A DNA stretch of 64,000 bases from positions 498,644-562,643 of the forward strand of contig BK006934.2 of NCBI GenBank assembly GCA_000146045.2, given 5' to 3'. Origin of the DNA: TPA_inf: Saccharomyces (lineage: Eukaryota). The notes beneath the pieces were generated by a model. That model saw only the letters and a list, made by a program, of their open reading frames with translations. It had not been told where the DNA came from and did no database searches. Positions within the stretch are counted from its first letter, which is position 1; each line of letters begins with the position of its first letter. Positions 1 to 64,000 of this stretch are shown piece by piece. Made by a program: the position numbers and the translations under genes.

Positions 1-435
1 TCAGGCTGCTGGAGCAGATTTAGTTTCTTTAACGTCTCCTCTTTAATATTTTCGATCAGTTTTTCTGTTGTTTCCACTGAGGTTGTGTTAGTAATTAGTG
101 CGGGTGAAGGTTGGGGGTAGAGTGTTGCGGTGAGGTGACATACGTTCCAGCTGCATTCGATGTAGTATTGCGCTGCGCAACTTCTGCCGTTCTTCGGGAG
201 TGAGAGCCGGTATCATCGTAACCGAGTGCGGCAGCTGCCCTTTTGCTGATGTTGTTGCCACTTCTTGTTTACAATTGTATTCTCTTGAAGTTATATGGCA
301 TTATAGCTGCCGGGTTATTTCCGCCAGGCGGGTTTTCGCCACCGGAATTTACAACTAAATACACACTTATATCAGACTTTTAAAGCGTAAAGAAAGAAGG
401 GAAAAGTCAATAAATAACTCAGCAGTAACCGCACA

Positions 436-1242
436 ATGGTATTGGAAGCTACAGTGTTAGTGATTGATAATTCAGAGTACTCTCGCAATGGCGACTTTCC
501 TAGGACAAGGTTTGAAGCCCAGATCGACTCGGTAGAGTTCATATTTCAAGCCAAGAGAAACAGCAATCCTGAGAATACAGTGGGTCTTATCTCTGGTGCT
601 GGCGCCAACCCCAGGGTGTTATCTACGTTTACCGCCGAGTTTGGGAAGATTCTTGCTGGACTACACGACACGCAGATCGAGGGTAAGCTGCATATGGCCA
701 CTGCGTTGCAGATCGCTCAGCTGACTTTGAAGCATCGCCAGAATAAGGTCCAACATCAAAGGATTGTGGCATTTGTGTGTAGCCCAATAAGTGATTCTCG
801 AGACGAATTGATCAGATTGGCAAAAACACTGAAAAAGAATAATGTTGCCGTGGACATCATCAATTTTGGAGAGATTGAACAGAACACGGAGCTTTTGGAT
901 GAGTTCATAGCTGCAGTGAACAACCCTCAAGAAGAAACTAGTCATTTGCTTACTGTGACGCCTGGCCCCAGACTGCTGTACGAGAACATCGCATCTTCAC
1001 CCATAATTCTCGAAGAAGGATCCTCCGGTATGGGCGCCTTTGGTGGGTCTGGCGGTGATTCCGATGCCAATGGCACATTTATGGACTTCGGGGTAGACCC
1101 ATCAATGGACCCAGAACTGGCAATGGCCTTGCGTCTGTCTATGGAAGAAGAGCAGCAAAGACAGGAAAGGTTAAGACAGCAGCAACAACAACAAGATCAG
1201 CCTGAGCAGTCTGAACAGCCTGAACAACACCAAGACAAATAG
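436..1242 (+). CDS. RPN10: Rpn10, the 26S proteasome regulatory subunit and ubiquitin receptor (YHR200W)
   Basis: ATG at 436; 268-aa ORF beginning MVLEATVLVIDNSEYSRNGDF with an N-terminal vWA domain and a Q/E-rich tail. The protein matches Rpn10 as I remember it. Confidence 0.9.
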   Translation: MVLEATVLVIDNSEYSRNGDFPRTRFEAQIDSVEFIFQAKRNSNPENTVGLISGAGANPRVLSTFTAEFGKILAGLHDTQIEGKLHMATALQIAQLTLKHRQNKVQHQRIVAFVCSPISDSRDELIRLAKTLKKNNVAVDIINFGEIEQNTELLDEFIAAVNNPQEETSHLLTVTPGPRLLYENIASSPIILEEGSSGMGAFGGSGGDSDANGTFMDFGVDPSMDPELAMALRLSMEEEQQRQERLRQQQQQQDQPEQSEQPEQHQDK

Positions 1243-1306
1243 TAGTGTACAAAAATATCTATATGGGTCATATATAAACCAAATAAAGCATATATAACAT
1301 CTCCCT

Positions 1307-2533
<1,227 letters not shown>

Positions 2534-3744
2534 TTATTTGTTTCAAGTGGCTTTAGTTAATTATGTACACTTCGTTTCTTTTTTCTACTCTTAAAAGTGA
2601 AAAAAATGAAAAATCAGCGGCATGTATAGCATACAGATAATAGGAAAAAGGTTGTGAGTTATTCTTCGAGACTATTTCGACTCGTATTCTAAATTAGAAT
2701 TCAAGTAGGTGGATAATGTGACAAAATGAATGAAGGTTAGAGCTTTACACAGAGTATTATCCTCGGCGTTTTCTATCAAAGCTTCTGGTTATTCCATACT
2801 TTTTTCAAGGACAGCAGAAACATATGCCATTTTACACCTCCTGGGAAAATAATTTGTAATTTTCTAGTGACTCAATGCTTGTTGAAAGTGATCTTGTATA
2901 ATGAGTGTACACATGAGATGTGCAAATTTCTTCATTACTTAGCGAGAAGTGTACACTCTTGAATATAATAACACTAACAGTGGAATCATCGGTAATAATA
3001 ATACTATTGATCGTAGTGAAAGCAAAACACGACTGTACTTGAGTTATAAATTTTGTTGCTGTAGAAATTTCAGTGATCATTCATTAGCAACTTATTAAGA
3101 TGACGATTATATTTTACGGTTCTTTTCACAAACCATTATACTTGCTAAAGGTTGTAAAAGTCATACACTTTTTAACATCAAGATTTCAGTACAACAATTT
3201 CTTACATGTAAAATCGTTTGCAAATTAAGTTCGCCAAATTGTATCTTAATTAAAATCTATGTGTTCAGAAGTTGAATATTGGTAAAAAGAAACAAAATGT
3301 ATAAACGAACGAAAAAGGAAGTGATCAAAATAGAGTAAGGAACCAAGGCATTAGGTTCACCCGAACGTTATCATATATACGCTCATATTATTCCAAGAAA
3401 GACACATTTGTCTAGATAGGTTTCGGTAAAGGCGTCCGTAGTTAGAGAGTAGATGGCACTAACTTGAAAGCAGGAAAACAAACAATTGTGTTCCAGAGCA
3501 AACTCGAACTTTCTATCTGAACCATTGCATGACGTAAAATTATTATTACAACCATAATGAAACATTTCTACAGTATATCTTTAATATTATTTTTTACTTT
3601 AGTGTCCTTATCGATCAGTCGCTCTTTCGCCAACTAGCCGCCAATTGCAAAAGCCGATAAGCTTATTTCCCCTCAAGCCGTCAACAAGAACTACAGCAAT
3701 AACAAAGAGAGTGAATGCAATAAAGGTGTGCGCAACAGTGTAAA

Positions 3745-5553
3745 ATGATACTAAAGCTTGTACACTGTTTAGTTGCTCTTACAGGATTAATCTTTGCAAA
3801 GCCGTATCAACAACAACAGGCAGTTTTAGCGCCGTCGCAGGATGTACCATTAAGAGATATCCATATAGGGGATATAAATTTTATCCATACAACCGATACT
3901 CATGGCTGGTTGGGGTCCCATCTATCACAAAACGACTATGATGCTGACTGGGGAGATTTCGTTGCATTTGTAGATATACTTAGAGAAAAAATTTTACGAC
4001 AGTCCAGAGACGTAATAGTCATCGACACTGGCGACAAACGAGACGGTAATGGTTTGAGTGATGCTACTTGGCCCCCCGGCCTACGAAGCTCGGAGATATT
4101 CAACATGATGGATTACGATCTTTTAACGTTAGGTAATCATGAGCTATATACAGCTGAAAGTGCCATACTAGAGTATAGAGGAACTTCTCAGTCCTCAAAA
4201 TTCAAAGACAAATATGTTTGCAGCAACGTAGAATTTATTGAAGATGACGGAACAAGGGTTCCTTTCGGGAATAAATACATTACATTCGAGACTCCCATAA
4301 TGAAACAAAGAGTCCTGGCATTATCATTTTTGTTTAGTTTTCAAAGAGCAAATAACAGAGCCATCGTAACACCACCATTGGAAGAAATAACTCAAAAAAG
4401 CTGGTTCCAAAATATGGTTGAGACAAACAGAGAGGAGGAAATCGACCTAATTATTGTCTTTGGTCATTTGCCTGCCACTGACCCTACAGAGCGTGAAATG
4501 CACAAAATTCATGCTCTAATAAGGAAATACTACCCAAATACTGTTATACAATATTTTGGAGGGCACACTCATATCAGGGATTTTGTACAGCTGGACTCAA
4601 AATCTACTTGTTTACAAAGTGGTAGATTTGCGGAAACTGTGGGATTCTTGTCAATTAATATGACTGACCCTGTGGACGCCGAAAGTCCTATTTTCTCAAG
4701 AAGGTATATTGACTTTAACAAGGAAGCTTTCAAATACCATTTGAGCAAACTAGGGCATGACTCGAATGTTCCAGTCTCAACGAAAAAGGGTAAAACTATT
4801 TCTCGTTTGGTGAATGATCTGCGCCATGAACTAAATTTGAACGAGAAACTGGGGTACATTCCTCAAACTTACTACGTTTCAACAAGGCCATTAAACTCCG
4901 AAGAGAATCTTTATCATTTGATCACGCATAAGATTTTACCCAATTTAATTCCTCCCAAAAACTATGAACCTTCGATGAGTCGTTTCATTTTGATTAACAC
5001 TGGCTCTGTCAGGTACGATCTTTACAAAGGCCCATTTACAAAGGATACTGAGTATATAGTGATGCCATTCAATAATGATTGGCGCTTCATCACAGTTCCA
5101 TTGGTCGTTGCCTCCAGGGTGGAAACCTATTTGAACAAGGGCCCTGTCATTGCCTCATTAGGAATACCATCATCGTCTCATCACAAACAGCATTTTGGCG
5201 GTTTTCAGAAGTGTCCCTTCATCAATAATCCAAATTTAAGCGAAGGCTACACCACAGAAGACGATTTCGGGTGTCATGGTGATGACACACCTCACAATTC
5301 ACAAAGAGAATACGATATCCCCAATGTAGTGCAATGTAAAGAGGTGAAGAAAGTGCAAGAAGAGGAAGCTGATCCGTCGAAGATGGTTCATGTTATCTTC
5401 TATTCCTTTATGGAACTCGATATATTAAACGCCGTAAATTCTATCATAAATGATTTAGGATTACGTATGGAGAACTTGACCACCAATGACTGCTCCCATT
5501 ATGGTGGTGATTCAACCAAAAAGTTATTACGGGATTACTTTTCTCAATTTTAG
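3745..5553 (+). CDS. YHR202W, a metallophosphoesterase / 5'-nucleotidase-like protein of unknown function
   Basis: 602-aa ORF with ATG at 3745. It carries an N-terminal signal-like segment and calcineurin-like phosphoesterase motifs (GDINFIHTTDTHGW, GDKRDG, LTLGNHELY). Confidence 0.85.
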   Translation: MILKLVHCLVALTGLIFAKPYQQQQAVLAPSQDVPLRDIHIGDINFIHTTDTHGWLGSHLSQNDYDADWGDFVAFVDILREKILRQSRDVIVIDTGDKRDGNGLSDATWPPGLRSSEIFNMMDYDLLTLGNHELYTAESAILEYRGTSQSSKFKDKYVCSNVEFIEDDGTRVPFGNKYITFETPIMKQRVLALSFLFSFQRANNRAIVTPPLEEITQKSWFQNMVETNREEEIDLIIVFGHLPATDPTEREMHKIHALIRKYYPNTVIQYFGGHTHIRDFVQLDSKSTCLQSGRFAETVGFLSINMTDPVDAESPIFSRRYIDFNKEAFKYHLSKLGHDSNVPVSTKKGKTISRLVNDLRHELNLNEKLGYIPQTYYVSTRPLNSEENLYHLITHKILPNLIPPKNYEPSMSRFILINTGSVRYDLYKGPFTKDTEYIVMPFNNDWRFITVPLVVASRVETYLNKGPVIASLGIPSSSHHKQHFGGFQKCPFINNPNLSEGYTTEDDFGCHGDDTPHNSQREYDIPNVVQCKEVKKVQEEEADPSKMVHVIFYSFMELDILNAVNSIINDLGLRMENLTTNDCSHYGGDSTKKLLRDYFSQF

Positions 5554-5832
5554 AGTATTCTGCCATTTTTTTTATTTATTTATGCACATCGTTTAAAAAA
5601 GTTCATTTGCAGCGGAAATTGCACCTTTGCTCTCTCGTCCCTGTCTCTAATGAGGCACACTGGTTACACATTTCATGAAAAAAAAAGAAAAATTGTATGT
5701 ATAATGCTTGTCACTTTTTTTATAATTGATATATGTATATGTATATGTATACATACATATATATAGTTGATTTAGAATTTATTTATATTAAACAAAAGAC
5801 GAAGAGAGGGCAGATAACAATATTTAAAATGT

Positions 5833-6887
5833 TTACAAACCTTGTTGAGCTCTTCTTCTGTCACGTTCTTCAGCAATAGACAACTTGATACCCTTACCCT
5901 TTGGCAAAGAAATGTAAGGCTTACCTTGTTCACCAATGACGAAGACATTGTTCAATCTAGTGACGAAAGTGTTGTCCAAGGAGTCCTTGATGTGAACCAA
6001 ATCGAAACCACCATCGTGTCTTTCCTTGTGAACGATAGTACCGATACGACCCAAGTTACGACCACCAGTAACGTAAACCAACTTACCGGCATCGAACTTG
6101 ATGAAATCAGTAATCTTACCAGAGGCCAAATCAATCTTAACAGTGTCATTGACCTTGATGTTTGGGTCTGGGTATCTGATAGTTCTACCATCGTGGGTAA
6201 CAACGTATGGAACACCCTTCTTACCTAATTGGACCTTCTTGACCTTACCCAATTTGTAAGAGGCTTCTTCATCGGTGATACGGTGGACAGCGAATCTACC
6301 CTTGACATCGTAGACCAATCTGAAGTTTTCATTGGTGGCATCTAGAGTGATGACGTCCATGAAACCAGCTGGGTAGGTGGTGTCAGTTCTAACCTTACCG
6401 TCAACTTTGACGTGACGTTGCATCAAGATAGCCTTGACTTCACGGCCGTTCAAAGCATACTTTAATCTGTTTCTTAGAAAGACAATCAATGGCAAGGATT
6501 CACGCAATTTGTGTGGACCAGCAGATGGTCTTGGGGCGTAACAACCGGACAACTTGTCCAATAACCAATGGTGTGGAGCTGCTAATCTCTTTAGATGCTT
6601 CTTTCTATATGAAAAATCGTATTAACATTATTAAACGTACTCTTGTTAGTAAAAATATCCCGCAATGCTTATCTGTTACTTAACAAGGATAAAGTTTCTC
6701 ATCAGAATTCTATCTTCCAGATAGATAAACACAACTCTTATATTCTTTCTTTAGTCCGCATCGTCACTTTGGTGCAAATCACTTGTACCAATCATGAGAG
6801 GGTACCCATCTTCAAAGAAAACTATTATCTTGTTTTGCCAACTCTTCATTTTTTTAGGTGGAAATCAACATACGGTCCTCTAGCCAT
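5833..6887 (-). CDS. RPS4B: Ribosomal protein S4 (eS4), spliced: exon 1 at 6874-6887, intron at 6605-6873, exon 2 at 5833-6604
   Basis: Exon 2 encodes [31 protein letters not shown]... The 14-nt exon 1 (ATGGCTAGAGGACC) lies 269 bp upstream on the minus strand and is followed by a GTATGT donor. The spliced product is 261 aa beginning MARGPKKH. Confidence 0.9.
6605..6873 (-). other. RPS4B: RPS4B spliceosomal intron of 269 nt
   Basis: On the minus strand the GTATGT donor starts at 6873. The TACTAAC branch point is the complement of 6645-6651. The acceptor reads ATATAG and ends at 6605. Confidence 0.88.
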
Positions 6888-7356
6888 CTTTCCTCAATAG
6901 TGGTGTATCTATTGTTATACTTAGTCGACGTTATATGAAAAAGAAACTATTCTAAATCTTACAATATCACTACTATTAACTCTACCGATAATAAAACAAA
7001 GCGACTTGAAGCAGCTCCAAATCCTAGAGAAGGAAGATACGATGCCATTGCGCTAACGAAACCACATGGATCCTCCACACAACCACTTAGTTTGGCAAAT
7101 CCCAAGACCAAGAGGAACTTTCCTCACCATTCGGGGCAGGTGACGAAGCAAGAGCGAAGCTGGATTCTACGCTGGATTAGTGAAGCGCCAGCGAGGAATG
7201 CTAGAAAGACCAGCCCAGGAACAATAGAAAATTACGCGGTAGGATAATCTCCTTGACGGAAAAACGCTGTGTGACACTGACTAGCCTGAAAAAATAGAAA
7301 AAAAGGAGATGCGCCCTGCAAAAAGCGCAATAACGCGCACACAAAATGTCTGGGTG

Positions 7357-7369
7357 AAATGTATGGATG
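7357..7369 (-). promoter_or_regulatory. Rap1-like site in the RPS4B promoter
   Basis: The minus strand reads CATCCATACATTT, one mismatch from the ribosomal-protein-gene Rap1 consensus ACACCCATACATTT. It lies about 470 bp upstream of the RPS4B ATG. Confidence 0.3.
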
Positions 7370-7675
7370 CATAATTGTCTCGAAAATAATTGTTTAAAGA
7401 GAATAACCATAAAACAGGCTGAAAAGCAAGCACTGCTCAATGTTAGTTTCACTGGCGACTCTATCTCACCATGGTTACACTATTAGTACATTTGGTATAG
7501 ACTGATAGGTTTCCGTTGTGCTTTAACGACGGGTAACGATTTATTTCTGGCGTGTTTCAGCGACTATTAATAATAAGCAATAAAGAAGGACGCGTTTTTG
7601 AATATGTATTAATGGGTCAAGAGTAACCATGATAATTTCATATTTCCATGGATTGGTTACATTCAGGGAAATAGA

Positions 7676-10066
7676 ATGGTTTGCTGCTTATGGGTGCTTC
7701 TAGCATTGTTGCTTCATCTCGATCATGTAGCATGCGAAGACGATGCGTACTCATTCACTTCTAAAGAACTTAAGGCTTACAAGCAGGAAGTGAAGGAGCT
7801 GTTTTATTTCGGCTTCGACAATTATTTAGAGCATGGGTATCCATATGATGAGGTAAAACCCATTTCATGCGTTCCTAAGAAGAGAAACTTTGAAGATCCT
7901 ACTGATCAAGGCACCAACGATATATTGGGCAATTTTACAATCACTTTAATAGATTCTTTAACCACTATTGCTATACTGGAAGACCGGCCGCAGTTTTTGA
8001 AAGCTGTTCGACTTGTTGAAAGGACATTTCCTGATGGCAATTTCGATATTGATTCCACAATACAAGTTTTTGAAATTACTATACGTGTTATCGGATCACT
8101 ACTATCATCACATCTTTATGCTACGGATCCCACAAAGGCAGTGTATTTAGGGGACGATTATGATGGCTCACTGTTACGTCTCGCCCAGAATATGGCAGAT
8201 AGGCTCTTACCTGCATATTTAACGTCTACCGGATTACCTATGCCACGGAGAAACATCAAACGAAAATGGGATGTCTCTGAATTTCCAGAATTTTTGGAGA
8301 CAGAGAATAATGTGGCCGCTATGGCGTCTCCCATGTTCGAATTCACTATTTTATCTTACTTGACAGGCGATCCCAAGTATGAGAAAGTTACCAGATACGC
8401 ATTTGATAAAACATGGTCTCTTAGAACTGGTTTGGATTTGCTACCCATGTCCTTTCACCCCGAAAAACTAACACCATATACGCCCATGACTGGAATCGGC
8501 GCCTCCATCGACTCCCTTTTCGAATACGCTTTGAAAGGTGCTATTTTATTTGATGATTCAGAATTAATGGAAGTTTGGAACGTAGCATACGAGGCATTAA
8601 AGACTAACTGTAAAAACGATTGGTTTTTTGCTAATGTAATGGCTGACACAGGGCATTTGTTTGTTCCCTGGATTGATTCTTTGAGTGCTTTTTTCTCCGG
8701 TTTACAGGTGCTTGCTGGTGATTTGGATGATGCCATAGCGAACCATTTAATGTTTTTAAAAATGTGGAACACCTTTGGCGGTATTCCTGAAAGGTGGAAC
8801 TTTAGTCCTCCGGAGTTTCCCCCACTATCTCCATTAGAGCGATCGGGAGCTGTTGCTTTGGATAATATCCTCCCCTTAGAATGGTACCCATTAAGACCGG
8901 AATTTTTTGAGTCAACCTATTTCTTATATAGAGCTACAAAAGACCCGTTTTACTTAAATATTGGGGTACATCTGCTAAAAGACCTCAAGCAACGATTTAA
9001 GTCTAACTGCGGATTTGCAGGTTTCCAAAATGTAATCACGGGCGAACTGCAAGATAGAATGGAAACATTTGTGTTGAGTGAAACTTTGAAATACCTGTAT
9101 TTATTATTTGATGAAGAGAACGAATTACATAACAGCGCTAGTGACGTAATTTTCAGTACAGAAGCCCATCCAATGTGGTTGCCCCAAGAAGTGAGGTCCA
9201 ACTATAAACGTAACGCTAAATTTAACAACTCTGTCTACTCGTCGCACTTGGAAATTTGCCAGAAAAAGGACAGGGAACAAGCTGGAGAGAACACATTGAG
9301 CCAAAGAATTGTGGGGTTCGCCAAATCGATCTTTCATAAAGGTCCACCAGACGAAGAGGCTACTGATCCAATTATAGACTATACCATTGATACTGAACTT
9401 CCCGGTACATGCTCTATAAAGCCTCATCATGTAATTGGTGACGAATTTTGGTATTCTCCAATGTTGAGCAATTTTGACAGATTATTCGAGATTGACTCCC
9501 GGTTCGCTGCCACGCTAATTAAACCTTCACACATGCATAACTATAATGCAATTGAACTAGAACCTGGATTTTATAACAGGTGGTCCAATCCGCAATTTAG
9601 CACGTGCCTGATCCCACCCACCACCGAAATTTTCGAACTACTATTCGACCTTCCTGGATATCATCAGTTGAATCCATTAATGTTAGAAAACAAAACTATT
9701 ACATTTGAAACCTTTGGAGGTAGGTCAAGGTTGAAGATCGAAAAATTGCAAATCTACCAAATTGATTACTATGGAGACTTAATCACTGCATCGACATTCC
9801 AAGACGTCTCCCGCAAGGATATTTTCTCGAATGCATGCGATGCAGTGGCAAGCTTGTATTCTCCCACTTATCTTTACAGAGTAGTAGCCATCAACGGACG
9901 CATATTGCCTCGCCATGGAAGTGTACAAATCAAGAAACATAGTCCTGTGCTCACTTCCAATGGCACAAGAGAGGAAGACGAATTCAAAATGGATGGCATC
10001 GGGATTAATGACCATTCCCAACTCATGTTAGAATGCACGCCCATCATCAACTTATTTATTGTATGA
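7676..10066 (+). CDS. MNL1: Mnl1/Htm1, an ER alpha-1,2-mannosidase-like protein of glycoside hydrolase family 47 involved in ER-associated degradation (YHR204W)
   Basis: 796-aa ORF with ATG at 7676 and a signal peptide (MVCCLWVLLALLLHL). The GH47 family assignment is from memory of the protein. Confidence 0.88.
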   Translation: MVCCLWVLLALLLHLDHVACEDDAYSFTSKELKAYKQEVKELFYFGFDNYLEHGYPYDEVKPISCVPKKRNFEDPTDQGTNDILGNFTITLIDSLTTIAILEDRPQFLKAVRLVERTFPDGNFDIDSTIQVFEITIRVIGSLLSSHLYATDPTKAVYLGDDYDGSLLRLAQNMADRLLPAYLTSTGLPMPRRNIKRKWDVSEFPEFLETENNVAAMASPMFEFTILSYLTGDPKYEKVTRYAFDKTWSLRTGLDLLPMSFHPEKLTPYTPMTGIGASIDSLFEYALKGAILFDDSELMEVWNVAYEALKTNCKNDWFFANVMADTGHLFVPWIDSLSAFFSGLQVLAGDLDDAIANHLMFLKMWNTFGGIPERWNFSPPEFPPLSPLERSGAVALDNILPLEWYPLRPEFFESTYFLYRATKDPFYLNIGVHLLKDLKQRFKSNCGFAGFQNVITGELQDRMETFVLSETLKYLYLLFDEENELHNSASDVIFSTEAHPMWLPQEVRSNYKRNAKFNNSVYSSHLEICQKKDREQAGENTLSQRIVGFAKSIFHKGPPDEEATDPIIDYTIDTELPGTCSIKPHHVIGDEFWYSPMLSNFDRLFEIDSRFAATLIKPSHMHNYNAIELEPGFYNRWSNPQFSTCLIPPTTEIFELLFDLPGYHQLNPLMLENKTITFETFGGRSRLKIEKLQIYQIDYYGDLITASTFQDVSRKDIFSNACDAVASLYSPTYLYRVVAINGRILPRHGSVQIKKHSPVLTSNGTREEDEFKMDGIGINDHSQLMLECTPIINLFIV

Positions 10067-10156
10067 AATCACTCTTTTAGATAGACCTCTACAGCTTTTA
10101 CATAATGGCACCAGTAATAAATGATGAACGATTTCGTTACCCTCGGTAAAACCGGC

Positions 10157-10184
10157 CAAAAAAAAAAAAAAAAAAAAAAAAAAA
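10157..10184. repeat. Poly(dA) tract of about 27 nt
   Basis: An uninterrupted A run in the MNL1-SCH9 intergenic region. Confidence 0.9.
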
Positions 10185-10719
10185 TGTTCTCAAAGTGTAA
10201 ACTTAATCAAAAGCTTATTTGTTTGTTATCTGTTTCTCATCGGTTTCGTTTGTTGCTTAAAGGGTGGATCGGTCATTTACGATAACGGTTCTTTCTGCAT
10301 ATTCCGATCCTTAAAGGCTTACTTATTCACATTACGGGTCCAATATAACATAGATTGTTGTGCTCAGCTCATCCATTTCGCTGGTCGCTTATATTCTCTT
10401 TTTTGTTTTATTCTTTTCTTTCCTTCAAGGTTCTTTGCAACAGCACTGAAAATAGTTACAAACAACTTTGCGCCAGTTCCCGCCTGCTTATTCTTTTTCC
10501 AGCTCTCTTCTACTTTATATACCCTTTTCGTGGTCCTTTTTCCTAATTTGCCCCTCTTCGCTTTTTATCGAAAATTTTACCCACTCTCACATAATCACCT
10601 AAGGGCATCTATTTAATAAGGTACAGTCAAAAATTTACTCTTTTGGCAACTGTTTATAAGAAGAATAAGTCTGAGAATTATACTCGTATAAGCAAGAAAT
10701 AAAGATACGAATATACAAT

Positions 10720-13194
10720 ATGATGAATTTTTTTACATCAAAATCGTCGAATCAGGATACTGGATTTAGCTCTCAACACCAACATCCAAATGGACAGAAC
10801 AATGGAAACAATAATAGCAGCACCGCTGGCAACGACAACGGATACCCATGTAAACTGGTGTCCAGTGGGCCCTGCGCTTCATCAAATAATGGTGCCCTTT
10901 TTACGAATTTTACTTTACAAACTGCAACGCCGACCACCGCTATTAGTCAGGACTTATATGCAATGGGCACAACAGGAATAACATCAGAAAATGCCCTTTT
11001 TCAAATGAAGTCAATGAATAATGGAATATCATCAGTTAATAATAACAACAGCAACACCCCTACGATTATTACCACGTCACAGGAAGAAACTAATGCTGGA
11101 AATGTACATGGCGATACCGGTGGCAATTCTTTGCAAAATTCTGAAGATGACAACTTTTCTTCCAGTTCTACCACCAAATGCTTACTCTCTTCCACTTCTT
11201 CGCTATCAATAAATCAACGAGAAGCAGCAGCAGCTGCTTATGGTCCAGATACCGATATTCCTAGGGGTAAACTAGAAGTTACAATAATAGAAGCACGTGA
11301 CCTAGTCACTAGATCAAAGGATTCACAGCCTTATGTTGTTTGTACTTTTGAGAGTTCAGAGTTCATTTCTAATGGTCCTGAGTCACTAGGCGCCATTAAT
11401 AATAACAACAATAACAACAACAATAATCAGCATAATCAAAACCAGCATATTAACAACAACAACGAAAATACCAACCCTGACGCTGCTAGCCAGCATCATA
11501 ATAATAACAGTGGTTGGAACGGTTCTCAGTTACCATCGATAAAAGAGCACTTGAAGAAAAAACCCCTTTATACACACAGATCATCTTCCCAATTAGATCA
11601 GCTAAACTCTTGCTCTTCAGTAACCGATCCGAGCAAACGTTCTTCTAATTCTTCGTCGGGTTCTTCAAATGGTCCAAAGAATGATAGTTCACATCCAATA
11701 TGGCATCACAAGACAACGTTTGATGTTTTGGGATCTCACTCGGAATTAGATATTTCTGTTTATGATGCTGCCCACGACCATATGTTCTTAGGCCAAGTTA
11801 GACTGTATCCAATGATTCATAATTTAGCACATGCTTCCCAACACCAATGGCACAGTTTGAAACCTCGCGTTATTGATGAAGTTGTGTCCGGTGATATTTT
11901 AATCAAATGGACTTACAAACAGACAAAGAAAAGACATTATGGCCCACAAGATTTTGAAGTTCTTCGATTATTGGGTAAGGGTACTTTTGGCCAAGTCTAC
12001 CAAGTTAAGAAGAAAGACACTCAAAGAATTTATGCAATGAAAGTTCTCTCCAAGAAAGTTATTGTCAAGAAAAATGAGATCGCCCACACAATTGGCGAAA
12101 GAAATATCCTAGTCACGACAGCGTCCAAATCGTCCCCATTCATTGTCGGATTGAAGTTTTCCTTTCAAACACCAACAGATCTGTATTTGGTCACTGATTA
12201 TATGAGTGGTGGAGAATTATTCTGGCATTTACAAAAGGAGGGCCGTTTTTCGGAAGACAGAGCGAAATTCTATATCGCTGAGTTAGTCCTAGCGTTAGAA
12301 CATTTACACGATAACGATATCGTTTACAGGGACCTAAAGCCTGAAAACATTCTACTCGATGCCAACGGTAACATCGCTCTTTGCGATTTTGGTCTTTCTA
12401 AAGCTGACTTGAAGGATAGAACAAACACATTTTGCGGCACCACGGAATACCTGGCACCAGAATTGTTACTGGACGAAACCGGCTACACCAAAATGGTCGA
12501 TTTCTGGTCTCTAGGTGTTTTGATATTTGAAATGTGTTGTGGTTGGTCCCCTTTCTTTGCGGAAAATAATCAAAAAATGTACCAAAAAATTGCCTTTGGT
12601 AAAGTCAAATTCCCCAGAGACGTACTGTCACAAGAGGGGAGGTCTTTTGTAAAGGGTTTACTAAACAGAAACCCCAAACATAGACTCGGTGCCATTGATG
12701 ATGGAAGAGAACTACGAGCTCATCCATTTTTCGCAGATATCGACTGGGAGGCCTTGAAGCAGAAAAAAATTCCACCACCTTTCAAACCTCACCTAGTCTC
12801 GGAGACGGATACCTCGAATTTTGACCCAGAGTTCACAACAGCTTCAACTTCATACATGAACAAGCACCAGCCGATGATGACTGCTACCCCGCTATCTCCA
12901 GCCATGCAAGCAAAGTTTGCTGGTTTCACCTTTGTTGATGAGTCCGCCATCGATGAACACGTTAATAACAACAGAAAATTCCTACAAAACTCGTACTTTA
13001 TGGAACCTGGTTCCTTTATCCCGGGAAATCCAAACTTACCTCCAGACGAAGATGTCATCGATGATGACGGGGACGAGGACATCAATGATGGATTCAACCA
13101 AGAGAAAAATATGAACAACAGCCATTCGCAGATGGACTTCGACGGCGACCAACACATGGATGACGAATTTGTCAGTGGAAGATTCGAAATATGA
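10720..13194 (+). CDS. SCH9: Sch9, an AGC-family Ser/Thr protein kinase (YHR205W)
   Basis: 824 aa beginning MMNFFTSKSS. It has an N/S-rich N-terminus, a C2-like region, a kinase domain (GKGTFGQV, HRDLKPEN, DFG, APE) and a C-terminal FxxF hydrophobic motif. Confidence 0.92.
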   Translation: MMNFFTSKSSNQDTGFSSQHQHPNGQNNGNNNSSTAGNDNGYPCKLVSSGPCASSNNGALFTNFTLQTATPTTAISQDLYAMGTTGITSENALFQMKSMNNGISSVNNNNSNTPTIITTSQEETNAGNVHGDTGGNSLQNSEDDNFSSSSTTKCLLSSTSSLSINQREAAAAAYGPDTDIPRGKLEVTIIEARDLVTRSKDSQPYVVCTFESSEFISNGPESLGAINNNNNNNNNNQHNQNQHINNNNENTNPDAASQHHNNNSGWNGSQLPSIKEHLKKKPLYTHRSSSQLDQLNSCSSVTDPSKRSSNSSSGSSNGPKNDSSHPIWHHKTTFDVLGSHSELDISVYDAAHDHMFLGQVRLYPMIHNLAHASQHQWHSLKPRVIDEVVSGDILIKWTYKQTKKRHYGPQDFEVLRLLGKGTFGQVYQVKKKDTQRIYAMKVLSKKVIVKKNEIAHTIGERNILVTTASKSSPFIVGLKFSFQTPTDLYLVTDYMSGGELFWHLQKEGRFSEDRAKFYIAELVLALEHLHDNDIVYRDLKPENILLDANGNIALCDFGLSKADLKDRTNTFCGTTEYLAPELLLDETGYTKMVDFWSLGVLIFEMCCGWSPFFAENNQKMYQKIAFGKVKFPRDVLSQEGRSFVKGLLNRNPKHRLGAIDDGRELRAHPFFADIDWEALKQKKIPPPFKPHLVSETDTSNFDPEFTTASTSYMNKHQPMMTATPLSPAMQAKFAGFTFVDESAIDEHVNNNRKFLQNSYFMEPGSFIPGNPNLPPDEDVIDDDGDEDINDGFNQEKNMNNSHSQMDFDGDQHMDDEFVSGRFEI

Positions 13195-14088
13195 TTTCTC
13201 AATCGCTCCTCTTGCCCTTCCTCTTCTTTTCCTTTTCTTTTTATTTTTTTCTAATTTTTCTATCTTTTATTTCTACTTCTATTATTAATTTGTATCTTCT
13301 AATCGTTTTTCCCACTTTATCGAAACATTTCTTCTATTTATATATGTAAAGTATGTATGTATTTTCGTTTTATTTAAACTCCAAAAAATGAATAATTGTT
13401 CCTGCAAATTTCTAGTTTATCACGTCTCATAATCACTGCTTATACCTCACCATTCCATTGTACTTTGACATATTTACCCCTCATCTATATATAATCAGGG
13501 CTTAAGTAAACGCTTCGCTGTGATTTCCCAAAGTCGGTTCGGAAATTATAGGTCGGTTATATCATCCGAAAAAAAAAAAAAAAAAGTTTTTCTTAAATGC
13601 ATAGGTTTAAAGTCGATTAAAAGTAGGGCTAACACAAGTATAAGCAGGGTTTTGCTATAATAGGGATGCCATAAGTGAGGGCAGGGCTCATCGATGCGCG
13701 TACATGGATTTTCCGAAATTCTGAATTTTTTCTTTCTTTAACTATGAGCAAAATGTGGTCAGCTTTACTGAGCTTAACTGTCATCCCATCGAATGTGACA
13801 AGATTGAAAGTGCTTCCAGGATCTGAAACATTTGTCAAAGTTTTACTAACATTACACAGATATCCCTGGTCACCTTACTATCTTCCAACATCTTACCTAG
13901 GCTTGCTGCTTTTGTTTGGGTCATATATTTAACTCGCTCATTAGAGGACATTCTGTTTTTTCCAAGACCAACAAAAAAGCAACGAAATTGCTGTATTATT
14001 AAAGGACTGTTATAGAAGTTTTTTTATCCTCTCTTTGTTTCCATTATTCTTATTCCTATTTTTTCGTTGCTTACTTTTGATATCCACT

Positions 14089-15957
14089 ATGAGCTTTTCC
14101 ACCATAAATAGCAACGTCAATAAAACCACCGGCGATAGCAATAATAACACCACCGAGAACAGTTCGACTGCAGACCTTTTAGGAATGGACTTGTTGCAGA
14201 GCGGGCCTCGACTGATGAACACGATGCAGCCAAACAACTCTTCTGACATGCTGCACATTAACAACAAGACTAATAACGTTCAACAACCAGCTGGAAACAC
14301 AAATATCAGCAGTGCTAATGCGGGAGCAAAGGCTCCAGCAAATGAGTTCGTAAGAAAACTGTTCAGGATACTGGAAAACAATGAATATCCTGACATTGTA
14401 ACTTGGACTGAGAACGGCAAAAGTTTCGTCGTTTTGGACACAGGAAAGTTCACTACGCATATATTGCCTAATCACTTCAAACATTCAAATTTTGCATCTT
14501 TTGTAAGGCAACTAAACAAGTATGACTTTCACAAGGTTAAGAGAAGTCCCGAGGAAAGACAGAGATGTAAATATGGCGAACAAAGTTGGGAGTTTCAGCA
14601 TCCAGAATTTAGAGTCCATTACGGAAAAGGTCTCGATAACATCAAAAGGAAAATTCCGGCGCAAAGGAAAGTGCTTTTGGATGAATCTCAAAAGGCTCTT
14701 TTGCATTTCAATAGTGAAGGCACTAACCCCAACAATCCTTCTGGGTCTCTTTTGAATGAATCCACCACAGAGCTGTTGTTAAGCAATACCGTAAGTAAAG
14801 ATGCATTTGGAAATCTAAGAAGGCGAGTAGACAAACTACAAAAGGAGTTGGATATGTCCAAAATGGAGAGTTATGCTACTAAAGTAGAACTACAAAAGTT
14901 GAACTCGAAATACAATACGGTTATCGAAAGTTTGATAACATTCAAGACCATAAATGAAAATTTACTCAACAACTTCAACACTCTGTGTTCCACTTTGGCA
15001 AATAATGGTATTGAAGTGCCAATATTTGGCGACAATGGAAACCGTAACCCAACTGGTAATACCAACCCAGCAACAACAACAGCTATCCAAAGCAACAACA
15101 ACACCAACAATGCTTCTCCGGCAACATCTACAGTTTCCTTACAACTACCTAATTTACCCGATCAGAATAGCCTAACACCAAATGCTCAAAATAACACAGT
15201 CACGCTACGAAAAGGTTTCCATGTACTGTTGGTGGAAGATGACGCAGTGTCTATACAGTTGTGTTCAAAATTTTTACGGAAATATGGCTGTACTGTCCAA
15301 GTTGTCAGCGACGGTCTTTCAGCTATCTCAACACTAGAGAAGTATAGGTATGATTTGGTTTTAATGGACATTGTTATGCCAAACCTAGATGGTGCCACAG
15401 CGACATCCATTGTCAGAAGTTTTGATAATGAGACTCCCATCATTGCCATGACAGGTAACATTATGAATCAAGACTTGATCACATACTTACAACATGGAAT
15501 GAATGATATCTTGGCCAAACCATTCACGAGGGATGATTTACACTCAATTTTAATACGTTATCTAAAGGACCGTATTCCTTTATGCGAACAGCAATTACCA
15601 CCTCGCAACTCTTCGCCACAAACTCATTCCAACACCAATACTGCTAATTCGAATCCTAATACGATTAATGAACAGTCGTTAGCCATGTTACCACAAGATA
15701 ATCCGTCAACTACTACCCCTGTTACCCCAGGTGCCTCTATATCTTCTGCACAGCATGTTCAACAAGGTCAACAAGAACAGCAGCATCAAATTTTCCATGC
15801 TCAGCAGCAGCAGCAGCATCACAACGCCATTGCTAATGCTAGGTCAGACGTAGCCATACCGAATTTGGAACATGAAATCAACACTGTACCACATTCCTCA
15901 ATGGGTTCCACTCCGCAATTACCACAATCTACACTTCAAGAAAACCAGCTATCATAA
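14089..15957 (+). CDS. SKN7: Skn7 response-regulator transcription factor, with an HSF-type DNA-binding domain and a receiver domain (YHR206W)
   Basis: The ORF track extends upstream to 14035 on an alternative start. The true ATG at 14089 gives 622 aa beginning MSFSTINSNVNK. HSF-like DNA-binding domain, coiled coil, and receiver domain (LLVEDD...LMDIVMP). Confidence 0.9.
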   Translation: MSFSTINSNVNKTTGDSNNNTTENSSTADLLGMDLLQSGPRLMNTMQPNNSSDMLHINNKTNNVQQPAGNTNISSANAGAKAPANEFVRKLFRILENNEYPDIVTWTENGKSFVVLDTGKFTTHILPNHFKHSNFASFVRQLNKYDFHKVKRSPEERQRCKYGEQSWEFQHPEFRVHYGKGLDNIKRKIPAQRKVLLDESQKALLHFNSEGTNPNNPSGSLLNESTTELLLSNTVSKDAFGNLRRRVDKLQKELDMSKMESYATKVELQKLNSKYNTVIESLITFKTINENLLNNFNTLCSTLANNGIEVPIFGDNGNRNPTGNTNPATTTAIQSNNNTNNASPATSTVSLQLPNLPDQNSLTPNAQNNTVTLRKGFHVLLVEDDAVSIQLCSKFLRKYGCTVQVVSDGLSAISTLEKYRYDLVLMDIVMPNLDGATATSIVRSFDNETPIIAMTGNIMNQDLITYLQHGMNDILAKPFTRDDLHSILIRYLKDRIPLCEQQLPPRNSSPQTHSNTNTANSNPNTINEQSLAMLPQDNPSTTTPVTPGASISSAQHVQQGQQEQQHQIFHAQQQQQHHNAIANARSDVAIPNLEHEINTVPHSSMGSTPQLPQSTLQENQLS

Positions 15958-16180
15958 AATTTTACAAATAGCCTTGCGTCTAAGTTAGCAGAGGACATTC
16001 TGTATTCCTGAGGAGTTTCTTTATATTTATTATGTGATCTTGGAGGATTATCATTTTCTTTTCGTTCAATATTTTATCCCCTTCAGTTATTTCCAGTTAT
16101 CTACATCAAAATGTTTGAATTTTATTTCTTTCTGCCGCTCTCAAATTCACTCTCATTTCTTTTTTCTTTGTTTTTCTTAT

Positions 16181-16183
16181 ATT

Positions 16184-16216
<33 letters not shown>
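16181..16216. repeat. (TA)n microsatellite of about 18 units
   Basis: Dinucleotide repeat in the intergenic region between the convergent SKN7 and SET5 3' ends. Confidence 0.9.
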
Positions 16217-16217
<1 letters not shown>

Positions 16218-16261
16218 CCAAAAACAATAACAGACACAGTAATTTAGTATGCGTTTATCTC

Positions 16262-17842
16262 TTATCTTTCATCCACTGCGACCGAAACGTTTGAATCGAA
16301 TCTGACTGAGGTTTTTCTTACATTCCCTTGTGTATCAACAGTTTCTGGTATGTCTAATTCAAATTCTTTTCCATTCTTCAGTATTTCTTTTAAATCTGGC
16401 TGGGCCTCTCTCATGGAAGATTTACGATTACCAGTTGATTTCTTAGAGCCATCTTCACTACTATCATTGGAATCTATTTTTTCTACTCCTAAATTAGCAT
16501 CCGCATTCTTTTTCTCTAGATTTGGAACTCTTTCAAATGTAGATAGTTCATTTTGACAGCGGTCACACTGGCATAAGAAGCCCCAGTTAACTCTTAATTC
16601 CCTACGCCTCAACCTCACCCCATGTAAGGGATTGACGTACGTAATACGTATTTGTTCCCCCTTCTTTATTGGTTTCCTTGCATGCAACCTCAGTTCCTCA
16701 TGTTCTTCTACTTGCTCAATATAGGCGTTTGGTTCACAATCATGGTTTATGAAGGAGATCCAATGATATACCTGGCCGTTATATTGATTGATATTGAACG
16801 TCCCGATCATGGTCAAAAATTTCTCGAAATCTATTTCTTCAGAAGCTTTTGGAAATGCACCGCAAAATAATTCGTAGCACTTCTCCCAAACAGTCTCGTC
16901 ATCAATATTCTTCTCAACGCCCTTTTTGGTACCATTATCAGATTCCTCTTCAGTATGTACAGTTGTACCATTCAGTAAACTAAACGTACTGCCGATACCG
17001 CTGGCGTCTCTTAATTTAATTCTTTCCCTTTGTGAGATGCTTGCCAATTTTTGCCATTGCTCTTTGACCTCTCCTGTAGTATCCAAAAGCATGGATCCAT
17101 ATATAAGACCAACTGAAAAGGCAGCGGTAAAACAATATTTCTCACAGTAGTTAACAAATCTTTTCCAATTACCAGCATGAAGAATGTCTATTCTATTCGA
17201 TCTCCATGAGTGGTATAAAAGCTCATGTAACGACGCATGTGCTTTTTTACATTTTTCACTGCACCAAATAGCTTTGCAAACTTCACAATCCAAATAATGG
17301 ACCATAATTTTGTGCTGGGTCAAATCATATAGCGCCTTACCACATCGAGCACATGCCTTTCCATTAGATATTAAAAAAAGCTTGTCCAGTGGTGGAATAT
17401 ATACGATAGGTTTATTTTCTTTCAGGATGATTTGGCCCTTGGAAAAATCTCTTTTAGCGAAAAGGCCCCTTCCATGTTCGTCATCAATAAATTTCACTTC
17501 GACCTTAGCATCAGAATCTAGGGCTTTTGGAAAATGTATTTTATCTTTATATAGAGAAACGGTCTCTAGATCTGTGTCATAAAGATGGTGCTCATTTAGA
17601 ATTTTTCGAAAACGAGAAGCACTCAATTTCCACGATTGATTTCTTTCCGTAATCCTGTCATAAAGATGCTGAATCGTAGCGTCTTCAGTTCCGGGCTCTT
17701 CCTTCCATAACAAAACTACGTCATCACAGATCTCTTCCTCTGTGGGAGTTATCTTTCGAAAATCAGAGCCATTTTCTGTACCATTATGCACTGCAGATTG
17801 ATCGCTATCGTTTAAGGTTCCTATTTTGATAGTCAATGTCAT
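16262..17842 (-). CDS. SET5: Set5, a SET-domain lysine methyltransferase (YHR207C)
   Basis: 526 aa beginning [15 protein letters not shown] Cys-rich zinc-finger insert lies inside a split SET domain. Confidence 0.88.
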
Positions 17843-18717
17843 TTTTGTGCCACTTTTCGTTATTTTGTATCAGTGCACGCTTGGTTATTTACCTATTTAG
17901 CTTCTATTGTTATATGGAGAAGTTCCCCATGATTATGATATCAAGAAAGAAAAAGAAAAAGAAAAATAATACGAAAAAAAAAATTACGAAGCTAAAATAA
18001 AAAAAATTACGGCAAGGAAAGGGTTTACTGATAAAATTTGTTATCATTCTTGCTAGTCAGTAAGAGCATATCTGCTCAAGTAGACAAGGGAAACTATCGC
18101 AGGTGGTCCGGAAAGTACTTGACAATCAAATGCTCGTCTGAAAGCCAATGAGGAAAACTTGTAGACTGTACTAATTTTTCAAGAGAAAGAAAGATACCGT
18201 ATGTTTGACTATTCTAACGAGATTTATGCTACAAACTCCTCGAGAAGCAAACTGAGGTAGAATTACCCACCCACAGCGCGATAAGTCACATTGGCGCCCT
18301 GGACTTGACGAATACTCCTATCAATAGTAAGGCTCGCAAACCGCCCGTCCATATCAAGCCATTAAATTCTGTTATTATCCTTAAAAGTGAAATGCGCACC
18401 ACAAGCTTGATGGCATTTCCTTCTGCACTTCTCAAATTGATAGCATTGCCTTGCGAGCAGTAGATAATTTAGATAAAGTGTATCTTGCCAGGGCCTTCCC
18501 AGGCATTAACTAGATAATGTGTTCTTTTTTAGCTGAACTGTAAAGCGTAAATGTTAACGCTGGATAAGTACCGCGTGTACGGTTGATTGAATGATCTTAC
18601 TGATAGAGGCCAGGCGGTTGATACTTTGTGCAGATTTCATACCGGCTGTCGCTATTATTACTGATGAATTGGCTCTCTTTTTGTTTAATGGCCCATCCGA
18701 TCCATATTGCCTTCTTA

Positions 18718-18724
18718 TGACTCA
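18718..18724 (+). promoter_or_regulatory. Gcn4 response element TGACTCA
   Basis: A perfect GCRE (ATGACTCAA) about 165 bp upstream of the BAT1 ATG. Confidence 0.5.
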
Positions 18725-18740
18725 AAATTCTATTGTGTTT

Positions 18741-18752
18741 GCCGGTACCGGC
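18741..18752 (+). promoter_or_regulatory. Leu3 binding site (UAS-LEU) GCCGGTACCGGC
   Basis: A palindromic CCGG-N2-CCGG with the canonical GTAC centre, about 140 bp upstream of BAT1. This is the known Leu3 consensus. Confidence 0.6.
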
Positions 18753-18888
18753 CTTTAAGCTTTGAAAAAAAAAAAGCATCTGAAAAAAATGGCACTATAA
18801 AGAGAGCTAGTGGTAACAACTACATGTTTTCGTTAGAATAAATCACCCTATAAACGCAAAATCAGCTAGAACCTTAGCATACTAAAAC

Positions 18889-20070
18889 ATGTTGCAGAGA
18901 CATTCCTTGAAGTTGGGGAAATTCTCCATCAGAACACTCGCTACTGGTGCCCCATTAGATGCATCCAAACTAAAAATTACTAGAAACCCAAATCCATCCA
19001 AGCCAAGACCAAATGAAGAATTAGTGTTCGGCCAGACATTCACCGATCATATGTTGACCATTCCTTGGTCAGCCAAAGAAGGGTGGGGCACTCCACACAT
19101 CAAGCCTTACGGTAATCTTTCTCTTGACCCATCTGCTTGTGTATTCCATTATGCATTTGAATTATTTGAAGGTTTGAAAGCCTACAGAACTCCTCAAAAT
19201 ACTATCACCATGTTCCGTCCGGATAAGAACATGGCCCGTATGAACAAGTCTGCCGCTAGAATTTGTTTGCCAACTTTCGAATCTGAAGAATTGATCAAAC
19301 TTACCGGGAAATTGATCGAACAAGATAAACACTTGGTTCCTCAAGGTAATGGTTACTCATTATACATCAGACCAACAATGATTGGTACATCCAAGGGTTT
19401 AGGTGTTGGCACTCCCTCCGAGGCTCTTCTTTATGTTATTACTTCTCCAGTCGGTCCTTATTATAAGACTGGTTTCAAAGCCGTACGTCTTGAAGCAACA
19501 GACTATGCTACAAGAGCTTGGCCAGGTGGTGTTGGCGACAAAAAATTGGGTGCTAACTATGCCCCATGCATCTTACCTCAACTACAAGCTGCCAAAAGAG
19601 GGTACCAACAAAATCTATGGTTGTTCGGCCCAGAAAAGAACATCACTGAGGTTGGTACTATGAACGTGTTCTTCGTTTTCCTCAACAAAGTCACTGGCAA
19701 GAAGGAATTGGTTACCGCTCCATTAGATGGTACCATTTTAGAAGGTGTTACCAGAGACTCTGTTTTAACATTGGCTCGTGACAAACTAGATCCTCAAGAA
19801 TGGGACATCAACGAGCGTTATTACACTATTACTGAAGTCGCCACTAGAGCAAAACAAGGTGAACTATTAGAAGCCTTCGGTTCTGGTACTGCTGCTGTCG
19901 TTTCACCTATCAAGGAAATTGGCTGGAACAACGAAGATATTCATGTTCCACTATTGCCTGGTGAACAATGTGGTGCATTGACCAAGCAAGTTGCTCAATG
20001 GATTGCTGATATCCAATACGGTAGAGTCAATTATGGTAACTGGTCAAAAACTGTTGCCGACTTGAACTAA
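18889..20070 (+). CDS. BAT1: Bat1, the mitochondrial branched-chain amino-acid aminotransferase (YHR208W)
   Basis: 393 aa beginning MLQRHSLKLGKFSIRTLATGAP, which reads as a mitochondrial presequence. PLP fold type IV aminotransferase. Confidence 0.92.
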   Translation: MLQRHSLKLGKFSIRTLATGAPLDASKLKITRNPNPSKPRPNEELVFGQTFTDHMLTIPWSAKEGWGTPHIKPYGNLSLDPSACVFHYAFELFEGLKAYRTPQNTITMFRPDKNMARMNKSAARICLPTFESEELIKLTGKLIEQDKHLVPQGNGYSLYIRPTMIGTSKGLGVGTPSEALLYVITSPVGPYYKTGFKAVRLEATDYATRAWPGGVGDKKLGANYAPCILPQLQAAKRGYQQNLWLFGPEKNITEVGTMNVFFVFLNKVTGKKELVTAPLDGTILEGVTRDSVLTLARDKLDPQEWDINERYYTITEVATRAKQGELLEAFGSGTAAVVSPIKEIGWNNEDIHVPLLPGEQCGALTKQVAQWIADIQYGRVNYGNWSKTVADLN

Positions 20071-20793
20071 TGATAATGAAGGTAAACATCCCCTCCCCCC
20101 CCAAAAAAAAAAAACGAGAATTCCTCTCAGAGGATCTGTTTTTCTCTCACTTTATTCACATAGATACATACTTTTTTACAATTCCTGTTGAGTTTATTTA
20201 TTATAAGAAATATTGGATTACTATTATTATTATAGCTTATGCAAGCCATTGTGCGGCTTCTTACGCTTTTTGAAATTGTTGACCTAACAACTTGGCACAT
20301 TATTGAATTTCATAGAGACTGCTTGTAATTTAGTTGCCAAGGTATCTCGCTGGACTTTACATGTAAAATGAATGCGGCAAGATACCCAAGAGAGTTGATT
20401 ATGCCAAAAAAAAAAAATCTATAAGGATATCCCTGGTATTTTCTGAAGAATAAATTCTAGCGTAGTTCAGAAGAGGTGCAAGTACAGTATGAATAATGGT
20501 ATGCCTTCCATCATCGTGGCATACAGGTTCAGGCATGAAGAGATGATTATGTTCCCTCACCGGTCCATAATCCTGATTTAAACAGTTCATTAGTATATGT
20601 TCAGCCAACACAACAACGAGAAGCTTTGTAGTGAAAGTTTTCCACGATCTATATTTAGCATTCTAATTAGCGGCCCCAAGGGAACGTATATAAACATAAA
20701 CAAACGGCACGAACTAAAGGGGCAAATTCAAGTTAACCCTTTTACACTCAGTACATCTTCAAAGCCAGTCTTCTGTCAATGGAAGAATCCAGA

Positions 20794-21669
20794 ATGCCTA
20801 AAACTAGTTATTTAAACAAAAATTTTGAATCTGCTCACTATAATAACGTACGTCCCTCTTACCCTTTATCTTTAGTCAATGAGATAATGAAATTTCACAA
20901 AGGCACACGCAAAAGTTTGGTTGATATTGGATGTGGCACAGGAAAAGCAACTTTTGTCGTTGAACCCTATTTTAAGGAAGTGATTGGGATTGATCCTTCT
21001 TCTGCTATGCTTTCGATTGCTGAGAAAGAAACAAATGAACGTAGATTAGATAAAAAGATTAGATTTATTAATGCGCCTGGTGAAGATTTATCCAGCATTC
21101 GACCAGAAAGTGTAGATATGGTTATTTCAGCAGAAGCCATCCATTGGTGCAATTTAGAAAGGCTGTTTCAGCAGGTTTCCTCTATATTACGAAGTGATGG
21201 AACTTTTGCATTCTGGTTTTATATTCAGCCGGAATTTGTGGACTTTCCCGAAGCCTTGAATGTATATTACAAATATGGATGGAGCAAGGATTATATGGGT
21301 AAATATCTGAACGACAACCAACGGGAAATTTTGTTGAATTACGGTGGTGAAAAGCTACGTTCTTTATTGTCAGATCGATTTGGAGATATTGAAGTCACAA
21401 TTTACAGTCCTTCGGACCCAAATGCATCAACAGTAACGGCTGAAAACAGTCAGTTTCTCTGGAGAGCAGCTATTACTCTCAATCAATTTAAAGAGTTTGT
21501 GAAAAGCTGGAGCATATACACTTCTTGGGCTAGAGATAATCCCTCGAAACCGGATATTGCCGATATATTCATTAACGAGCTCAAAGAAATCTGTCATTGT
21601 GAAGATTTGAATGTACCTTTAAAAATAGAGTGGTCAACGTTTTATTACTTATGTAGGAAAAGAGAATGA
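20794..21669 (+). CDS. CRG1: Crg1, a SAM-dependent methyltransferase (YHR209W)
   Basis: ATG at 20794 gives 291 aa beginning MPKTSYLNKNF; an in-frame ATG five codons upstream at 20779 is the alternative. SAM-binding motif VDIGCGTG. Confidence 0.85.
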   Translation: MPKTSYLNKNFESAHYNNVRPSYPLSLVNEIMKFHKGTRKSLVDIGCGTGKATFVVEPYFKEVIGIDPSSAMLSIAEKETNERRLDKKIRFINAPGEDLSSIRPESVDMVISAEAIHWCNLERLFQQVSSILRSDGTFAFWFYIQPEFVDFPEALNVYYKYGWSKDYMGKYLNDNQREILLNYGGEKLRSLLSDRFGDIEVTIYSPSDPNASTVTAENSQFLWRAAITLNQFKEFVKSWSIYTSWARDNPSKPDIADIFINELKEICHCEDLNVPLKIEWSTFYYLCRKRE

Positions 21670-22068
21670 GGTTTACTAAATTAAAAGAAATATATAAAAA
21701 GCTGATTTTTTTCTTTTTTTAAATATTTCCCAAATGCTAATAAATATTAAAATATGGCAAAAAGAAAATAAGGTGTTGTTGCGCAGTTGGGAGTAATTTA
21801 AAACCGTCAACATATGCTCTAAAAATTTTATTGGCTCTAAATTCCGACCTCTGAATGTAATTATGTTTTAAAGCGATACGTAAACTTGTTACTGTTAACA
21901 TTAAAAGATAATGCAATCATGGTAACATAATAAAGTCTCAAAAAATTCTTAATATTAACTATAACATATGCACTTCAGAAAGCTGTTTCCGGATCATATC
22001 TCATTATAAAAAGCTCAATTTATAGAAAAATAATGCGACAGTGCAAAGTAAACAACTAAATTTGGTGC

Positions 22069-23121
<1,053 letters not shown>

Positions 23122-26054
23122 TTACTTATTGCAGTAACATAATGTACAATTGAGTTCCAGTACTTCGTAGTACATTCTGATTTTATATCTCAGAGCATCC
23201 AAGGTGTTTACGCATGAATAACCAAACCATGGAGGAGTTACTTTTACCTTTTTTTAAGATATTCAGCTAGTAACTAATTGTCGGAAAAACTTAACAGGTA
23301 CAAGGCCATATTATCACGTAACAAACCTAATTTTTGTACGATATTAGTGCCCGAGAATTTCTCCGTAGCGTAATTTTCTGCGAGAATTTCTGCGCAGTGC
23401 AAAGATATGCGACCTGACACTCTTTACGAAACTTTACCCCTCCCCCACCTCCACCTGCATTTATCCCGTCAAAAAGTGTCAATCACCTGGATGCATAAGG
23501 AGGAAAAATTATTCCAAGGATGTTGGACAACGCGAATTTTGGAAGTGACTTCTCATAAGCTTCTGATCTCTACTATATTCTTGTAATTTGGTGGGGTAGT
23601 GCAGGCTTACTGTGCGATGAGCAAATCCAGCGTATTGCTCACAGCGATAGGCCTTTGAAATGATATTGTTTGAATGCAAAACGCAGAAATGATATTCAAC
23701 TTCATAATCTCATTAAACAAGATAGCATGCCAATAGAATTCCATTTTTTCCGATTCTTAGGCCATTTACAACCAAGTATCAACTTTCGTATAATTTTATT
23801 TCCATAATTATACGCAAATGCTGCAGTAGTTGCACATAGAATGATGATACGACCTAATAAAGGAAAAGGGGAATCTGTTCTGAGCTGAAAACTGATTCAA
23901 AACTCAATTTGGACACTCGGTTCGGGTGCTGGCCAGCAATAGTTTAGTGTTATCATGTCATAATCTTCCTCATAGGTTTCAATGTAATATCGATAATTAC
24001 AAAGTAGTTCCTTTTCATTTAAATTTATATGCAAGAAGATAAGAGTTGATGTAGCAGTGCACCAGTTTTGCTTTACAATTCTTACAGTTTTATGAAAAAT
24101 AATCTCCAATATGCCATGCTGAACTGGCATTCTTTTTGAGTGCAAAAGGAGGTTTTGGAAAAACAAAGTCTTCTTCTGCGTGTTACTCTGAAAATGTTGA
24201 AAAATAAGCTGAATGGGGCATTACATGTTTTCATCCAAACATGCCTTGTCAATAACGAGATTCGCGACGTATTCTTTTAGTATTCTGTTCCTTTTTTTTT
24301 TTGCTCCGCGCGCACTTGAACATCTTGCATATTTTTCTTTTCTGTTTTCATCCAGAGGTTGTGTTCTAGGACTTTCTGACGGAGGAATATCATCAAATCA
24401 TCACAATAAGATCAATTGCATGGGTTCCAGCACTTAGCCAAATGTACAAATCTTGATATTTACCGGAGACCAACCCTTAGTTTGAAGTGTGCGCTACCAG
24501 GGAATCTTCTTCGGTCATTATTTTCTATCTTCACGATAATCGATCCTCCTCCTATACGTTAATATCGACTGATATCTAAATACATCGTTGAAGAACGGCG
24601 GAAAAATACTTATTTTCAGGTTGTCTTCGTTTTCACTCACGATAGCAATATGGATCCTTTCACAGCTCCTATCACCGCTGTAGTTTTTTATGACGCTTAA
24701 TTTCCTGTTAATAAGTAAATAAGGTAAGTTGAAGGTCCTTCATACTGTGATCTGCAATAAACCACATGGCTACCGCACTTCTTGTCACTATCCTATGTGG
24801 AGAAAACCCAGAAAAAACTTTAAAGCGTGATTGAAATCAATAATTTGGCAAAGAACTAGAACCATACGCAAGAAAACCTTCCAACTTTGGCATTGTACGC
24901 AGAAATGAGACACGTTCAAAGCACAGGTCTTGAAATTTAAAAAAGTTTCTCAAAAGTTCTCCCAAACCTTCAATTTCTATTGGTATAACAGTATTCTAGG
25001 AAGAAAACAGGCGAAGAAAGTTTCTTTACTTTCTTCCTTTAATAGACTTTCATGAATATCAAATGCTGTTGTTTTCAACTAAATCAGACAAGCAAAGGCG
25101 ATTGCTAAAAGTGAACATATGGAAAATATATGGAAAAAATCTAGAGGCAACAAACGTTCGGGTTTCCTTTTAACTCCGAGAAAGAAAAATCATTAGAACT
25201 TCGTGTTAATCCTAATAGAGTTCAAATATGCTACTAGTCGTCAGAAACCTCAGTTACATGATTACACATTCTAAGACTTCACAAGTGAAAAATTTCCCGA
25301 CGTTCATAGCATGTTACGTGATCGCGCAGGATGGGACAATTAAACGATCTTTGCAGTGGAGAAGGAATAACTTCCGGTTGCAGCTACTTGTCAAACAGAA
25401 CACTGGTATGGATAAGATAATAGTCAGATCTTTTATTACTTATGAAACAATGTCAGTAACACAGCGTGTTTAACAGATAATGTTCTTTTAACAAAATTAA
25501 ATGAGGTCTTTTATTGTGTGTGTCAAGTTGACAAGCCGCCTTTATTGATAGATCCCCACTAAAAATACCAGGAAATGATGAGCTCGAGTCTTTGTGCCTT
25601 TCTCATCATGGACCATTCGCACATGCAGTGCTGCACAACAAAAGATAAATCACCAGTATTAGGTGACTTTCAAAACACTAGAATTTAGGCACTTTCAACC
25701 CAGCCCAGCGCGTAGTAAGAATAAAGTAGGGGAAAACCTTACGAAAAGCCTCTTTCTTTTTTGTAAAAAATTCTGTTTTTAATAGCCAGTTCTTTAGTGA
25801 TTACAGGTAAGAGGGTTTCATATTTTAGAAGTGCAGCCATGATGAAGCACTTTTGCTCATTTATTGCGAGAAGTTTAATAAGTAGTATGGTTCCATTTTC
25901 AAGAATCGAGGCACTGTTCCTTCCCAACCTTGGAATCATACTCCGAAAGGATTTCAAGCCGATTTAAATTCACCTGGTAACTTTCCTACGGTTTGGCCCA
26001 AGGTGATTATAATTAACTTGCGGCTTGTTTTCAGCCTGCGATCGAACCTTTTTT

Positions 26055-26295
26055 ACGCAAAAAAACCTTATTAATTAAGGTTTTGAAAATTTTCTTCTTT
26101 CCGGGAGATTTTCATGTAGCCTCGAGCTTCTGGATTCTCACGGGATTATCTCGCGTTACATTTTTTACTTTCTTCTTTCTTTTTGACTTAGGATATACAG
26201 ATGATACGTCATTGTGTCATAAAACCCGCTGTTGTGCAACAAAAGGGAAAAAGAAAAATACTCCTTTTTAGGTCTTATAAATATTTTTAGCAGCC
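26055..26295 (+). promoter_or_regulatory. Conserved flocculin upstream block, copy A, at -695 to -455 of FLO5
   Basis: A ~220-bp block (AAAACCTTATTA...TTTCTTCTTTCCGGGAGATT...TACTCCTTTTTAGGTCTTATAAATATTTTT) with about 70-75% identical copies at 32980-33200 and 39335-39595. Confidence 0.55.
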
Positions 26296-26748
26296 ATCAA
26301 GTCCGGCTTTCAAACTTAATTTCACCCTTTTTCACGGCACCCTCGAGAATTACACTTTGGTTGCATGCAGGAGTACGCGAAATGCAGCATAAGCTACACA
26401 TCTATGCGTAGATCGCTTAACCTCTAAAGGCCGTAAACTTTTATTTTGTTTTGCGCTCATTAAAACCTAGTGGGAGCTGGTAGGAAATAAGCTAGTAGCT
26501 TCTATGGATAGAATGGAAATAAACGTAGGTGTAAACACTATTGGTAGAGAAGTTCCTCTGGTCAAATTTTCATGGGAGATACGTTAAATCTTTCACAGTC
26601 TTATCGTTTTGAATCACTGGACGGTTCTGGTATTCTGCTTCATATTTCGACAAGATAATAAATATAAAAAGAGCACCCTCATGATTTCTTGCTCTGCAGT
26701 AAATTCCGCAAATGATTTTCTTTAAATTGATTAGCACCACTAAAAAAA

Positions 26749-29700
26749 ATGACAATTGCACACCACTGCATATTTTTGGTAATCTTGGCCTTTCTGGCAC
26801 TAATTAATGTGGCCTCAGGAGCCACAGAGGCGTGCTTACCAGCAGGCCAGAGGAAAAGTGGGATGAATATAAATTTTTACCAGTATTCATTGAAAGATTC
26901 CTCCACATATTCGAATGCAGCATATATGGCTTATGGATATGCCTCAAAAACCAAACTAGGTTCTGTCGGAGGACAAACTGATATTTCGATTGATTATAAT
27001 ATTCCCTGTGTTAGTTCATCAGGCACATTTCCTTGTCCTCAAGAAGATTCCTATGGAAACTGGGGATGCAAAGGAATGGGTGCTTGTTCTAATAGTCAAG
27101 GAATTGCATACTGGAGTACTGATTTATTTGGTTTCTATACTACCCCAACAAACGTAACCCTAGAAATGACAGGTTATTTTTTACCACCACAGACGGGTTC
27201 TTACACGTTTTCTTTTGCAACAGTAGATGATTCTGCAATTTTATCAGTCGGTGGTAGCATTGCGTTCGAATGTTGTGCACAAGAACAACCTCCCATCACG
27301 TCGACTAACTTCACAATCAATGGTATCAAGCCATGGGATGGAAGTCTCCCTGACAATATCACAGGGACTGTCTACATGTATGCAGGCTACTATTATCCGC
27401 TGAAGGTTGTTTACTCCAATGCCGTTTCCTGGGGCACGCTTCCAATTAGCGTGGAATTGCCTGATGGTACTACTGTTAGTGATAACTTTGAAGGGTACGT
27501 TTACTCTTTTGACGATGACCTAAGTCAGTCAAATTGTACTATCCCTGATCCTTCAATACATACTACTAGCACTATCACAACTACCACCGAGCCATGGACC
27601 GGTACTTTCACTTCTACATCCACTGAGATGACCACCATCACCGATACTAACGGTCAATTAACTGATGAAACTGTCATTGTCATCAGAACTCCAACAACAG
27701 CTAGCACCATCACAACTACCACCGAGCCATGGACCGGTACTTTCACCTCTACATCCACTGAGATGACTACTGTCACCGGTACCAACGGTCAACCAACTGA
27801 CGAAACTGTTATTGTCATTAGAACTCCAACTAGTGAGGGTTTGATTACTACAACTACCGAACCATGGACCGGTACTTTCACCTCTACATCCACTGAGATG
27901 ACTACTGTGACCGGTACCAACGGTCAACCAACTGACGAAACTGTTATTGTCATTAGAACTCCAACTAGTGAGGGTTTGATTACTACAACTACCGAACCAT
28001 GGACCGGTACTTTCACCTCTACATCCACTGAGGTTACCACCATCACTGGTACCAACGGTCAACCAACTGACGAAACCGTGATTGTCATTAGAACTCCAAC
28101 TAGTGAGGGTTTGATTACTACAACTACCGAACCATGGACCGGTACTTTCACCTCTACATCTACTGAGATGACTACTGTCACCGGTACCAACGGTCAACCA
28201 ACTGACGAAACTGTTATTGTTATCAGAACTCCAACCAGTGAAGGTCTAATCAGCACCACCACTGAACCATGGACTGGTACTTTCACCTCTACATCTACTG
28301 AGGTTACCACCATCACTGGTACCAACGGTCAACCAACTGACGAAACCGTGATTGTCATTAGAACTCCAACTAGTGAGGGTTTGATTACTACAACTACCGA
28401 ACCATGGACCGGAACTTTCACCTCTACATCCACTGAGATGACTACTGTGACCGGTACCAACGGTCAACCAACTGACGAAACTGTTATTGTCATTAGAACT
28501 CCAACTAGTGAGGGTTTGATTACTAGAACTACCGAACCATGGACTGGTACTTTCACTTCTACATCTACTGAGGTTACCACCATCACCGGTACCAACGGTC
28601 AACCAACTGACGAAACTGTTATTGTCATCAGAACTCCAACTACTGCCATCTCATCCAGTTTGTCATCTTCTTCAGGACAAATCACCAGCTCTATCACGTC
28701 TTCGCGTCCAATTATTACCCCATTCTATCCTAGCAATGGAACTTCTGTGATTTCCTCCTCAGTAATTTCTTCTTCAGTCACTTCTTCTCTAGTCACCTCT
28801 TCTTCATTCATTTCTTCCTCTGTCATTTCTTCTTCTACAACAACCTCCACTTCTATATTCTCTGAATCATCTACATCATCCGTCATTCCAACCAGTAGTT
28901 CCACCTCTGGTTCTTCTGAGAGCAAAACGAGTTCGGCTAGTTCTTCCTCTTCTTCCTCTTCTATCTCTTCTGAATCACCAAAGTCTCCTACAAATTCTTC
29001 TTCATCATTACCACCTGTTACCAGTGCGACAACAGGCCAGGAAACTGCTTCTTCATTACCACCTGCTACCACTACAAAAACGAGCGAACAAACCACTTTG
29101 GTTACCGTGACATCCTGCGAATCTCATGTGTGTACTGAATCCATCTCCTCTGCTATTGTTTCCACGGCCACCGTTACTGTTAGCGGCGTCACAACAGAGT
29201 ATACCACGTGGTGCCCTATTTCTACCACAGAGACAACAAAGCAAACCAAGGGGACAACAGAGCAAACCAAGGGGACAACAGAGCAAACCACAGAAACAAC
29301 AAAACAAACCACAGTAGTTACAATTTCTTCTTGTGAATCTGACATATGCTCTAAGACTGCTTCTCCAGCCATTGTGTCTACAAGCACTGCTACTATTAAC
29401 GGCGTTACCACAGAATACACAACATGGTGTCCTATTTCCACCACAGAATCGAAGCAACAAACTACGCTAGTTACTGTTACTTCCTGCGAATCTGGTGTGT
29501 GTTCCGAAACTACTTCACCTGCCATTGTTTCGACGGCCACGGCTACTGTGAATGATGTTGTTACGGTCTATCCTACATGGAGACCACAGACTACGAATGA
29601 ACAGTCTGTCAGCTCTAAAATGAACAGTGCTACCAGTGAGACAACTACCAATACTGGGGCTGCTGAGACAAAAACAGCAGTCACCTCTTCACTTTCAAGA

Positions 29701-29976
29701 TTCAATCACGCTGAAACACAGACAGCTTCCGCGACCGATGTGATTGGTCACAGCAGTAGTGTTGTTTCTGTATCCGAAACTGGCAACACCATGAGTCTAA
29801 CAAGTTCCGGGTTGAGCACTATGTCGCAACAGCCTCGTAGCACACCAGCAAGTAGCATGGTAGGATCTAGTACAGCTTCTTTAGAAATTTCAACGTATGC
29901 TGGCAGTGCCAACAGCTTACTGGCCGGTAGTGGTTTAAGTGTCTTCATTGCGTCCTTATTGCTGGCAATTATTTAA
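26749..29976 (+). CDS. FLO5: Flo5 flocculin, a lectin-like GPI-anchored cell-wall adhesin (YHR211W)
   Basis: 1075 aa beginning [49 protein letters not shown]-terminal PA14 mannose-binding domain, eight 45-aa tandem repeats, a Ser-rich stalk, three Cys-containing C-terminal repeats (TVTSCESxVC...[12 protein letters not shown]) and a hydrophobic GPI signal ([15 protein letters not shown]). Confidence 0.92.
27565..28655 (+). repeat. FLO5: FLO5 internal tandem array of eight 135-bp (45-aa) units
   Basis: Eight near-identical units encoding ...[45 protein letters not shown]... Neighbouring units differ at only a few codons (EM/EV, TVTG/TITG). Confidence 0.9.
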
Positions 29977-32900
29977 TAAAATTCGCGTTCTTTTTACGTA
30001 TCTGTGTATCTTTTCTTTGCTAAATATACGCTGACATGAATTATTTTTTAACTGTTTCTTCTCCATACTTTCAAATATTCAAATTGAACTAAATGATAAT
30101 TCTTGCGCTTCCTATTTTGAAAAAGTAGATATGTGTATCATAAAGAAAACGTTACTATTATTGTCTTAGGCAACAAAAATCCATGAAAAGAATTTTACCG
30201 TTATCGATACCATTGTATTTATTTTATTTATTTATTTAATTTTTTTTTTTTTTGGTTTATATCCTGCAAACAACACTTCGAATTCAATTCGATATTTCAT
30301 AAGTTACAACTAACACTTATAGAAACCGATGTATGAGTACTTATTATTAACGAGGAAAAATGGCCTATTTTGTTTAGCAATTAATGAACCATCGCCAATT
30401 TTTGCTTTAACAATTATTGCCATTTTCAGTAGTACTAACGTAAGATCTAGTGTGGTTCGCTTAGGATGTTTTTGAGTAGAAATCTGCTTACATGCCACAC
30501 GCAGTACTTGAAACTTGAAATAATGGGGATAATTAGTTATTTAAAGTATGTGCTTGTTCTTTTATATTTATTTCGAATTCTTTTGCACTAGTATTTAAAA
30601 TATCAGCAGAGGCGTAAAAGTGCACCAAAATTATTGTAAAACTACTTGCCCTAAAATTGATACTTCATACTTGACATATTCAAAAGGGGTCCAAGTATAG
30701 ATGCATCAAAAAAAAAAAAAATTATCCGATGATGAGCAAATGGTAGCTTTTCGTTCCCCAGGAAGTGTAGTAGTTCCATGAAGTCTAATGAGACTTTGGA
30801 AAAAGGTTTGTCACGAGCACCGAACTACTGTATTTTGGAATTTTGATAAACTTCAAAACGGGAACGAAGTGTTAAACTTAGATGCGGTTGTTTTAAGCTT
30901 TAAAAGAGGAAAATAATGACTGGTGATAAGAAGTCAACAACGATTCAAAGCAGGTGAATTTCCATTACGTTTCGCTTTTCAATTGAAAAAAATTTGGTGG
31001 TTATTCGTTTCTTGCTTGACCTCTTCATTTTTTATACTTCTGTGATGAGAAGCAAGTTCGAGGATTTTACGATAAAGCCTACTGGTTATATTTGTATAAA
31101 TTAGAACGTTGTCCTTATTTCTCTTTTCGAACAGTATCAAAATAAAGTTTTTGATTAGGGCTAGATTCTCTTCAAGGAAGAGATACCTCACGTCTGTAAT
31201 ATCTAAGAGCTAATGTTTCGATCGAACTTTCCTTTGCTTTTTTTCTGGATCTCATAATGTCCCACTGTATGTATGTGCCCTCGCACAGCTTTGCTCATCA
31301 TAGACATTAATCATTGGTTGTATGATAAAAATATCGCAAGAATTATTCTAACGTTCAGATTAGATTCCAGCCATATTTCTGACATTTGTTTTATTAATAA
31401 AAATTTGGCGAATGTTTTGATAACTTGATAACTGCTGGTATTTCATTGTTGAAAAGGCATGATATTAGATGCACAAAGTATATTATAACTTATGATCAGA
31501 GATATAGGAACAAAAAAAAGGGAAAATTCATATCTATATGTGAAAATACCATTATTTCCTCTCCTGTTTAATATTCTGTCCTTAATTTTCATATTACATT
31601 ATCAACTTTTGCATTTCAGTGTCCATTAAATCTTGGGACCATTTTCTCAATCTTCATGTCGTCTTTTCACACCGTATATAATATACTGGTACTATAAGTA
31701 CTAGTCGATAGATCGCAGTTGAGTCTTATTCCAACAGTTAATGATTCACTGAGCTTTCTGTTGCTGTAGACTTTCTGAGGCATCGTCGCTCTCTTCTATG
31801 TGATGCTACAACGGAACTAGGCTTCTTATATATCGTGGTCCTACAAGATCTTGGTATCTCGTTTGCTTACTTTGAAGCTTCACTGATATATAGTATTTAA
31901 GCCACTTTTATGTTCATGGATAATCGTAATTGTACTACGCTGGTACCAGTTATGAACCCTATCAAATCATCATTGAACACTGCTATTTTTAACTAATCAA
32001 GATATGTATGCGGCGTACTTTATAATTTCACGACACTATTGAAAGCAAACTAAAAATCAAGTAAATACCTATCCAAGTTGCGGGCTCTGGATTTATGTGG
32101 CCTTAAATTTTCGACCTATGGTTCACTATTCAATACGAGAAAACCAAAATTAGGTACAAGTACTGATTGCGTTCGTGATTTGAAAAGCAGCGTTAAAAGA
32201 TTACAAGATTTTGCGTTTCCAGGCCGACACTTAACTTTAAGGTCTCGACTTGGTAACATGAGTTGCCAAAAGTTTTTTTCTCCTATCTGAATATGGGGAA
32301 CCGGAATCTGTCTTTGACCTGACTTTCAAATTGTTGCATATGTAAAAAAAAAACAGAAGAAATATTATCTTCTCCTTCTAGCGATGCAAAAGGATTCATT
32401 ACAAATCGTCGCAAAGGCTGACAAGTTGCAGTATATTCACATTGCTTATTTGAAGTACGTTTGTATACACATCGATAGTATTCATTAACACCACAACTGC
32501 TGTGTATACTATGTCAAACAGCACAATAAAGCCCGTCATTTTCGTACCCGCTCATTTCCAATAGGTATCTAAACTTACAAATGTGGTACACTACTTCGAA
32601 TTCATTAATCGATATTGAATGCTAAAAAGTCTGCGATTTCTTCCTCAACGTTCAAAAATCTCATCCAAGGCATAATCCCACATATTGAAGATCGCTACCA
32701 ATTGTTACAGGCGAACTGAAGTTTTGGAAATGAGCTTGTACTTAGTAAATTTCTCTTTGCTTGCATCTTTTTCTTCCATGCCAAAAAATAAAAGATACTC
32801 ATTTTAAAAACGCAGCCATATTGACTAAGTAAGTAATCATAATACTATGAGTAATTTTTGAGTACTGTGCTCATTTACTAGCTGCTTTTCTGAGAAAGAT

Positions 32901-32979
32901 CCTCGATAATCAATTCCAGGTTAGTGGGGCGCTTCTACGGCCTCTTCTAACCAATTGTTCCCCGTGAGTTGCTTTCTCT

Positions 32980-33200
32980 GAAAACCTTATTATACATTAG
33001 AGTTATAAGAAAATTTTCTTTTTCCCGTAGATTAACTTGCAGTGCCGAACTTCTAGATGTCACACCAGACCGTTTGACACCGCCATTTTCCTTCCTTTTC
33101 GGAAAAATGTGCCGATAAATGGTAAGACGCGACGCCACTGCTACGAATATTACGCTTATGATGAAGCAAAAGGAAAAAGCAAGTTCCCCTTAAATTCGTA
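32980..33200 (+). promoter_or_regulatory. Conserved flocculin upstream block, copy B, orphan
   Basis: Homologous to 26055-26295 and 39335-39595 (TTTCTTTTTCCCGTAGATTAACTTGCAGTGCC...GATGAAGCAAAAGGAAAAAGCAAGTTCCCCT). It lies 3 kb downstream of FLO5 and about 600 bp upstream of the decayed flocculin relic. Confidence 0.5.
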
Positions 33201-33789
33201 TAACTGTTTCATCAATCTTTAGTTCTGGCATTTGAAAGTTAATTAAACTTTTCTTCGTGGTTTCTACAGGAGTTCTGCATGTGCGTAATTCAAAGCCTGT
33301 GAAGGAAAAAGTATTGTCCTAAACAACGGTCGTAGAATACGTCAACTGTAGTTTAAAATATTTTCTGGCTCTACTCGGTGCGATAGGTCTGGCTCTTTTC
33401 TATTTACTTTTGTTTGGAGTTGTTGAGGCCGATACCCGTCTAGATGTAAATATGAAATAACAGTTCGAGGTTTTATTACGAGAATGAAAAGGGTAATGGA
33501 TTGGAGCATGTGTAAATGTCAATAGCAGAAAAAATTTACCGCAAATTGTTTCGTAGTCTTATCTTCATCGGACACTCAAGGGTTGCATAATTTTTACCCA
33601 AAGGAACAGTATACTTTTTTGATAAAAAAATCTTGTTACCTATACAGTATTGCAAGCATTTTCAGAAACTCGTCTTTTGAGTTCTAAATGCATCATACAA
33701 CAACAACAACAATTTCTTATTACTGTGTCCTTTTGGGATTTTTCAGCCTTCCTAGCTTACCCAAAATAGCCTCTCAAGGTGAAAAAACC

Positions 33790-34530
33790 ATGCCTGCAAG
33801 CGGATCTAAGGATGAGTAGCTAGATTACAATAAATCCTGAATTTTCTCTGAGTGTCAACTTTGTCATCGCTTGTTAAAGGGCTACTACGCTGAAAAAGAA
33901 CCTGAACTCTGTTAATAGGTTGAAGATTTTATGACTTGGTATACTATTCCATACGGCTGCTCTCCTGATTGCGGTGGGTCATTGCTATAACAGTAAAATC
34001 AAGGAAGATAACAGGAAGAGTAACTTTAGTACAATAAATCTGTTGTCTCCCGAGGATTATAATTGTTCGGCTTTCACACTAAGTTGAAAAGGGGGACTCA
34101 GGAAATGACAGGGTACGTTTTAGTTTCTCCAAATAAATCTTCCACACCCAGCTTCAATGTGGTAAACGGAGGAAAGTTGATTAATTGATGTTGGCACTTA
34201 TATTTAACTGATGTAGAGAAGAACAACATACTACTAACGTCACAGTCAATTGTGCCAGTTTTCCAATCAAGTATTTCGAGATAATGTAAAAGTAATTGAT
34301 ATATGTTCGTACTGGTTTCCCAATTTCCGGGAAAAACTATGTACATGGGTGCAATTCCTTGTGGTTATTTCCTTTTAGGTTATATTGCCAACCACATCAT
34401 AGTACTATTTGCGGTCACTTCAGAAGATATGTTTGCTCCTTTGATCATGATATAGACCAGGCCAACTGTACCGCTTCAGGCTTCAAAGCATTAGGAATAA
34501 GCACCACTATTACACAACCATAGAGCTACT
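33790..34530 (+). pseudogene. Highly decayed relic of a flocculin N-terminal (PA14) region
   Basis: The 75-aa ORF at 34296-34523 translates ...FRRYVCSFDHDIDQANCTASGFKALGISTTITQP. This aligns with FLO5 ...[36 protein letters not shown], the PA14-domain end through the start of the first repeat, at about 70% DNA identity over 34420-34530. Weaker similarity to the FLO start region (CATGCCTGC...GTCAACTTT) appears around 33800-33880. Multiple stops and frameshifts. Span and spacing mirror the FLO5 ATG-to-repeat distance. Confidence 0.5.
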
Positions 34531-37500
34531 CTTACTGTCACGTAGGTAAAACACTTGCTACTACACACACTCGTAGTGACTCATCTGACTATATTGCCGG
34601 TTGTTAAGAGGCACCAGTTAAGCACGCCATCAAGGGTACCGAATAATCTCTTCTGTATCAAGTATTCTACCTTTATGTCTGACCCACGTATTATGTGGAG
34701 CAATTACGTATTTTTCTCATATCAGCTTTGTTTTTACTCAACTTTGATATCTTAGAGAAACAGATCTTGATGTTACAGCAAGGTCAGGAAAATATTTTGA
34801 CAAAAACATACTAGTTTCATCCTTAGTAGTTGATTCTATGAATGCTGTACTTGAAAATATTGTTCATAAAATCCATAAGTTTTACCAACGGTATAATATC
34901 CTGCTATTAAATCTGCAATTGCTTTTGCGAAAAGAAGGAAAACATGCAAAACAAAAGCAAAAAAAAATTGGCACCCCAATTTCTTATAATATAATAATAT
35001 AACGGAAGTACACCATGCTTTCAATAATAAGATGTTTCCTGAAAAGGGCAACTATCTGACTAGTTCAGAGCCATGCAAAAGTTAAGGATGAAAATGCCAA
35101 ATAAGAAGATATTACGGAGTACATTCATTTCAAAAAGAAGAATGTATACTGCTTAGATAAGAAGATCAAGTTTTTATATTTCCGACCAAATAAGCCATCG
35201 AAAACTTTTGATGCACCAAACACCGTTCTTGAGAGCCAAGCACAGATGCAATTGTTCTGCCCTTCTTCCAAATTATGAATTGTGCATCATATCGTAAGGC
35301 CAGCCACATAAAAAAAAGGAGCAAAAAACTCAGTATACAGGCGAATATCCATCATACAGTCTAGCTGCCCTCACTACTTCCAAAAAAATGGGCTAGTGTT
35401 GTACGGTTTATGCCATATATCTAGAGTTAGCATAACTATGCACTACCGCTTTTCGAACAAAAAGTTTGCGAAACCTAGTTCATTGAATATGACTTACCCA
35501 AAATGGATACCAAGATCCTAATAATAAAGTCAATAACTTGAATTTTAGGTGCCATTATTTCCAACAATCATTATAGGCTAACTCTACCAGCAGACTAGAA
35601 TACCGTTCTTCTAGTTGAGCACATGGTCAAAATAGTCAATAAAAAACGCCCAGAAATGGCTGTAAATTAGTGTTTGTAGTACACAAAATAATTTCCTAAT
35701 TCCTTCCAAATGGGGTTTTCAAAAAGCTGACTCACGTAATTGATCAATACTTCACTAAAGAAGAATCATATGAATAAAACTAAAATCAACACTAACTGAG
35801 AGACTTAGCGGCCAAAGCTTAATCATCATTACATAGAGTATATGAAGGGAGTAAGTGAATATGCAAGGGTGGGAAACGGCAAAGCATTTTTATGCAAAAA
35901 GCGTATTTACAAATCCCGTAAACTCATGATGTGAATTTTGTAACCAGCTTTAGCTGAGATTATTTCTTTTGCAAAAGAAATATTCAATAAATTAACAATT
36001 TTCAAATAAATTACCAATCAATGGTCGATAACTTGCAAGAGAGATATCATCATTTGGCTTTTGTGATAAATTTACAAAACGTAATGTTGTATCGAGATAT
36101 ATTGAGTTACAAGTTTTCGTCTCTTTTTCCGAAGCGCCAGACTCCCGTATAAAAAATAAGGTTTATAGCGGGCATTATGCGTAGATCAGGACTTAAATTT
36201 TTCATTGCAGAAGTCCAATTTCAGACTCAGTATGGTTTGTTGTAGTGCTGGTGTAAAAGATGGTGTTATTACTTAAGACTGATTTGGTTGCTCAGGTATT
36301 TCATTCAATAAAATTGTGAAAGAGAACCTGGAATATAGAATGGAAATATATATCCTGCTACTAACCCCAATGGAAGGTGACGATCACTTCTTGTGCGTTC
36401 CAATCCCAGTTTTTGAATGTGCGAGTGGAAAAATTCTAGAGGAACAAATTGATATTTTCAAATCAGAATTCATCAAATATATGTACTCTGTAAAAACCAA
36501 GGATGTGATGAAGTTGAGATATTGTCTTTATGGGAAATTGACTTCTTTGTTTAATATGAATAATGCAATTTTACTCCTCAGCTCAAGTAGTGTAAAGATT
36601 CAGTAGCCGTCATCAAATAGACTAAAAATTAAAAAATAAGATTCAATGTGGTATGATAATGATAGATGAGAAGAAATTGCAAGAAAACGAATAAATACCT
36701 TGTCTCTTTGCACTGAATATCTTAAAGGACATACAGTCGCAATAACGTCTACTCATTGGTGTGTGTCAAAAACAGTACGTTTATTATCTGGACAGCCAAA
36801 AAATAAGATCTATTCAAACATGGAATATAGCGTATTTTTATTTAATCACGGTACAATGGAGATATTTGCATGCCTATAGAAACAAGTAATAGTTATCATA
36901 TTATTTTCTAGATTTTGTCACTGAACTTTTCCACTAATGAATCCTATCAAAATTATATATCCAATATGGCTGCATTCCCAACTAAATATTAAAATGCCGC
37001 TAAGTATAAAATGTCTCCGCATCGGTAAAAAGCATTACAAATGCGTATTATACTAGCGAGAAAAAAGTATAAGTATCAATGCCAATCACCCTCTGACCAT
37101 AAACTTTCTAAACATGAATAATAAAGGTGTTGAGAGTTATTATCCTAATTGATCAATTAATTTGAAGCAAAGTTATTATGTTAAAGAAAAAGGGATGTCA
37201 CAATCCTAACTATAATTTTTGCACTATACTCTGTAGGCGTACAAAATGGTTTGTACCGACTATATTCTCTTTATTTTTGACAATCCTTTACGATATATGA
37301 TTAAGAATACCATGTTATTTTTATGAAAATCTGTGATTTTTTTGTTTTCATACACTTTTTATTTTTGTCACGTAGTGCACTTTGATTAATACAAAAAAAA
37401 ATGCTGCAAAAGCATCGACTACATAAATTCATTAGGACGCATTCCTCATTACCACCTGGGTCTAATTTTTATTTTGAAATTGATATTATTCTTTATATGA

Positions 37501-39334
37501 TGAGGTAAAAAGCATTATATTCGTTGTAAACTCATATACTTATCCTCATTTTAGGCACCATCAGGGACTAAGGGCTAAAGTATCAGAGCCGCATTTCAAC
37601 AGTGTACAGAGATTTTAGAAACATTATCACGCACTGCCTTTTGCTTTGTTTACCCGTAATGAGTATACAGTGGATTTTCTGGTGCTAAAGCATATTGCCC
37701 TTTCGGCAATACTTGATGCCCTAAACATTTTCATCCTGGAACATACGAGTAAGAGCACATTTATGTGCCTATATTCCTCGTTTTTTACTGGTGCTGAATT
37801 TCTTATTTTCCACAGATAACAATCATGTTAATAAATTATGCACTGTGCTAATTTTTCAATTAAGGTTCTATTACCCCTCTATCACCGACAGAAACACGTA
37901 ATGATGTGTTATTTCCATTATAATTCCGTAAGAATGGTGTTTATAGGTAGTCTAAAGAACGTGCATCAGAGAAGAATGACTGTCGCAAAAAATGACTATT
38001 CTTTACCTTTTCAAACTTAACTGAGATAGTTATCTCTATTATTACCAGTGGCACACACGCGAACTACATCACTCACCACTATCGTCTTAGGAACTCAAGA
38101 TTTTATAGTAATGCAGCCGAAGACATTCAAGTCCTGAGAGAAAATGTAGACATTTTAAGAAAAGTACCGGAAATAAAGCACATGTAAAGCATTGAGCTCT
38201 GTACTCTATAAAAATTAGCTGCATTCAAACAACAATGTTTGAAATTTTTGCAAAAGTTATTGAAAAAGATTGCTGTTTTCAGCCTTGTTCAGATCATGTC
38301 TCAAAAATGAGAAACTGGAACTCTCATAATCAGTACCTCGTATTTTTTTTTCCTTATAGTTTCGTTATTAAAAATTTTTTTGCTGCTAATTTAAGTACGC
38401 TTTTGGTCATAAATGCTACCCACCAGTTGAATTATTGACATGATTAAAATACATTTCAGAACTTTACGGATTAAAAACTTTAAAGAACCTTTCAATCCAT
38501 GTTGCTGGAGGGCCATGAATCCACGAATTACAGCAAAAGAAGACAGTAACTACTTAGGGTTCAATAATTACTTGCATAAACACACACTAACAACCAAATC
38601 GTACTAAAATTTGCAATTAACAAAACTCCATCATATCACGCTGAATTATGTAGGGCTTCTTAATGCAATAGGTTGCCTGAATTTTGCTTACTCGTGCTGC
38701 CGGGAACACTTAGCAGTTGGGAGGCCGTTTCTCCCATATATTTCATAATTTTCTGTCCTTCTTAGAGTAGGATGCTGAAAATCAAAAGAAGACCGTCAAT
38801 AGGACCAGATTTTGTGGGTCAATTTTGGGCCAGACACATGATACCCTAGGAAGTTTAACGGTATACAACTCAAGGACGAGGAGTATTCGGAAACTACCGG
38901 TTTTTAACAAGCTGCAAATTTCCAGTAGCTGTTTTGGTTGCGACTACGGATAAAAATTCATACTTTAGGAAGTGAAGCAAGATAAAAAATCATGCTGCAT
39001 CCTAATTCGTGAAGTTTGTTAGGAATATTATTGTAAACAAGGAACCGTTTCAGTAAACTTGCTCTCTACTCTTCTAAGCTGTAATTTAAAAAAAGCGATA
39101 AAACAATGATTTTGATTATCTGCAACTTCTGGAAACTCGAGATACTACGCTAGACGAGATACCTATTAATTGTTTTCCTAAAAAATCAGGAACAGTTCCT
39201 GGCAGCTTTCGGCTCCTTCTTGTTCTGGAAAGGATCTTCAAATCCGCTTCCACGTAGCAGTCCTCGCTACGACTTCTTCTGAAGTATTTTGATTTTTGGC
39301 TGCATTTACCTTTTATTGCCGAAAATCTTATTTT

Positions 39335-39595
39335 CCAAGAAAAAAGCTTATTTTGCATTAAGTTTAAAAAATTTCTTCTTTCCCGTAGATTGACTTGCAG
39401 CGTCAAAATTCCGGAGGCCTCACGAGATTTTTTGACATCGGTTTTTGACATCTCTTTTTCCTTCCTTTTTCTTTCTTTTCCTGCGCACGCCGATAAAGAA
39501 GTAGTACAACAGACAACGTCAAAATGATCCTCTTGTGATGAAGCAAAAGAGGAAGAGTATACTCCTTTTCCGCTTGTACAAATATTTTTTTTGAT
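39335..39595 (+). promoter_or_regulatory. Conserved flocculin upstream block, copy C, at about -760 to -500 of the YHR213W-B/YHR213W pseudogene
   Basis: TTTCTTCTTTCCCGTAGATTGACTTGCAGCGTC...GATGAAGCAAAAGAGGAAGAGTATACTCCTTTTCCGCTTGTACAAATATTTTT, homologous to copies A and B. A dubious minus-strand ORF (39116-39610, YHR212C-like) overlaps it. Confidence 0.5.
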
Positions 39596-40098
39596 AATAA
39601 AATTTGGCACTTCAGAGCTTATCGTATCTTCTCCCGGAGTTCCTCAAGACTTATACTTCAGCCCGTTTAGGAATGCATAAAAGCAAATAGGATTCGTTAC
39701 AACTGCTGCAGGACTCTTTAGGACTGCATCAAGGTAAGCCTCGCTGCACCTAAACGCAAAATGTGGTTGTAACCTTTTTAATTTTTTTCTTGAACTTGTT
39801 GAGTCGTAATAAATCGTTTCTGGGAAGTGGAAGGTAATAATGTAATGGAATCGGCGTTACTCGCATGTGCAGATATCAGCGACAAAAAGTGTTGTAGGGA
39901 CGTTTCGATACCAAAATTTCCTAAATACAGCGCAGGAACATCACTACGCTAAACAAATCGTAGCGCATACATCTGATCGAAAAAAGACAGTTCCCAAAAC
40001 AATGACATATGAAGAGACCAGCATCAAAATTTTCATCATTAACAGCATGGCTAAAAGTTATTGTTTAATATACCCATACCTGATTGACGAACCAAGAA

Positions 40099-41280
40099 AT
40101 GCCTTATCACTATTTATTTTTGGCACTCTTCACCTACCTGGCCACGTCCAATGTTGTTTCAGGAAGTACACAAGCATGCCTGCCAGTGGGCCCGAGGAAA
40201 AATGGGATGAATGTCAACTTTTATAAATACTCATTACTGGATTCAACAACGTATTCCTACCCGCAATATATGACTTCTGGATATGCCTCGAATTGGAATT
40301 AGGTTCCGTTGGCGGACAGACGGATTTCTCAATTGACTACGATCTTTCTTGTGTTATCTCTTCAGGAACTTTTAAATGTGCTCAATCAGATGCTTATGGA
40401 AACTGGGGATGCAGAGGTCATAGTGAATGTTCAAAATAGCCAAGAAAGACCTATTGGAGTACTGATTTACTTGGTTTCTTACTATCCCAAAAAACGCTAC
40501 TCTAGAAATGACAGGTTACTTTTTACCACCACAAACAAGTTCTTACACGTTCAGGTTTGCTAAGGTCGATGACTCTGCAATTCTATCAGTCGGTGGTAAC
40601 GTTGCGTTCGAATGTTGTGCACAAGAACAACCTCCAATTACATCGACGGATTTTACAATCAATGGTATTAAGCCATGGCAAGGAAGTTTGCCTGATAACA
40701 TCGGAGGGACTGTCTACATGTATGCAGGCTACTATTATCCGCTGAAGGTTGTTTACTCCAATGCCGTTTCCTGGGGCACGCTTCCAATTAGCGTGGAATT
40801 GCCTGATGGTACTACTGTTAGTGATGACTTTGAAGGGTACGTTTACTCTTTTGACGATGATTTAAGTCAGTCAAATTGTACTATCCCTGATCCTTCAAAA
40901 CATACTACTAGCATCGTCACAACTACTACCGAACTGTGGACTGGTACTTTTACTTCTACATCTACTGAAATGACCACCGTCACCGGTACTAATGGTCAAC
41001 CAACTGACGAAACCGTTATTGTTGCCAAAGCTCCAACCACTGCCACCTCATCCAGTTTGTCATCATCTTCTTCAGAACAAATCACCAGCTCTATCACGTC
41101 TTAGCATCCAATTATTACTCCATTCTATCGCAGCAATGGAACTTCTGTAGTTTCTTCCTCAGTCATGTCTTCCTCGGTCATTTCTTCTTCTGCAACGACC
41201 TCCACTTCTACATTCTCTGAATCATCTAAATCATCCGTCATTCAAACCAGTAGTTCCACCTCTGGTTCTTCTGAGAGCGA
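40099..41280 (+). pseudogene. Flocculin pseudogene; the YHR213W-B (40099-40302) and YHR213W (40508-41104) fragments belong to one disrupted FLO-like gene
   Basis: A 67-codon piece MPYHYLFLALFTYLATSNVVSGSTQACLPVGPRKNGMNVNFYKYSL... ends at TAG. Homology then continues out of frame (40309-40563), and 40508-41104 encodes the PA14 remainder plus exactly one 45-aa repeat unit ([46 protein letters not shown]). A TAG interrupts the Ser-rich stalk at 41102, and similarity runs on to about 41280 before it is lost. Confidence 0.85.
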
Positions 41281-42600
41281 AACAATCTTAGTGATTGCTG
41301 GCATGTCATTAGCGACAAGACGCTTATTACCGTAGTAGCCCCCCAAGGCAAACATCTCTTTATCAGTAATATCCAAAGCTGTTCAACTTCTCGAATTGGC
41401 CCAGGAAAAGAGCATTGGGGCGGCAACTAACTCTGGCATACTTACAGTTTCTGCTCTTGACAGCGCTAAAAAAGGGCTTGTTTTGTAATGCCCGGTTCGC
41501 AATTCTACAAGTACCACGCACTAGCTGCTAAAAGTGTCTAACCTTGCGAACAACTCTGGACTTTCTTATGAGAATCCCATCGTCAAGAAACAAAATTATA
41601 CAGACAGGCGTAAATGTAGCTCGTAAGCGCCTGATCAAGTAAGCCAAATGCGCTAACTTGAGGAAATATAGCCATCTAAATCTCTGCAACATGCCAATTC
41701 GCACGTGACTTGAAACTATGGAAAGTGTCTAGAAGATTACCAAGAACCACGTTATTTGAGAGAGGATGGCAAGGTGACGACAATCACACCAAGACCACAT
41801 TTTGGGTGCGCCTGGAAGCAAGACCTGAGAAACTGGGCCAAAATATTCAAACCAAGCATAAGATAGTTGGAGGTAGGAATACACTATCTAATCTGTGCTG
41901 ATGAAATGCTGGCGAAAACGGGCGATGTAGTGGTACAGAAGGTGCCGGTTATCCGTTTGTCCGTTTTTCTTCATTTTTTTTTTGTTTTTCCCTTTTGTCT
42001 TTTGCACCGCTTATATATGGGTATGAAACAAGTTCAAGAATTTATAATGGAACCCAAAGGTTCAGTCTTTGTAGTTCGAGCGACATTGCGCGTTTCCTTA
42101 GAAAACGCTGGAAAGATATTCTTTAACGAGACGGAGTAATTCTCGTCAGGAATAGGATGTTGATTGATTTTTGCTGTAGTTATATAGCAGGGACCCACGG
42201 AAGAGAGCGAGCGCCTTCTTTCACAGGGACTTTTGTCAGCCACGTCTCCGCGGAAAACAATTGCCGTCCGCGTCGCAGTGAGATTACGCAGCCGTGCGCT
42301 TCAGGGACAGAAAAGAAGCATTTCGCGGCTACGGAGAAACAGTGCACTAACTCTCTCGAGGGTAGCCGCAAAGATTTCTTGTCTCTTCCATTAGGACATA
42401 GCTATCTTTTTCTTTTCTGTTTTTGGCGTATGATCTGTTCTGAGCCAAAGTTATAGAACATTGCTTGAATAAGCACCTCACAGAGTAGGGATTGTATAGA
42501 AAGTAGCTGAGCGTCTGCCCACGTAACAAACAATCTTGCCCCTTCCCCGCTCTTGTTTTCGCGTGCCTCTTCTACAATAATCTGGCCAGGCTAAATCGCG

Positions 42601-42645
42601 TTCTGCTGCTGCTGCTGCTATTGTTATTGTTGTTGTTGTTGTTTT
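42601..42645. repeat. Compound trinucleotide repeat (CTG)5 (TTG/TTA)n
   Basis: ctgctgctgctgctgctattgttattgttgttgttgttgtt, intergenic and about 360 bp upstream of YHR214W. Confidence 0.9.
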
Positions 42646-43007
42646 GGCCAATTGCTTATGTGTTGGTCTGCAAATTAGCACCTCGTTCCCTGTTGGCAAA
42701 CGCGCGCGTACAAGCCTTACAGGGCTTGAGAATGTTCTTCGTAGAAATGCATGCACAAAAATTTTGATCTAGCACACCATCGGTCTCTGTAGCTTCGGGC
42801 TCTATAGCTATGGGTTAGGAGTCCGTGAGTAGTAACAAGAAGAAGTATATAAAAAGCAGGTAAATCGTACTTCAATATGCTTCATTGTCACTGGATCGTC
42901 ATATTCACTCTTGTTCTCATAATAGCAGTCCAAGTTTTCATCTTTGCAAGCTTTACTATTTCTTTCTTTTTATTGGTAAACTCTCGCCCATTACAAAAAA
43001 AAAAGAG

Positions 43008-43619
43008 ATGTTCAATCGTTTTAACAAATTCCAAGCTGCTGTCGCTTTGGCCCTACTCTCTCGCGGCGCTCTCGGTGACTCTTACACCAATAGCACCTCC
43101 TCCGCAGACTTGAGTTCTATCACTTCCGTCTCGTCAGCTAGTGCAAGTGCCACCGCTTCCGACTCACTTTCTTCCAGTGACGGTACCGTTTATTTGCCAT
43201 CCACAACAATTAGCGGTGATCTCACAGTTACTGGTAAAGTAATTGCAACCGAGGCCGTGGAAGTCGCTGCCGGTGGTAAGTTGACTTTACTTGACGGTGA
43301 AAAATACGTCTTCTCATCTGATCTAAAAGTTCACGGTGATTTGGTTGTCGAAAAGTCTGAAGCAAGCTACGAAGGTACCGCCTTCGACGTTTCTGGTGAG
43401 ACTTTTGAAGTTTCCGGTAACTTCAGTGCTGAAGAAACTGGCGCTGTCTCCGCATCTATCTATTCATTCACACCTAGCTCGTTCAAGAGCAGCGGTGACA
43501 TTTCTTTGAGTTTGTCAAAGGCCAAGAAGGGTGAAGTCACCTTTTCTCCATACTCTAACGCTGGTACCTTTTCTTTGTCAAATGCTATTCTCAACGGTGG
43601 TTCTGTTTCCGGTTTGTAA
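43008..43619 (+). CDS. YHR214W, the N-terminal 203-aa product of a putative GPI cell-wall protein gene
   Basis: ATG at 43008, MFNRFNKFQAAVALALLSRGALG signal peptide, a Ser-rich region, then TAA at 43617. Confidence 0.75.
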   Translation: MFNRFNKFQAAVALALLSRGALGDSYTNSTSSADLSSITSVSSASASATASDSLSSSDGTVYLPSTTISGDLTVTGKVIATEAVEVAAGGKLTLLDGEKYVFSSDLKVHGDLVVEKSEASYEGTAFDVSGETFEVSGNFSAEETGAVSASIYSFTPSSFKSSGDISLSLSKAKKGEVTFSPYSNAGTFSLSNAILNGGSVSGL

Positions 43620-44903
43620 CGTAGAGACGACGATGAAGGCTCTGTAAATAACGGTGAAATCAACCTAGACAATGGAAGTACCTATGTTATCGTTGAACCA
43701 GTTTCTGGAAACGGTACAATCAACATCGTCTCTGGTAACCTATACTTGCACTACCCTGACACCTTTACTGGCCAAACTGTTGTATTCAAGGGTGAAGGTG
43801 TTCTTGCCGTTGACCCAACCGAAACCAACGCCACTCCTATTCCTGTTGTTGGCTACACCGGTAAGAACCAAATTGCCATTACCGCTGACATCACTGCTCT
43901 TTCTTACGACGGTACTACTGGTGTCTTAACTGCAACCCAAGGTAACAGACAATTCTCTTTTGAAATTGGTACTGGATTCTCTAGTTCTGGCTTCAGTGTC
44001 TCCGAAGGAATCTTCGCAGGCGCCTACTCATATTACCTAAACTATGACGGTGTCATCGCTACAAGCGCCGCATCCACATCCGCATCCACTACCTCTGGTG
44101 TTGTCTCTACTGCCACTGGTTCAGTCACTTTATCCTCTAACGCTTCTACCACCGTCTCTTCTACGATCTCTTCTAGCGCCCCAGACTCAATAATTCCTTC
44201 ATCTAGCGCCTCCATCTCTGGTGTCTCAAACTCCACTACAGCATCTGGTTCAATCGCTTCTACTGCTTCCACCGCTTCCACTACTTCTACTGCATCCGCT
44301 GCATCCGCCACCAGCTTCACCTCAGGTTCCGCTTCTGTCTACACTACTACATTAACTTACTTGAATGCCACAAGTACAGTCGTGGTTTCCTGTTCAGAAA
44401 CAACCGACGCTAGCGGTAACATTTACACCATTACCACAACTGTCCCATGCTCATCTACCACTGCCACCATCACATCTTGTGACGAAAACGGATGCCATGT
44501 TCCAGCACCAACTGCTACCGACGCAACTGCAACCGTTTCCTCCAAATCATACACCACTGTTACTGTTACTCACTGTGACAACAATGGCTGTAACACCAAG
44601 ACTGTCACTTCTGAATGTTCTAAAGAAACTGCAGCAACCACCATTTCTCCAAAATCATACACTACTGTTACCGTTACTCACTGTGACGACAACGGCTGTA
44701 ACACCAAGACTGTCACTTCCGAGGCTTCCAAACAAACATCATTGGCCACTAGCACAGTCACCAAGTCTGCTGCTCCAACTTCTCATACTGCTGCTTCCAG
44801 CACCTTCACTGGTATTGTCGTTCAATCCGAAGGTATGGCTGCTGGTTTGAGAACCAATGCTTTAAGTACTTTGGCAGGTATTTTCATCCTTGCTTTTTTT
44901 TAA
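43008..44903 (+). pseudogene. Nonsense-interrupted secreted GPI-anchored Ser/Thr-rich cell-wall protein gene; one 631-codon frame with a single internal TAA at 43617-43619
   Basis: The 385-codon open frame at 43746-44903 is in the same frame as YHR214W, and the frame stays open from 43620. It encodes a Ser/Thr-rich stalk, two Cys repeats ([25 protein letters not shown] / [25 protein letters not shown]) and a C-terminal hydrophobic GPI-type signal ([23 protein letters not shown]). The YHR214W-A-like ORF at 44365-44850 lies in another frame and looks spurious. Confidence 0.6.
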
Positions 44904-44966
44904 AATGAGTGCGTAACCGTACTTTCCTAAAAATAACTAAGTAGAAAGTATTTTAATATATAAACG

Positions 44967-45298
44967 TGAGATATATGTGGGTAATTAGATAATTGTTGGG
45001 ATTCCATTGTTGATAAAGGCTATAATATTAGGTATACAGAATATACTAGAAGTTCTCCTCGAGGATATAGGAATCCTCAAAATGGAATCTATATTTCTAC
45101 ATACTAATATTACGATTATTCCTCATTCCGTTTTATATGTTTCATTATCCTATTACATTATCAATCCTTGCACTTCAGCTTCCTCTAACCTCGATGACAG
45201 CTTCTCATAACTTATGTCATCATCTTAACACCGTATATGATAATATATTGATAATATAACTATTAGTTGATAGACGATAGTGGATTTTTATTCCAACA
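44967..45298 (-). repeat. Ty1 3' LTR (delta)
   Basis: Near-identical to 50663-50994; the complement of TGAGATA...TGTTGGAATA. Confidence 0.9.
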
Positions 45299-45320
45299 TA
45301 CCACCCATAATGTAATAGAT

Positions 45321-48300
45321 CTAATGAATCCATTTGTTTGTTAATAGTTTGAATGTTTTTATCGGAAGAGGTTTGGTCATTACGTCTGCAATATTCTTTT
45401 TGGTTTCGATATAGCATACGTGCAGATGATTTCCTGATACTTCATCTCTTAGTCTCATTGCTTTAGTACCAAAAAATCTGTTTCTAAATTTCTCTTCATT
45501 ATTGGATATAATTATACTGATTGTAGATTTACTGTCGGTTAGTAATCCTTTAGTAATTGGTTTCTTGTTAAGTTCTTGCACAAGGTGACTGAGGTTATTT
45601 AATAATGGGACAGATTCACTTATCGCGTGTATTTCTGCTTCCGTAGTTGAAGTACATGTTAATGAAGCCTTGGTGGACTTTCCTCCAATTACCTTTCCAT
45701 TAAGTAAATATATGTTGCCAATTTGTGACTTGTAATATGGTTGGTTACCATATGAAGCATCACTTATTGCGACTAGTTTATTATCTGGCTCGGTAGGTTT
45801 GTTTTTGTGCCATATCAGTTGTTTATCTCTAGTGTCCCACATGAATTGTATTAACTCATATGTCATGTCTAAAACTTGCCTAGAGGGGAATAGTATATGT
45901 TGAGCAAGTGTGTTGATGTAGTATAGTAAGTCAAATCTAAATTTATATCCAACATATGAAGCTAGACCAATCAACTTTTGCATTTCATGTACCTTCTCTT
46001 TGTATTCATCTTCATCTATTTCTAGTTCATCCTGGTCTATATAAAGACCTGGTTGACCTGGAGCGCTAAGTTTTCTTCCTTTTGGATTCAAAGGTACGTT
46101 TAATTTGGGTATTTTCTCAGTTAATGAGTTTTCCATACCTAATTTCATGTATTTACCTCTTTGATATTTGATTTCTAAGCCAAGTATGTCGTACTGAATT
46201 TCGTTATCACTTTCACCCAGATTTATTATCTTTGTATCGTATTGTTTCTTGAGTGTTGTTATGATTTTCTTATTTGCATTTAAGTCTTTGCTGAACAATA
46301 TCATATCATCAACGAATAAGCAAATTGTTACTTGACTATTCTTAAATACGCATGACCATCCACGAACTTCTTCCATACCACACTGTTTTATCAGGTATGA
46401 TTTGATAGTTTCGTACCAGTTCGCTCCACTTTGTTTCAATCCATAAAGTGATTTCTTCAAACGTATCAACTTATCATTCATTCCTAAATGTGGTGGAGGT
46501 CTTATGTATAGTTCTTCTTTGATGTCTGCATACAAATATGCCGAAGATATGTCTAATTGTGTAATATAGTAGTTATTGTCTAATGCAAGTGACAGGGATG
46601 TCATTAATGCATAGTGATGTACGGTATTGGATTGCATGCCTGGGTCGTAAGTGTCAGGATGTTGAATATCACCTCTTGCAACAAATCTAGCTTTATGAGT
46701 ACCGTCACGTTTCCTGTTAAAGATAAACATTGAATTTATTACTCTTTTGGGGTCTATTTCTTTTCTGTCATAATATCTGTCAGTGTCCCAAGTTTTCATC
46801 ATCAACAGTTGATTGACTTCTTTGTGGTATGCCTGGATATATTTTTCTTTTTCTTTAATATCTTTATTATAGGTGATTGCCTCATCGTATCGTAAGGTTG
46901 TTCGTATTGGTTTGATTGATTTTACTGCTTTTACAGCTGCAATCAGGTGAATTCGTTTCTTCGATCTCGGAGGTTCTAAACTACGCATATTCTTAGTATT
47001 CCATGTGTCTCGTGATACCTTAATTTCAGTTTCATTATCTTCTAATGATCTTTTCTTACTGTTGATAGTAGTATAGGCATTAGAGTCACCAATACCACCC
47101 AAACTGGAATTAGTTTGATGAGAATTTATCGGTGGGAGTTCTTTAAAGGAGTCTGATAATTCGGTAGGAGGTTCTGGAGGCAGATCGGGGAGTGGAAGAT
47201 CAGCGATAATAGATTCCTCTGTATTCTCCTTAGGACAGGTATCTGACGTTTTGATAGGAACGACGTGGTGTAGTGAATTACTTTCTGATGAGGAAGTATC
47301 GATCGAAGGTGAACGGTGTATGATCCTTTTCTCAGTCTCCTGTTCGCTTGTCTGCGGAACAGTTTTATTATTGGTACCACCCGTACTGGATATTGGTACG
47401 TTTGTATGATTAGTCTCATTGTCACTGTACGAGTCTGAGTGTCTGAAATCTTTAGATTTACTGGCGTGCGACGACTCATGTGTGTTAGATTGGGACATGG
47501 GAGCAAGTAAAGGAACATCTAATCTATGCATACCACCCGAACCGGTACTCTCGATATCGGAAATTTGGGGGGTGCTAGATCTCTTCTTAGATGGAAGAAT
47601 ATTAGATTCAGATATGTTGGGGTCAACTTCTCTGGGTGCGCGAATATTGGTTTTGGAAACACGTTTCGAATCTTCAGTATGAGTTGACGGAGGTGTGGAA
47701 TCGGTTGGACTCACAGCTTTTGAAAGGACATTTCTCAGTTGCTCAGGATGTAGTTCAATGTCAGATTGGAAGTCATGGTCAGATTCTATGTTAAGATCAT
47801 TGGATTGTTGGATCTCATTTGACGCAATGAACGAATGATATGAAGCAGTTAAACGGTTTAAGTCTTCATCGAAAGTGAGTGCGTCGTAATTGAATTGATC
47901 TAATCTGGATTCCTTGCCCTGAAGAATAACATAGTTAGTTGTATCTACTGTCTTCTTTAAGGACGGAAGATAGATGATATATCCATAAGAGTTTCGAGAC
48001 GGATGTAGAGCGTAGCCTGGGATGCCACGAGGATGTATTTTGGAGTTAGGGTTGTGATCATTGACGATAACAGGTTGACCGAAAGGTAACAAAGTACTGA
48101 TATCAAGTCCTGCCAAGCCAGCATGTTGTCTTGCAGATTTTTTGCTTTTAGGTGAAGCTAGTGAATTTCTCACAATAGTAGAAAATTCGATTGCAGAGAA
48201 CCATAAATGGTTCGGTAAACCACTACATTGCAGTTGAGTACGGCAGTCATCTAATAAGGTACGGTTGAGCCGTTCAGCGACTCCATGTGCTCGGGAATCC

Positions 48301-50703
48301 GCTGTGGTTGTATAGCATGGAGTTATACCATTTTTTTCAAGGAATTTATGGAGAGTTCTGTTAGTATACTCAGAACCACGGTCCATTTGTATAACCAAGA
48401 CACTGGCCTGAAACTGGTTTTTAATAAAAGCTAGTATCGTAGTAAAAACATCGAGGATAGAGTCCTCGCGACGGTCGTGTAATGGATAAACCCAACGGAA
48501 TTTTGTTGTCTCATCAGTAAATGAGATGAAATAGGATGGTGCACTTTTTGGTAGGTTGTGAACTGGACCAAATATGTCAGTATGTAGGTATTGAAAGGGT
48601 TCGTATGAATTTTGGTATTTTAGTCGTGAACCTTTGATATGTCTGTGTTTGGTGCTTTTGCCGATTAAACAATCAGGACATTGATAGTCAATAGCACTAG
48701 ACCAGTCGACATCTGATTCGTTAAAATACGTGATGGTGTTATTTTTAAGTGAGTATCGAATTGTCTGTGCATTGGCATGCGCAAGCATTCGATGAATGAA
48801 AGGATAAGGATATTTGCGTGTACTTTCACTTGTATGGACATTATTGATGGTGGGTACGGAGATATTTGATGGAAGCAAGTACTTTTTAGATACCCAGTAA
48901 AAGTCTCCATATTTTACGATAGGTGCAAGTACAGTGCCGTCAGACCGTTCTAAGACGTTTTTGGTAAAGCATGCTGTGATATCTACTGCAGCCAATTCAT
49001 TCAAACTGAGTAAGTCATAGGCTATGTTAGGAGTGTGCAATACCTTTATTGATGTTTTGGTGTTGTCCTGGAAGTGAAATTGTAGGTCACCAATAGCGTT
49101 AATTGGTATATTTCTTTTTTGAGCATCAACTACGTTTATGTCAGGATTAGATGATGCTGAGTGTATGTGATGAGCAGATCTTATAAGGGTTCGTGATGCT
49201 CCTGAATCGAGAAGGAGGTGTCCAGGGAGTTCATCATCAGAATGATTAGTATGATTTACTGTAGATTCAGTAAGTTTCTGGCCTAAGATGAAGGTCGTGC
49301 TTATTGTTCAATTGAATCGGTTCAGTAGTTGATTTACTGATGGAATCGTTGTCCGTGCTGGGAGAGTTATTAGATGTGGATACATTGTGAGCCCTGGCTG
49401 TTTTCGATTTCGAATTATTTGTTTTTTGAGGATTCCGAGCTATAACTTTGGGTTTGGTTGTATTCGTATAGCTGCGAGAATCATTCTTCTCATCACTCGG
49501 ATTTCTCCTGTAATTAGGTTTGCTGTTTCTCGATCCCTGTTGTTCTTCATAAATAGCATGGATATCTAAGAACAGTTCAGCGACTGTCATATTTAGATGT
49601 CGATGACGTGTGTAGCGTAAAAATTTATATTCGCCAGATAGACCTCTCATAATTAATTGGCATGCGACCTTGTTATTGATATGAATGCCATTATTGTTCA
49701 GTCTGTCGATAATGTTTGTGACTTTTGTTTCAAATGCATCTGCAGGTGTACTGCCATTATATTGCAAATTTGCCAGGGTCACAATGTCGTTTGCCTCTTG
49801 GGTATCAGATTGCATTTTTTCAATACTTTTGGAAAGAATTTTCATGATATCCGTATAATCAACGGATAGGATGTCTTTGACCCAGGTAGGTAGGAATTGA
49901 GAGGGAGCAAATATTTGAAAAGTGTTATACAAGAAGGTGAGTTCATCATCAGTGATCTGACGTACGGGTTTTCCGTTTACTGTCGGAATAATACCACCGA
50001 GATTCGAGTTTTGTAAAAATTTGATGTATGTTTTAACCCAATTTGGAAAGTCATTAGGTGAGGTTAACATTGGTGGTACGGGTTTTCCGTTTACTGTCGG
50101 AATAATACCACCGAGATTCGAGTTTTGTAAAAATTTGATGTATGTTTTAACCCAATTTGGAAAGTCATTAGGTGAGGTTAACATTGGTGGTGGTCTGACA
50201 TATTTTTTAGTGGATGTCATATCAGAGTCCGCTGAGGATGAATCAGTAAATGTATTACCTGACTCAGGTGATGGAGTGCTCAGAGGCGTTCCAACTGATG
50301 ATGGATACTGCGGAAACTGTGATTGTGGCCCAGGTGGAAAGTACATAGGCGACATTTGATAAGGTGTATACGGAATCATAGATGGGTGTCCGTAAAATGA
50401 CCAACCAGATGGATTGGCTTGGTTTTGGGTCATCATGCACTGCTGTGGGTACGGCCCATTCTGTGGAGGTGGTACTGAAGCAGGTTGAGGAGAGGCATGA
50501 TGGAGGTTCTCTGGAACAGCTGATGAAGCAGGTGTTGTTGTCTGTTGAGAGTTAGCCTTAGTGGAAGCCTTATCATATTCTTGAATTTTGGAAGCTGAAA
50601 CGTCTAACGGATCTTGATTTGTGTGGACTTCCTTAGAAGTAACCGAAGCACAGGCGCTACCATGAGATATATGTGGGTAATTAGATAATTGTTGGGATTC
50701 CAT
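45321..50703 (-). CDS. Ty1 TYA-TYB Gag-Pol (protease, integrase, reverse transcriptase/RNase H) via a +1 ribosomal frameshift
   Basis: The CTTAGGC frameshift heptamer is the complement of 49281-49287. The TYB frame is open to 45321 and ends ...[18 protein letters not shown]. Integrase DD35E and RT YVDD motifs are present ([10 protein letters not shown]). Confidence 0.88.
49267..50703 (-). CDS. Ty1 TYA (Gag), 478 aa
   Basis: [26 protein letters not shown]... The usual product is 440 aa; this copy carries a 38-aa internal tandem duplication. Confidence 0.9.
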
Positions 50704-50994
50704 TGTTGATAAAGGCTATAATATTAGATATACAGAATATACTAGAAGTTCTCCTCGAGGATATAGGAATCCTCAAAATGGAATCTATATTTCTACATAC
50801 TAATATTACGATTATTCCTCATTCCGTTTTATATGTTTCATTATCCTATTACATTATCAATCCTTGCACTTCAGCTTCCTCTAACCTCGATGACAGCTTC
50901 TCATAACTTATGTCATCATCTTAACACCGTATATGATAATATATTGATAATATAACTATTAGTTGATAGACGATAGTGGATTTTTATTCCAACA
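50663..50994 (-). repeat. Ty1 5' LTR (delta); contains the TYA start codon, the complement of 50701-50703
   Basis: The same sequence as the 3' LTR, followed internally by the primer-binding site. Confidence 0.9.
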
Positions 50995-51116
50995 AAACGT
51001 CAGTGTAAACATTCAAGTGATTTTAACTTTACGCGGTTGAAGAATGCTGTGTTCGAACTATAAAGCGTCAGAAAAGATGGTTTAGCGAAGGCACCATTAT
51101 GAAGATAGACACATTC

Positions 51117-51117
51117 T

Positions 51118-51156
<39 letters not shown>
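51117..51156. repeat. Poly(dT) tract of 40 nt
   Basis: An uninterrupted T run about 120 bp outside the Ty1 5' LTR. Confidence 0.95.
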
Positions 51157-53037
51157 CATTTACTTTTATTTCTCGCGGTCGGTAAATTTTTCGTGGGTTT
51201 CTTTGAATCTATTAGCCGACATAAGAATAATGCATAAATAATATTTTTAATGTCTTCCTATGCCCAAAAGAAGAAGTCTTGAAGTTGCCGCACATGGAAA
51301 TCACATGACCATGGCTTGGCCCTTCGTTTTAAATGCAACATGCAATATGGAATGTGTCATGAATACTATCAGCAGGAACAGAAAGCGTCGTTTTGTTTCT
51401 GCAAATGCTGTAGTTTTGGGCCGAAAATAGATGTAGTAGAATATATAGTGAAACGTGATGTACAAAAGAAAAAGGTAGTTTAAAAAAAATTAGATAACTT
51501 GGATTTTTACCCTGAATATTGCATGTGATTCGTAAAGAACTGAGTTACCTCAAACGGACCTCCCTTTTCATTTCGTATTCCGCGAATCATGAAGTCATGC
51601 AATTACCTCTGAAGAGCTGACTGTCCCAAAAGAAGCTATCGAATCTGTCCTTGATTTATTTAAGCCTTGCGTTTCGAGAAAGTGAAAACCAATTGAATAC
51701 AAAATAAAAAAAAAAGAAGAAAGAAATAGCAGGTCTAAGATATATAAGAAAGTTAATATCATTTTTGAACATTTTATTTTAGACGCCTTCAGCCGCGCGA
51801 CGCCCGGAGTAATCATATGCCCATGACTTTACCAAAAGGCAACAGGGAGGAACATGCATTAATGTGAAGCATCACTGCTGCAATTCTCGGTGTTGCTAAT
51901 AATTCATGGATCGAGAAAGAGACATAACATTTAGGCCAATTTTTTGAATAAATATGAACTCAGCTAAGACTCGACAATACAATTTTCTTATACTAAACGT
52001 AGATTTATAAAATAAACACAACTGTAAGGGCAATGCAACCGTAGATGCATATATCATTTATAGAAATTATATCCAACAGAAAGCTCAGACTTATATCCGG
52101 TTTAAGAGAGAAATTCTTGCTCATATTACCCCAAGACCAGGTGGCGTGTTGAAGTTTATAACATATAAGAACTACTACCTCATGAATTCTAGTGGATGAA
52201 AGAAGCAGCACGAACACCATTTCTACAGACAACGACACATGGAAAGGTTCACCATTCCCAAAGAAAACAACGATGGCCACAAGGGTGTGGTCCTCCATTC
52301 TCCTACTGTTGGAAGGAGATATTATCCGACCGACTGTTTTGTGATATGGCAAACTATTTTTTTAAATGAGCAAAATTACTTCTTTTGGCTGGAAATGTCA
52401 TTAGAAAGTGCCCAAGTGACATTTAGCTAAACTCGGGTATTGTCTACAAGACCGGTGCTGTGACCGTTTCCAATACGGAAAGAAACGGTACTGGGAGCAG
52501 GAGTTGCTTTTACAGATATGAACAATGCCAATAGAGCCGCACATGTAATTACTGGTTCACACTCGTGGGGCCCACACGATTCCTGTGCAAAGTTTGACAA
52601 GAGGATGGAGTTTCACGTAAATGCTGCCAAAGGTGATGCGGTTTTGTTTTTGGGCAGCCTCTACCATGTTGCAAGTGCGAACCATACTGTGGCCACATAG
52701 ATTACAAAAAAAGTCCAGGATATCTTGCAAACCTAGCTTGTTTTGTAAACGACATTGAAAAAAGCGTATTAAGGTGAGAAAATCAAGATTATCTAAGCCG
52801 ATGAAAAATGAAAGGTATGATTTCAGCCACAAATATATAGTAGTTATTTTATACATCAAGATGAGAAAATAAAGGGATTTTTTCGTTCTTTTATCATTTT
52901 CTCTTTCTCACTTCCGACTACTTCTTATATCTACTTTCATCGTTTCATTCATCGTGGGTGTCTAATAAAGTTTTAATGACAGAGATAACCTTGATAAGCT
53001 TTTTCTTATACGCTGTGTCACGTATTTATTAAATTAC

Positions 53038-53043
53038 CACGTT
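53038..53043 (+). promoter_or_regulatory. Pho4 site of UASp1 type, CACGTTTTCGC
   Basis: ACCACGTTTTCGCAT at about -418 of PHO12, matching the PHO5 UASp1 core and flank from memory. Confidence 0.5.
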
Positions 53044-53172
53044 TTCGCATAACATTCTGTAGTTCATGTGTACTAAAAAAAAAAAAAAAAAAAGGAAATA
53101 GGAAGGAAAGAGTAAAAAGTTAATAGAAAACAGAACACATCCCTAAACGAAGCCGCACAATCTTGGCGTTCA

Positions 53173-53178
53173 CACGTG
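53173..53178 (+). promoter_or_regulatory. Pho4 site of UASp2 type, CACGTGGG
   Basis: CACACGTGGGTTT at about -283 of PHO12; this is the high-affinity E-box as found in PHO5 UASp2. Confidence 0.55.
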
Positions 53179-53331
53179 GGTTTAAAAAGGCAAATTACAC
53201 AGAATTTCAGACCCTGTTTACCGGAGAGATTCCATATTCCGCACGTCACATTGCCAAATTGGTCATCTCACCAGATATGTTATACCCGTTTTGGAATGAG
53301 CATAAACAGCGTCGAATTGCCAAGTAAAACG

Positions 53332-53339
53332 TATATAAG
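53332..53339 (+). promoter_or_regulatory. TATA box TATATAAG
   Basis: About 120 bp upstream of the PHO12 ATG. Confidence 0.5.
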
Positions 53340-53455
53340 CTCTTACATTTCGATAGATTCAAGCTCAGTTTCGCCTTGGTTGTAAAGTAGGAAGAAGAAG
53401 AAGAAGAAGAGGAACAACAACAGCAAAGAGAGCAAGAACATCATCAGAAATACCA

Positions 53456-54859
53456 ATGTTGAAGTCAGCCGTTTATTCAATTTTAGCCGCTTCTTTGGTT
53501 AATGCAGGTACCATACCCCTCGGAAAGTTATCTGACATTGACAAAATCGGAACTCAAACGGAAATTTTCCCATTTTTGGGTGGTTCTGGGCCATACTACT
53601 CTTTCCCTGGTGATTATGGTATTTCTCGTGATTTGCCGGAAAGTTGTGAAATGAAGCAAGTGCAAATGGTTGGTAGACACGGTGAAAGATACCCCACTGT
53701 CAGCAAAGCCAAAAGTATCATGACAACGTGGTACAAATTGAGTAACTATACCGGTCAATTCAGCGGAGCATTGTCTTTCTTGAACGATGACTACGAATTT
53801 TTCATTCGTGACACCAAAAACCTAGAAATGGAAACCACACTTGCCAATTCGGTCAATGTTTTGAACCCATATACCGGTGAGATGAATGCTAAGAGACACG
53901 CTCGTGATTTCTTGGCGCAATATGGCTACATGGTCGAAAACCAAACCAGTTTTGCCGTTTTTACGTCTAACTCGAACAGATGTCATGATACTGCCCAGTA
54001 TTTCATTGACGGTTTGGGTGATAAATTCAACATATCCTTGCAAACCATCAGTGAAGCCGAGTCTGCTGGTGCCAATACTCTGAGTGCCCACCATTCGTGT
54101 CCTGCTTGGGACGATGATGTCAACGATGACATTTTGAAAAAATATGATACCAAATATTTGAGTGGTATTGCCAAGAGATTAAACAAGGAAAACAAGGGTT
54201 TGAATCTGACTTCAAGTGATGCAAACACTTTTTTTGCATGGTGTGCATATGAAATAAACGCTAGAGGTTACAGTGACATCTGTAACATCTTCACCAAAGA
54301 TGAATTGGTCCGTTTCTCCTACGGCCAAGACTTGGAAACTTATTATCAAACGGGACCAGGCTATGACGTCGTCAGATCCGTCGGTGCCAACTTGTTCAAC
54401 GCTTCAGTGAAACTACTAAAGGAAAGTGAGGTCCAGGACCAAAAGGTTTGGTTGAGTTTCACCCACGATACCGATATTCTGAACTATTTGACCACTATCG
54501 GCATAATCGATGACCAAAATAACTTGACCGCCGAACATGTTCCATTCATGGAAAACACTTTCCACAGATCCTGGTACGTTCCACAAGGTGCTCGTGTTTA
54601 CACTGAAAAGTTCCAGTGTTCCAATGACACCTATGTTAGATACGTCATCAACGATGCTGTCGTTCCAATTGAAACCTGTTCTACTGGTCCAGGGTTCTCT
54701 TGTGAAATAAATGACTTCTACGGCTATGCTGAAAAGAGAGTAGCCGGTACTGACTTCCTAAAGGTCTGTAACGTCAGCAGCGTCAGTAACTCTACTGAAT
54801 TGACCTTTTTCTGGGACTGGAATACCAAGCACTACAACGACACTTTATTAAAACAGTAA
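53456..54859 (+). CDS. PHO12: Pho12, a secreted repressible acid phosphatase of the histidine acid phosphatase family (YHR215W)
   Basis: 467 aa beginning MLKSAVYSILAASLVNAG (signal peptide). RHGERYP histidine-phosphatase motif and many N-glycosylation sequons. PHO11 and PHO12 are near-identical; the PHO12 call follows from the chromosome VIII context. Confidence 0.85.
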   Translation: MLKSAVYSILAASLVNAGTIPLGKLSDIDKIGTQTEIFPFLGGSGPYYSFPGDYGISRDLPESCEMKQVQMVGRHGERYPTVSKAKSIMTTWYKLSNYTGQFSGALSFLNDDYEFFIRDTKNLEMETTLANSVNVLNPYTGEMNAKRHARDFLAQYGYMVENQTSFAVFTSNSNRCHDTAQYFIDGLGDKFNISLQTISEAESAGANTLSAHHSCPAWDDDVNDDILKKYDTKYLSGIAKRLNKENKGLNLTSSDANTFFAWCAYEINARGYSDICNIFTKDELVRFSYGQDLETYYQTGPGYDVVRSVGANLFNASVKLLKESEVQDQKVWLSFTHDTDILNYLTTIGIIDDQNNLTAEHVPFMENTFHRSWYVPQGARVYTEKFQCSNDTYVRYVINDAVVPIETCSTGPGFSCEINDFYGYAEKRVAGTDFLKVCNVSSVSNSTELTFFWDWNTKHYNDTLLKQ

Positions 54860-55444
54860 ATAGACCTAATATGATTTATGTAATTTTAGAAACTAAATAT
54901 GAATGCTAATTTTTTTCTTATTTTGACTTTTGCTTGCGAGAAGTACCAAGTTGGAACAACAAACACAGTCCAAAGAGGGAAATACAAAGGCACAGTACGC
55001 AATTACTTTATTATTCTTTAGCAAGACGAAGATAGTATGAATATACGTGTAAGGCATATGCAAAGCCATGATTTTATACCATAGACATGACATGCGGGTT
55101 ACATGAGGTGGTAAAATGTTTTAAGATAGCGTCCAGGGCAAGTACATGAAATGTCGTTTAGAGATGATGCAAGAGTAGGGTTATGATGTGAAAGAATAGG
55201 GCAATTAATTAACAGAGCGGATGTTGTAGGATGATATAGTGACACATAATATATAAATGATCGGTTGAGCGCGATATTATATAAGAACATCCATATGAGT
55301 ATATATCCTACCGTGTCTGTTCTCTACAGTGCTTCTTTTATTCAAAATTATTGGTTTTCGTAACCGCCGCGCAGGCACGCCGCGCATCTCTTTTTCTCGA
55401 AGAAAGCGGAAAAATAAAAACGAAAAAATAAAAAAAAAAAAAAG

Positions 55445-55452
55445 TATAAATA
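55445..55452 (+). promoter_or_regulatory. TATA element TATAAATA in the IMD2 regulatory region
   Basis: It sits inside an A-rich tract about 300 bp upstream of the IMD2 ATG. IMD2 is known to be regulated by GTP-dependent start-site selection and attenuation upstream of the ORF. Confidence 0.4.
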
Positions 55453-55752
55453 GTGAAGACTTTTTCCATTTGATATTTGGTAAAAATTTCGGCTGGAAGT
55501 TTTTTGCTGAACATTTAACCGGAGAATCTTGGTGGCTTTTTCTCAGTTTCGTGGGCTTATACATTTTACCTAGTATGCTGGGAACCTTTTTTTCCGTATT
55601 CTATTCTATTCCTTGCCTTACTTTTCTTATTATTTTCTATATAACCAATTTCAATAATACTTTTTAACTGTCATAAACGCATTTTGTTTATTACAAATTA
55701 AAAGAATTAAATATAATCAGTGCAATTAATAACTCCACAAGTAGCAAAAGCA

Positions 55753-57324
55753 ATGGCCGCCATTAGAGACTACAAGACCGCACTAGACTTTACCAAGAGC
55801 CTACCAAGACCGGATGGTTTGTCAGTGCAGGAATTGATGGACTCCAAGATCAGAGGTGGGTTGACTTATAACGATTTTTTAATCTTACCAGGTTTAGTCG
55901 ATTTTGCGTCCTCTGAAGTTAGCCTACAGACCAAGCTAACCAGGAATATTACTTTAAATATTCCATTAGTTTCCTCTCCAATGGACACGGTGACAGAGTC
56001 AGAAATGGCCACTTTTATGGCTCTGTTGGGTGGTATCGGTTTCATTCACCATAACTGTACCCCAGAGGACCAAGCTGACATGGTCAGAAGAGTCAAGAAC
56101 TATGAAAATGGGTTTATTAACAACCCTATAGTGATTTCTCCAACTACGACCGTTGGTGAAGCTAAGAGCATGAAGGAAAAGTATGGATTTGCAGGCTTCC
56201 CTGTCACGACAGATGGAAAGAGAAATGCAAAGTTGGTGGGTGTCATCACCTCTCGTGATATACAATTCGTTGAGGACAACTCTTTACTCGTTCAGGATGT
56301 CATGACCAAAAACCCTGTTACCGGCGCACAAGGTATCACATTATCAGAAGGTAACGAAATTCTAAAGAAAATCAAAAAGGGTAGGCTATTGGTTGTTGAT
56401 GAAAAGGGTAACTTAGTTTCTATGCTTTCCCGAACTGATTTAATGAAAAATCAGAACTACCCATTAGCGTCCAAATCTGCCAACACCAAGCAACTGTTAT
56501 GTGGTGCTTCTATTGGGACTATGGACGCTGATAAAGAAAGACTAAGATTATTGGTAAAAGCTGGGTTGGATGTCGTCATATTGGATTCATCCCAAGGAAA
56601 CTCTATCTTCGAATTGAACATGCTCAAGTGGGTCAAAGAGAGTTTCCCAGGTCTGGAAGTCATCGCTGGTAACGTTGTCACCAGGGAACAAGCTGCCAAT
56701 TTGATTGCTGCCGGTGCGGACGGTTTGAGAATTGGTATGGGAACTGGCTCTATTTGTATTACCCAAGAAGTTATGGCTTGTGGTAGGCCACAAGGTACAG
56801 CCGTCTACAATGTGTGTGAATTTGCTAACCAATTCGGTGTTCCATGTATGGCTGATGGTGGTGTTCAAAACATTGGTCATATTACCAAAGCTTTGGCTCT
56901 TGGTTCTTCTACTGTTATGATGGGTGGTATGTTGGCCGGTACTACCGAATCACCAGGTGAATATTTCTATCAAGATGGTAAAAGATTGAAGGCGTATCGT
57001 GGTATGGGCTCCATTGACGCCATGCAAAAGACTGGTACCAAAGGTAATGCATCTACCTCCCGTTACTTTTCCGAATCAGACAGTGTTTTGGTCGCACAAG
57101 GTGTCTCCGGTGCTGTCGTTGACAAAGGATCCATTAAGAAATTTATTCCATATTTGTACAATGGTTTACAACATTCCTGTCAAGACATCGGCTGTAGGTC
57201 GCTAACTTTATTAAAGAATAATGTTCAAAGGGGTAAAGTTAGATTTGAATTCAGAACCGCTTCTGCTCAACTAGAAGGTGGCGTTCATAATTTACATTCT
57301 TACGAAAAGCGTTTACATAACTGA
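55753..57324 (+). CDS. IMD2: Imd2, IMP dehydrogenase (YHR216W)
   Basis: The true ATG at 55753 gives 523 aa beginning [13 protein letters not shown]; the ORF track begins earlier on a GTG at 55720. CBS pair plus the IMPDH catalytic loop (GSICIT). Confidence 0.92.
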
Positions 57325-57399
57325 ATGTTAAAATGGCATCATCAATACAGTATTACTGATGTTATGTTATTTAGTGCTGTCCGTATGTCCTCCTGTTCT

Positions 57400-58186
57400 T
57401 TTTTGGGCTACAATTTAATTGATGGGGTGTTATGTTTACGATATTTCAATTATGTTAATATTTAGTATGTTTATATCTTCTCATTAATGAATAGTTAATT
57501 TTTACGTTTAGGTGATTTTGGTGGTGATTTTTCTATAATATTGAAATAAGTGTATATAAATTGAGTGGTTAGTATATGGTGAAAAAGTGGTATAACGTAT
57601 GTATTAAGAGCATTTATACGGTATTTGGGCCCGCCGAATGAGATATAGATATTAAAATGTGGATAATGATGGGCTTTATGGGTAAATGGCACAGGGTATA
57701 GACCGCTGAGGCAAGTGCCGTTAATGGTGATGTGAGTGCACTTAGTACTGATTTAGTGAGAGAGATGGGCCATGGATTGGAGTGTGAGAGTAGGGTAACT
57801 TGAGAGTGGTATATACTGTAGCATCCGTGTGCGTATGCCATAGGATAATTAAAGGTGAGTATGGCATGTGGTGAGGTGGTAGTGATGGTGATATAGAGTG
57901 GTAGGGTAAGTGTATGTGCATTATTTACGATTATTTGTTAACGTTTCAATATGGAGGGTAGAACAACAGTACAGTGAGTAGGACATGGTGGATGGTAGGG
58001 TAATAGCAGGGTAATGGTAGTGGAGTTGGATATGGGTAATTGGAGGGTAACGGTTATGATGGGCGGTGGATGGTAGTAGTAAGTAGAGAGATGGATGGTG
58101 GTTGGGAGTGGTATGGTTGAGTGGGGCAGGGTAACGAGTGGGGAGGTAGGGTAATGTGAGGGTAGGTTAAGAGACAGGTTAGATAG
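57400..58186. repeat. Subtelomeric X element, core plus combinatorial repeats
   Basis: An ACS match TTTTACGTTTA lies at 57500-57510. Distal to it are TAGGGTAA-type Tbf1-like repeats (GTAGGGTAAGTG, GGTAGGGTAATAGCAGGGTAATGG, GAGGTAGGGTAATGTGAGGGTAGG). The placement between the last gene and the interstitial TG1-3 tract fits. Boundaries are approximate. Confidence 0.45.
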
Positions 58187-58342
58187 GGTGGTGTGTGGTG
58201 TGTGGGTGTGGTGTGGTGTGGGTGTGGGTGTGGTGTGTGGGTGTGGTGTGTGTGGGTGTGGGTGTGGTGTGGGTGTGGGTGTGTGTGGGTGTGTGTGTGT
58301 GGGTGTGTGTGGGTGTGGGTGTGGGTGTGGGTGTGGTGTGTG
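58187..58342. repeat. Interstitial TG1-3 telomeric repeat tract at the X/Y' junction
   Basis: About 155 bp of (TG)1-3 GTGTGGGTGTGG-type sequence. The tract is translated by the spurious ORFs at 57938-58399 and 58188-58410 (YHR217C-like). Confidence 0.9.
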
Positions 58343-59256
58343 TATATATATGTCACTGTATTGCATGCTGGATGGTGTTAGACAAGGCCGTAGGGACATA
58401 TAGCATCTAGGAAGTAACCTTGTACGAAAATAGGCAATATTTCCTGTTTAGGCGATTGTGACGCAGATTTTAGTCCAACGATCTAGCGTCAAGGAATTTT
58501 TTTATAGTGGGACATTGCACCAAGGAAGTAACTTGATACGTCGTGGGTGAATGGGTCTGTTTTCTTATTCGGCGGGGTAATACATTTTTGGGGGAAGTTT
58601 GTCTGTCTGACGCGCCATATGTAGGTACGCCAAAAAGGGCTCCTCTACTTCGAAGCGCGAGGTCGTATACCTAATAAGGAAATGTAATTTATAACTTTTT
58701 ATTATATTGGTCTTTTCGAGAGCGGAACGTAGGTCCATGTTTAAAGTATCCAAGAGAATATCCACGAAGCGGCTGAGCAACGAACAGAATCCTGGTTCTC
58801 CTCGACTAAGCAGATAGTTAAGATACTGTGCACCATGGAAATTGAAAACGAAAGTACGTACCGACTACTTTATTTTTGCAGGCCGGAAATCAAGCGATGA
58901 ATGAGACATCCTTCTGTTTTCTATGTTGTGCTTGAAGGGGACAGACAGTCGCTTATCTTAGTGAGATTTCTTATTAACTGAATTTTCTTTGCTGCTGCTG
59001 GAGATTTGCACCTGCATAGCGCAGATTCTGCTTCTTCTCAATAGAGTAGCTTAATTATTACATTCTTAGATGATGATAAGACGGAAACTGGACAATCTTT
59101 TGTTTATATTGATGGATTTCTTGTCAAAAAGCATAGCAATCAACATACTATTGTTAATTTCGAAACTTACAAAAATAAAATGAAAGTTTCCGATAGCGTA
59201 AGTTTGAAAAAGCAAACTTTGACGAGTTTGAGTCGGCTCTAAATAACAAAAACGAC

Positions 59257-61281
59257 TTGGTACATTGTCCCTCAATAACTTTATTTGAATCGATCCCCAC
59301 GGAAGTGCGGTCATTCTACGAAGACGAAAAGTCTGGTCTAATCAAAGTGGTAAAATTCAGAACTGGTGCAATGGATAGGAAAAGGTCTTTTGAAAAAATT
59401 GTCGTTTCCGTCATGGTCGGGAAAAATGTACAAAAGTTCCTGACGTTTGTTGAAGACGAACCAGATTTCCAGGGCGGACCAATCCCTTCAAAGTATCTTA
59501 TTCCCAAGAAAATCAACTTGATGGTCTACACGTTGTTTCAAGTGCATACTTTGAAATTCAATAGAAAGGATTACGATACCCTTTCTCTTTTTTACCTCAA
59601 CAGAGGATACTATAATGAGTTGAGTTTCCGTGTCCTGGAACGTTGTTACGAAATAGCGAGTGCCAGGCCGAACGACAGCTCTACGATGCGTACTTTCACT
59701 GACTTTGTTTCTGGCACACCTATTGTAAGGAGTCTTCAGAAAAGCACCATAAGGAAATATGGATACAATTTGGCACCCTACATGTTCTTGTTACTACACG
59801 TAGATGAGCTATCGATTTTTTCTGCATACCAAGCAAGTTTACCTGGCGAAAAGAAAGTCGACACAGAGCGGCTGAAGCGTGATCTATGCCCACGTAAACC
59901 CACTGAGATAAAGTACTTTTCACAGATATGTAACGATATGATGAACAAAAAGGACCGATTGGGTGATGTTTTGCATGTGTGCTGCCCAAGTTGAGAAGAG
60001 ATACTAACAAAATGACCGCGGCTCTCAAAAATAATTGACGAGCTTACGGTGATACGCTTACCGTTATCCAGAGCTACAGCGCAACGTATACGTCGACGAT
60101 ACAACAAGAACGGTTCATCGGAGCCTCGACTAAAGACGCTTGACGGACTCACTTCCGAGCGCTGGATTCAATGGTTAGGCCTTGAAAGCGACTACCATTG
60201 TTCATTCTCTAGTACTCGGAATGCGGAAGACGTAGTGGCAGGTGAGGCGGCGAGTTCAGATCATGATCAAAAAATTTCAAGAGTAACGCGAAAAAGGCCC
60301 CGAGAGCCCAAGAGTACAAACGATATCCTCGTCGCAGGCCGGAAACTCTTTGGCAGCTCCTTTGAATTCAGGGACTTGCATCAGTTGCGCTTATGTCATG
60401 AAATATACATGGCAGACACACCCTCTGTGGCAGTACAGGCCCCACCGGGCTATGGTAAGACGGAGTTATTTCATCTCCCCTTGATAGCACTGGCATCTAA
60501 GGGCGACGTGAAATATGTGTCGTTTCTGTTTGTACCGTACACAGTGTTGCTTGCTAATTGCATGATCAGGTTGGGCCGACGCGGTTGCTTGAATGTGGCC
60601 CCTGTAAGAAACTTTATTGAAGAAGGTTGCGATGGCGTTACTGATTTATACGTGGGGATCTACGATGATCTTGCTAGCACTAATTTCACAGACAGGATAG
60701 CTGCGTGGGAGAATATTGTTGAGTGCACCTTTAGGACCAACAACGTAAAATTGGGTTACCTCATTGTAGATGAGTTTCACAACTTTGAAACGGAGGTCTA
60801 CCGGCAGTCGCAATTTGGGGGCATAACTAACCTTGATTTTGACGCTTTTGAGAAAGCAATCTTTTTGAGCGGCACAGCCCCTGAGGCTGTTGCTGATGCT
60901 GCGTTGCAGCGTATTGGGCTTACGGGACTGGCCAAGAAGTCGATGGACATCAACGAGCTCAAACGGTCGGAAGATCTCAGCAGAGGTCTATCCAGCTATC
61001 CAACACGGATGTTTAATCTAATCAAGGAGAAATCCGAGGTGCCTTTAGGGCATGTTCATAAAATTTGGAAGAAAGTGGAATCACAGCCCGAAGAAGCACT
61101 GAAGCTTCTTTTAGCCCTCTTTGAAATTGAACCAGAGTCGAAGGCCATTGTAGTTGCAAGCACAACCAACGAAGTGGAAGAATTGGCCTGCTCTTGGAGA
61201 AAGTATTTTAGGGTGGTATGGATACACGGGAAGCTTGGGTGCTGCAGAAAAGGTGTCTCGCACAAAGGAGTTTGTCACTGA
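59257..61281 (+). pseudogene. YHR218W region: Y' helicase N-terminal fragments separated by stops (59257-59994 and 60049-61281)
   Basis: The two ORFs share one frame but are separated by stop codons at 59995-60048. Compared with full-length YRF1-type proteins, as I recall them, two large internal segments are missing: the sequence jumps from ...[10 protein letters not shown] to RDTNKMTAALKN, and from NGSSEPRLKTLDGLTS to ERWIQWLGLESDYHCSF. Confidence 0.65.
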
Positions 61282-61529
61282 CGGTAGCATGCAAGTTCTC
61301 ATCGGAACGAAATTAGTGACTGAAGGAATTGACATTAAGCAATTGATGATGGTGATCATGCTTGATAATAGACTTAATATTATTGAGCTCATTCAAGGCG
61401 TAGGGAGACTAAGAGATGGGGGCCTCTGTTATCTATTATCTAGAAAAAACAGTTGGGCGGCAAGGAATCGTAAGGGTGAATTACCACCGATTAAGGAAGG
61501 CTGTATAACCGAACAGGTACGCGAGTTCT

Positions 61530-63404
61530 ATGGACTTGAATCAAAGAAAGGAAAAAAAGGGCCAGCATGTTGGATGCTGTGGCTCCAGGACAGACCTGTC
61601 TGCTGACACAGTGGAACTGATAGAAAGAATGGACAGATTGGCTGAAAATCAGGCGACAGCTTCCATGTCGATCGTTGCGTTACCGTCTAGCTTCCAGGAG
61701 AGCAATAGCAGTGACAGGTGCAGAAAGTATTGCAGCAGTGATGAGGACAGCGACACGTGCATTCATGGTAGTGCTAATGCCAGTACCAATGCGACTACCA
61801 ACTCCAGCACTAATGCTACTACCACTGCCAGCATCAACGTCAGGACTAGTGCGACTACCACTGCCAGCATCAACGTCAGGACTAGTGCGACTACCACTGA
61901 AAGTACCAACTCCAACACTAATGCTACTACCACTGAAAGTACCAACTCCAGCACTAATGCTACTACCACTGCCAGCATCAACGTCAGGACTAGTGCGACT
62001 ACCACTGAAAGTACCAACTCCAACACTAGTGCTACTACCACCGAAAGTACCGACTCCAACACTAGTGCTACTACCACCGAAAGTACCGACTCCAACACTA
62101 GTGCTACTACCACTGCTAGCACCAACTCCAGCACTAATGCCACTACCACTGCTAGCACCAACTCCAGCACTAATGCCACTACCACTGAAAGTACCAACGC
62201 TAGTGCCAAGGAGGACGCCAATAAAGATGGCAATGCTGAGGATAATAGATTCCATCCAGTCACCGACATTAACAAAGAGTCGTATAAGCGGAAAGGGAGT
62301 CAAATGGTTTTGCTAGAGAGAAAGAAACTGAAAGCACAATTTCCCAATACTTCCGAGAATATGAATGTCTTACAGTTTCTTGGATTTCGGTCTGACGAAA
62401 TTAAACATCTTTTCCTCTATGGTATTGACATATACTTCTGCCCAGAGGGAGTATTCACACAATACGGATTATGCAAGGGCTGTCAAAAGATGTTCGAGCT
62501 CTGTGTCTGTTGGGCTGGCCAGAAAGTATCGTATCGGAGGATGGCTTGGGAAGCACTAGCTGTGGAGAGAATGCTGCGAAATGACGAGGAATACAAAGAA
62601 TACTTGGAAGACATCGAGCCATATCATGGGGACCCTGTAGGGTATTTGAAATTTTTTAGCGTAAAAAGGGGAGAGATCTACTCTCAGATACAGAGAAATT
62701 ATGCTTGGTACCTGGCCATTACTAGAAGAAGAGAAACAATTAGTGTATTGGATTCGACAAGAGGCAAGCAAGGGAGCCAAGTTTTCCGCATGTCTGGAAG
62801 GCAGATCAAAGAGTTGTATTATAAAGTATGGAGCAACTTGCGTGAATCGAAGACAGAGGTGCTGCAGTACTTTTTGAACTGGGACGAAAAAAAGTGCCGG
62901 GAAGAATGGGAGGCAAAAGACGATACGGTCTTTGTGGAAGCGCTCGAGAAAGTTGGAGTTTTTCAGCGTTTGCGTTCCATGACGAGCGCTGGACTGCAGG
63001 GTCCGCAGTACGTCAAGCTGCAGTTTAGCAGGCATCATCGACAGTTGAGGAGCAGATATGAATTAAGTCTAGGAATGCACTTGCGAGATCAGCTTGCGCT
63101 GGGAGTTACCCCATCTAAAGTGCCGCATTGGACGGCATTCCTGTCGATGCTGATAGGGCTGTTCTACAATAAAACATTTCGGCAGAAACTGGAATATCTT
63201 TTGGAGCAGATTTCGGAGGTGTGGTTGTTACCACATTGGGTTGATTTGGCAAACGTTGAAGTTCTCGCTGCAGATAACACGAGGGTACCGCTGTACATGC
63301 TGATGGTAGCGGTTCACAAAGAGCTGGATAGCGATGATGTTCCAGACGGTAGATTTGATATAATATTACTATGTAGAGATTCGAGCAGAGAAGTTGGAGA
63401 GTGA
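61530..63404 (+). CDS. YHR219W, a 624-aa C-terminal fragment of the Y' helicase-like protein
   Basis: ATG at 61530, [35 protein letters not shown]... The reading frame differs from the upstream helicase fragments 60049-61281 and 61154-61606. Confidence 0.75.
61775..62210 (+). repeat. Y' internal 36-bp (12-aa) tandem repeat array of about 12 units
   Basis: Units encode [12 protein letters not shown] / [12 protein letters not shown] / [12 protein letters not shown] / [12 protein letters not shown]. Both strands give long spurious ORFs across it (61675-62316 +, 61680-62303 -, 61763-62275 -). Confidence 0.9.
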
Positions 63405-63813
63405 AGGAAATTGTTGTTACGAAAGTCAGTGATTATGTATTGTGTAGTATAGTATATTGTAAGAAATTTTTTTTTCTAGGGAATATGCGTTTTGATGTAG
63501 TAGTATTTCACTGTTTTGATTTAGTGTTTGTTGCACGGCAGTAGCGAGAGACAAGTGGGAAAGAGTAGGATAAAAAGACAATCTATAAAAAGTAAACATA
63601 AAATAAAGGTAGTAAGTAGCTTTTGGTTGAACATCCGGGTAAGAGACAACAGGGCTTGGAGGAGACGTACATGAGGGCTATTTAGGGCTATTTAGGGCTA
63701 TGTAGAAGTGCTGTAGGGCTAAAGAACAGGGTTTCATTTTCATTTTTTTTTTTTAATTTCGGTCAGAAAGCCGGGTAAGGAGTGACAGCGAGAGTAAAGA
63801 TAGATGTGAAAAG

Positions 63814-64000
63814 TGTGGGTGTGGTGTGTGGGTGTGGGTGTGTGTGTGGGTGTGGTGTGTGGGTGTGGGTGTGGGTGTGGGTGTGGTGTGGGTGTGGTGT
63901 GTGGGTGTGGTGTGTGGGTGTGGTGTGGGTGTGGTGTGGTGTGTGGGTGTGTGGGTGTGGTGTGGTGTGTGGGTGTGGTGTGGGTGTGGTGTGTGTGTGG
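63814..64000. repeat. Terminal TG1-3 telomeric repeats at the chromosome end
   Basis: (TG)1-3 GTGTGGGTGTGG-type degenerate repeat running to the last base of the window. Confidence 0.92.

Follow-up and report, generated by a model that had tools for sequence, protein, structure and literature searches.

A tandem array of one intact and two degenerate flocculin units on the right arm of Saccharomyces cerevisiae chromosome VIII

On the right arm of chromosome VIII of Saccharomyces cerevisiae, the intact flocculin gene FLO5 (unit 1) is followed on the same strand by an ancient, decayed flocculin relic (unit 2, U2) and a recently broken flocculin pseudogene (unit 3, U3) (Table 1). The window that we analyzed is a stretch of 64,000 nucleotides, and its positions are converted into chromosome VIII coordinates by adding 498643. 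All three units proposed in the first-pass annotation were found at their positions on the plus strand by ORF calls, tblastn, nhmmer and a profile HMM of an upstream block. Its description of head-to-tail units, each with a FLO promoter and an N-terminal domain but in very unequal states of decay, is supported by the tblastn, nhmmer and HMM searches. However, the similarity is not confined to a block of ~220 bp, as had been thought: according to nhmmer, the DNA common to the three units is one continuous, collinear stretch of about 1.6-1.7 kb that covers the promoter and the sugar-binding N-terminal PA14 domain. Despons et al. (2010, PMC2822764) speak of a tandem array where paralogues are found side by side in the same direction and no more than one spacer gene separates them; here, all units are on the plus strand within 15 kb, and the intervals contain nothing but relics and dubious small ORFs. 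We consider it very probable that this is a subtelomeric tandem flocculin array evolving by birth and death, whose units have had different fates. As such it is an ordinary subtelomeric gene array, and its parts have already been largely catalogued.

Table 1. Features of the flocculin array, in window positions
Feature	Position	Strand	Basis
FLO5 promoter segment, homologous to the U2 and U3 promoters	25900-26748	+	nhmmer, block HMM, alignments
Unit 1, intact FLO5 (YHR211W), 1075 aa	26749-29976	+	ORF call, Pfam
Old solo Ty1-type LTR (delta) remnant, FLO5-U2 spacer	31421-31736	+	identity to Ty1 LTRs
Unit 2, heavily decayed relic, promoter and coding part	about 32886-34600	+	nhmmer, tblastn, HMM
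U2 promoter relic, block at 32983-33181	32886-33705	+	nhmmer, block HMM, repeat families D9 and D10
U2 coding relic, Flo5 aa ~1-290 (signal peptide to PA14 end)	33706-34600	+	tblastn, shuffles, HMM, codon asymmetry
Unit 3, pseudogene YHR212W-A/YHR213W including promoter	39180-41299	+	nhmmer, blastn, look-up
YHR212C (identical to YAR060C), 111-aa ORF antisense across the U3 promoter block	39116-39451	-	ORF, exact look-up
U3 promoter, block at 39344-39558	39180-40098	+	nhmmer, block HMM
U3 pseudogene coding part, YHR212W-A and YHR213W	40099-41299	+	blastn, look-up, Pfam, indels
YHR212W-A (also YAR061W), Flo5 aa 1-67	40099-40302	+	exact-sequence look-up
YHR213W, C-terminal part of PA14 and one flocculin repeat	40508-41104	+	look-up, Pfam
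YHR213W-B, separate ORF without flocculin similarity	42157-42456		exact-sequence look-up

Several lines of evidence identify U2 as a flocculin remnant. Firstly, tblastn with the Flo5 N-domain aligned residues 126-166 with 34063-34185 (30.4 bits) and residues 238-264 with 34392-34472 (33.9 bits), and gave a weak signal-peptide match at 33712-33810; these matches are on the plus strand, collinear and correctly spaced, though in different frames, and 14 different flocculin N-domains yielded the same ones. Secondly, an HMM of flocculin N-domains recovered 34389-34574 (E 1e-6) and 34057-34167 (E 1e-3) from six-frame translations. Thirdly, nhmmer aligned U2 with FLO5 in a single piece (32980-34542 with 26061-27618, E 9e-29) and also with U3 (32886-34593 with 39221-41012, E 8e-42). 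Furthermore, a semi-global alignment scan had its maximum exactly at U2 (score 430, versus 105-170 for every other segment or strand), and the identity between U2 and functional FLO genes is about 0.56 at codon positions 1 and 2 and about 0.44 at position 3, an asymmetry which argues for coding ancestry. Thus, the two properties on which the first-pass annotation had made its middle unit depend, collinear similarity beyond the short blocks and significant similarity to the flocculin PA14 domain, are both present. A chance match or compositional artefact is practically out of the question: although the single protein matches are short (27-41 aa) and just 41-48% identical, and the Pfam models PA14 (PF07691) and GLEYA (PF10528) are silent in all frames (no match at E<=10 in the forward frames of 33700-34560, which we attribute to the advanced decay and frameshift fragmentation of U2), it is ruled out by scores that beat every one of 200 shuffles by >7 bits (best shuffle, 23.1 bits), by the collinearity and right spacing of the three protein matches, by the unbroken DNA alignment (E 1e-28 to 1e-42) that takes in the promoter too, by the single peak of the alignment score at the U2 position and strand, and by the codon-position periodicity; in addition, the chromosome I twin of U2 was called independently by others (PMC2876123).

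According to Lafontaine et al. and Despons et al., a gene relic retains homology to a paralogue, with a load of stops, frameshifts and missense changes that leaves no ORF. This is what is seen in U2, which is about 52% identical to FLO5 at the nucleotide level, has stops in every frame and contains no plus-strand ORF of at least 100 aa within 33700-34600. No FLO5 homology was found in U2 past residue ~290, and neither flocculin repeats nor a C-terminus were found 3' of the relic. Judged by its sequence, U2 is a relic of a flocculin member and not itself a member.

The FLO5 ORF contains the Pfam domains PA14, GLEYA, Flocculin (eight copies) and Flocculin_t3 (three copies). Its homology with U3 includes the promoter (nhmmer, 25900-27701 with 39180-41040), amounts to 81.5% identity over 932 nt in blastn, and stops at 41283-41299. 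The name YHR213W-B had been given to U3 by mistake: exact look-up shows that the ORF at 40099 is YHR212W-A/YAR061W, and hence that U3 corresponds to YHR212W-A/YHR213W. Relative to the FLO5 coding sequence, U3 lacks one nucleotide at nt 198 and another at nt 389; it has a single 135-nt repeat, and its 3' end is missing. Both frameshifts are common to the U3 copies on chromosome VIII and the left arm of chromosome I (chrI-L), and are absent from U3 of S. paradoxus, which bears other lesions; U3 broke after the split from S. paradoxus and before the three-locus duplication. Over the first 327 nt, FLO5 and U3 have a third-position identity of 0.53-0.57, the level observed between FLO5 and S. eubayanus; it climbs to 1.00 at nt 655-763. 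U3 is a conversion mosaic with FLO5, in which the 3' part of the N-domain has been converted to 97-100% identity. In strain CPG_1a, chromosome VIII jumps from window position 28240 to 40919, so that U2 is deleted and a 518-aa FLO5/YHR213W fusion is formed.

The comparison with chromosome I bears out the proposal that the array predates the duplication shared by its right arm (chrI-R) and that of chromosome VIII. The chrI-R copy is collinear and 99.6-99.8% identical over the whole of 29116-44967, and the layout recurs in the more diverged chrI-L (FLO9) copy, which is 93-97% identical (96.6% and 93.1%). Since the array is also present at these two loci, it is older than the duplications that connect them. 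On chrI-R, an orphan fourth FLO promoter fragment is located 4.2-4.9 kb upstream of FLO1 (L016 5091-5773), and in some strains a wholly different sequence follows FLO1 (L016). S. paradoxus keeps the layout of the array from the U2-U3 spacer onward; the locus compared begins about 400 bp downstream of the expected end of U2, so that U2 was seen in S. cerevisiae only. The syntenic chrI-R locus of S. eubayanus has a single FLO gene and no relic, and only a promoter fragment was found on the right arm of S. kudriavzevii chromosome VIII; therefore, U2 is judged ancient from its divergence, not from its occurrence in distant species. U2 is equidistant from FLO5, U3, two S. eubayanus FLO genes and one S. 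uvarum FLO gene (51-53% identity, JC 0.74-0.81), whereas the neutral identity between S. cerevisiae and S. paradoxus in the spacer adjoining U2 is 71-74%. Because of this difference, we infer that the U2 branch is several-fold older than the cerevisiae-paradoxus split. The identity of about 50% to every FLO N-domain tested suggests that U2 was inactivated near the base of the genus, a rough dating, as such identities are near the alignment noise floor and the distances are saturated (JC about 0.76).

The birth-and-death history probably proceeded as follows. An ancestral FLO gene with about 0.8 kb of promoter would have reached three copies in the same orientation, of which FLO5 would have remained functional. 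U2 would have lost its function very early, at about the depth of the genus Saccharomyces; neutral decay would have brought it down to about 50% identity, the whole part 3' of PA14 would have disappeared, and what is left would now be inert DNA. U3 would have been a gene until after the split of S. paradoxus; its two frameshifts and the loss of its 3' end would have occurred in the lineage of S. cerevisiae, and it would still exchange sequence with FLO5. In some strains, recombination between FLO5 and U3 via the 135-nt flocculin repeat would have deleted U2 and generated the short fusion flocculin. Later, the entire array would have been transferred by block duplication between this locus and the FLO1 and FLO9 loci of chromosome I, in one direction or the other.

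How the three copies arose is a separate matter, on which the spacers have a bearing. At nhmmer sensitivity, no similarity was detected between the spacers 29977-32880 and 34600-39180, nor between either of them and the 3' half of FLO5 with its flank. The delta remnant shares 71% identity with each of the two LTRs of the complete Ty1 element (44967-50994), and two relics located here are listed in Table S1 of Lafontaine and Dujon (2010, PMC2876123): the YAL064W-like SACE0Hp2 (chrVIII 530758-531077 C; window 32115-32434, minus strand) and, between U2 and U3, the DIA1 (YMR316W)-like SACE0Hp3 (chrVIII 533659-534529 W; window 35016-35886, plus strand). Within 35016-35886, stops occur throughout all three frames and the Pfam scan was empty. 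Of the ancestral triplication with subsequent differential decay that had been proposed, the three units and their unequal decay stand, but the triplication of a single ~7 kb unit is unproven, and the similar spacings of 7 kb and 6.4 kb, taken as a sign of a repeated unit, have no spacer homology behind them. For the same reason, the copies may have come from local tandem duplication or from ectopic exchange.

On the one hand, one clean ancestral triplication into units of equal make-up, 6.4-7 kb each (gene, promoter and spacer), followed by decay only, would account for the common orientation of the units, the similar start-to-start distances between their blocks (6923 and 6358 nt) and the roughly equal distances between the three promoters (pairwise identity 40-66%); the coding regions are not equidistant, which we ascribe to conversion, so that the coding similarity of U3 is no obstacle. 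We nevertheless consider it unlikely. Apart from the absence of spacer homology, which neutral decay could have erased, unit 1 consists of a 3.2 kb gene and a 3 kb spacer, whereas unit 2 consists of a 0.9-kb coding stub and relics reported to derive from unrelated genes; the homology has unequal 5' limits (25900/39180 for FLO5-U3, 32886/39221 for U2-U3 and 26061/32980 for FLO5-U2); and S. eubayanus has a single copy. On the other hand, the array may be a patchwork, assembled by ectopic (non-allelic) recombination among FLO-bearing subtelomeres. The unrelated spacers with their reported DIA1-like and YAL064W-like relics (PMC2876123) and old LTR, the orphan promoter fragment upstream of FLO1, the different sequence after FLO1 in some strains, and the demonstrable mobility of the region between chromosome ends would fit such an origin. 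It is rendered improbable, however, by the close adjacency of the units on the same strand, which is the signature of tandem duplication, and by the block-level layout kept at three loci and, from the U2-U3 spacer, in S. paradoxus; moreover, no donor locus has been identified.

Within the FLO promoter, the upstream block is just the segment that evolves most slowly. Its profile HMM matches exactly three sites in the window, 26062-26254 and the U2 and U3 blocks, with E-values from 4e-43 to 9e-58 (U2, 7e-52; U3, 9e-58), while plain BLAST picks up no more than its initial 75-100 nt (74-76% identity); the block is also partly conserved in a FLO promoter of S. eubayanus (L015). In FLO1, a ~100-bp DNase I hypersensitive site bound by Cyc8-Tup1 is located at about -700 (Fleming et al. 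2014, PMC4316177). The FLO5 block extends from -687 to -495 relative to the ATG, with its strongest part at -689 to -602; in comparison with the FLO1 site, it is found at about -690 to -600 in FLO5 and at about -740 to -630 in a FLO1 promoter (L016), its well-conserved part is likewise about 100 nt, and it is conserved among FLO promoters. By its position, the block may thus correspond to this site. ChIP or DNase reads from the array would map both to chrI-R and to chromosome VIII. We regard as very improbable the more far-reaching idea that the U2 block still recruits Cyc8-Tup1, that the units derive from one triplication at the base of the genus, and that the relic acts as a putative chromatin-organising or silencing waypoint in the 15-kb array. 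If this were true, the seemingly higher conservation of the U2 block (73-76% identity, compared with about 50% in the rest) would be a trace of remaining constraint, and the relic would not be inert.

Much of this array has been described before. Despons et al. (2010, PMC2822764) list FLO5 and YHR213W as tandem gene array no. 67 (chrVIII 525392-528619 and 539151-539747), and FLO1 and YAR062W as no. 49. Array 67 is the same locus (window 26749-29976 and 40508-41104) and embodies the same birth-and-death concept with a degenerate copy; their list, however, consists of annotated CDS and pseudogene members only, and has no entry for U2. Lafontaine and Dujon (2010, PMC2876123) report in Table S1 the FLO1-like pseudogenes SACE0Ap9 (chrI 212096-212535 W) and SACE0Ap6 (chrI 19572-20030 C). 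Measured from the FLO1 stop, SACE0Ap9 occupies nt 4089-4528 downstream, and the equal offset from the FLO5 stop is 34065-34504, amid the U2 matches (34057-34574). This matching offset, together with the near-identity of chrI-R and chromosome VIII, indicates that SACE0Ap9 is a paralogous copy of the same relic; SACE0Ap6, which matches L011 3855-4444, is its equivalent at the FLO9 locus on chrI-L. The claim that the middle unit had not been annotated as a FLO remnant therefore holds for the chromosome VIII copy in that catalogue, where SACE0Hp2 and SACE0Hp3 alone are listed in the interval, but not for its chromosome I twins. Their chromosome I entries are ~440-nt coding traces and include neither the conserved block nor the promoter relic of ~820 nt. 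The array itself is already known, and the chromosome VIII copy of U2 alone is missing from the catalogue of Lafontaine and Dujon. U3 is one of the classical FLO pseudogenes YAL065C, YAR061W/YAR062W and YHR213W (Teunissen and Steensma 1995, as cited in PMC5345705), which are each telomere-proximal to a functional gene, FLO9, FLO1 and FLO5; to this our analysis adds the dating of the U3 lesions, the mosaic that conversion has produced between U3 and FLO5, and a FLO5 x YHR213W fusion allele that occurs naturally. A database record named 'FLO1/YAR062W fusion protein' also exists.

The first-pass annotation had described three flocculin-like units in a row on the forward strand, each preceded by a copy of the same short upstream block. 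This observation was correct, and its interpretation was right in outline, in that three units with promoter and N-domain homology were found: the intact FLO5, a strongly decayed middle relic and a pseudogene. An exact-sequence look-up identified the ORFs around FLO5 as genes of S. cerevisiae S288C, and corrected the name of the third unit, which is YHR212W-A/YHR213W and not YHR213W-B/YHR213W. Published coordinates were converted by subtracting 498643 from the chromosome VIII position, based on FLO5 (chrVIII 525392-528619) and YHR213W (chrVIII 539151-539747; PMC2822764 supplement).

Features of the flocculin array and its surroundings (window positions)
Feature	Position	Strand	Remarks
Upstream block of FLO5 (profile match)	26062-26254		
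FLO5 ORF	26749-29976	+	1075 aa; PA14/GLEYA domain, eight flocculin repeats, three type-3 repeats
Solo Ty1-type LTR, old	31421-31736		FLO5-relic spacer; 71% identical to full Ty1 LTRs
Upstream block of the relic (profile match)	32983-33181		
Upstream block of the pseudogene (profile match)	39344-39558		
YHR212C	39116-39451	-	identical to YAR060C; exact-sequence look-up
YHR212W-A	40099-40302		identical to YAR061W; exact-sequence look-up
YHR213W	40508-41104		exact-sequence look-up
YHR213W-A	41906-42139		exact-sequence look-up
YHR213W-B	42157-42456		exact-sequence look-up
YHR214W	43008-43619		identical to YAR066W; exact-sequence look-up
Full Ty1	44967-50994		LTRs 44967-45298 and 50663-50994, 99.7% identical to each other

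Several independent tests agree that the middle relic is real. Firstly, a tblastn search with Flo5 residues 1-290 matched 34063-34185 and 34392-34472 on the forward strand in different frames, at a spacing of 329 nt versus 336 nt in Flo5, with scores of 30.4 and 33.9 bits, respectively, whereas none of 200 shuffles scored above 23.1; the same search gave a weak signal-peptide match at 33712-33810. Secondly, a flocculin-specific HMM recovered both places (E 1e-6 and 1e-3), and these segments are also matched by fourteen other flocculin N-domains. Thirdly, nhmmer aligned the relic in one piece both with FLO5 (32980-34542 with 26061-27618, E 9e-29) and with the pseudogene (32886-34593 with 39221-41012, E 8e-42), and a sliding semi-global alignment gave its sole peak at the position and on the strand of the relic (430 versus a background of 105-170). 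Finally, identity to functional FLO genes is ~0.56 at codon positions 1 and 2 and ~0.44 at position 3, an asymmetry that reads as the trace of a once protein-coding sequence aligned to partners under constraint. The first-pass annotation had stated beforehand that the relic would fall if similarity were limited to the short blocks or if tblastn detected none; because the above tests were positive, the relic survived on both counts, with collinear similarity that exceeds the blocks. A permissive-score Smith-Waterman alignment was set aside because its scoring was in the linear phase and it spanned the entire input. Pfam gave no match to the relic in any of its three forward frames; general Pfam profiles are too insensitive for relics this decayed.

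The relic ends where the flocculin repeats would start (Flo5 residue ~290), and the repeats, the stalk and the GPI signal are all absent from it. None of the 14 flocculin N-domains is clearly nearer to it than the others, and it can therefore not be assigned to the FLO1/5/9, FLO10 or Lg-FLO sublineage. It is equidistant, at 51-53% identity (JC nucleotide distance 0.74-0.81), from FLO5, the pseudogene, two S. eubayanus FLO genes and an S. uvarum FLO gene. FLO5 and S. eubayanus share 76% identity, and between S. cerevisiae and S. paradoxus the identity of the neutral spacer adjoining the relic is 71-74%. Judged from these distances, the branch of the relic would be several times the cerevisiae-paradoxus depth, or roughly genus-deep, a dating that is highly uncertain, as the distances are saturated and subtelomeres evolve fast. 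We infer that the relic is also present in S. paradoxus, in which the locus examined starts ~400 bp past its expected end.

The upstream block is indeed shared by the three units and forms a repeat family of three copies, which lie 6923 and 6358 nt apart. All three pairings gave BLAST matches of 75-100 nt with 74-76% identity (E 2e-6 to 5e-13), and a block profile of 207 positions has exactly three matches in the 64 kb. The shared DNA is not confined to the block, however: it is a continuous promoter plus N-domain unit of 1.6-1.7 kb, of which the block is the best-preserved part. The well-conserved portion spans -689 to -602 relative to the ATG in FLO5, the block lies at about -740 to -630 in a FLO1 promoter, and a FLO promoter of S. 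eubayanus keeps parts of it. It has been reported that, at about -700, FLO1 has one DNase I hypersensitive site of ~100 bp, which coincides with a Cyc8-Tup1 peak (Fleming et al. 2014, PMC4316177), and the block putatively corresponds to this element. Constraint in the functional partners would explain why, of the whole relic, the block is the easiest to recognise, and because this -700 block is what the relic has preserved best, the relic helps to define which core of FLO promoters evolves most slowly. The relic's own copy is 73-76% identical over ~100 nt, as against a neutral expectation of ~60% (about +3 SD), but this excess is not convincing since the block was the top one among roughly 17 windows. 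An orphan fourth FLO promoter copy with the block lies on the right arm of chromosome I of strain AVN (L016 5091-5773), 4.2-4.9 kb upstream of the FLO1 ATG; it matches the pseudogene promoter (39204-39900) with 113 bits, is not followed by FLO coding sequence, and has no equivalent upstream of FLO5 in the window.

The pseudogene is readily recognised, with FLO5 blastn matches of 26771-27701 to 40115-41043 (81.5% over 932 nt) and of 28528-28928 to 40925-41283. It comprises the promoter, the whole N-domain, one 135-nt repeat and ~360 nt of post-repeat sequence, with its end at ~41299. Two 1-nt deletions, at FLO5 coding nt 198 and 389, disrupt the N-domain, and these frameshifts are common to the copies on chromosome VIII and the left arm of chromosome I. 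The S. paradoxus counterpart (L017 4966-7581, CBS432, right arm of chromosome I) carries different disabling lesions and still has a FLO 3' end with the C-terminus and GPI signal (L017 6868-7581), which S. cerevisiae lacks, ~1.3 kb being missing at ~41299. Based on the distribution of the lesions, the unit lost its function within the S. cerevisiae lineage, prior to its spread to three loci. The stretch 44081-45081 was considered as the displaced 3' end, given a weak nhmmer match to FLO5 29136-30187 (E 8e-6), and was ruled out: its protein likeness is merely compositional (Ser/Thr-rich plus 'TVTSC..C', E 0.17). The comparison with FLO5 (26749-27620 versus 40093-40965) reveals a mosaic. With 40-66% identity, the promoters are as diverged as the promoter of the old relic; at third positions, identity over the first 327 coding nt is 0.53-0.57, which does not exceed that between FLO5 and S. 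eubayanus, and it reaches 1.00 at nt 655-763. Such a pattern bears the signature of gene conversion, by which the 3' part of the N-domain of an old copy was homogenised recently.

A natural recombinant between the two was found on chromosome VIII of strain CPG_1a, which is collinear with the window to 28240, inside the FLO5 repeats, and resumes at 40919, in the pseudogene repeat. This FLO5 x YHR213W recombination via the 135-nt flocculin repeat (L019 10001-11557) deleted ~12.7 kb including the relic and generated an in-frame fusion flocculin of 518 aa; the strain also lacks the full Ty1. A chromosome I counterpart is present in the databases as 'FLO1/YAR062W fusion protein'. Thus, the pseudogene is an active recombination partner, as has been proposed for pseudogenes in the literature on FLO variability (PMC8621652), and the recombinant lends support to the accepted view that adhesin variation can draw on FLO pseudogenes as a reservoir.

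The three copies differ greatly in the time of inactivation, FLO5 being intact, and the array is a local example of the different fates of duplicates: one has been retained, another became a pseudogene recently and still undergoes gene conversion, and the third decayed long ago. The proposal of an ancestral triplication followed by differential decay holds in outline for the array and its decay states, but the data do not establish that the copies stem from one clean triplication. No match to each other, or to the 3' half and flank of FLO5, was found for the spacers (29977-32880 and 34600-39180), and because nothing aligns outside the units, their similar spacings carry little weight. The first spacer contains the solo LTR, with no tRNA gene nearby. 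A YAL064W-like relic at 32115-32434 on the reverse strand and a DIA1 (YMR316W)-like relic at 35016-35886 have been reported from the first and the second spacer, respectively (Lafontaine & Dujon 2010, PMC2876123); in the DIA1-like region, all frames contain stops throughout and Pfam found nothing in the three forward ones.

Ten loci retrieved with the YHR212C protein, from the right arm of chromosome I or chromosome VIII of other strains, are 99.6-99.97% identical to 29116-44967 without rearrangement. A locus on the left arm of chromosome I (L011) is also collinear, at 96.6% (30135-38069) and 93.1% (38325-44970), and has both the relic (2756-4467) and the pseudogene (8793-10902). The FLO-relic-pseudogene layout is thus common to the FLO1, FLO5 and FLO9 loci and is older than the segmental duplications from which these loci arose, which answers the question whether the array preceded the duplication of the segment shared with chromosome I. 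In S. eubayanus, the order on the right arm of chromosome I is SWH1, one FLO gene, an amidohydrolase gene, a short-chain dehydrogenase (SDR) gene (the latter two at 13993-17459 of L012/L013) and the YAR066W orthologue; tblastn found no trace of the amidohydrolase or SDR in the window. In the S. kudriavzevii subgenome of VIN7, only 4.9 kb separate the YHR210C and YHR214W orthologues on the right arm of chromosome VIII (L018 5064-10001); this interval includes a fragment of a FLO promoter (7222-7803) but lacks FLO coding sequence, and the whole array is absent or collapsed. No additional relics were detected by DNA and protein profiles in the loci of S. eubayanus, S. kudriavzevii and strain AVN. 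In one strain, a YAR060C-containing block is present in inverted orientation at both ends of chromosome I (CANCCP010000001.1), which points to a recent subtelomeric exchange between its arms.

Much of this array was already known. The FLO pseudogenes YAL065C, YAR061W/62W and YHR213W are cited in PMC5345705 as known since 1995, and FLO5+YHR213W and FLO1+YAR062W have been published as tandem gene arrays (PMC2822764). Furthermore, Lafontaine & Dujon (2010, PMC2876123) listed FLO1-like pseudogenes at chrI 212096-212535 and 19572-20030. The former lies 4089-4528 nt past the FLO1 stop, and applying this offset to the FLO5 stop leads to 34065-34504, the position of the relic. The middle unit, taken as unannotated in the first-pass annotation, is therefore missing from this catalogue only as a chromosome VIII entry, whereas its chromosome I twins, one of them near-identical, are included. 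Annotators could add the relic at chrVIII about 531,529-533,243. The significance is small: a further degenerate copy is documented for a subtelomeric adhesin family that has been studied extensively, and the array is an ordinary subtelomeric birth-and-death array, already essentially described.

Two further observations concern neighbouring ORFs; no tRNA genes or Rfam families were found within 23-45 kb of the window. The YHR212C/YAR060C ORF runs antisense over the conserved promoter block of the pseudogene, and is probably a chance ORF inside a FLO promoter rather than a gene. At 43008-44903, YHR214W (203 aa) and YHR214W-A (161 aa, in a different frame) resemble pieces of one gene. Many other S. 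cerevisiae strains, as well as S. paradoxus, S. uvarum and S. eubayanus, have a single Hyphal_reg_CWP (PF11765) cell-wall protein of 615-638 aa at this place, and the S288C allele appears to be broken.

Follow-up and report, generated by a model that had tools for sequence, protein, structure and literature searches.

A degraded flocculin gene relic between FLO5 and the YHR213W pseudogene of Saccharomyces cerevisiae

Gene relics have been described in Saccharomyces cerevisiae both as a class and within the flocculin family. Lafontaine, Fischer, Talla and Dujon reported in 2004 that strain S288C contains 124 intergenic relics, enriched near chromosome ends (summarised in PMC9661399). A later survey of tandem arrays listed no arrays of the type '1 CDS + relic' in S288C (PMC2822764). 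Among flocculins, Dietrich, Magwene and McCusker described REMYFR054C (REMFLO13), on chromosome VI, as a gene remnant (PMC12157680); by their criterion, a remnant differs from a pseudogene in having an intact counterpart at the equivalent position in species outside the clade. The annotated disabled flocculin copies, YHR212W-A/YHR213W and their paralogues YAR061W/YAR062W, lie distal to FLO5 and FLO1, respectively, and the block duplicated between chromosomes I and VIII is documented (PMC2728529).

We analysed a stretch of 64,000 nucleotides that contains FLO5 (the window; all positions are counted from its first letter). An earlier note on this DNA had proposed that a heavily degraded, unannotated flocculin N-terminal domain lies between FLO5 and YHR213W. 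Our data uphold this proposal by tblastn, by a flocculin-specific hidden Markov model and by frameshift-aware alignment, and we document here the homology of the relic, its extent, its lesions, the geometry it shares with FLO5 and its identity across copies. We conclude that positions 32981-34523 are very probably what is left of an entire FLO-type gene head (promoter block, ATG, signal peptide and PA14-type lectin domain), now without function and once the middle unit in an array of three (Table 1). The relic lies approximately 3.7 kb 3' of FLO5, between FLO5 and the YHR212C/YHR213W unit, and its recognisable coding remains comprise approximately 0.84 kb in addition to the promoter.

Table 1. 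Positions of the three FLO units and their parts in the window
Feature	Positions	Strand	Basis or remark
Intact FLO5 ORF, 1075 aa, first array unit	26749-29976	+	ORF list; Pfam PA14, GLEYA
FLO5 upstream block	26060-26147	+	blastn
FLO-family upstream block of relic	32981-33082	+	blastn
Decayed proximal promoter and 5' leader of relic	33083-33687	+	patchily alignable to FLO5 and YHR213W-unit promoters
N-terminal (PA14-type) domain relic	33688-34523	+	collinear with FLO5 aa 1 to ~282
Relic start: ATG and signal-peptide-like N-terminus (MHHTTTTTISYYCVLLGFFSLPSLPKIASQG...)	33688-33819	+	frameshift-aware alignment
Best-preserved open fragment 1, LFGFHTKLKRGTQEMTGYVLVSPNKSSTPSFNVVNGGKLI	34063-34185	+	equivalent to FLO5 aa 126-166
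75-codon open frame	34296-34523	+	only last ~50 codons in ancestral frame (FLO5 aa ~232-282)
Third FLO unit, known pseudogene	39340-41104	+	tblastn, blastn
Third-unit upstream block	39340-39440	+	inside dubious ORF YHR212C (39116-39451, minus strand)
YHR212W-A-like	40099-40302	+	part of third FLO unit
YHR213W-like	40508-41104	+	part of third FLO unit

Homology and extent of the domain relic

We found that FLO5, searched by tblastn against the whole window, has two matches outside FLO5 itself and the YHR213W unit. One of these, at 34392-34472, corresponds to aa 238-264 and has an E-value of 5.9e-4, well under the value of 0.01 above which the earlier note would have given up its proposal; the other is fragment 1 (E 0.061). 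Both matches are collinear with FLO5, and their spacing (329 nt) is close to that of the equivalent segments in FLO5 (336 nt). A hidden Markov model of the Flo N-terminal domain, made from 18 Saccharomyces sequences (the Flo HMM), was run against all 2557 six-frame fragments of the window. It matched 34296-34520 at E 3.7e-5 and 34063-34185 at E 5.6e-4; its only other matches were the two known FLO units. The suggested check with a domain model was thus borne out by the Flo-specific HMM, whereas the generic Pfam PA14 model failed. Neither the frameshift-corrected translation nor the two open fragments matched any Pfam family at E ≤ 10, including PA14 (PF07691) and GLEYA (PF10528), while the same scan matched the FLO5 domain to PA14 at 1e-31 and to GLEYA at 7e-20.

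When FLO5 aa 126-306 was aligned to 34063-34589 by a frameshift-aware Smith-Waterman procedure, the score was 155-159, with 57/182 positions identical. The same procedure gave a mean of 35 (sd 4, maximum 47) over 120 dinucleotide shuffles, so that the equal scores from shuffled sequence that would have spoken against the earlier proposal did not occur (159 vs 35 ± 4). The best of 86 natural 1.2-kb segments scored 51, the reverse strand 41 and the reversed protein 35. Furthermore, a global nucleotide alignment of the domain relic scored 36, compared to -183 ± 19 for shuffles, and the conceptual relic protein matched Flo domains of S. eubayanus, S. kudriavzevii and S. cerevisiae by tblastn at E 1e-20 to 1e-25.

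We asked whether the resemblance might be a chance or compositional match of AT-rich intergenic DNA to FLO5. Low nucleotide identity would be expected of such a match, as would the empty Pfam scan and the outcome of plain blastn of the relic against FLO5, in which the promoter block is significant and no significant match occurs in the coding region. We attribute the last result to divergence, because the coding part is too diverged to be visible to a nucleotide search. Against a chance origin, the alignment score lies approximately 30 sd above dinucleotide shuffles and is threefold that of the best natural control, tblastn and the Flo HMM, as independent standard tools, agree on the same collinear fragments, the reverse-strand and reversed-protein scores are at noise level, and a promoter block stands at the correct distance from the ATG. 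The shuffle, natural-segment, reverse-strand and reversed-protein controls refute a chance match, whose probability we regard as negligible.

Homology extends to the start of the domain. The relic N-terminus aligned to FLO5 aa 2-37 with a score of 45 (shuffles 27.8 ± 4.3, p ~0.003), and with lenient penalties FLO5 aa 2-117 aligned to 33709-33997 (score 74, p ~3e-4); this N-terminal third was recovered by our custom aligner only, at modest significance. The alignment places the start of the relic at 33688, approximately 100 nt before position 33790, where the earlier note had begun it. After a +1 shift, the relic reads CLQADLRMS where FLO5 reads CLPAGQRKS. Between the equivalents of aa 117 and 126, the relic has an insertion of approximately 13 codons relative to FLO5. 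Overall, the relic and FLO5 share approximately 31-35% amino acid identity and 51-56% nucleotide identity in aligned codons.

At its 3' end, the 75-codon ORF is present as described and ends in ...FRRYVCSFDHDIDQANCTASGFKALGISTTITQP; its terminal TAG, at 34521, falls exactly on the domain/repeat junction. DNA identity over 34420-34530 was 66% (70/106 aligned columns), lower than the earlier estimate of approximately 70%. The pairing of YVHGCNSLWLFPFRLYC with FLO5 in the earlier note was in the wrong register, and the true homologue is IYVRTGFQFPGKTMY, at approximately 34299-34343, across a frameshift.

Loss of coding capacity and decay

Judging from the sequence, the relic cannot encode a flocculin. 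The domain relic carries two internal in-frame stops and at least 14 frameshifts, a count that varies with the alignment penalties, and the claim of stops in every frame was confirmed (16, 16 and 18 in 33688-34523). A functional flocculin gene would combine signal peptide, lectin domain, Ser/Thr-rich tandem repeats and GPI-anchor C-terminus in one unbroken ORF; the relic falls short of this, although a signal-peptide-like start is present. It has the features of a gene relic, namely homology to a real gene combined with stops and frameshifts that leave no ORF. We take the calcium- and mannose-binding residues of the Flo5A structure to be D160 and D161 of the DcisD motif and N224 and W228 of CBL2. 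In the alignment, for which the FLO5 numbering was verified, the relic has N and G in place of D160 and D161, G in place of N224, and C in place of W228.

We considered whether the region could still be coding, either for a small peptide (in the 75-codon frame or in the 43-codon ATG frame at 33688) or for a product of programmed frameshifting. The 43-codon ORF (33688-33819) does have an ATG and a hydrophobic N-terminus. The 75-codon frame, however, opens with TTG and has no ATG, reading through the domain would take 14 or more changes of frame, the 11 annotated loci have no gene call at this place, and a collection of 5.8 billion proteins, S. cerevisiae assemblies included, contains no such protein (nothing at E ≤ 0.01 with the conceptual relic protein as query). 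We consider residual coding very improbable. Rfam and tRNA scans and a search for the ARS consensus likewise found nothing at the relic.

The pattern of substitutions was compared with the constraints of the family. Over the 88 residues that do not vary among 18 Flo domains, amino acid identity in the relic is 42%, compared to 37% elsewhere. Since invariant residues are no better conserved than the rest, the pattern fits neutral decay. Identity by codon position follows the order 2 > 1 > 3, and third positions are 36-39% identical (chance level 26%).

The earlier note had also described a degenerate repeat-like stretch after 34530, and this claim found no support in alignment controls, tandem-repeat analysis or base composition. 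FLO5 repeats, middle region and C-terminus, sought in 34524-38600, all scored at the level of shuffles, and TRF detected no tandem repeats 3' of the relic domain, where neither C-rich skew nor repeat-type composition was seen. With repeats and C-terminus undetected, a full-length ancestral gene is assumed.

The upstream promoter block

The relic is preceded by a block of the FLO family that blastn aligns both to FLO5 (26062-26135; 74.7% over 79 nt, E ~1e-6) and to the third unit (39342-39440; 76.5% over 102 nt, E 6e-13). As the earlier note had observed, its geometry matches that of FLO5: the distance from the end of the block to the ATG is 606 nt in the relic (33082 to 33688) and 602 nt in FLO5 (26147 to 26749). 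The relic therefore has the arrangement of a FLO-type promoter, a conserved block approximately 600-700 nt 5' of the ATG, with putative activity. The core of the block also occurs 5' of a FLO1-type gene (at -758 to -701) and 5' of FLO10 in S. kudriavzevii; the upstream regions of the FLO genes examined in S. eubayanus and S. uvarum contained no detectable block. A three-way MAFFT alignment of the FLO5, relic and YHR213W-unit promoters gave 49-53% identity for all pairs and revealed a second conserved patch at alignment columns ~301-420. A 100-bp DNase-hypersensitive Cyc8-Tup1 site has been mapped at approximately -700 of FLO1 (PMC4316177), and by analogy the relic block is presumably the homologue of this nucleosome-free site of FLO promoters.

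Our comparison delimits a promoter module of approximately 100 nt that occurs at FLO5, at the FLO1-type gene, at S. kudriavzevii FLO10 and at each of the two dead units. This module is overlain by the open frames of the dubious ORFs YHR212C and YAR060C; a search with the YHR212C protein found matches in S. cerevisiae only.

The block is better preserved than the coding sequence, which is mildly odd and more than would be expected had the entire unit decayed in a purely neutral way. Three blocks (FLO5, the YHR213W unit and S. kudriavzevii FLO10) share 56 invariant nucleotides, of which the relic keeps 45 (80%), and the intact genes' own blocks keep 76-80% by the same measure. In the coding part, 62% of the nucleotides at codon positions 1 and 2 of family-invariant residues are kept (Fisher p = 0.013 against the block). 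This difference, together with the coincidence in position with the mapped Cyc8-Tup1 site, raises the question of whether the block is still a working regulatory element beside a dead coding part, either a nucleosome-free Cyc8-Tup1 recruitment site that helps to organise repressed subtelomeric chromatin or a driver of non-coding transcription. Such a role would be compatible with our main explanation for the coding part. Several points weigh against it, however: the block was found by similarity and is subject to ascertainment bias, uncertain alignment lowers the apparent identity of the coding part, the comparison covers a small sample of 56 columns, the block could have been renewed by gene conversion, a long-functional ancestral gene would have left it less time to decay, and no block is detectable 5' of the FLO genes examined in S. 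eubayanus and S. uvarum. We consider a working element unlikely. The more specific claim, that the block might be under selection as an orphan cis-regulatory element, a Cyc8-Tup1-bound site for long-range repressed chromatin of FLO1/FLO5 or a promoter of non-coding RNA, is quite unlikely on the sequence comparisons available. If it were true, the gene would have lost its product and kept a cis-regulatory job.

Copies, proposed history and known systems

The earlier expectation that the same relic would occur in the paralogous chromosome I block and in other strains proved correct. In S. cerevisiae we found another 11 copies, at chrI-like and chrVIII-like locations and at one other chromosome end; they match the copy in the window at 99.6-100% identity and share its lesions. 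All copies sit inside one continuous duplicated block (window 29116-44970). As the earlier note had described it, the relic is apparently unannotated across NCBI-annotated assemblies and open-access papers: no gene is called on it at the 11 loci in annotated S. cerevisiae assemblies, and it is absent from the eight remnants of PMC12157680. Neither the 11 further copies, a small strain sample, nor the database of 5.8 billion proteins contained an intact allele from the clade. The FLO loci of S. eubayanus, S. pastorianus, S. uvarum and S. kudriavzevii contained no second relic. On S. eubayanus chrI (and its copy in the S. pastorianus subgenome), amidohydrolase and SDR genes come next after a FLO1-like gene, without a second PA14 sequence, and a search of the window for relics of these neighbouring genes found none. 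Since this sole chrI locus from another species lacks the relic, its age and tandem origin are unanchored.

We propose that FLO5, the relic and the YHR212W-A/YHR213W pseudogene represent a head-to-tail array of three FLO units that would have arisen by tandem duplication. The third unit has 60-88% amino acid identity to FLO5 in three frames (tblastn) and 81.5% nucleotide identity over 932 nt (blastn). The relic copy would have lost its function long ago. Substitutions and small indels may then have removed any reading frame, ligand-binding residue and generic domain signature, and the Ser/Thr-rich repeats and GPI-anchor end may have been deleted or eroded past detection. Later, the dead relic would have been carried passively in a block of ~16-20 kb copied between subtelomeres (chrI, chrVIII and, in some strains, other ends). 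A role as recombination donor for FLO genes was rejected, because a nucleotide identity of 51-56% would be far below what homologous recombination needs.

An alternative history is that the relic represents an old, separately evolving FLO paralogue or subfamily that was functional for long, rather than a FLO5-like copy that died soon after tandem duplication. In favour of this history, the relic domain is equidistant from the FLO1/5/9-type (score 159), FLO10-type (156) and P0017/18-type (151) domains, has the insertion of ~13 codons and shows the codon-position periodicity; its well-kept promoter block would agree with a gene that long remained functional. The periodicity, however, may reflect the FLO5 lineage as well as the optimisation of the alignment, and the searched database holds no intact relative closer than FLO5. 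Family-invariant residues are kept no better than variable ones, so any signal of a functional past has been erased. We regard an old paralogue as a real possibility, though a doubtful one, and retain a decayed unit of the FLO5 array as our reading.

These data add a fourth pseudogenic FLO locus to the classic YAL065C, YAR061W/062W and YHR213W, present in at least two copies per genome, and account for part of the unusually long 9.1-kb gene-free gap between FLO5 and YHR212C. They suggest that the FLO5 and FLO1 loci may once have been arrays of at least three flocculin genes, with tandem duplication as the probable origin, which would be evidence for birth-and-death turnover in a subtelomeric adhesin family. 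The understanding of flocculation is unchanged, and the value of the relic lies in annotation and evolutionary history.

The Flo5 N-terminal domain (Flo5A) is a PA14-type calcium-dependent mannose lectin. Features of this domain conserved in the relic include its signal peptide, CLPAG motif, LFGF..EMTGY core and C-terminal motif (in the relic, YVCSFDHDIDQANCT). Unlike Flo5A, it has no open frame and lacks DcisD, N224 and W228.

The relic resembles YHR212W-A/YHR213W, 5.6 kb further down the window, in being a disabled copy of the FLO N-terminal domain distal to FLO5/FLO1, with the same upstream block and within the same duplicated chrI/chrVIII block (PMC2728529, PMC5345705). In contrast to the relic, the unit of YHR213W is young, with two frameshifts, one stop and a nucleotide identity of 81% to FLO5; it has Pfam PA14/GLEYA/Flocculin matches, keeps a repeat and is annotated. 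With REMFLO13, the relic shares the character of a multiply disrupted FLO1/5/9/10-like gene in an unusually long gap of approximately 9 kb that is free of genes and that it partly explains. REMFLO13, however, spans ~3.9 kb, lies in a conserved central chromosome region and is intact in other Saccharomyces species and introgressed strains, whereas the relic is subtelomeric, distal to FLO5, with no intact orthologue found. Like the gene relics of Lafontaine and colleagues, as summarised in PMC9661399, it is intergenic and retains frame-broken residual similarity to a neighbouring or paralogous gene. The relic thus belongs to a known kind, that of FLO pseudogenes and gene relics.

A decayed flocculin domain distal to FLO5

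The window contains, approximately 10 kb beyond FLO5, a known frameshifted flocculin fragment that belongs to a third, pseudogenic FLO unit (referred to here as the YHR213W unit). An earlier note, made from the sequence alone, proposed that a degraded flocculin N-terminal domain lies between FLO5 and this unit; no long ORF is present in that DNA. Searching the whole window with FLO5 by tblastn, we found two matches that lie outside both known FLO units: 34392-34472, matching aa 238-264 (E = 5.9e-4), and 34063-34185, matching aa 126-166 (E = 0.061). They are collinear and near-isometric (spacing of 329 nt in the relic and 336 nt in FLO5). Among the window's 2557 stop-to-stop fragments in six frames, an HMM built from 18 Saccharomyces Flo N-terminal domains picked the same two (E = 3.7e-5 and 5.6e-4) and, beyond FLO5 and YHR213W, no others. 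Since the frames of the relic are broken, we aligned it with a purpose-written Smith-Waterman program that tolerates frameshifts (BLOSUM62, gap -11/-1, frameshift -12); this placed 34063-34589 against FLO5 aa 126-306 with a score of 159 (57/182 identities, six frame changes). By comparison, 120 dinucleotide-preserving shuffles scored 35 +/- 4 (maximum 47), 86 natural 1.2-kb window segments scored 51 or less on both strands, the relic read on its reverse strand scored 41, and FLO5 with its protein sequence reversed scored 35. A global nucleotide alignment of 33688-34523 with the FLO5 domain scored 36, against -183 +/- 19 for shuffles. Given a tblastn E-value below 0.01, the agreement of HMM and alignment, and shuffles that score far lower, the flocculin relic is real.

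Some details of the proposal needed correction. The 75-codon open frame at 34296-34523 exists with the C-terminal sequence described, its first codon being TTG and not ATG, while DNA identity over 34420-34530 is 66% rather than approximately 70%. Furthermore, YVHGCNSLWLFPFRLYC had been paired in the wrong register with a 15-residue FLO5 stretch whose real counterpart is IYVRTGFQFPGKTMY, read over a +1 shift at 34321. The start had also been placed too late. The ATG at 33688 begins MHHTTTTTISYYCVLLGFFSLPSLPKIASQG, followed by a +1 shift and CLQADLRMS, aligned to a 37-residue FLO5 stretch. This N-terminal part alone is modestly significant with default penalties (p about 0.003), and lenient penalties align 33709-33997 with FLO5 aa 2-117 (p about 3e-4). 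Counted from this ATG, the relic covers the entire N-terminal domain (FLO5 aa 1 to about 282), and a TAG falls exactly at the expected start of the first repeat. A perfect (ACA)5 microsatellite at 33697-33712 codes the T5 run just after the start codon (MHHTTTTT). The suggested repeat-like stretch after 34530 found no support: FLO5 repeat, middle and C-terminal segments scored at shuffle level everywhere in 34524-38600, TRF detected no repeat array 3' of the domain, and the hallmarks of FLO repeats (strong C-over-G skew and higher G+C) are missing there.

Coordinates of FLO-related features in the window and at two other loci (L016, Saccharomyces kudriavzevii FLO10 locus; L017, chromosome I FLO1-type gene locus)
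Feature	Position	Remark
FLO5 intact ORF, 1075 aa	26749-29976	ORF list
Flocculin N-terminal-domain relic	33688-34523	plus strand
YHR212W-A-like part of frameshifted flocculin fragment	40099-40302	tblastn
YHR213W-like part of frameshifted flocculin fragment	40508-41104	tblastn
Dubious ORF YHR212C	39116-39451	minus strand
Shared promoter module (~100 nt), FLO5	26060-26147	
Shared promoter module, relic	32981-33082	
Shared promoter module, YHR213W unit	39340-39440	
Shared promoter module, S. kudriavzevii FLO10	L016:9060-9190	
Shared promoter module, chromosome I FLO1-type gene	L017:5243-5300	

The three frames of the relic contain 16, 16 and 18 stops. Its well-aligned C-terminal two-thirds carry six frameshifts and one internal stop, and the N-terminal third about eight further frameshifts and one stop. 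Aligned codons are 51-56% identical to FLO5 in nucleotides, with 51-65, 64-66 and 36-39% at codon positions 1, 2 and 3 (chance, 26%). At Flo5 D160-D161, N224 and W228 (numbering verified), its calcium/mannose-binding residues, the relic has N-G, G and C. Across 18 Flo domains, 88 positions do not vary; the relic is 42% identical there and 37% identical at variable positions, a lack of remaining enrichment that long neutral decay would lead one to expect. Neither Pfam PA14 nor GLEYA recognised the frameshift-corrected translation.

Frameshift-aware scores were near equal for FLO1/5/9-type domains (138-159), S. eubayanus Flo10 (156) and a further Flo type (P0017/18, 151), and lower for a more divergent protein (P0023, 122) and a distant PA14 protein (P0036, 48, noise). 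Given these near-equal scores, the relic is a Saccharomyces FLO-type domain of no particular extant subfamily. In a collection of 5.8 billion protein sequences, its conceptual translation had no match at E <= 0.01, and no intact annotated orthologue was found.

The upstream promoter block

The relic has its own copy of a conserved FLO upstream block, with identities of 75% to the counterpart ahead of FLO5 (26062-26135) and 76.5% to that ahead of the YHR213W unit (39342-39440). From block end to ATG there are 606 nt in the relic, 602 nt in FLO5 and 659 nt in YHR212W-A, which bears out the FLO5-like geometry described in the earlier note. The block is the only significant nucleotide similarity between the three upstream regions; MAFFT added patchy similarity, with every pair only 49-53% identical overall. 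These regions (25960-26760, 32880-33700 and 39240-40110) are equidistant, yet the coding domains of FLO5 and the YHR213W unit are 81% identical; either conversion or selection has made those coding domains alike, or promoters turn over far faster than ORFs.

The block core also occurs ahead of S. kudriavzevii FLO10, at a distance of approximately 900 nt, and at -758 to -701 of the chromosome I FLO1-type gene, and a four-way alignment has 45 invariant columns. The FLO genes examined in S. eubayanus and S. uvarum had no detectable block upstream. Fleming et al. placed a Cyc8-Tup1-bound, DNase-I-hypersensitive site of ~100 bp near -700 of FLO1 (PMC4316177), and the position and size of the block suggest that it may be this site. 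The relic block retains 45/56 (80%) of the nucleotides invariant across the FLO5, YHR213W-unit and S. kudriavzevii FLO10 blocks, while the coding part retains only 62% of position-1 and -2 nucleotides at family-invariant residues (Fisher p = 0.013). This difference would fit a still-functional orphan regulatory site under continued constraint, which we nevertheless consider unlikely. Block retention is also explicable by ascertainment (the block was found via similarity), gene conversion or late gene death, and low coding retention by misalignment in the frameshift-rich part. The blocks of the intact genes are themselves no better kept (76-80%).

YHR212C (identical to YAR060C) directly overlies the promoter block of the YHR213W unit on the opposite strand, and the relic block bears a homologous 63-codon open frame (32947-33138, minus strand) that shares ...LQVNLRE..NFL... 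with it. Neither looks like a gene; each seems to be a chance reading frame on top of a conserved cis-element. A second block copy (L017:1222-1326) lies 4.7 kb upstream of the chromosome I FLO1-type gene and is 76.6% identical to the FLO5 block over 107 nt. The sequence that follows shows no sign of a flocculin coding relic, frameshift-aware scores being noise, and this block copy may be all that is left of another lost FLO unit.

Copies of the relic in a duplicated subtelomeric block

Using the YHR212C protein as a handle, we fetched ten S. cerevisiae loci, nine on contigs of chromosome I size (208-270 kb) and one on a 568-kb contig of chromosome VIII size, where it adjoins a 1075-aa FLO gene. 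The earlier note had proposed looking for the relic in the paralogous chromosome I block and in other strains; it is present in all ten loci, at 99.7-100% identity over 1.9 kb. It lies within a continuous block, 29116-44970 (15.9 kb, at least 99.6% identical throughout), that begins in the 3' part of FLO5, takes in the relic and the YHR213W unit, and ends past YHR213W. This is the documented chromosome I/VIII duplication (PMC2728529). One strain carries the block at both ends of a chromosome I-sized 221-kb contig (L007/L008), and in another it sits on a 1.06-Mb contig (L014), 3-23 kb away from the contig end; in some strains, then, this subtelomeric block is mobile. None of these annotated assemblies calls a gene on the relic, whose death therefore came before the spread of the block.

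In the strain of GCA_030036195.1 (L017:7315-13314), other sequence, with MFS-transporter fragments in it, takes the place of the relic block after the chromosome I FLO1-type gene. The match to the window extends for just ~1 kb past the gene (91% identity), which points to a presence/absence polymorphism for the block at this site distal to FLO1. On S. eubayanus chromosome I and its S. pastorianus copy, the genes that come after a FLO1-like gene encode an amidohydrolase and a short-chain dehydrogenase, with no second PA14 sequence and no block. A Hyphal_reg_CWP gene also lies downstream (L011/L012/L015, about 11000-21000), a stretch that holds no FLO relics. Relics of the amidohydrolase and dehydrogenase are absent from the S. 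cerevisiae window. Between the two species, the stretch distal to FLO1 has been fully remodelled.

Origin and comparison with known FLO relics

A gene relic is the best-supported explanation. On this reading, a FLO array once had three units, and the middle one lost its function long ago, was left to neutral decay and was later carried along, already dead, by subtelomeric block duplication. The relic gives no product. Its ancestor may have been a separate paralogue that lived for a long time, or a copy that died early. A role as recombination partner for FLO genes was considered and rejected, as the relic is probably too diverged at its level of nucleotide identity to FLO5.

Among open-access sources the relic is new, or at least unannotated, a comparison outside which stands the catalogue of 124 relics reportedly compiled by Lafontaine et al. 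in 2004. Those sources name three FLO pseudogenes, YAL065C, YAR061W/062W and YHR213W (PMC5345705). A flocculin remnant on chromosome VI, REMFLO13, is described in a recent compilation of gene remnants in S. cerevisiae, which has none distal to FLO5 (PMC12157680), and a tandem-array survey lists S288C without "1 CDS + relic" arrays (PMC2822764). The relic is an object of a well-known kind, and its value, which is modest, lies in annotation and evolutionary history.

Follow-up and report, generated by a model that had tools for sequence, protein, structure and literature searches.

Translation of positions 43008-44903 (forward strand) of the window, i.e. the whole analysed stretch of 64,000 nucleotides, revealed a reading frame of 632 codons that ends with the TAA at 44901-44903 and is interrupted only once, by a stop at codon 204. 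Retranslation detected no further stops or frameshifts between these positions, in agreement with the first-pass annotation, which had described a frame open throughout save for one TAA. Besides the downstream frame, the list of ORFs contains an ORF at 42885/43008-43619 (203 aa when counted from the ATG) and an out-of-frame 161-aa ORF at 44365-44850. The locus comprises the following features:

43008-44903, forward strand: whole gene, probably disabled, of 631 codons plus the terminal TAA; member of the HPF1/CSS1/AWA1 (Hyr/Iff-like) family
43008-43619, forward strand: annotated as YHR214W; holds the first 203 codons and the premature TAA
43008-43076, forward strand: signal peptide (aa 1-23, MFNRFNKFQAAVALALLSRGALG) with a hydrophobic core and A-L-G ahead of the predicted cleavage point
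43170-44057, forward strand: A-domain (aa 55-350) with a predicted beta-helix plus alpha-crystallin-like fold; the TAA lies about halfway through
43617-43619, forward strand: premature stop, CAA (Gln) to TAA by a C-to-T change at 43617
43620-44900, forward strand: untranslated remnant, codons 205-631, wholly open
43620-43625, forward strand: Arg205-Arg206, sole dibasic site, within the exposed loop where the TAA is also located
44058-44417, forward strand: Ser/Thr-rich stalk (aa 351-470), 55% Ser+Thr, putatively O-glycosylated
44365-44850, forward strand: YHR214W-A, 161 codons overlapping this gene in its +2 frame, an artefact of codon composition
44544-44615 and 44652-44723, forward strand: two Cys-containing repeats (aa 513-536 and 549-572) with (N/D) at one position
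44826-44900, forward strand: GPI-attachment-type C-terminus (aa 607-631) with omega candidates G609/A611, a polar spacer and the hydrophobic tail LAGIFILAFF

All 427 codons 3' of the TAA are open, which would happen by chance with a probability of 1.3e-8 given the base composition, and 0 of 2000 shuffles left the frame open. The first in-frame ATG 3' of the TAA is codon 610, so that the 3' part has no capacity for separate translation. An open stretch of 385 codons from 43746 had been noted earlier; its open frame stands, but its start does not, as the TTG at this position is a start only in the bacterial table.

A search with the profile PF11765 (Hyphal_reg_CWP; cut-off 28 bits) showed that the upstream ORF matches profile positions 11-145 with 28.6 bits and the downstream frame positions 162-307 with 49.3 bits. 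The intact allele P0118 displayed one continuous match at aa 66-348, covering profile positions 11-307 with 80.4 bits. The TAA thus splits one PF11765 domain, showing that both halves are parts of a single gene. This bears out the proposal that a nonsense mutation has split a single gene of 631 codons, with a Gln carried by intact alleles and orthologues at the site of interruption.

The remaining parts of the protein are distributed over both halves as had been described before. The 5' part starts with a signal-peptide-like N-terminus, and the N-terminus of YAR066W, with its 23-aa signal, has been trapped and serves as a secretion leader (PMC4508530; PMC13185157). The Ser/Thr stalk, both Cys repeats and the GPI-type tail were all located in the 3' part. 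The length of the stalk varies among alleles by in-frame indels of 15 nt at 44143 and 9 nt at 44289, the Cys repeats are kept in the S. paradoxus and S. uvarum orthologues, and the last 10 residues (Kyte-Doolittle hydropathy 2.8) form a tail that is conserved across the family. The TAA parts the signal peptide from the GPI-type C-terminus; the two are found in one polypeptide only in intact alleles and not in the allele of the window. Neither half is therefore a complete GPI cell-wall protein, as the first-pass annotation had stated.

The AF2 model of the intact N-terminal region showed pLDDT values of 75-96 over aa 55-350 and above 90 for residues 60-190. Foldseek aligned this model with the A-domains of Awp3b and Awp1 (7O9P, 7O9O, 7O9Q) at E-values from 6e-10 to 7e-7 and a probability of 1.00, with target-normalised TM scores of 0.58-0.73 over about 320 aligned columns; searching the PDB by sequence alone with the N-terminal domain revealed no meaningful match. 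On the basis of the model, the A-domain is predicted to adopt a beta-helix plus alpha-crystallin-like fold. C. glabrata Awp1 and Awp3b and C. albicans Hyr1/Iff share this fold and the Pfam/InterPro family (PMC8746771). However, sequence identity to Awp1/Awp3b is only 17-24%, and an adhesion role of the protein described here is putative.

The closest known relatives are HPF1 (YOL155C), CSS1/HPF1' (YIL169C) and AWA1 of sake yeast, whose A-domains are 57-80% identical to that of this gene. They display the same order of PF11765 domain, Ser/Thr stalk, TVTHCDxNGC repeats and GPI-type tail ('...QSEGIAAGL...FVLAFF'), and they share the subtelomeric position and the induction by zinc deficiency. In contrast to them, this gene has its own locus at chrI-R (with a duplicate at chrVIII-R) and distinct orthologues in both S. 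paradoxus and S. uvarum; it is also shorter, its A-domain follows directly after the signal peptide, and it is nonsense-disabled in this sequence. In a structural survey, Hpf1 and Css1 were the only two proteins counted for S288c (PMC8746771).

A search for homologous sequences revealed 86 homologues, including S. paradoxus SPAR_A00820 (638 aa) and S. uvarum SUVZ_01G0820 (633 aa), which both have Gln at the position of codon 204. Almost all family members have this Gln; an S. kudriavzevii-type sequence has Glu instead. Many S. cerevisiae strains carry 631-aa intact alleles, which differ from the product of the window by *204Q and 1-3 residues; for P0118 (Kyokai 7), P0120 and P0125 the difference is *204Q and one residue. 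At the DNA level codon 204 is CAA in the S. cerevisiae loci L011, L012 and L015 and in S. paradoxus (L013), and likewise CAA/Gln in S. uvarum, so that the sense codon that the first-pass annotation had suggested looking for in other strain assemblies was indeed found. Its second suggestion, the chromosome I paralogue YAR066W, led to the opposite result: the S288C product consists of the identical 203 aa and ends at the same stop. Another 20 loci have TAA at codon 204, and L008 has TGA. The presence of CAA/Gln in S. paradoxus, S. uvarum and many conspecific strains identifies the TAA as a derived C-to-T nonsense mutation. Moreover, L015 carries the CAA allele within an otherwise stop-type haplotype, which indicates that the mutation is recent.

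The 203-aa product matches NP_009430.1 (YAR066W) exactly; UniRef names it 'Putative GPI-anchored protein YAR066W'. It is indexed in 719 blocks and present on 407 contigs of chrI and chrVIII size. Altogether 22 independent stop-bearing copies were detected on chrI-sized and chrVIII-sized contigs. The loci at chrI-R and chrVIII-R belong to a 19.6-kb duplication with a Ks of 0.0066 (PMC2728529). Downstream of the chrVIII copy, a Ty1 LTR is located at 44968. The stop allele occupies both subtelomeric copies and is widespread in S. cerevisiae beside intact alleles. That the TAA is unreal and merely reflects a sequencing or assembly error in the window has a practically negligible probability and was rejected, given that 20 independent assemblies produced by several projects share the TAA and that 407 contigs carry the 203-aa product.

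We conclude with a probability of roughly 0.9 that the locus is a young, strain-polymorphic pseudogene of a 631-aa GPI-type mannoprotein of the HPF1/CSS1/AWA1 family, arisen by a C-to-T nonsense mutation at Gln204. The ancestral locus encoded, and many strains still encode, a mannoprotein of 631 aa from the HPF1/CSS1/AWA1 (PF11765) family, putatively secreted and GPI-anchored in the cell wall. In the lineage of the window, a C-to-T transition changed Gln204 (CAA) to TAA midway through the A-domain. Translation would terminate after 203 residues and the other 427 codons would have become a long false 3' UTR, a remnant whose frame would have stayed open only owing to the young age of the mutation. 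The product lacks the rest of the A-domain, the stalk and the wall anchor, and the wall-anchored function would consequently be lost. YHR214W represents the 5' stump and YHR214W-A an accidental ORF in another frame.

The unity of the gene, its ancestral state, the polymorphism and the past constraint on both halves are shown by the sequence comparisons; the loss of function, the relaxed constraint and nonsense-mediated decay (NMD) of the transcript are inferred. A close comparison is offered by the S288C dORFs such as YIL168W/YIL167W, which are likewise subtelomeric, adjacent in-frame pieces separated by a single natural stop, with intact versions elsewhere. In this pair, split only by a stop, the stop of YIL168W is a premature terminator that triggers NMD (PMC1657058). 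By analogy, a stop at codon 204 of 632 followed by a 1.3-kb tail would be expected to be an NMD trigger as well. Unlike in the dORFs, only the 5' piece is annotated here, and the 3' piece has no ATG and is masked by a spurious ORF in another frame. The gene is unnamed in the published NMD-target supplements and dORF material searched and in the hemiascomycete pseudogene catalogue, and also in the available part of the re-annotation text PMC2447204.

Comparison of intact S. cerevisiae alleles with S. paradoxus showed a dN/dS of 0.04 for the upstream half and of 0.07, 0.28 and 0.13 for three downstream regions; both halves were under long-term purifying selection in the past. Private downstream changes on stop alleles showed seven non-synonymous to one synonymous change (N7:S1) versus N2:S15 for intact-stop haplotypes (Fisher p = 5e-4), a count of 8 SNPs with 5 from L004, some of which may be assembly errors or small conversion tracts. 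Judged from these alignments, constraint appears to be relaxed on stop-bearing alleles. L002 and L026, with runs of N within or beside the gene, were left out of the variant counts. A cluster of changes at 43632-43704 in L016/L017 was not accepted as private, as it resembles a conversion tract and its variants are shared with intact alleles (D209T in P0121 and P0126). Single-nucleotide indels were found in L015 (+C at 44388), in L018 (two insertions) and at the 3' end in five assemblies (T8 to T9); leaving aside the context of one L018 insertion, they lie in short base runs of presumed long-read assemblies and were for this reason not counted as secondary disabling lesions or independent pseudogenisation. 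Among the 203 upstream codons, only old shared synonymous variants were detected in the unbiased loci L016-L028; loci L001-L010 had been selected for an exactly identical 203-aa product and are a biased sample for upstream constraint.

None of the 22 stop-bearing copies contains a second stop in the downstream frame. An open frame in all stop copies fits recency, and selection for read-through would fit it equally. Programmed or conditional read-through, e.g. in [PSI+] cells, would make the TAA a switch and the full-length GPI protein a low-level or inducible product. Besides the intact downstream frame in 22/22 copies, this is favoured by the +4 base C, the most permissive one (PMC8087045), and by the insertion of Gln, Tyr or Lys at UAA in yeast, where the Gln share would restore the ancestral residue (PMC4150775); one strain has TGA-C, the leakiest yeast context, at codon 204. 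However, among the stop codons UAA terminates most strongly, and read-through at UAA-C is no higher than the genome median (PMC8087045), and the surrounding UUG-UAA-CGU-AGA, with U, U and G at -3, -2 and -1, does not fit the permissive A-A / CAR-NBA pattern. The excess of non-synonymous private variants on stop alleles and the CAA in outgroups and many conspecific alleles also argue against it. The gene is absent from the published ribosome-profiling read-through supplements searched; reads would map to both the chrI and chrVIII loci, which are near-identical. Known read-through genes (BSC genes, PDE2 and others; Namy et al. 2003, as cited in PMC1657058) resemble the locus in having an ORF, a single stop and a long in-frame extension, but their contexts are leaky, whereas the UAA here has a non-permissive 5' context, the orthologues have no stop and the extension is the conserved ancestral body of the protein. 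Taken together, read-through is extremely unlikely, and the first-pass annotation, which had offered programmed or strain-specific read-through as its second option, is not supported in this point: the stop is unconserved in other species and UAA, the least leaky stop, stands here without a read-through motif.

The position of the stop draws attention to the adjacent Arg205-Arg206. This pair is the sole [KR]R of the protein, is invariant in 25 family members, and has an RR or KK counterpart in relatives that share 29-37% identity. Residues 200-204 form the sole internal low-pLDDT segment of the AF2 model. Arg205-Arg206 may be a Kex2 site; the gene was not found among published predicted Kex2 substrates, and Kex2 cleavage of the family is undocumented in the literature searched. 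The 203-aa product ends one residue before the dibasic loop and could still be a stable secreted fragment.

If the 203-aa product were a functional soluble beta-helix fragment, secreted and similar to an Arg-Arg processing product, the allele might have been kept or favoured for it. The TAA in the only low-confidence loop, directly before the invariant sole dibasic site, the confidently modelled residues 60-190, the N-terminus that acts as an efficient secretion leader and the very common occurrence of the allele at both subtelomeres would agree with such a function. This explanation is nevertheless very unlikely: the literature searched documents no Kex2 cleavage of the family, the last rungs of the beta-helix and the whole alpha-crystallin-like domain are lost, and variants of the 203-aa product carry the non-synonymous singletons T124I, V177I, K116N, A172T and S56P. 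Drift, gene conversion between the two subtelomeres and population structure among domesticated strains explain the high frequency equally well, and NMD would be expected as in YIL168W/YIL167W. Very unlikely as well is a combined scenario of an 'anchor-loss' allele, in which the allele, yielding a soluble N-terminal beta-helix fragment close to a Kex2-type product and traces of the anchored protein through basal Gln read-through, would have reached both subtelomeres and hundreds of assemblies by selection on the cell surface or under zinc limitation; the selected properties would then be hydrophobicity, foam or haze, or the response to zinc limitation.

For the young pseudogene as the preferred reading, the main value lies in annotation, and the locus is otherwise an ordinary case of how subtelomeric cell-wall genes turn over. 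Both YHR214W and YAR066W, its twin on chrI, are reference 'putative GPI proteins' without a GPI signal and represent the 5' stumps of a third gene of HPF1/CSS1 type. The intact 631-aa allele present elsewhere (Kyokai 7) is relevant to S288C-based work on the adhesin-like family, on haze-protective mannoproteins of wine and on anchors for surface display.

The out-of-frame ORF at 44365-44850 had been regarded as probably meaningless, and our results agree. Its 161-aa product, named 'YHR214W-A' in the database, is a low-complexity Pro/Leu/Thr sequence with no Pfam match, the ORF is interrupted in S. uvarum, and an A/G variant at 44546 alters YHR214W-A but leaves the product of the long frame unchanged. 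A search for ZRE-like patterns (Zap1 sites) detected no site near the gene; a scan for promoters and terminators of bacterial type was disregarded as inapplicable to a yeast gene. RNA-seq shows co-regulation of YHR214W and YHR214W-A with HPF1 (PMC8527512), and zinc deficiency induces 'YHR214W-A', HPF1 and CSS1 (PMC2535606). Co-regulation and zinc induction fit one mRNA across the whole old gene; YHR214W-A and YAR068W represent frame artefacts, and their reported regulation most likely reflects the mRNA of the old gene.

At 43008-44903 lies a conserved gene for a predicted GPI-anchored cell-wall protein, in the form of a nonsense allele that is both young and widespread; it is not a recoding site. 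This supports overall the main interpretation of the first-pass annotation, a cell-wall protein gene split by a nonsense codon. Translation of 43008-44903 on the forward strand gave 632 codons, with a terminal TAA at 44901-44903 and, as had been proposed, only one internal stop, the TAA at 43617-43619 (codon 204). The ORF listing divides this stretch into 203 codons from the ATG at 43008, a long stretch left open past the stop and, in a different frame, an ORF of 161 codons at 44365-44850. Exact look-ups identified the 203-aa product as S288C YAR066W ('Putative GPI-anchored protein') and the 161-aa product as YHR214W-A. The openness of the 427 codons downstream of the stop is unexpected by chance (probability 1.3e-8 from base composition; 0 of 2000 shuffles remained open). 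Because no in-frame ATG is found between codons 204 and 610, the 3' part is not expressible alone.

Domain searches and modelling show that the upstream and downstream halves are one gene. The stop splits the Pfam domain PF11765 (Hyphal_reg_CWP, 328 positions) into profile positions 11-145 in the upstream ORF and 162-307 in the downstream frame; an intact allele gives a single continuous match (residues 66-348, 80.4 bits), in agreement with the earlier claim that the TAA divides one putative GPI cell-wall protein gene. AlphaFold modelling of the first 393 residues of the intact protein showed a confident all-beta domain (about residues 55-350), whose sole internal low-confidence segment, residues 200-204, is the loop holding the stop. 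The model aligned with the A-domain crystal structures of Candida glabrata Awp3b/Awp1 over ~320 columns (E 6e-10 to 7e-7, target-normalised TM 0.58-0.73). In these structures an alpha-crystallin-like domain comes after a beta-helix (PMC8746771), and with such a two-part fold the stop deletes the end of the beta-helix and the entire second sub-domain. The signal peptide assigned to the 5' part is borne out by the experimental use of the N-terminal 23 residues as a secretion signal (PMC4508530, PMC13185157). The features assigned to the 3' part are likewise present by sequence: a stalk with 55% Ser/Thr, two Cys repeats and a GPI-type C-terminus in which small-residue omega candidates precede a polar spacer and a hydrophobic tail. 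All predicted parts that define a wall protein thus lie 3' of the stop.

A search with the conceptual 631-aa product revealed 86 homologues, including full-length proteins of many S. cerevisiae strains, S. paradoxus SPAR_A00820 (638 aa) and S. uvarum SUVZ_01G0820 (633 aa). In all of these full-length proteins the stop position is Gln, within the motif GGSVSGL-Q-RRDDDEG; an S. kudriavzevii-type sequence has Glu. Three intact S. cerevisiae proteins (P0118, which includes Kyokai 7 K7_03371p, P0120 and P0125) are exactly 631 aa long and differ from the window product solely by *204Q and one more residue. Among homologous loci in other assemblies, codon 204 is CAA in L011, L012, L015 and S. paradoxus L013, TAA in 20 others and TGA in one (L008). 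Other S. cerevisiae assemblies therefore carry the sense codon that the first-pass annotation had proposed to look for, and since the CAA allele L015 otherwise resembles the stop-bearing haplotypes, the lesion is a single, recent C-to-T transition, as the suggestion of a recent nonsense mutation implied. Annotation pipelines bridge the stop by an invented intron in P0008, P0009 ('Css1p') and P0016, and P0069 and P0072 have an annotated start in another frame, so these strains also bear the stop. The TGA of L008 (3610-3612, window 43617-43619; strain GCA_000977355.3) is a single case, with A-to-G at 43618 in a haplotype of the stop type; neutral drift or an error could account for it.

Low dN/dS values in all regions show that the entire 631-codon frame had been a constrained gene.

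Regional dN/dS, intact S. cerevisiae versus S. paradoxus
Upstream 203 codons: 0.04
Downstream part of the A-domain: 0.07
Ser/Thr stalk: 0.28
Cys repeats and GPI region: 0.13

The intact L011 haplotype differs from the window downstream of the stop by 2 non-synonymous and 15 synonymous changes. Variants exclusive to stop-bearing alleles comprised 7 non-synonymous and 1 synonymous (Fisher p = 5e-4 versus 2:15), a small count of 8 sites, five from a single assembly, which was unchanged after 12 further stop-bearing loci. Relaxed constraint after the stop would predict such a pattern, small as the sample is. None of the stop-bearing alleles compared has a second stop. A few 1-bp indels were not trusted, as they lie in short base runs (the context of one L018 insertion apart) of assemblies presumed to be long-read. 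The T8 run across the natural stop (44894-44901) appears as T9 in four assemblies (L005, L006, L024, L027), which changes the end from ...AFF* to ...AFFLK*, an ending also found in proteins P0017, P0069 and P0079; this is either a genuine length polymorphism or a long-read homopolymer error. L010 has an extra A right after the run and retains ...AFF*.

Programmed or strain-specific read-through, the alternative raised earlier, finds little favour. UAA is the least leaky stop in yeast, and +4 C is the most permissive, yet UAA-C is merely at the genome median (PMC8087045). The context here is UUG-UAA-CGU-AGA, whose U, U, G at -3/-2/-1 differ from the A-rich pattern that favours leakage (PMC8087045). 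By this non-permissive context and by the absence of the stop from orthologues the gene does not qualify as one with programmed read-through, and nothing suggests a programmed event. TGA-C, the context in L008, is the leakiest in yeast (PMC8087045). Ribosomes that pass a UAA at the basal rate incorporate Gln, Tyr or Lys there (PMC4150775), so wild-type protein could be made in trace amounts. YIL168W/YIL167W, a disabled ORF (dORF) pair parted by a stop alone, is a direct target of nonsense-mediated decay owing to that stop (PMC1657058); by analogy the YHR214W mRNA, which continues for 1.3 kb past its nonsense codon, would be expected to be a target too.

Immediately 3' of the nonsense codon lies Arg205-Arg206 (43620-43625; loop 43605-43640), the sole dibasic site of the 631-aa protein, again within the only low-confidence internal loop of the model. 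The site does not vary among 25 family members, relatives at 29-37% identity retain either RR or KK, and it resembles a Kex2 site (aliphatic P4, acidic P1'-P4'); no evidence of cleavage there was found in the literature searched. Because the stop adjoins this invariant loop, there is a weak possibility that the truncated product resembles a natural processing fragment.

The 203-aa product was found in 719 indexed blocks of the collection on 407 contigs, some chromosome VIII-sized (about 540 kb) and some chromosome I-sized (200-270 kb). A sense codon in the chromosome I paralogue, the other comparison proposed, was not found: S288C YAR066W is an identical 203-aa protein, so this copy bears the same stop. 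Both loci are part of a 19.6-kb chromosome I/VIII duplication (Ks 0.0066 for the gene pair; PMC2728529). Chromosome I is probably the ancestral site, since the S. paradoxus and S. uvarum orthologues are located there. Several strains (e.g. CDG_1a) have two intact, identical copies, in keeping with the two subtelomeres having been duplicated or homogenised recently. Two stop-bearing assemblies, L016 and L017, share seven clustered substitutions just 3' of the stop (3625-3700, window 43632-43704), including D209T, also present in intact alleles P0121 and P0126; the cluster has the appearance of a small patch of gene conversion, either from one allele to another or from copy to copy.

The dismissal of the internal ORF at 44365-44850 (YHR214W-A) as probably meaningless holds. 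It lies in frame +2 of the long gene, its low-complexity Pro/Leu/Thr translation has no Pfam family match, and it is open in S. paradoxus and interrupted by stops in S. uvarum. At 44546 the window and the YAR068W-type haplotype differ by A/G, a change that alters the short ORF and is synonymous in the long frame. The reported zinc-deficiency induction of YHR214W-A parallels that of the paralogues HPF1 and CSS1 (PMC2535606), and in RNA-seq the ORF varies together with YHR214W and HPF1 (PMC8527512). Both would follow if a single mRNA across the old gene is what array probes and reads detect.

The gene is a third S. cerevisiae member, in two copies, of the HPF1/CSS1/AWA1 group of the Hyr/Iff/Awp family. 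A recent structural survey counted Hpf1 and Css1 only in S288c (PMC8746771), which fits a third member disabled and unrecognised in this strain. No paper calling YHR214W/YAR066W a truncated allele was found in a search that lay outside the original dORF catalogue; given that limit, and since the public annotation of other strains already includes models of the intact gene, novelty is low. As a phenomenon the gene can be classed with the disabled ORFs and strain-polymorphic pseudogenes characteristic of yeast subtelomeres. TG1-3 telomere repeats at 63810-64000 mark the chromosome end, about 19 kb from the gene, and the surrounding region is rich in damaged genes.

Features neighbouring the gene
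40508-41104, + strand: flocculin fragment, 198-aa ORF with PA14/GLEYA/Flocculin matches
44968-50994, - strand: full-length Ty1, LTRs 44967-45299 and 50663-50995 identical over 300 nt
52518-52700, + strand: PhyH fragment, 60-aa ORF covering PhyH domain positions 137-207 only; a relic

The flocculin fragment is N-terminally truncated, as it starts at PA14 profile position 50; its counterparts in L004, L006, L016 and L017 have called products of 337 to over 390 aa, making it another gene disabled here and more complete elsewhere. At the place corresponding to the PhyH fragment, two genes are intact in S. paradoxus (L013, 5870-7917), an aminotransferase of 437 aa and a PhyH protein of 346 aa, which agrees with the BIO gene relics on chromosomes I and VIII discussed in PMC3364882. 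Ty1 is inserted 64 bp 3' of the terminal TAA, where the chromosome VIII copy has probably lost its own 3' end signals to the element. Among the loci compared across it, this junction is specific to the window: the site is empty in 22/22 other S. cerevisiae loci (21 plus L026, where the flanks join directly). Within Ty1, upstream of the long TYB frame, 49962-50189 holds a 114-nt unit duplicated in tandem, its two copies 100% identical.
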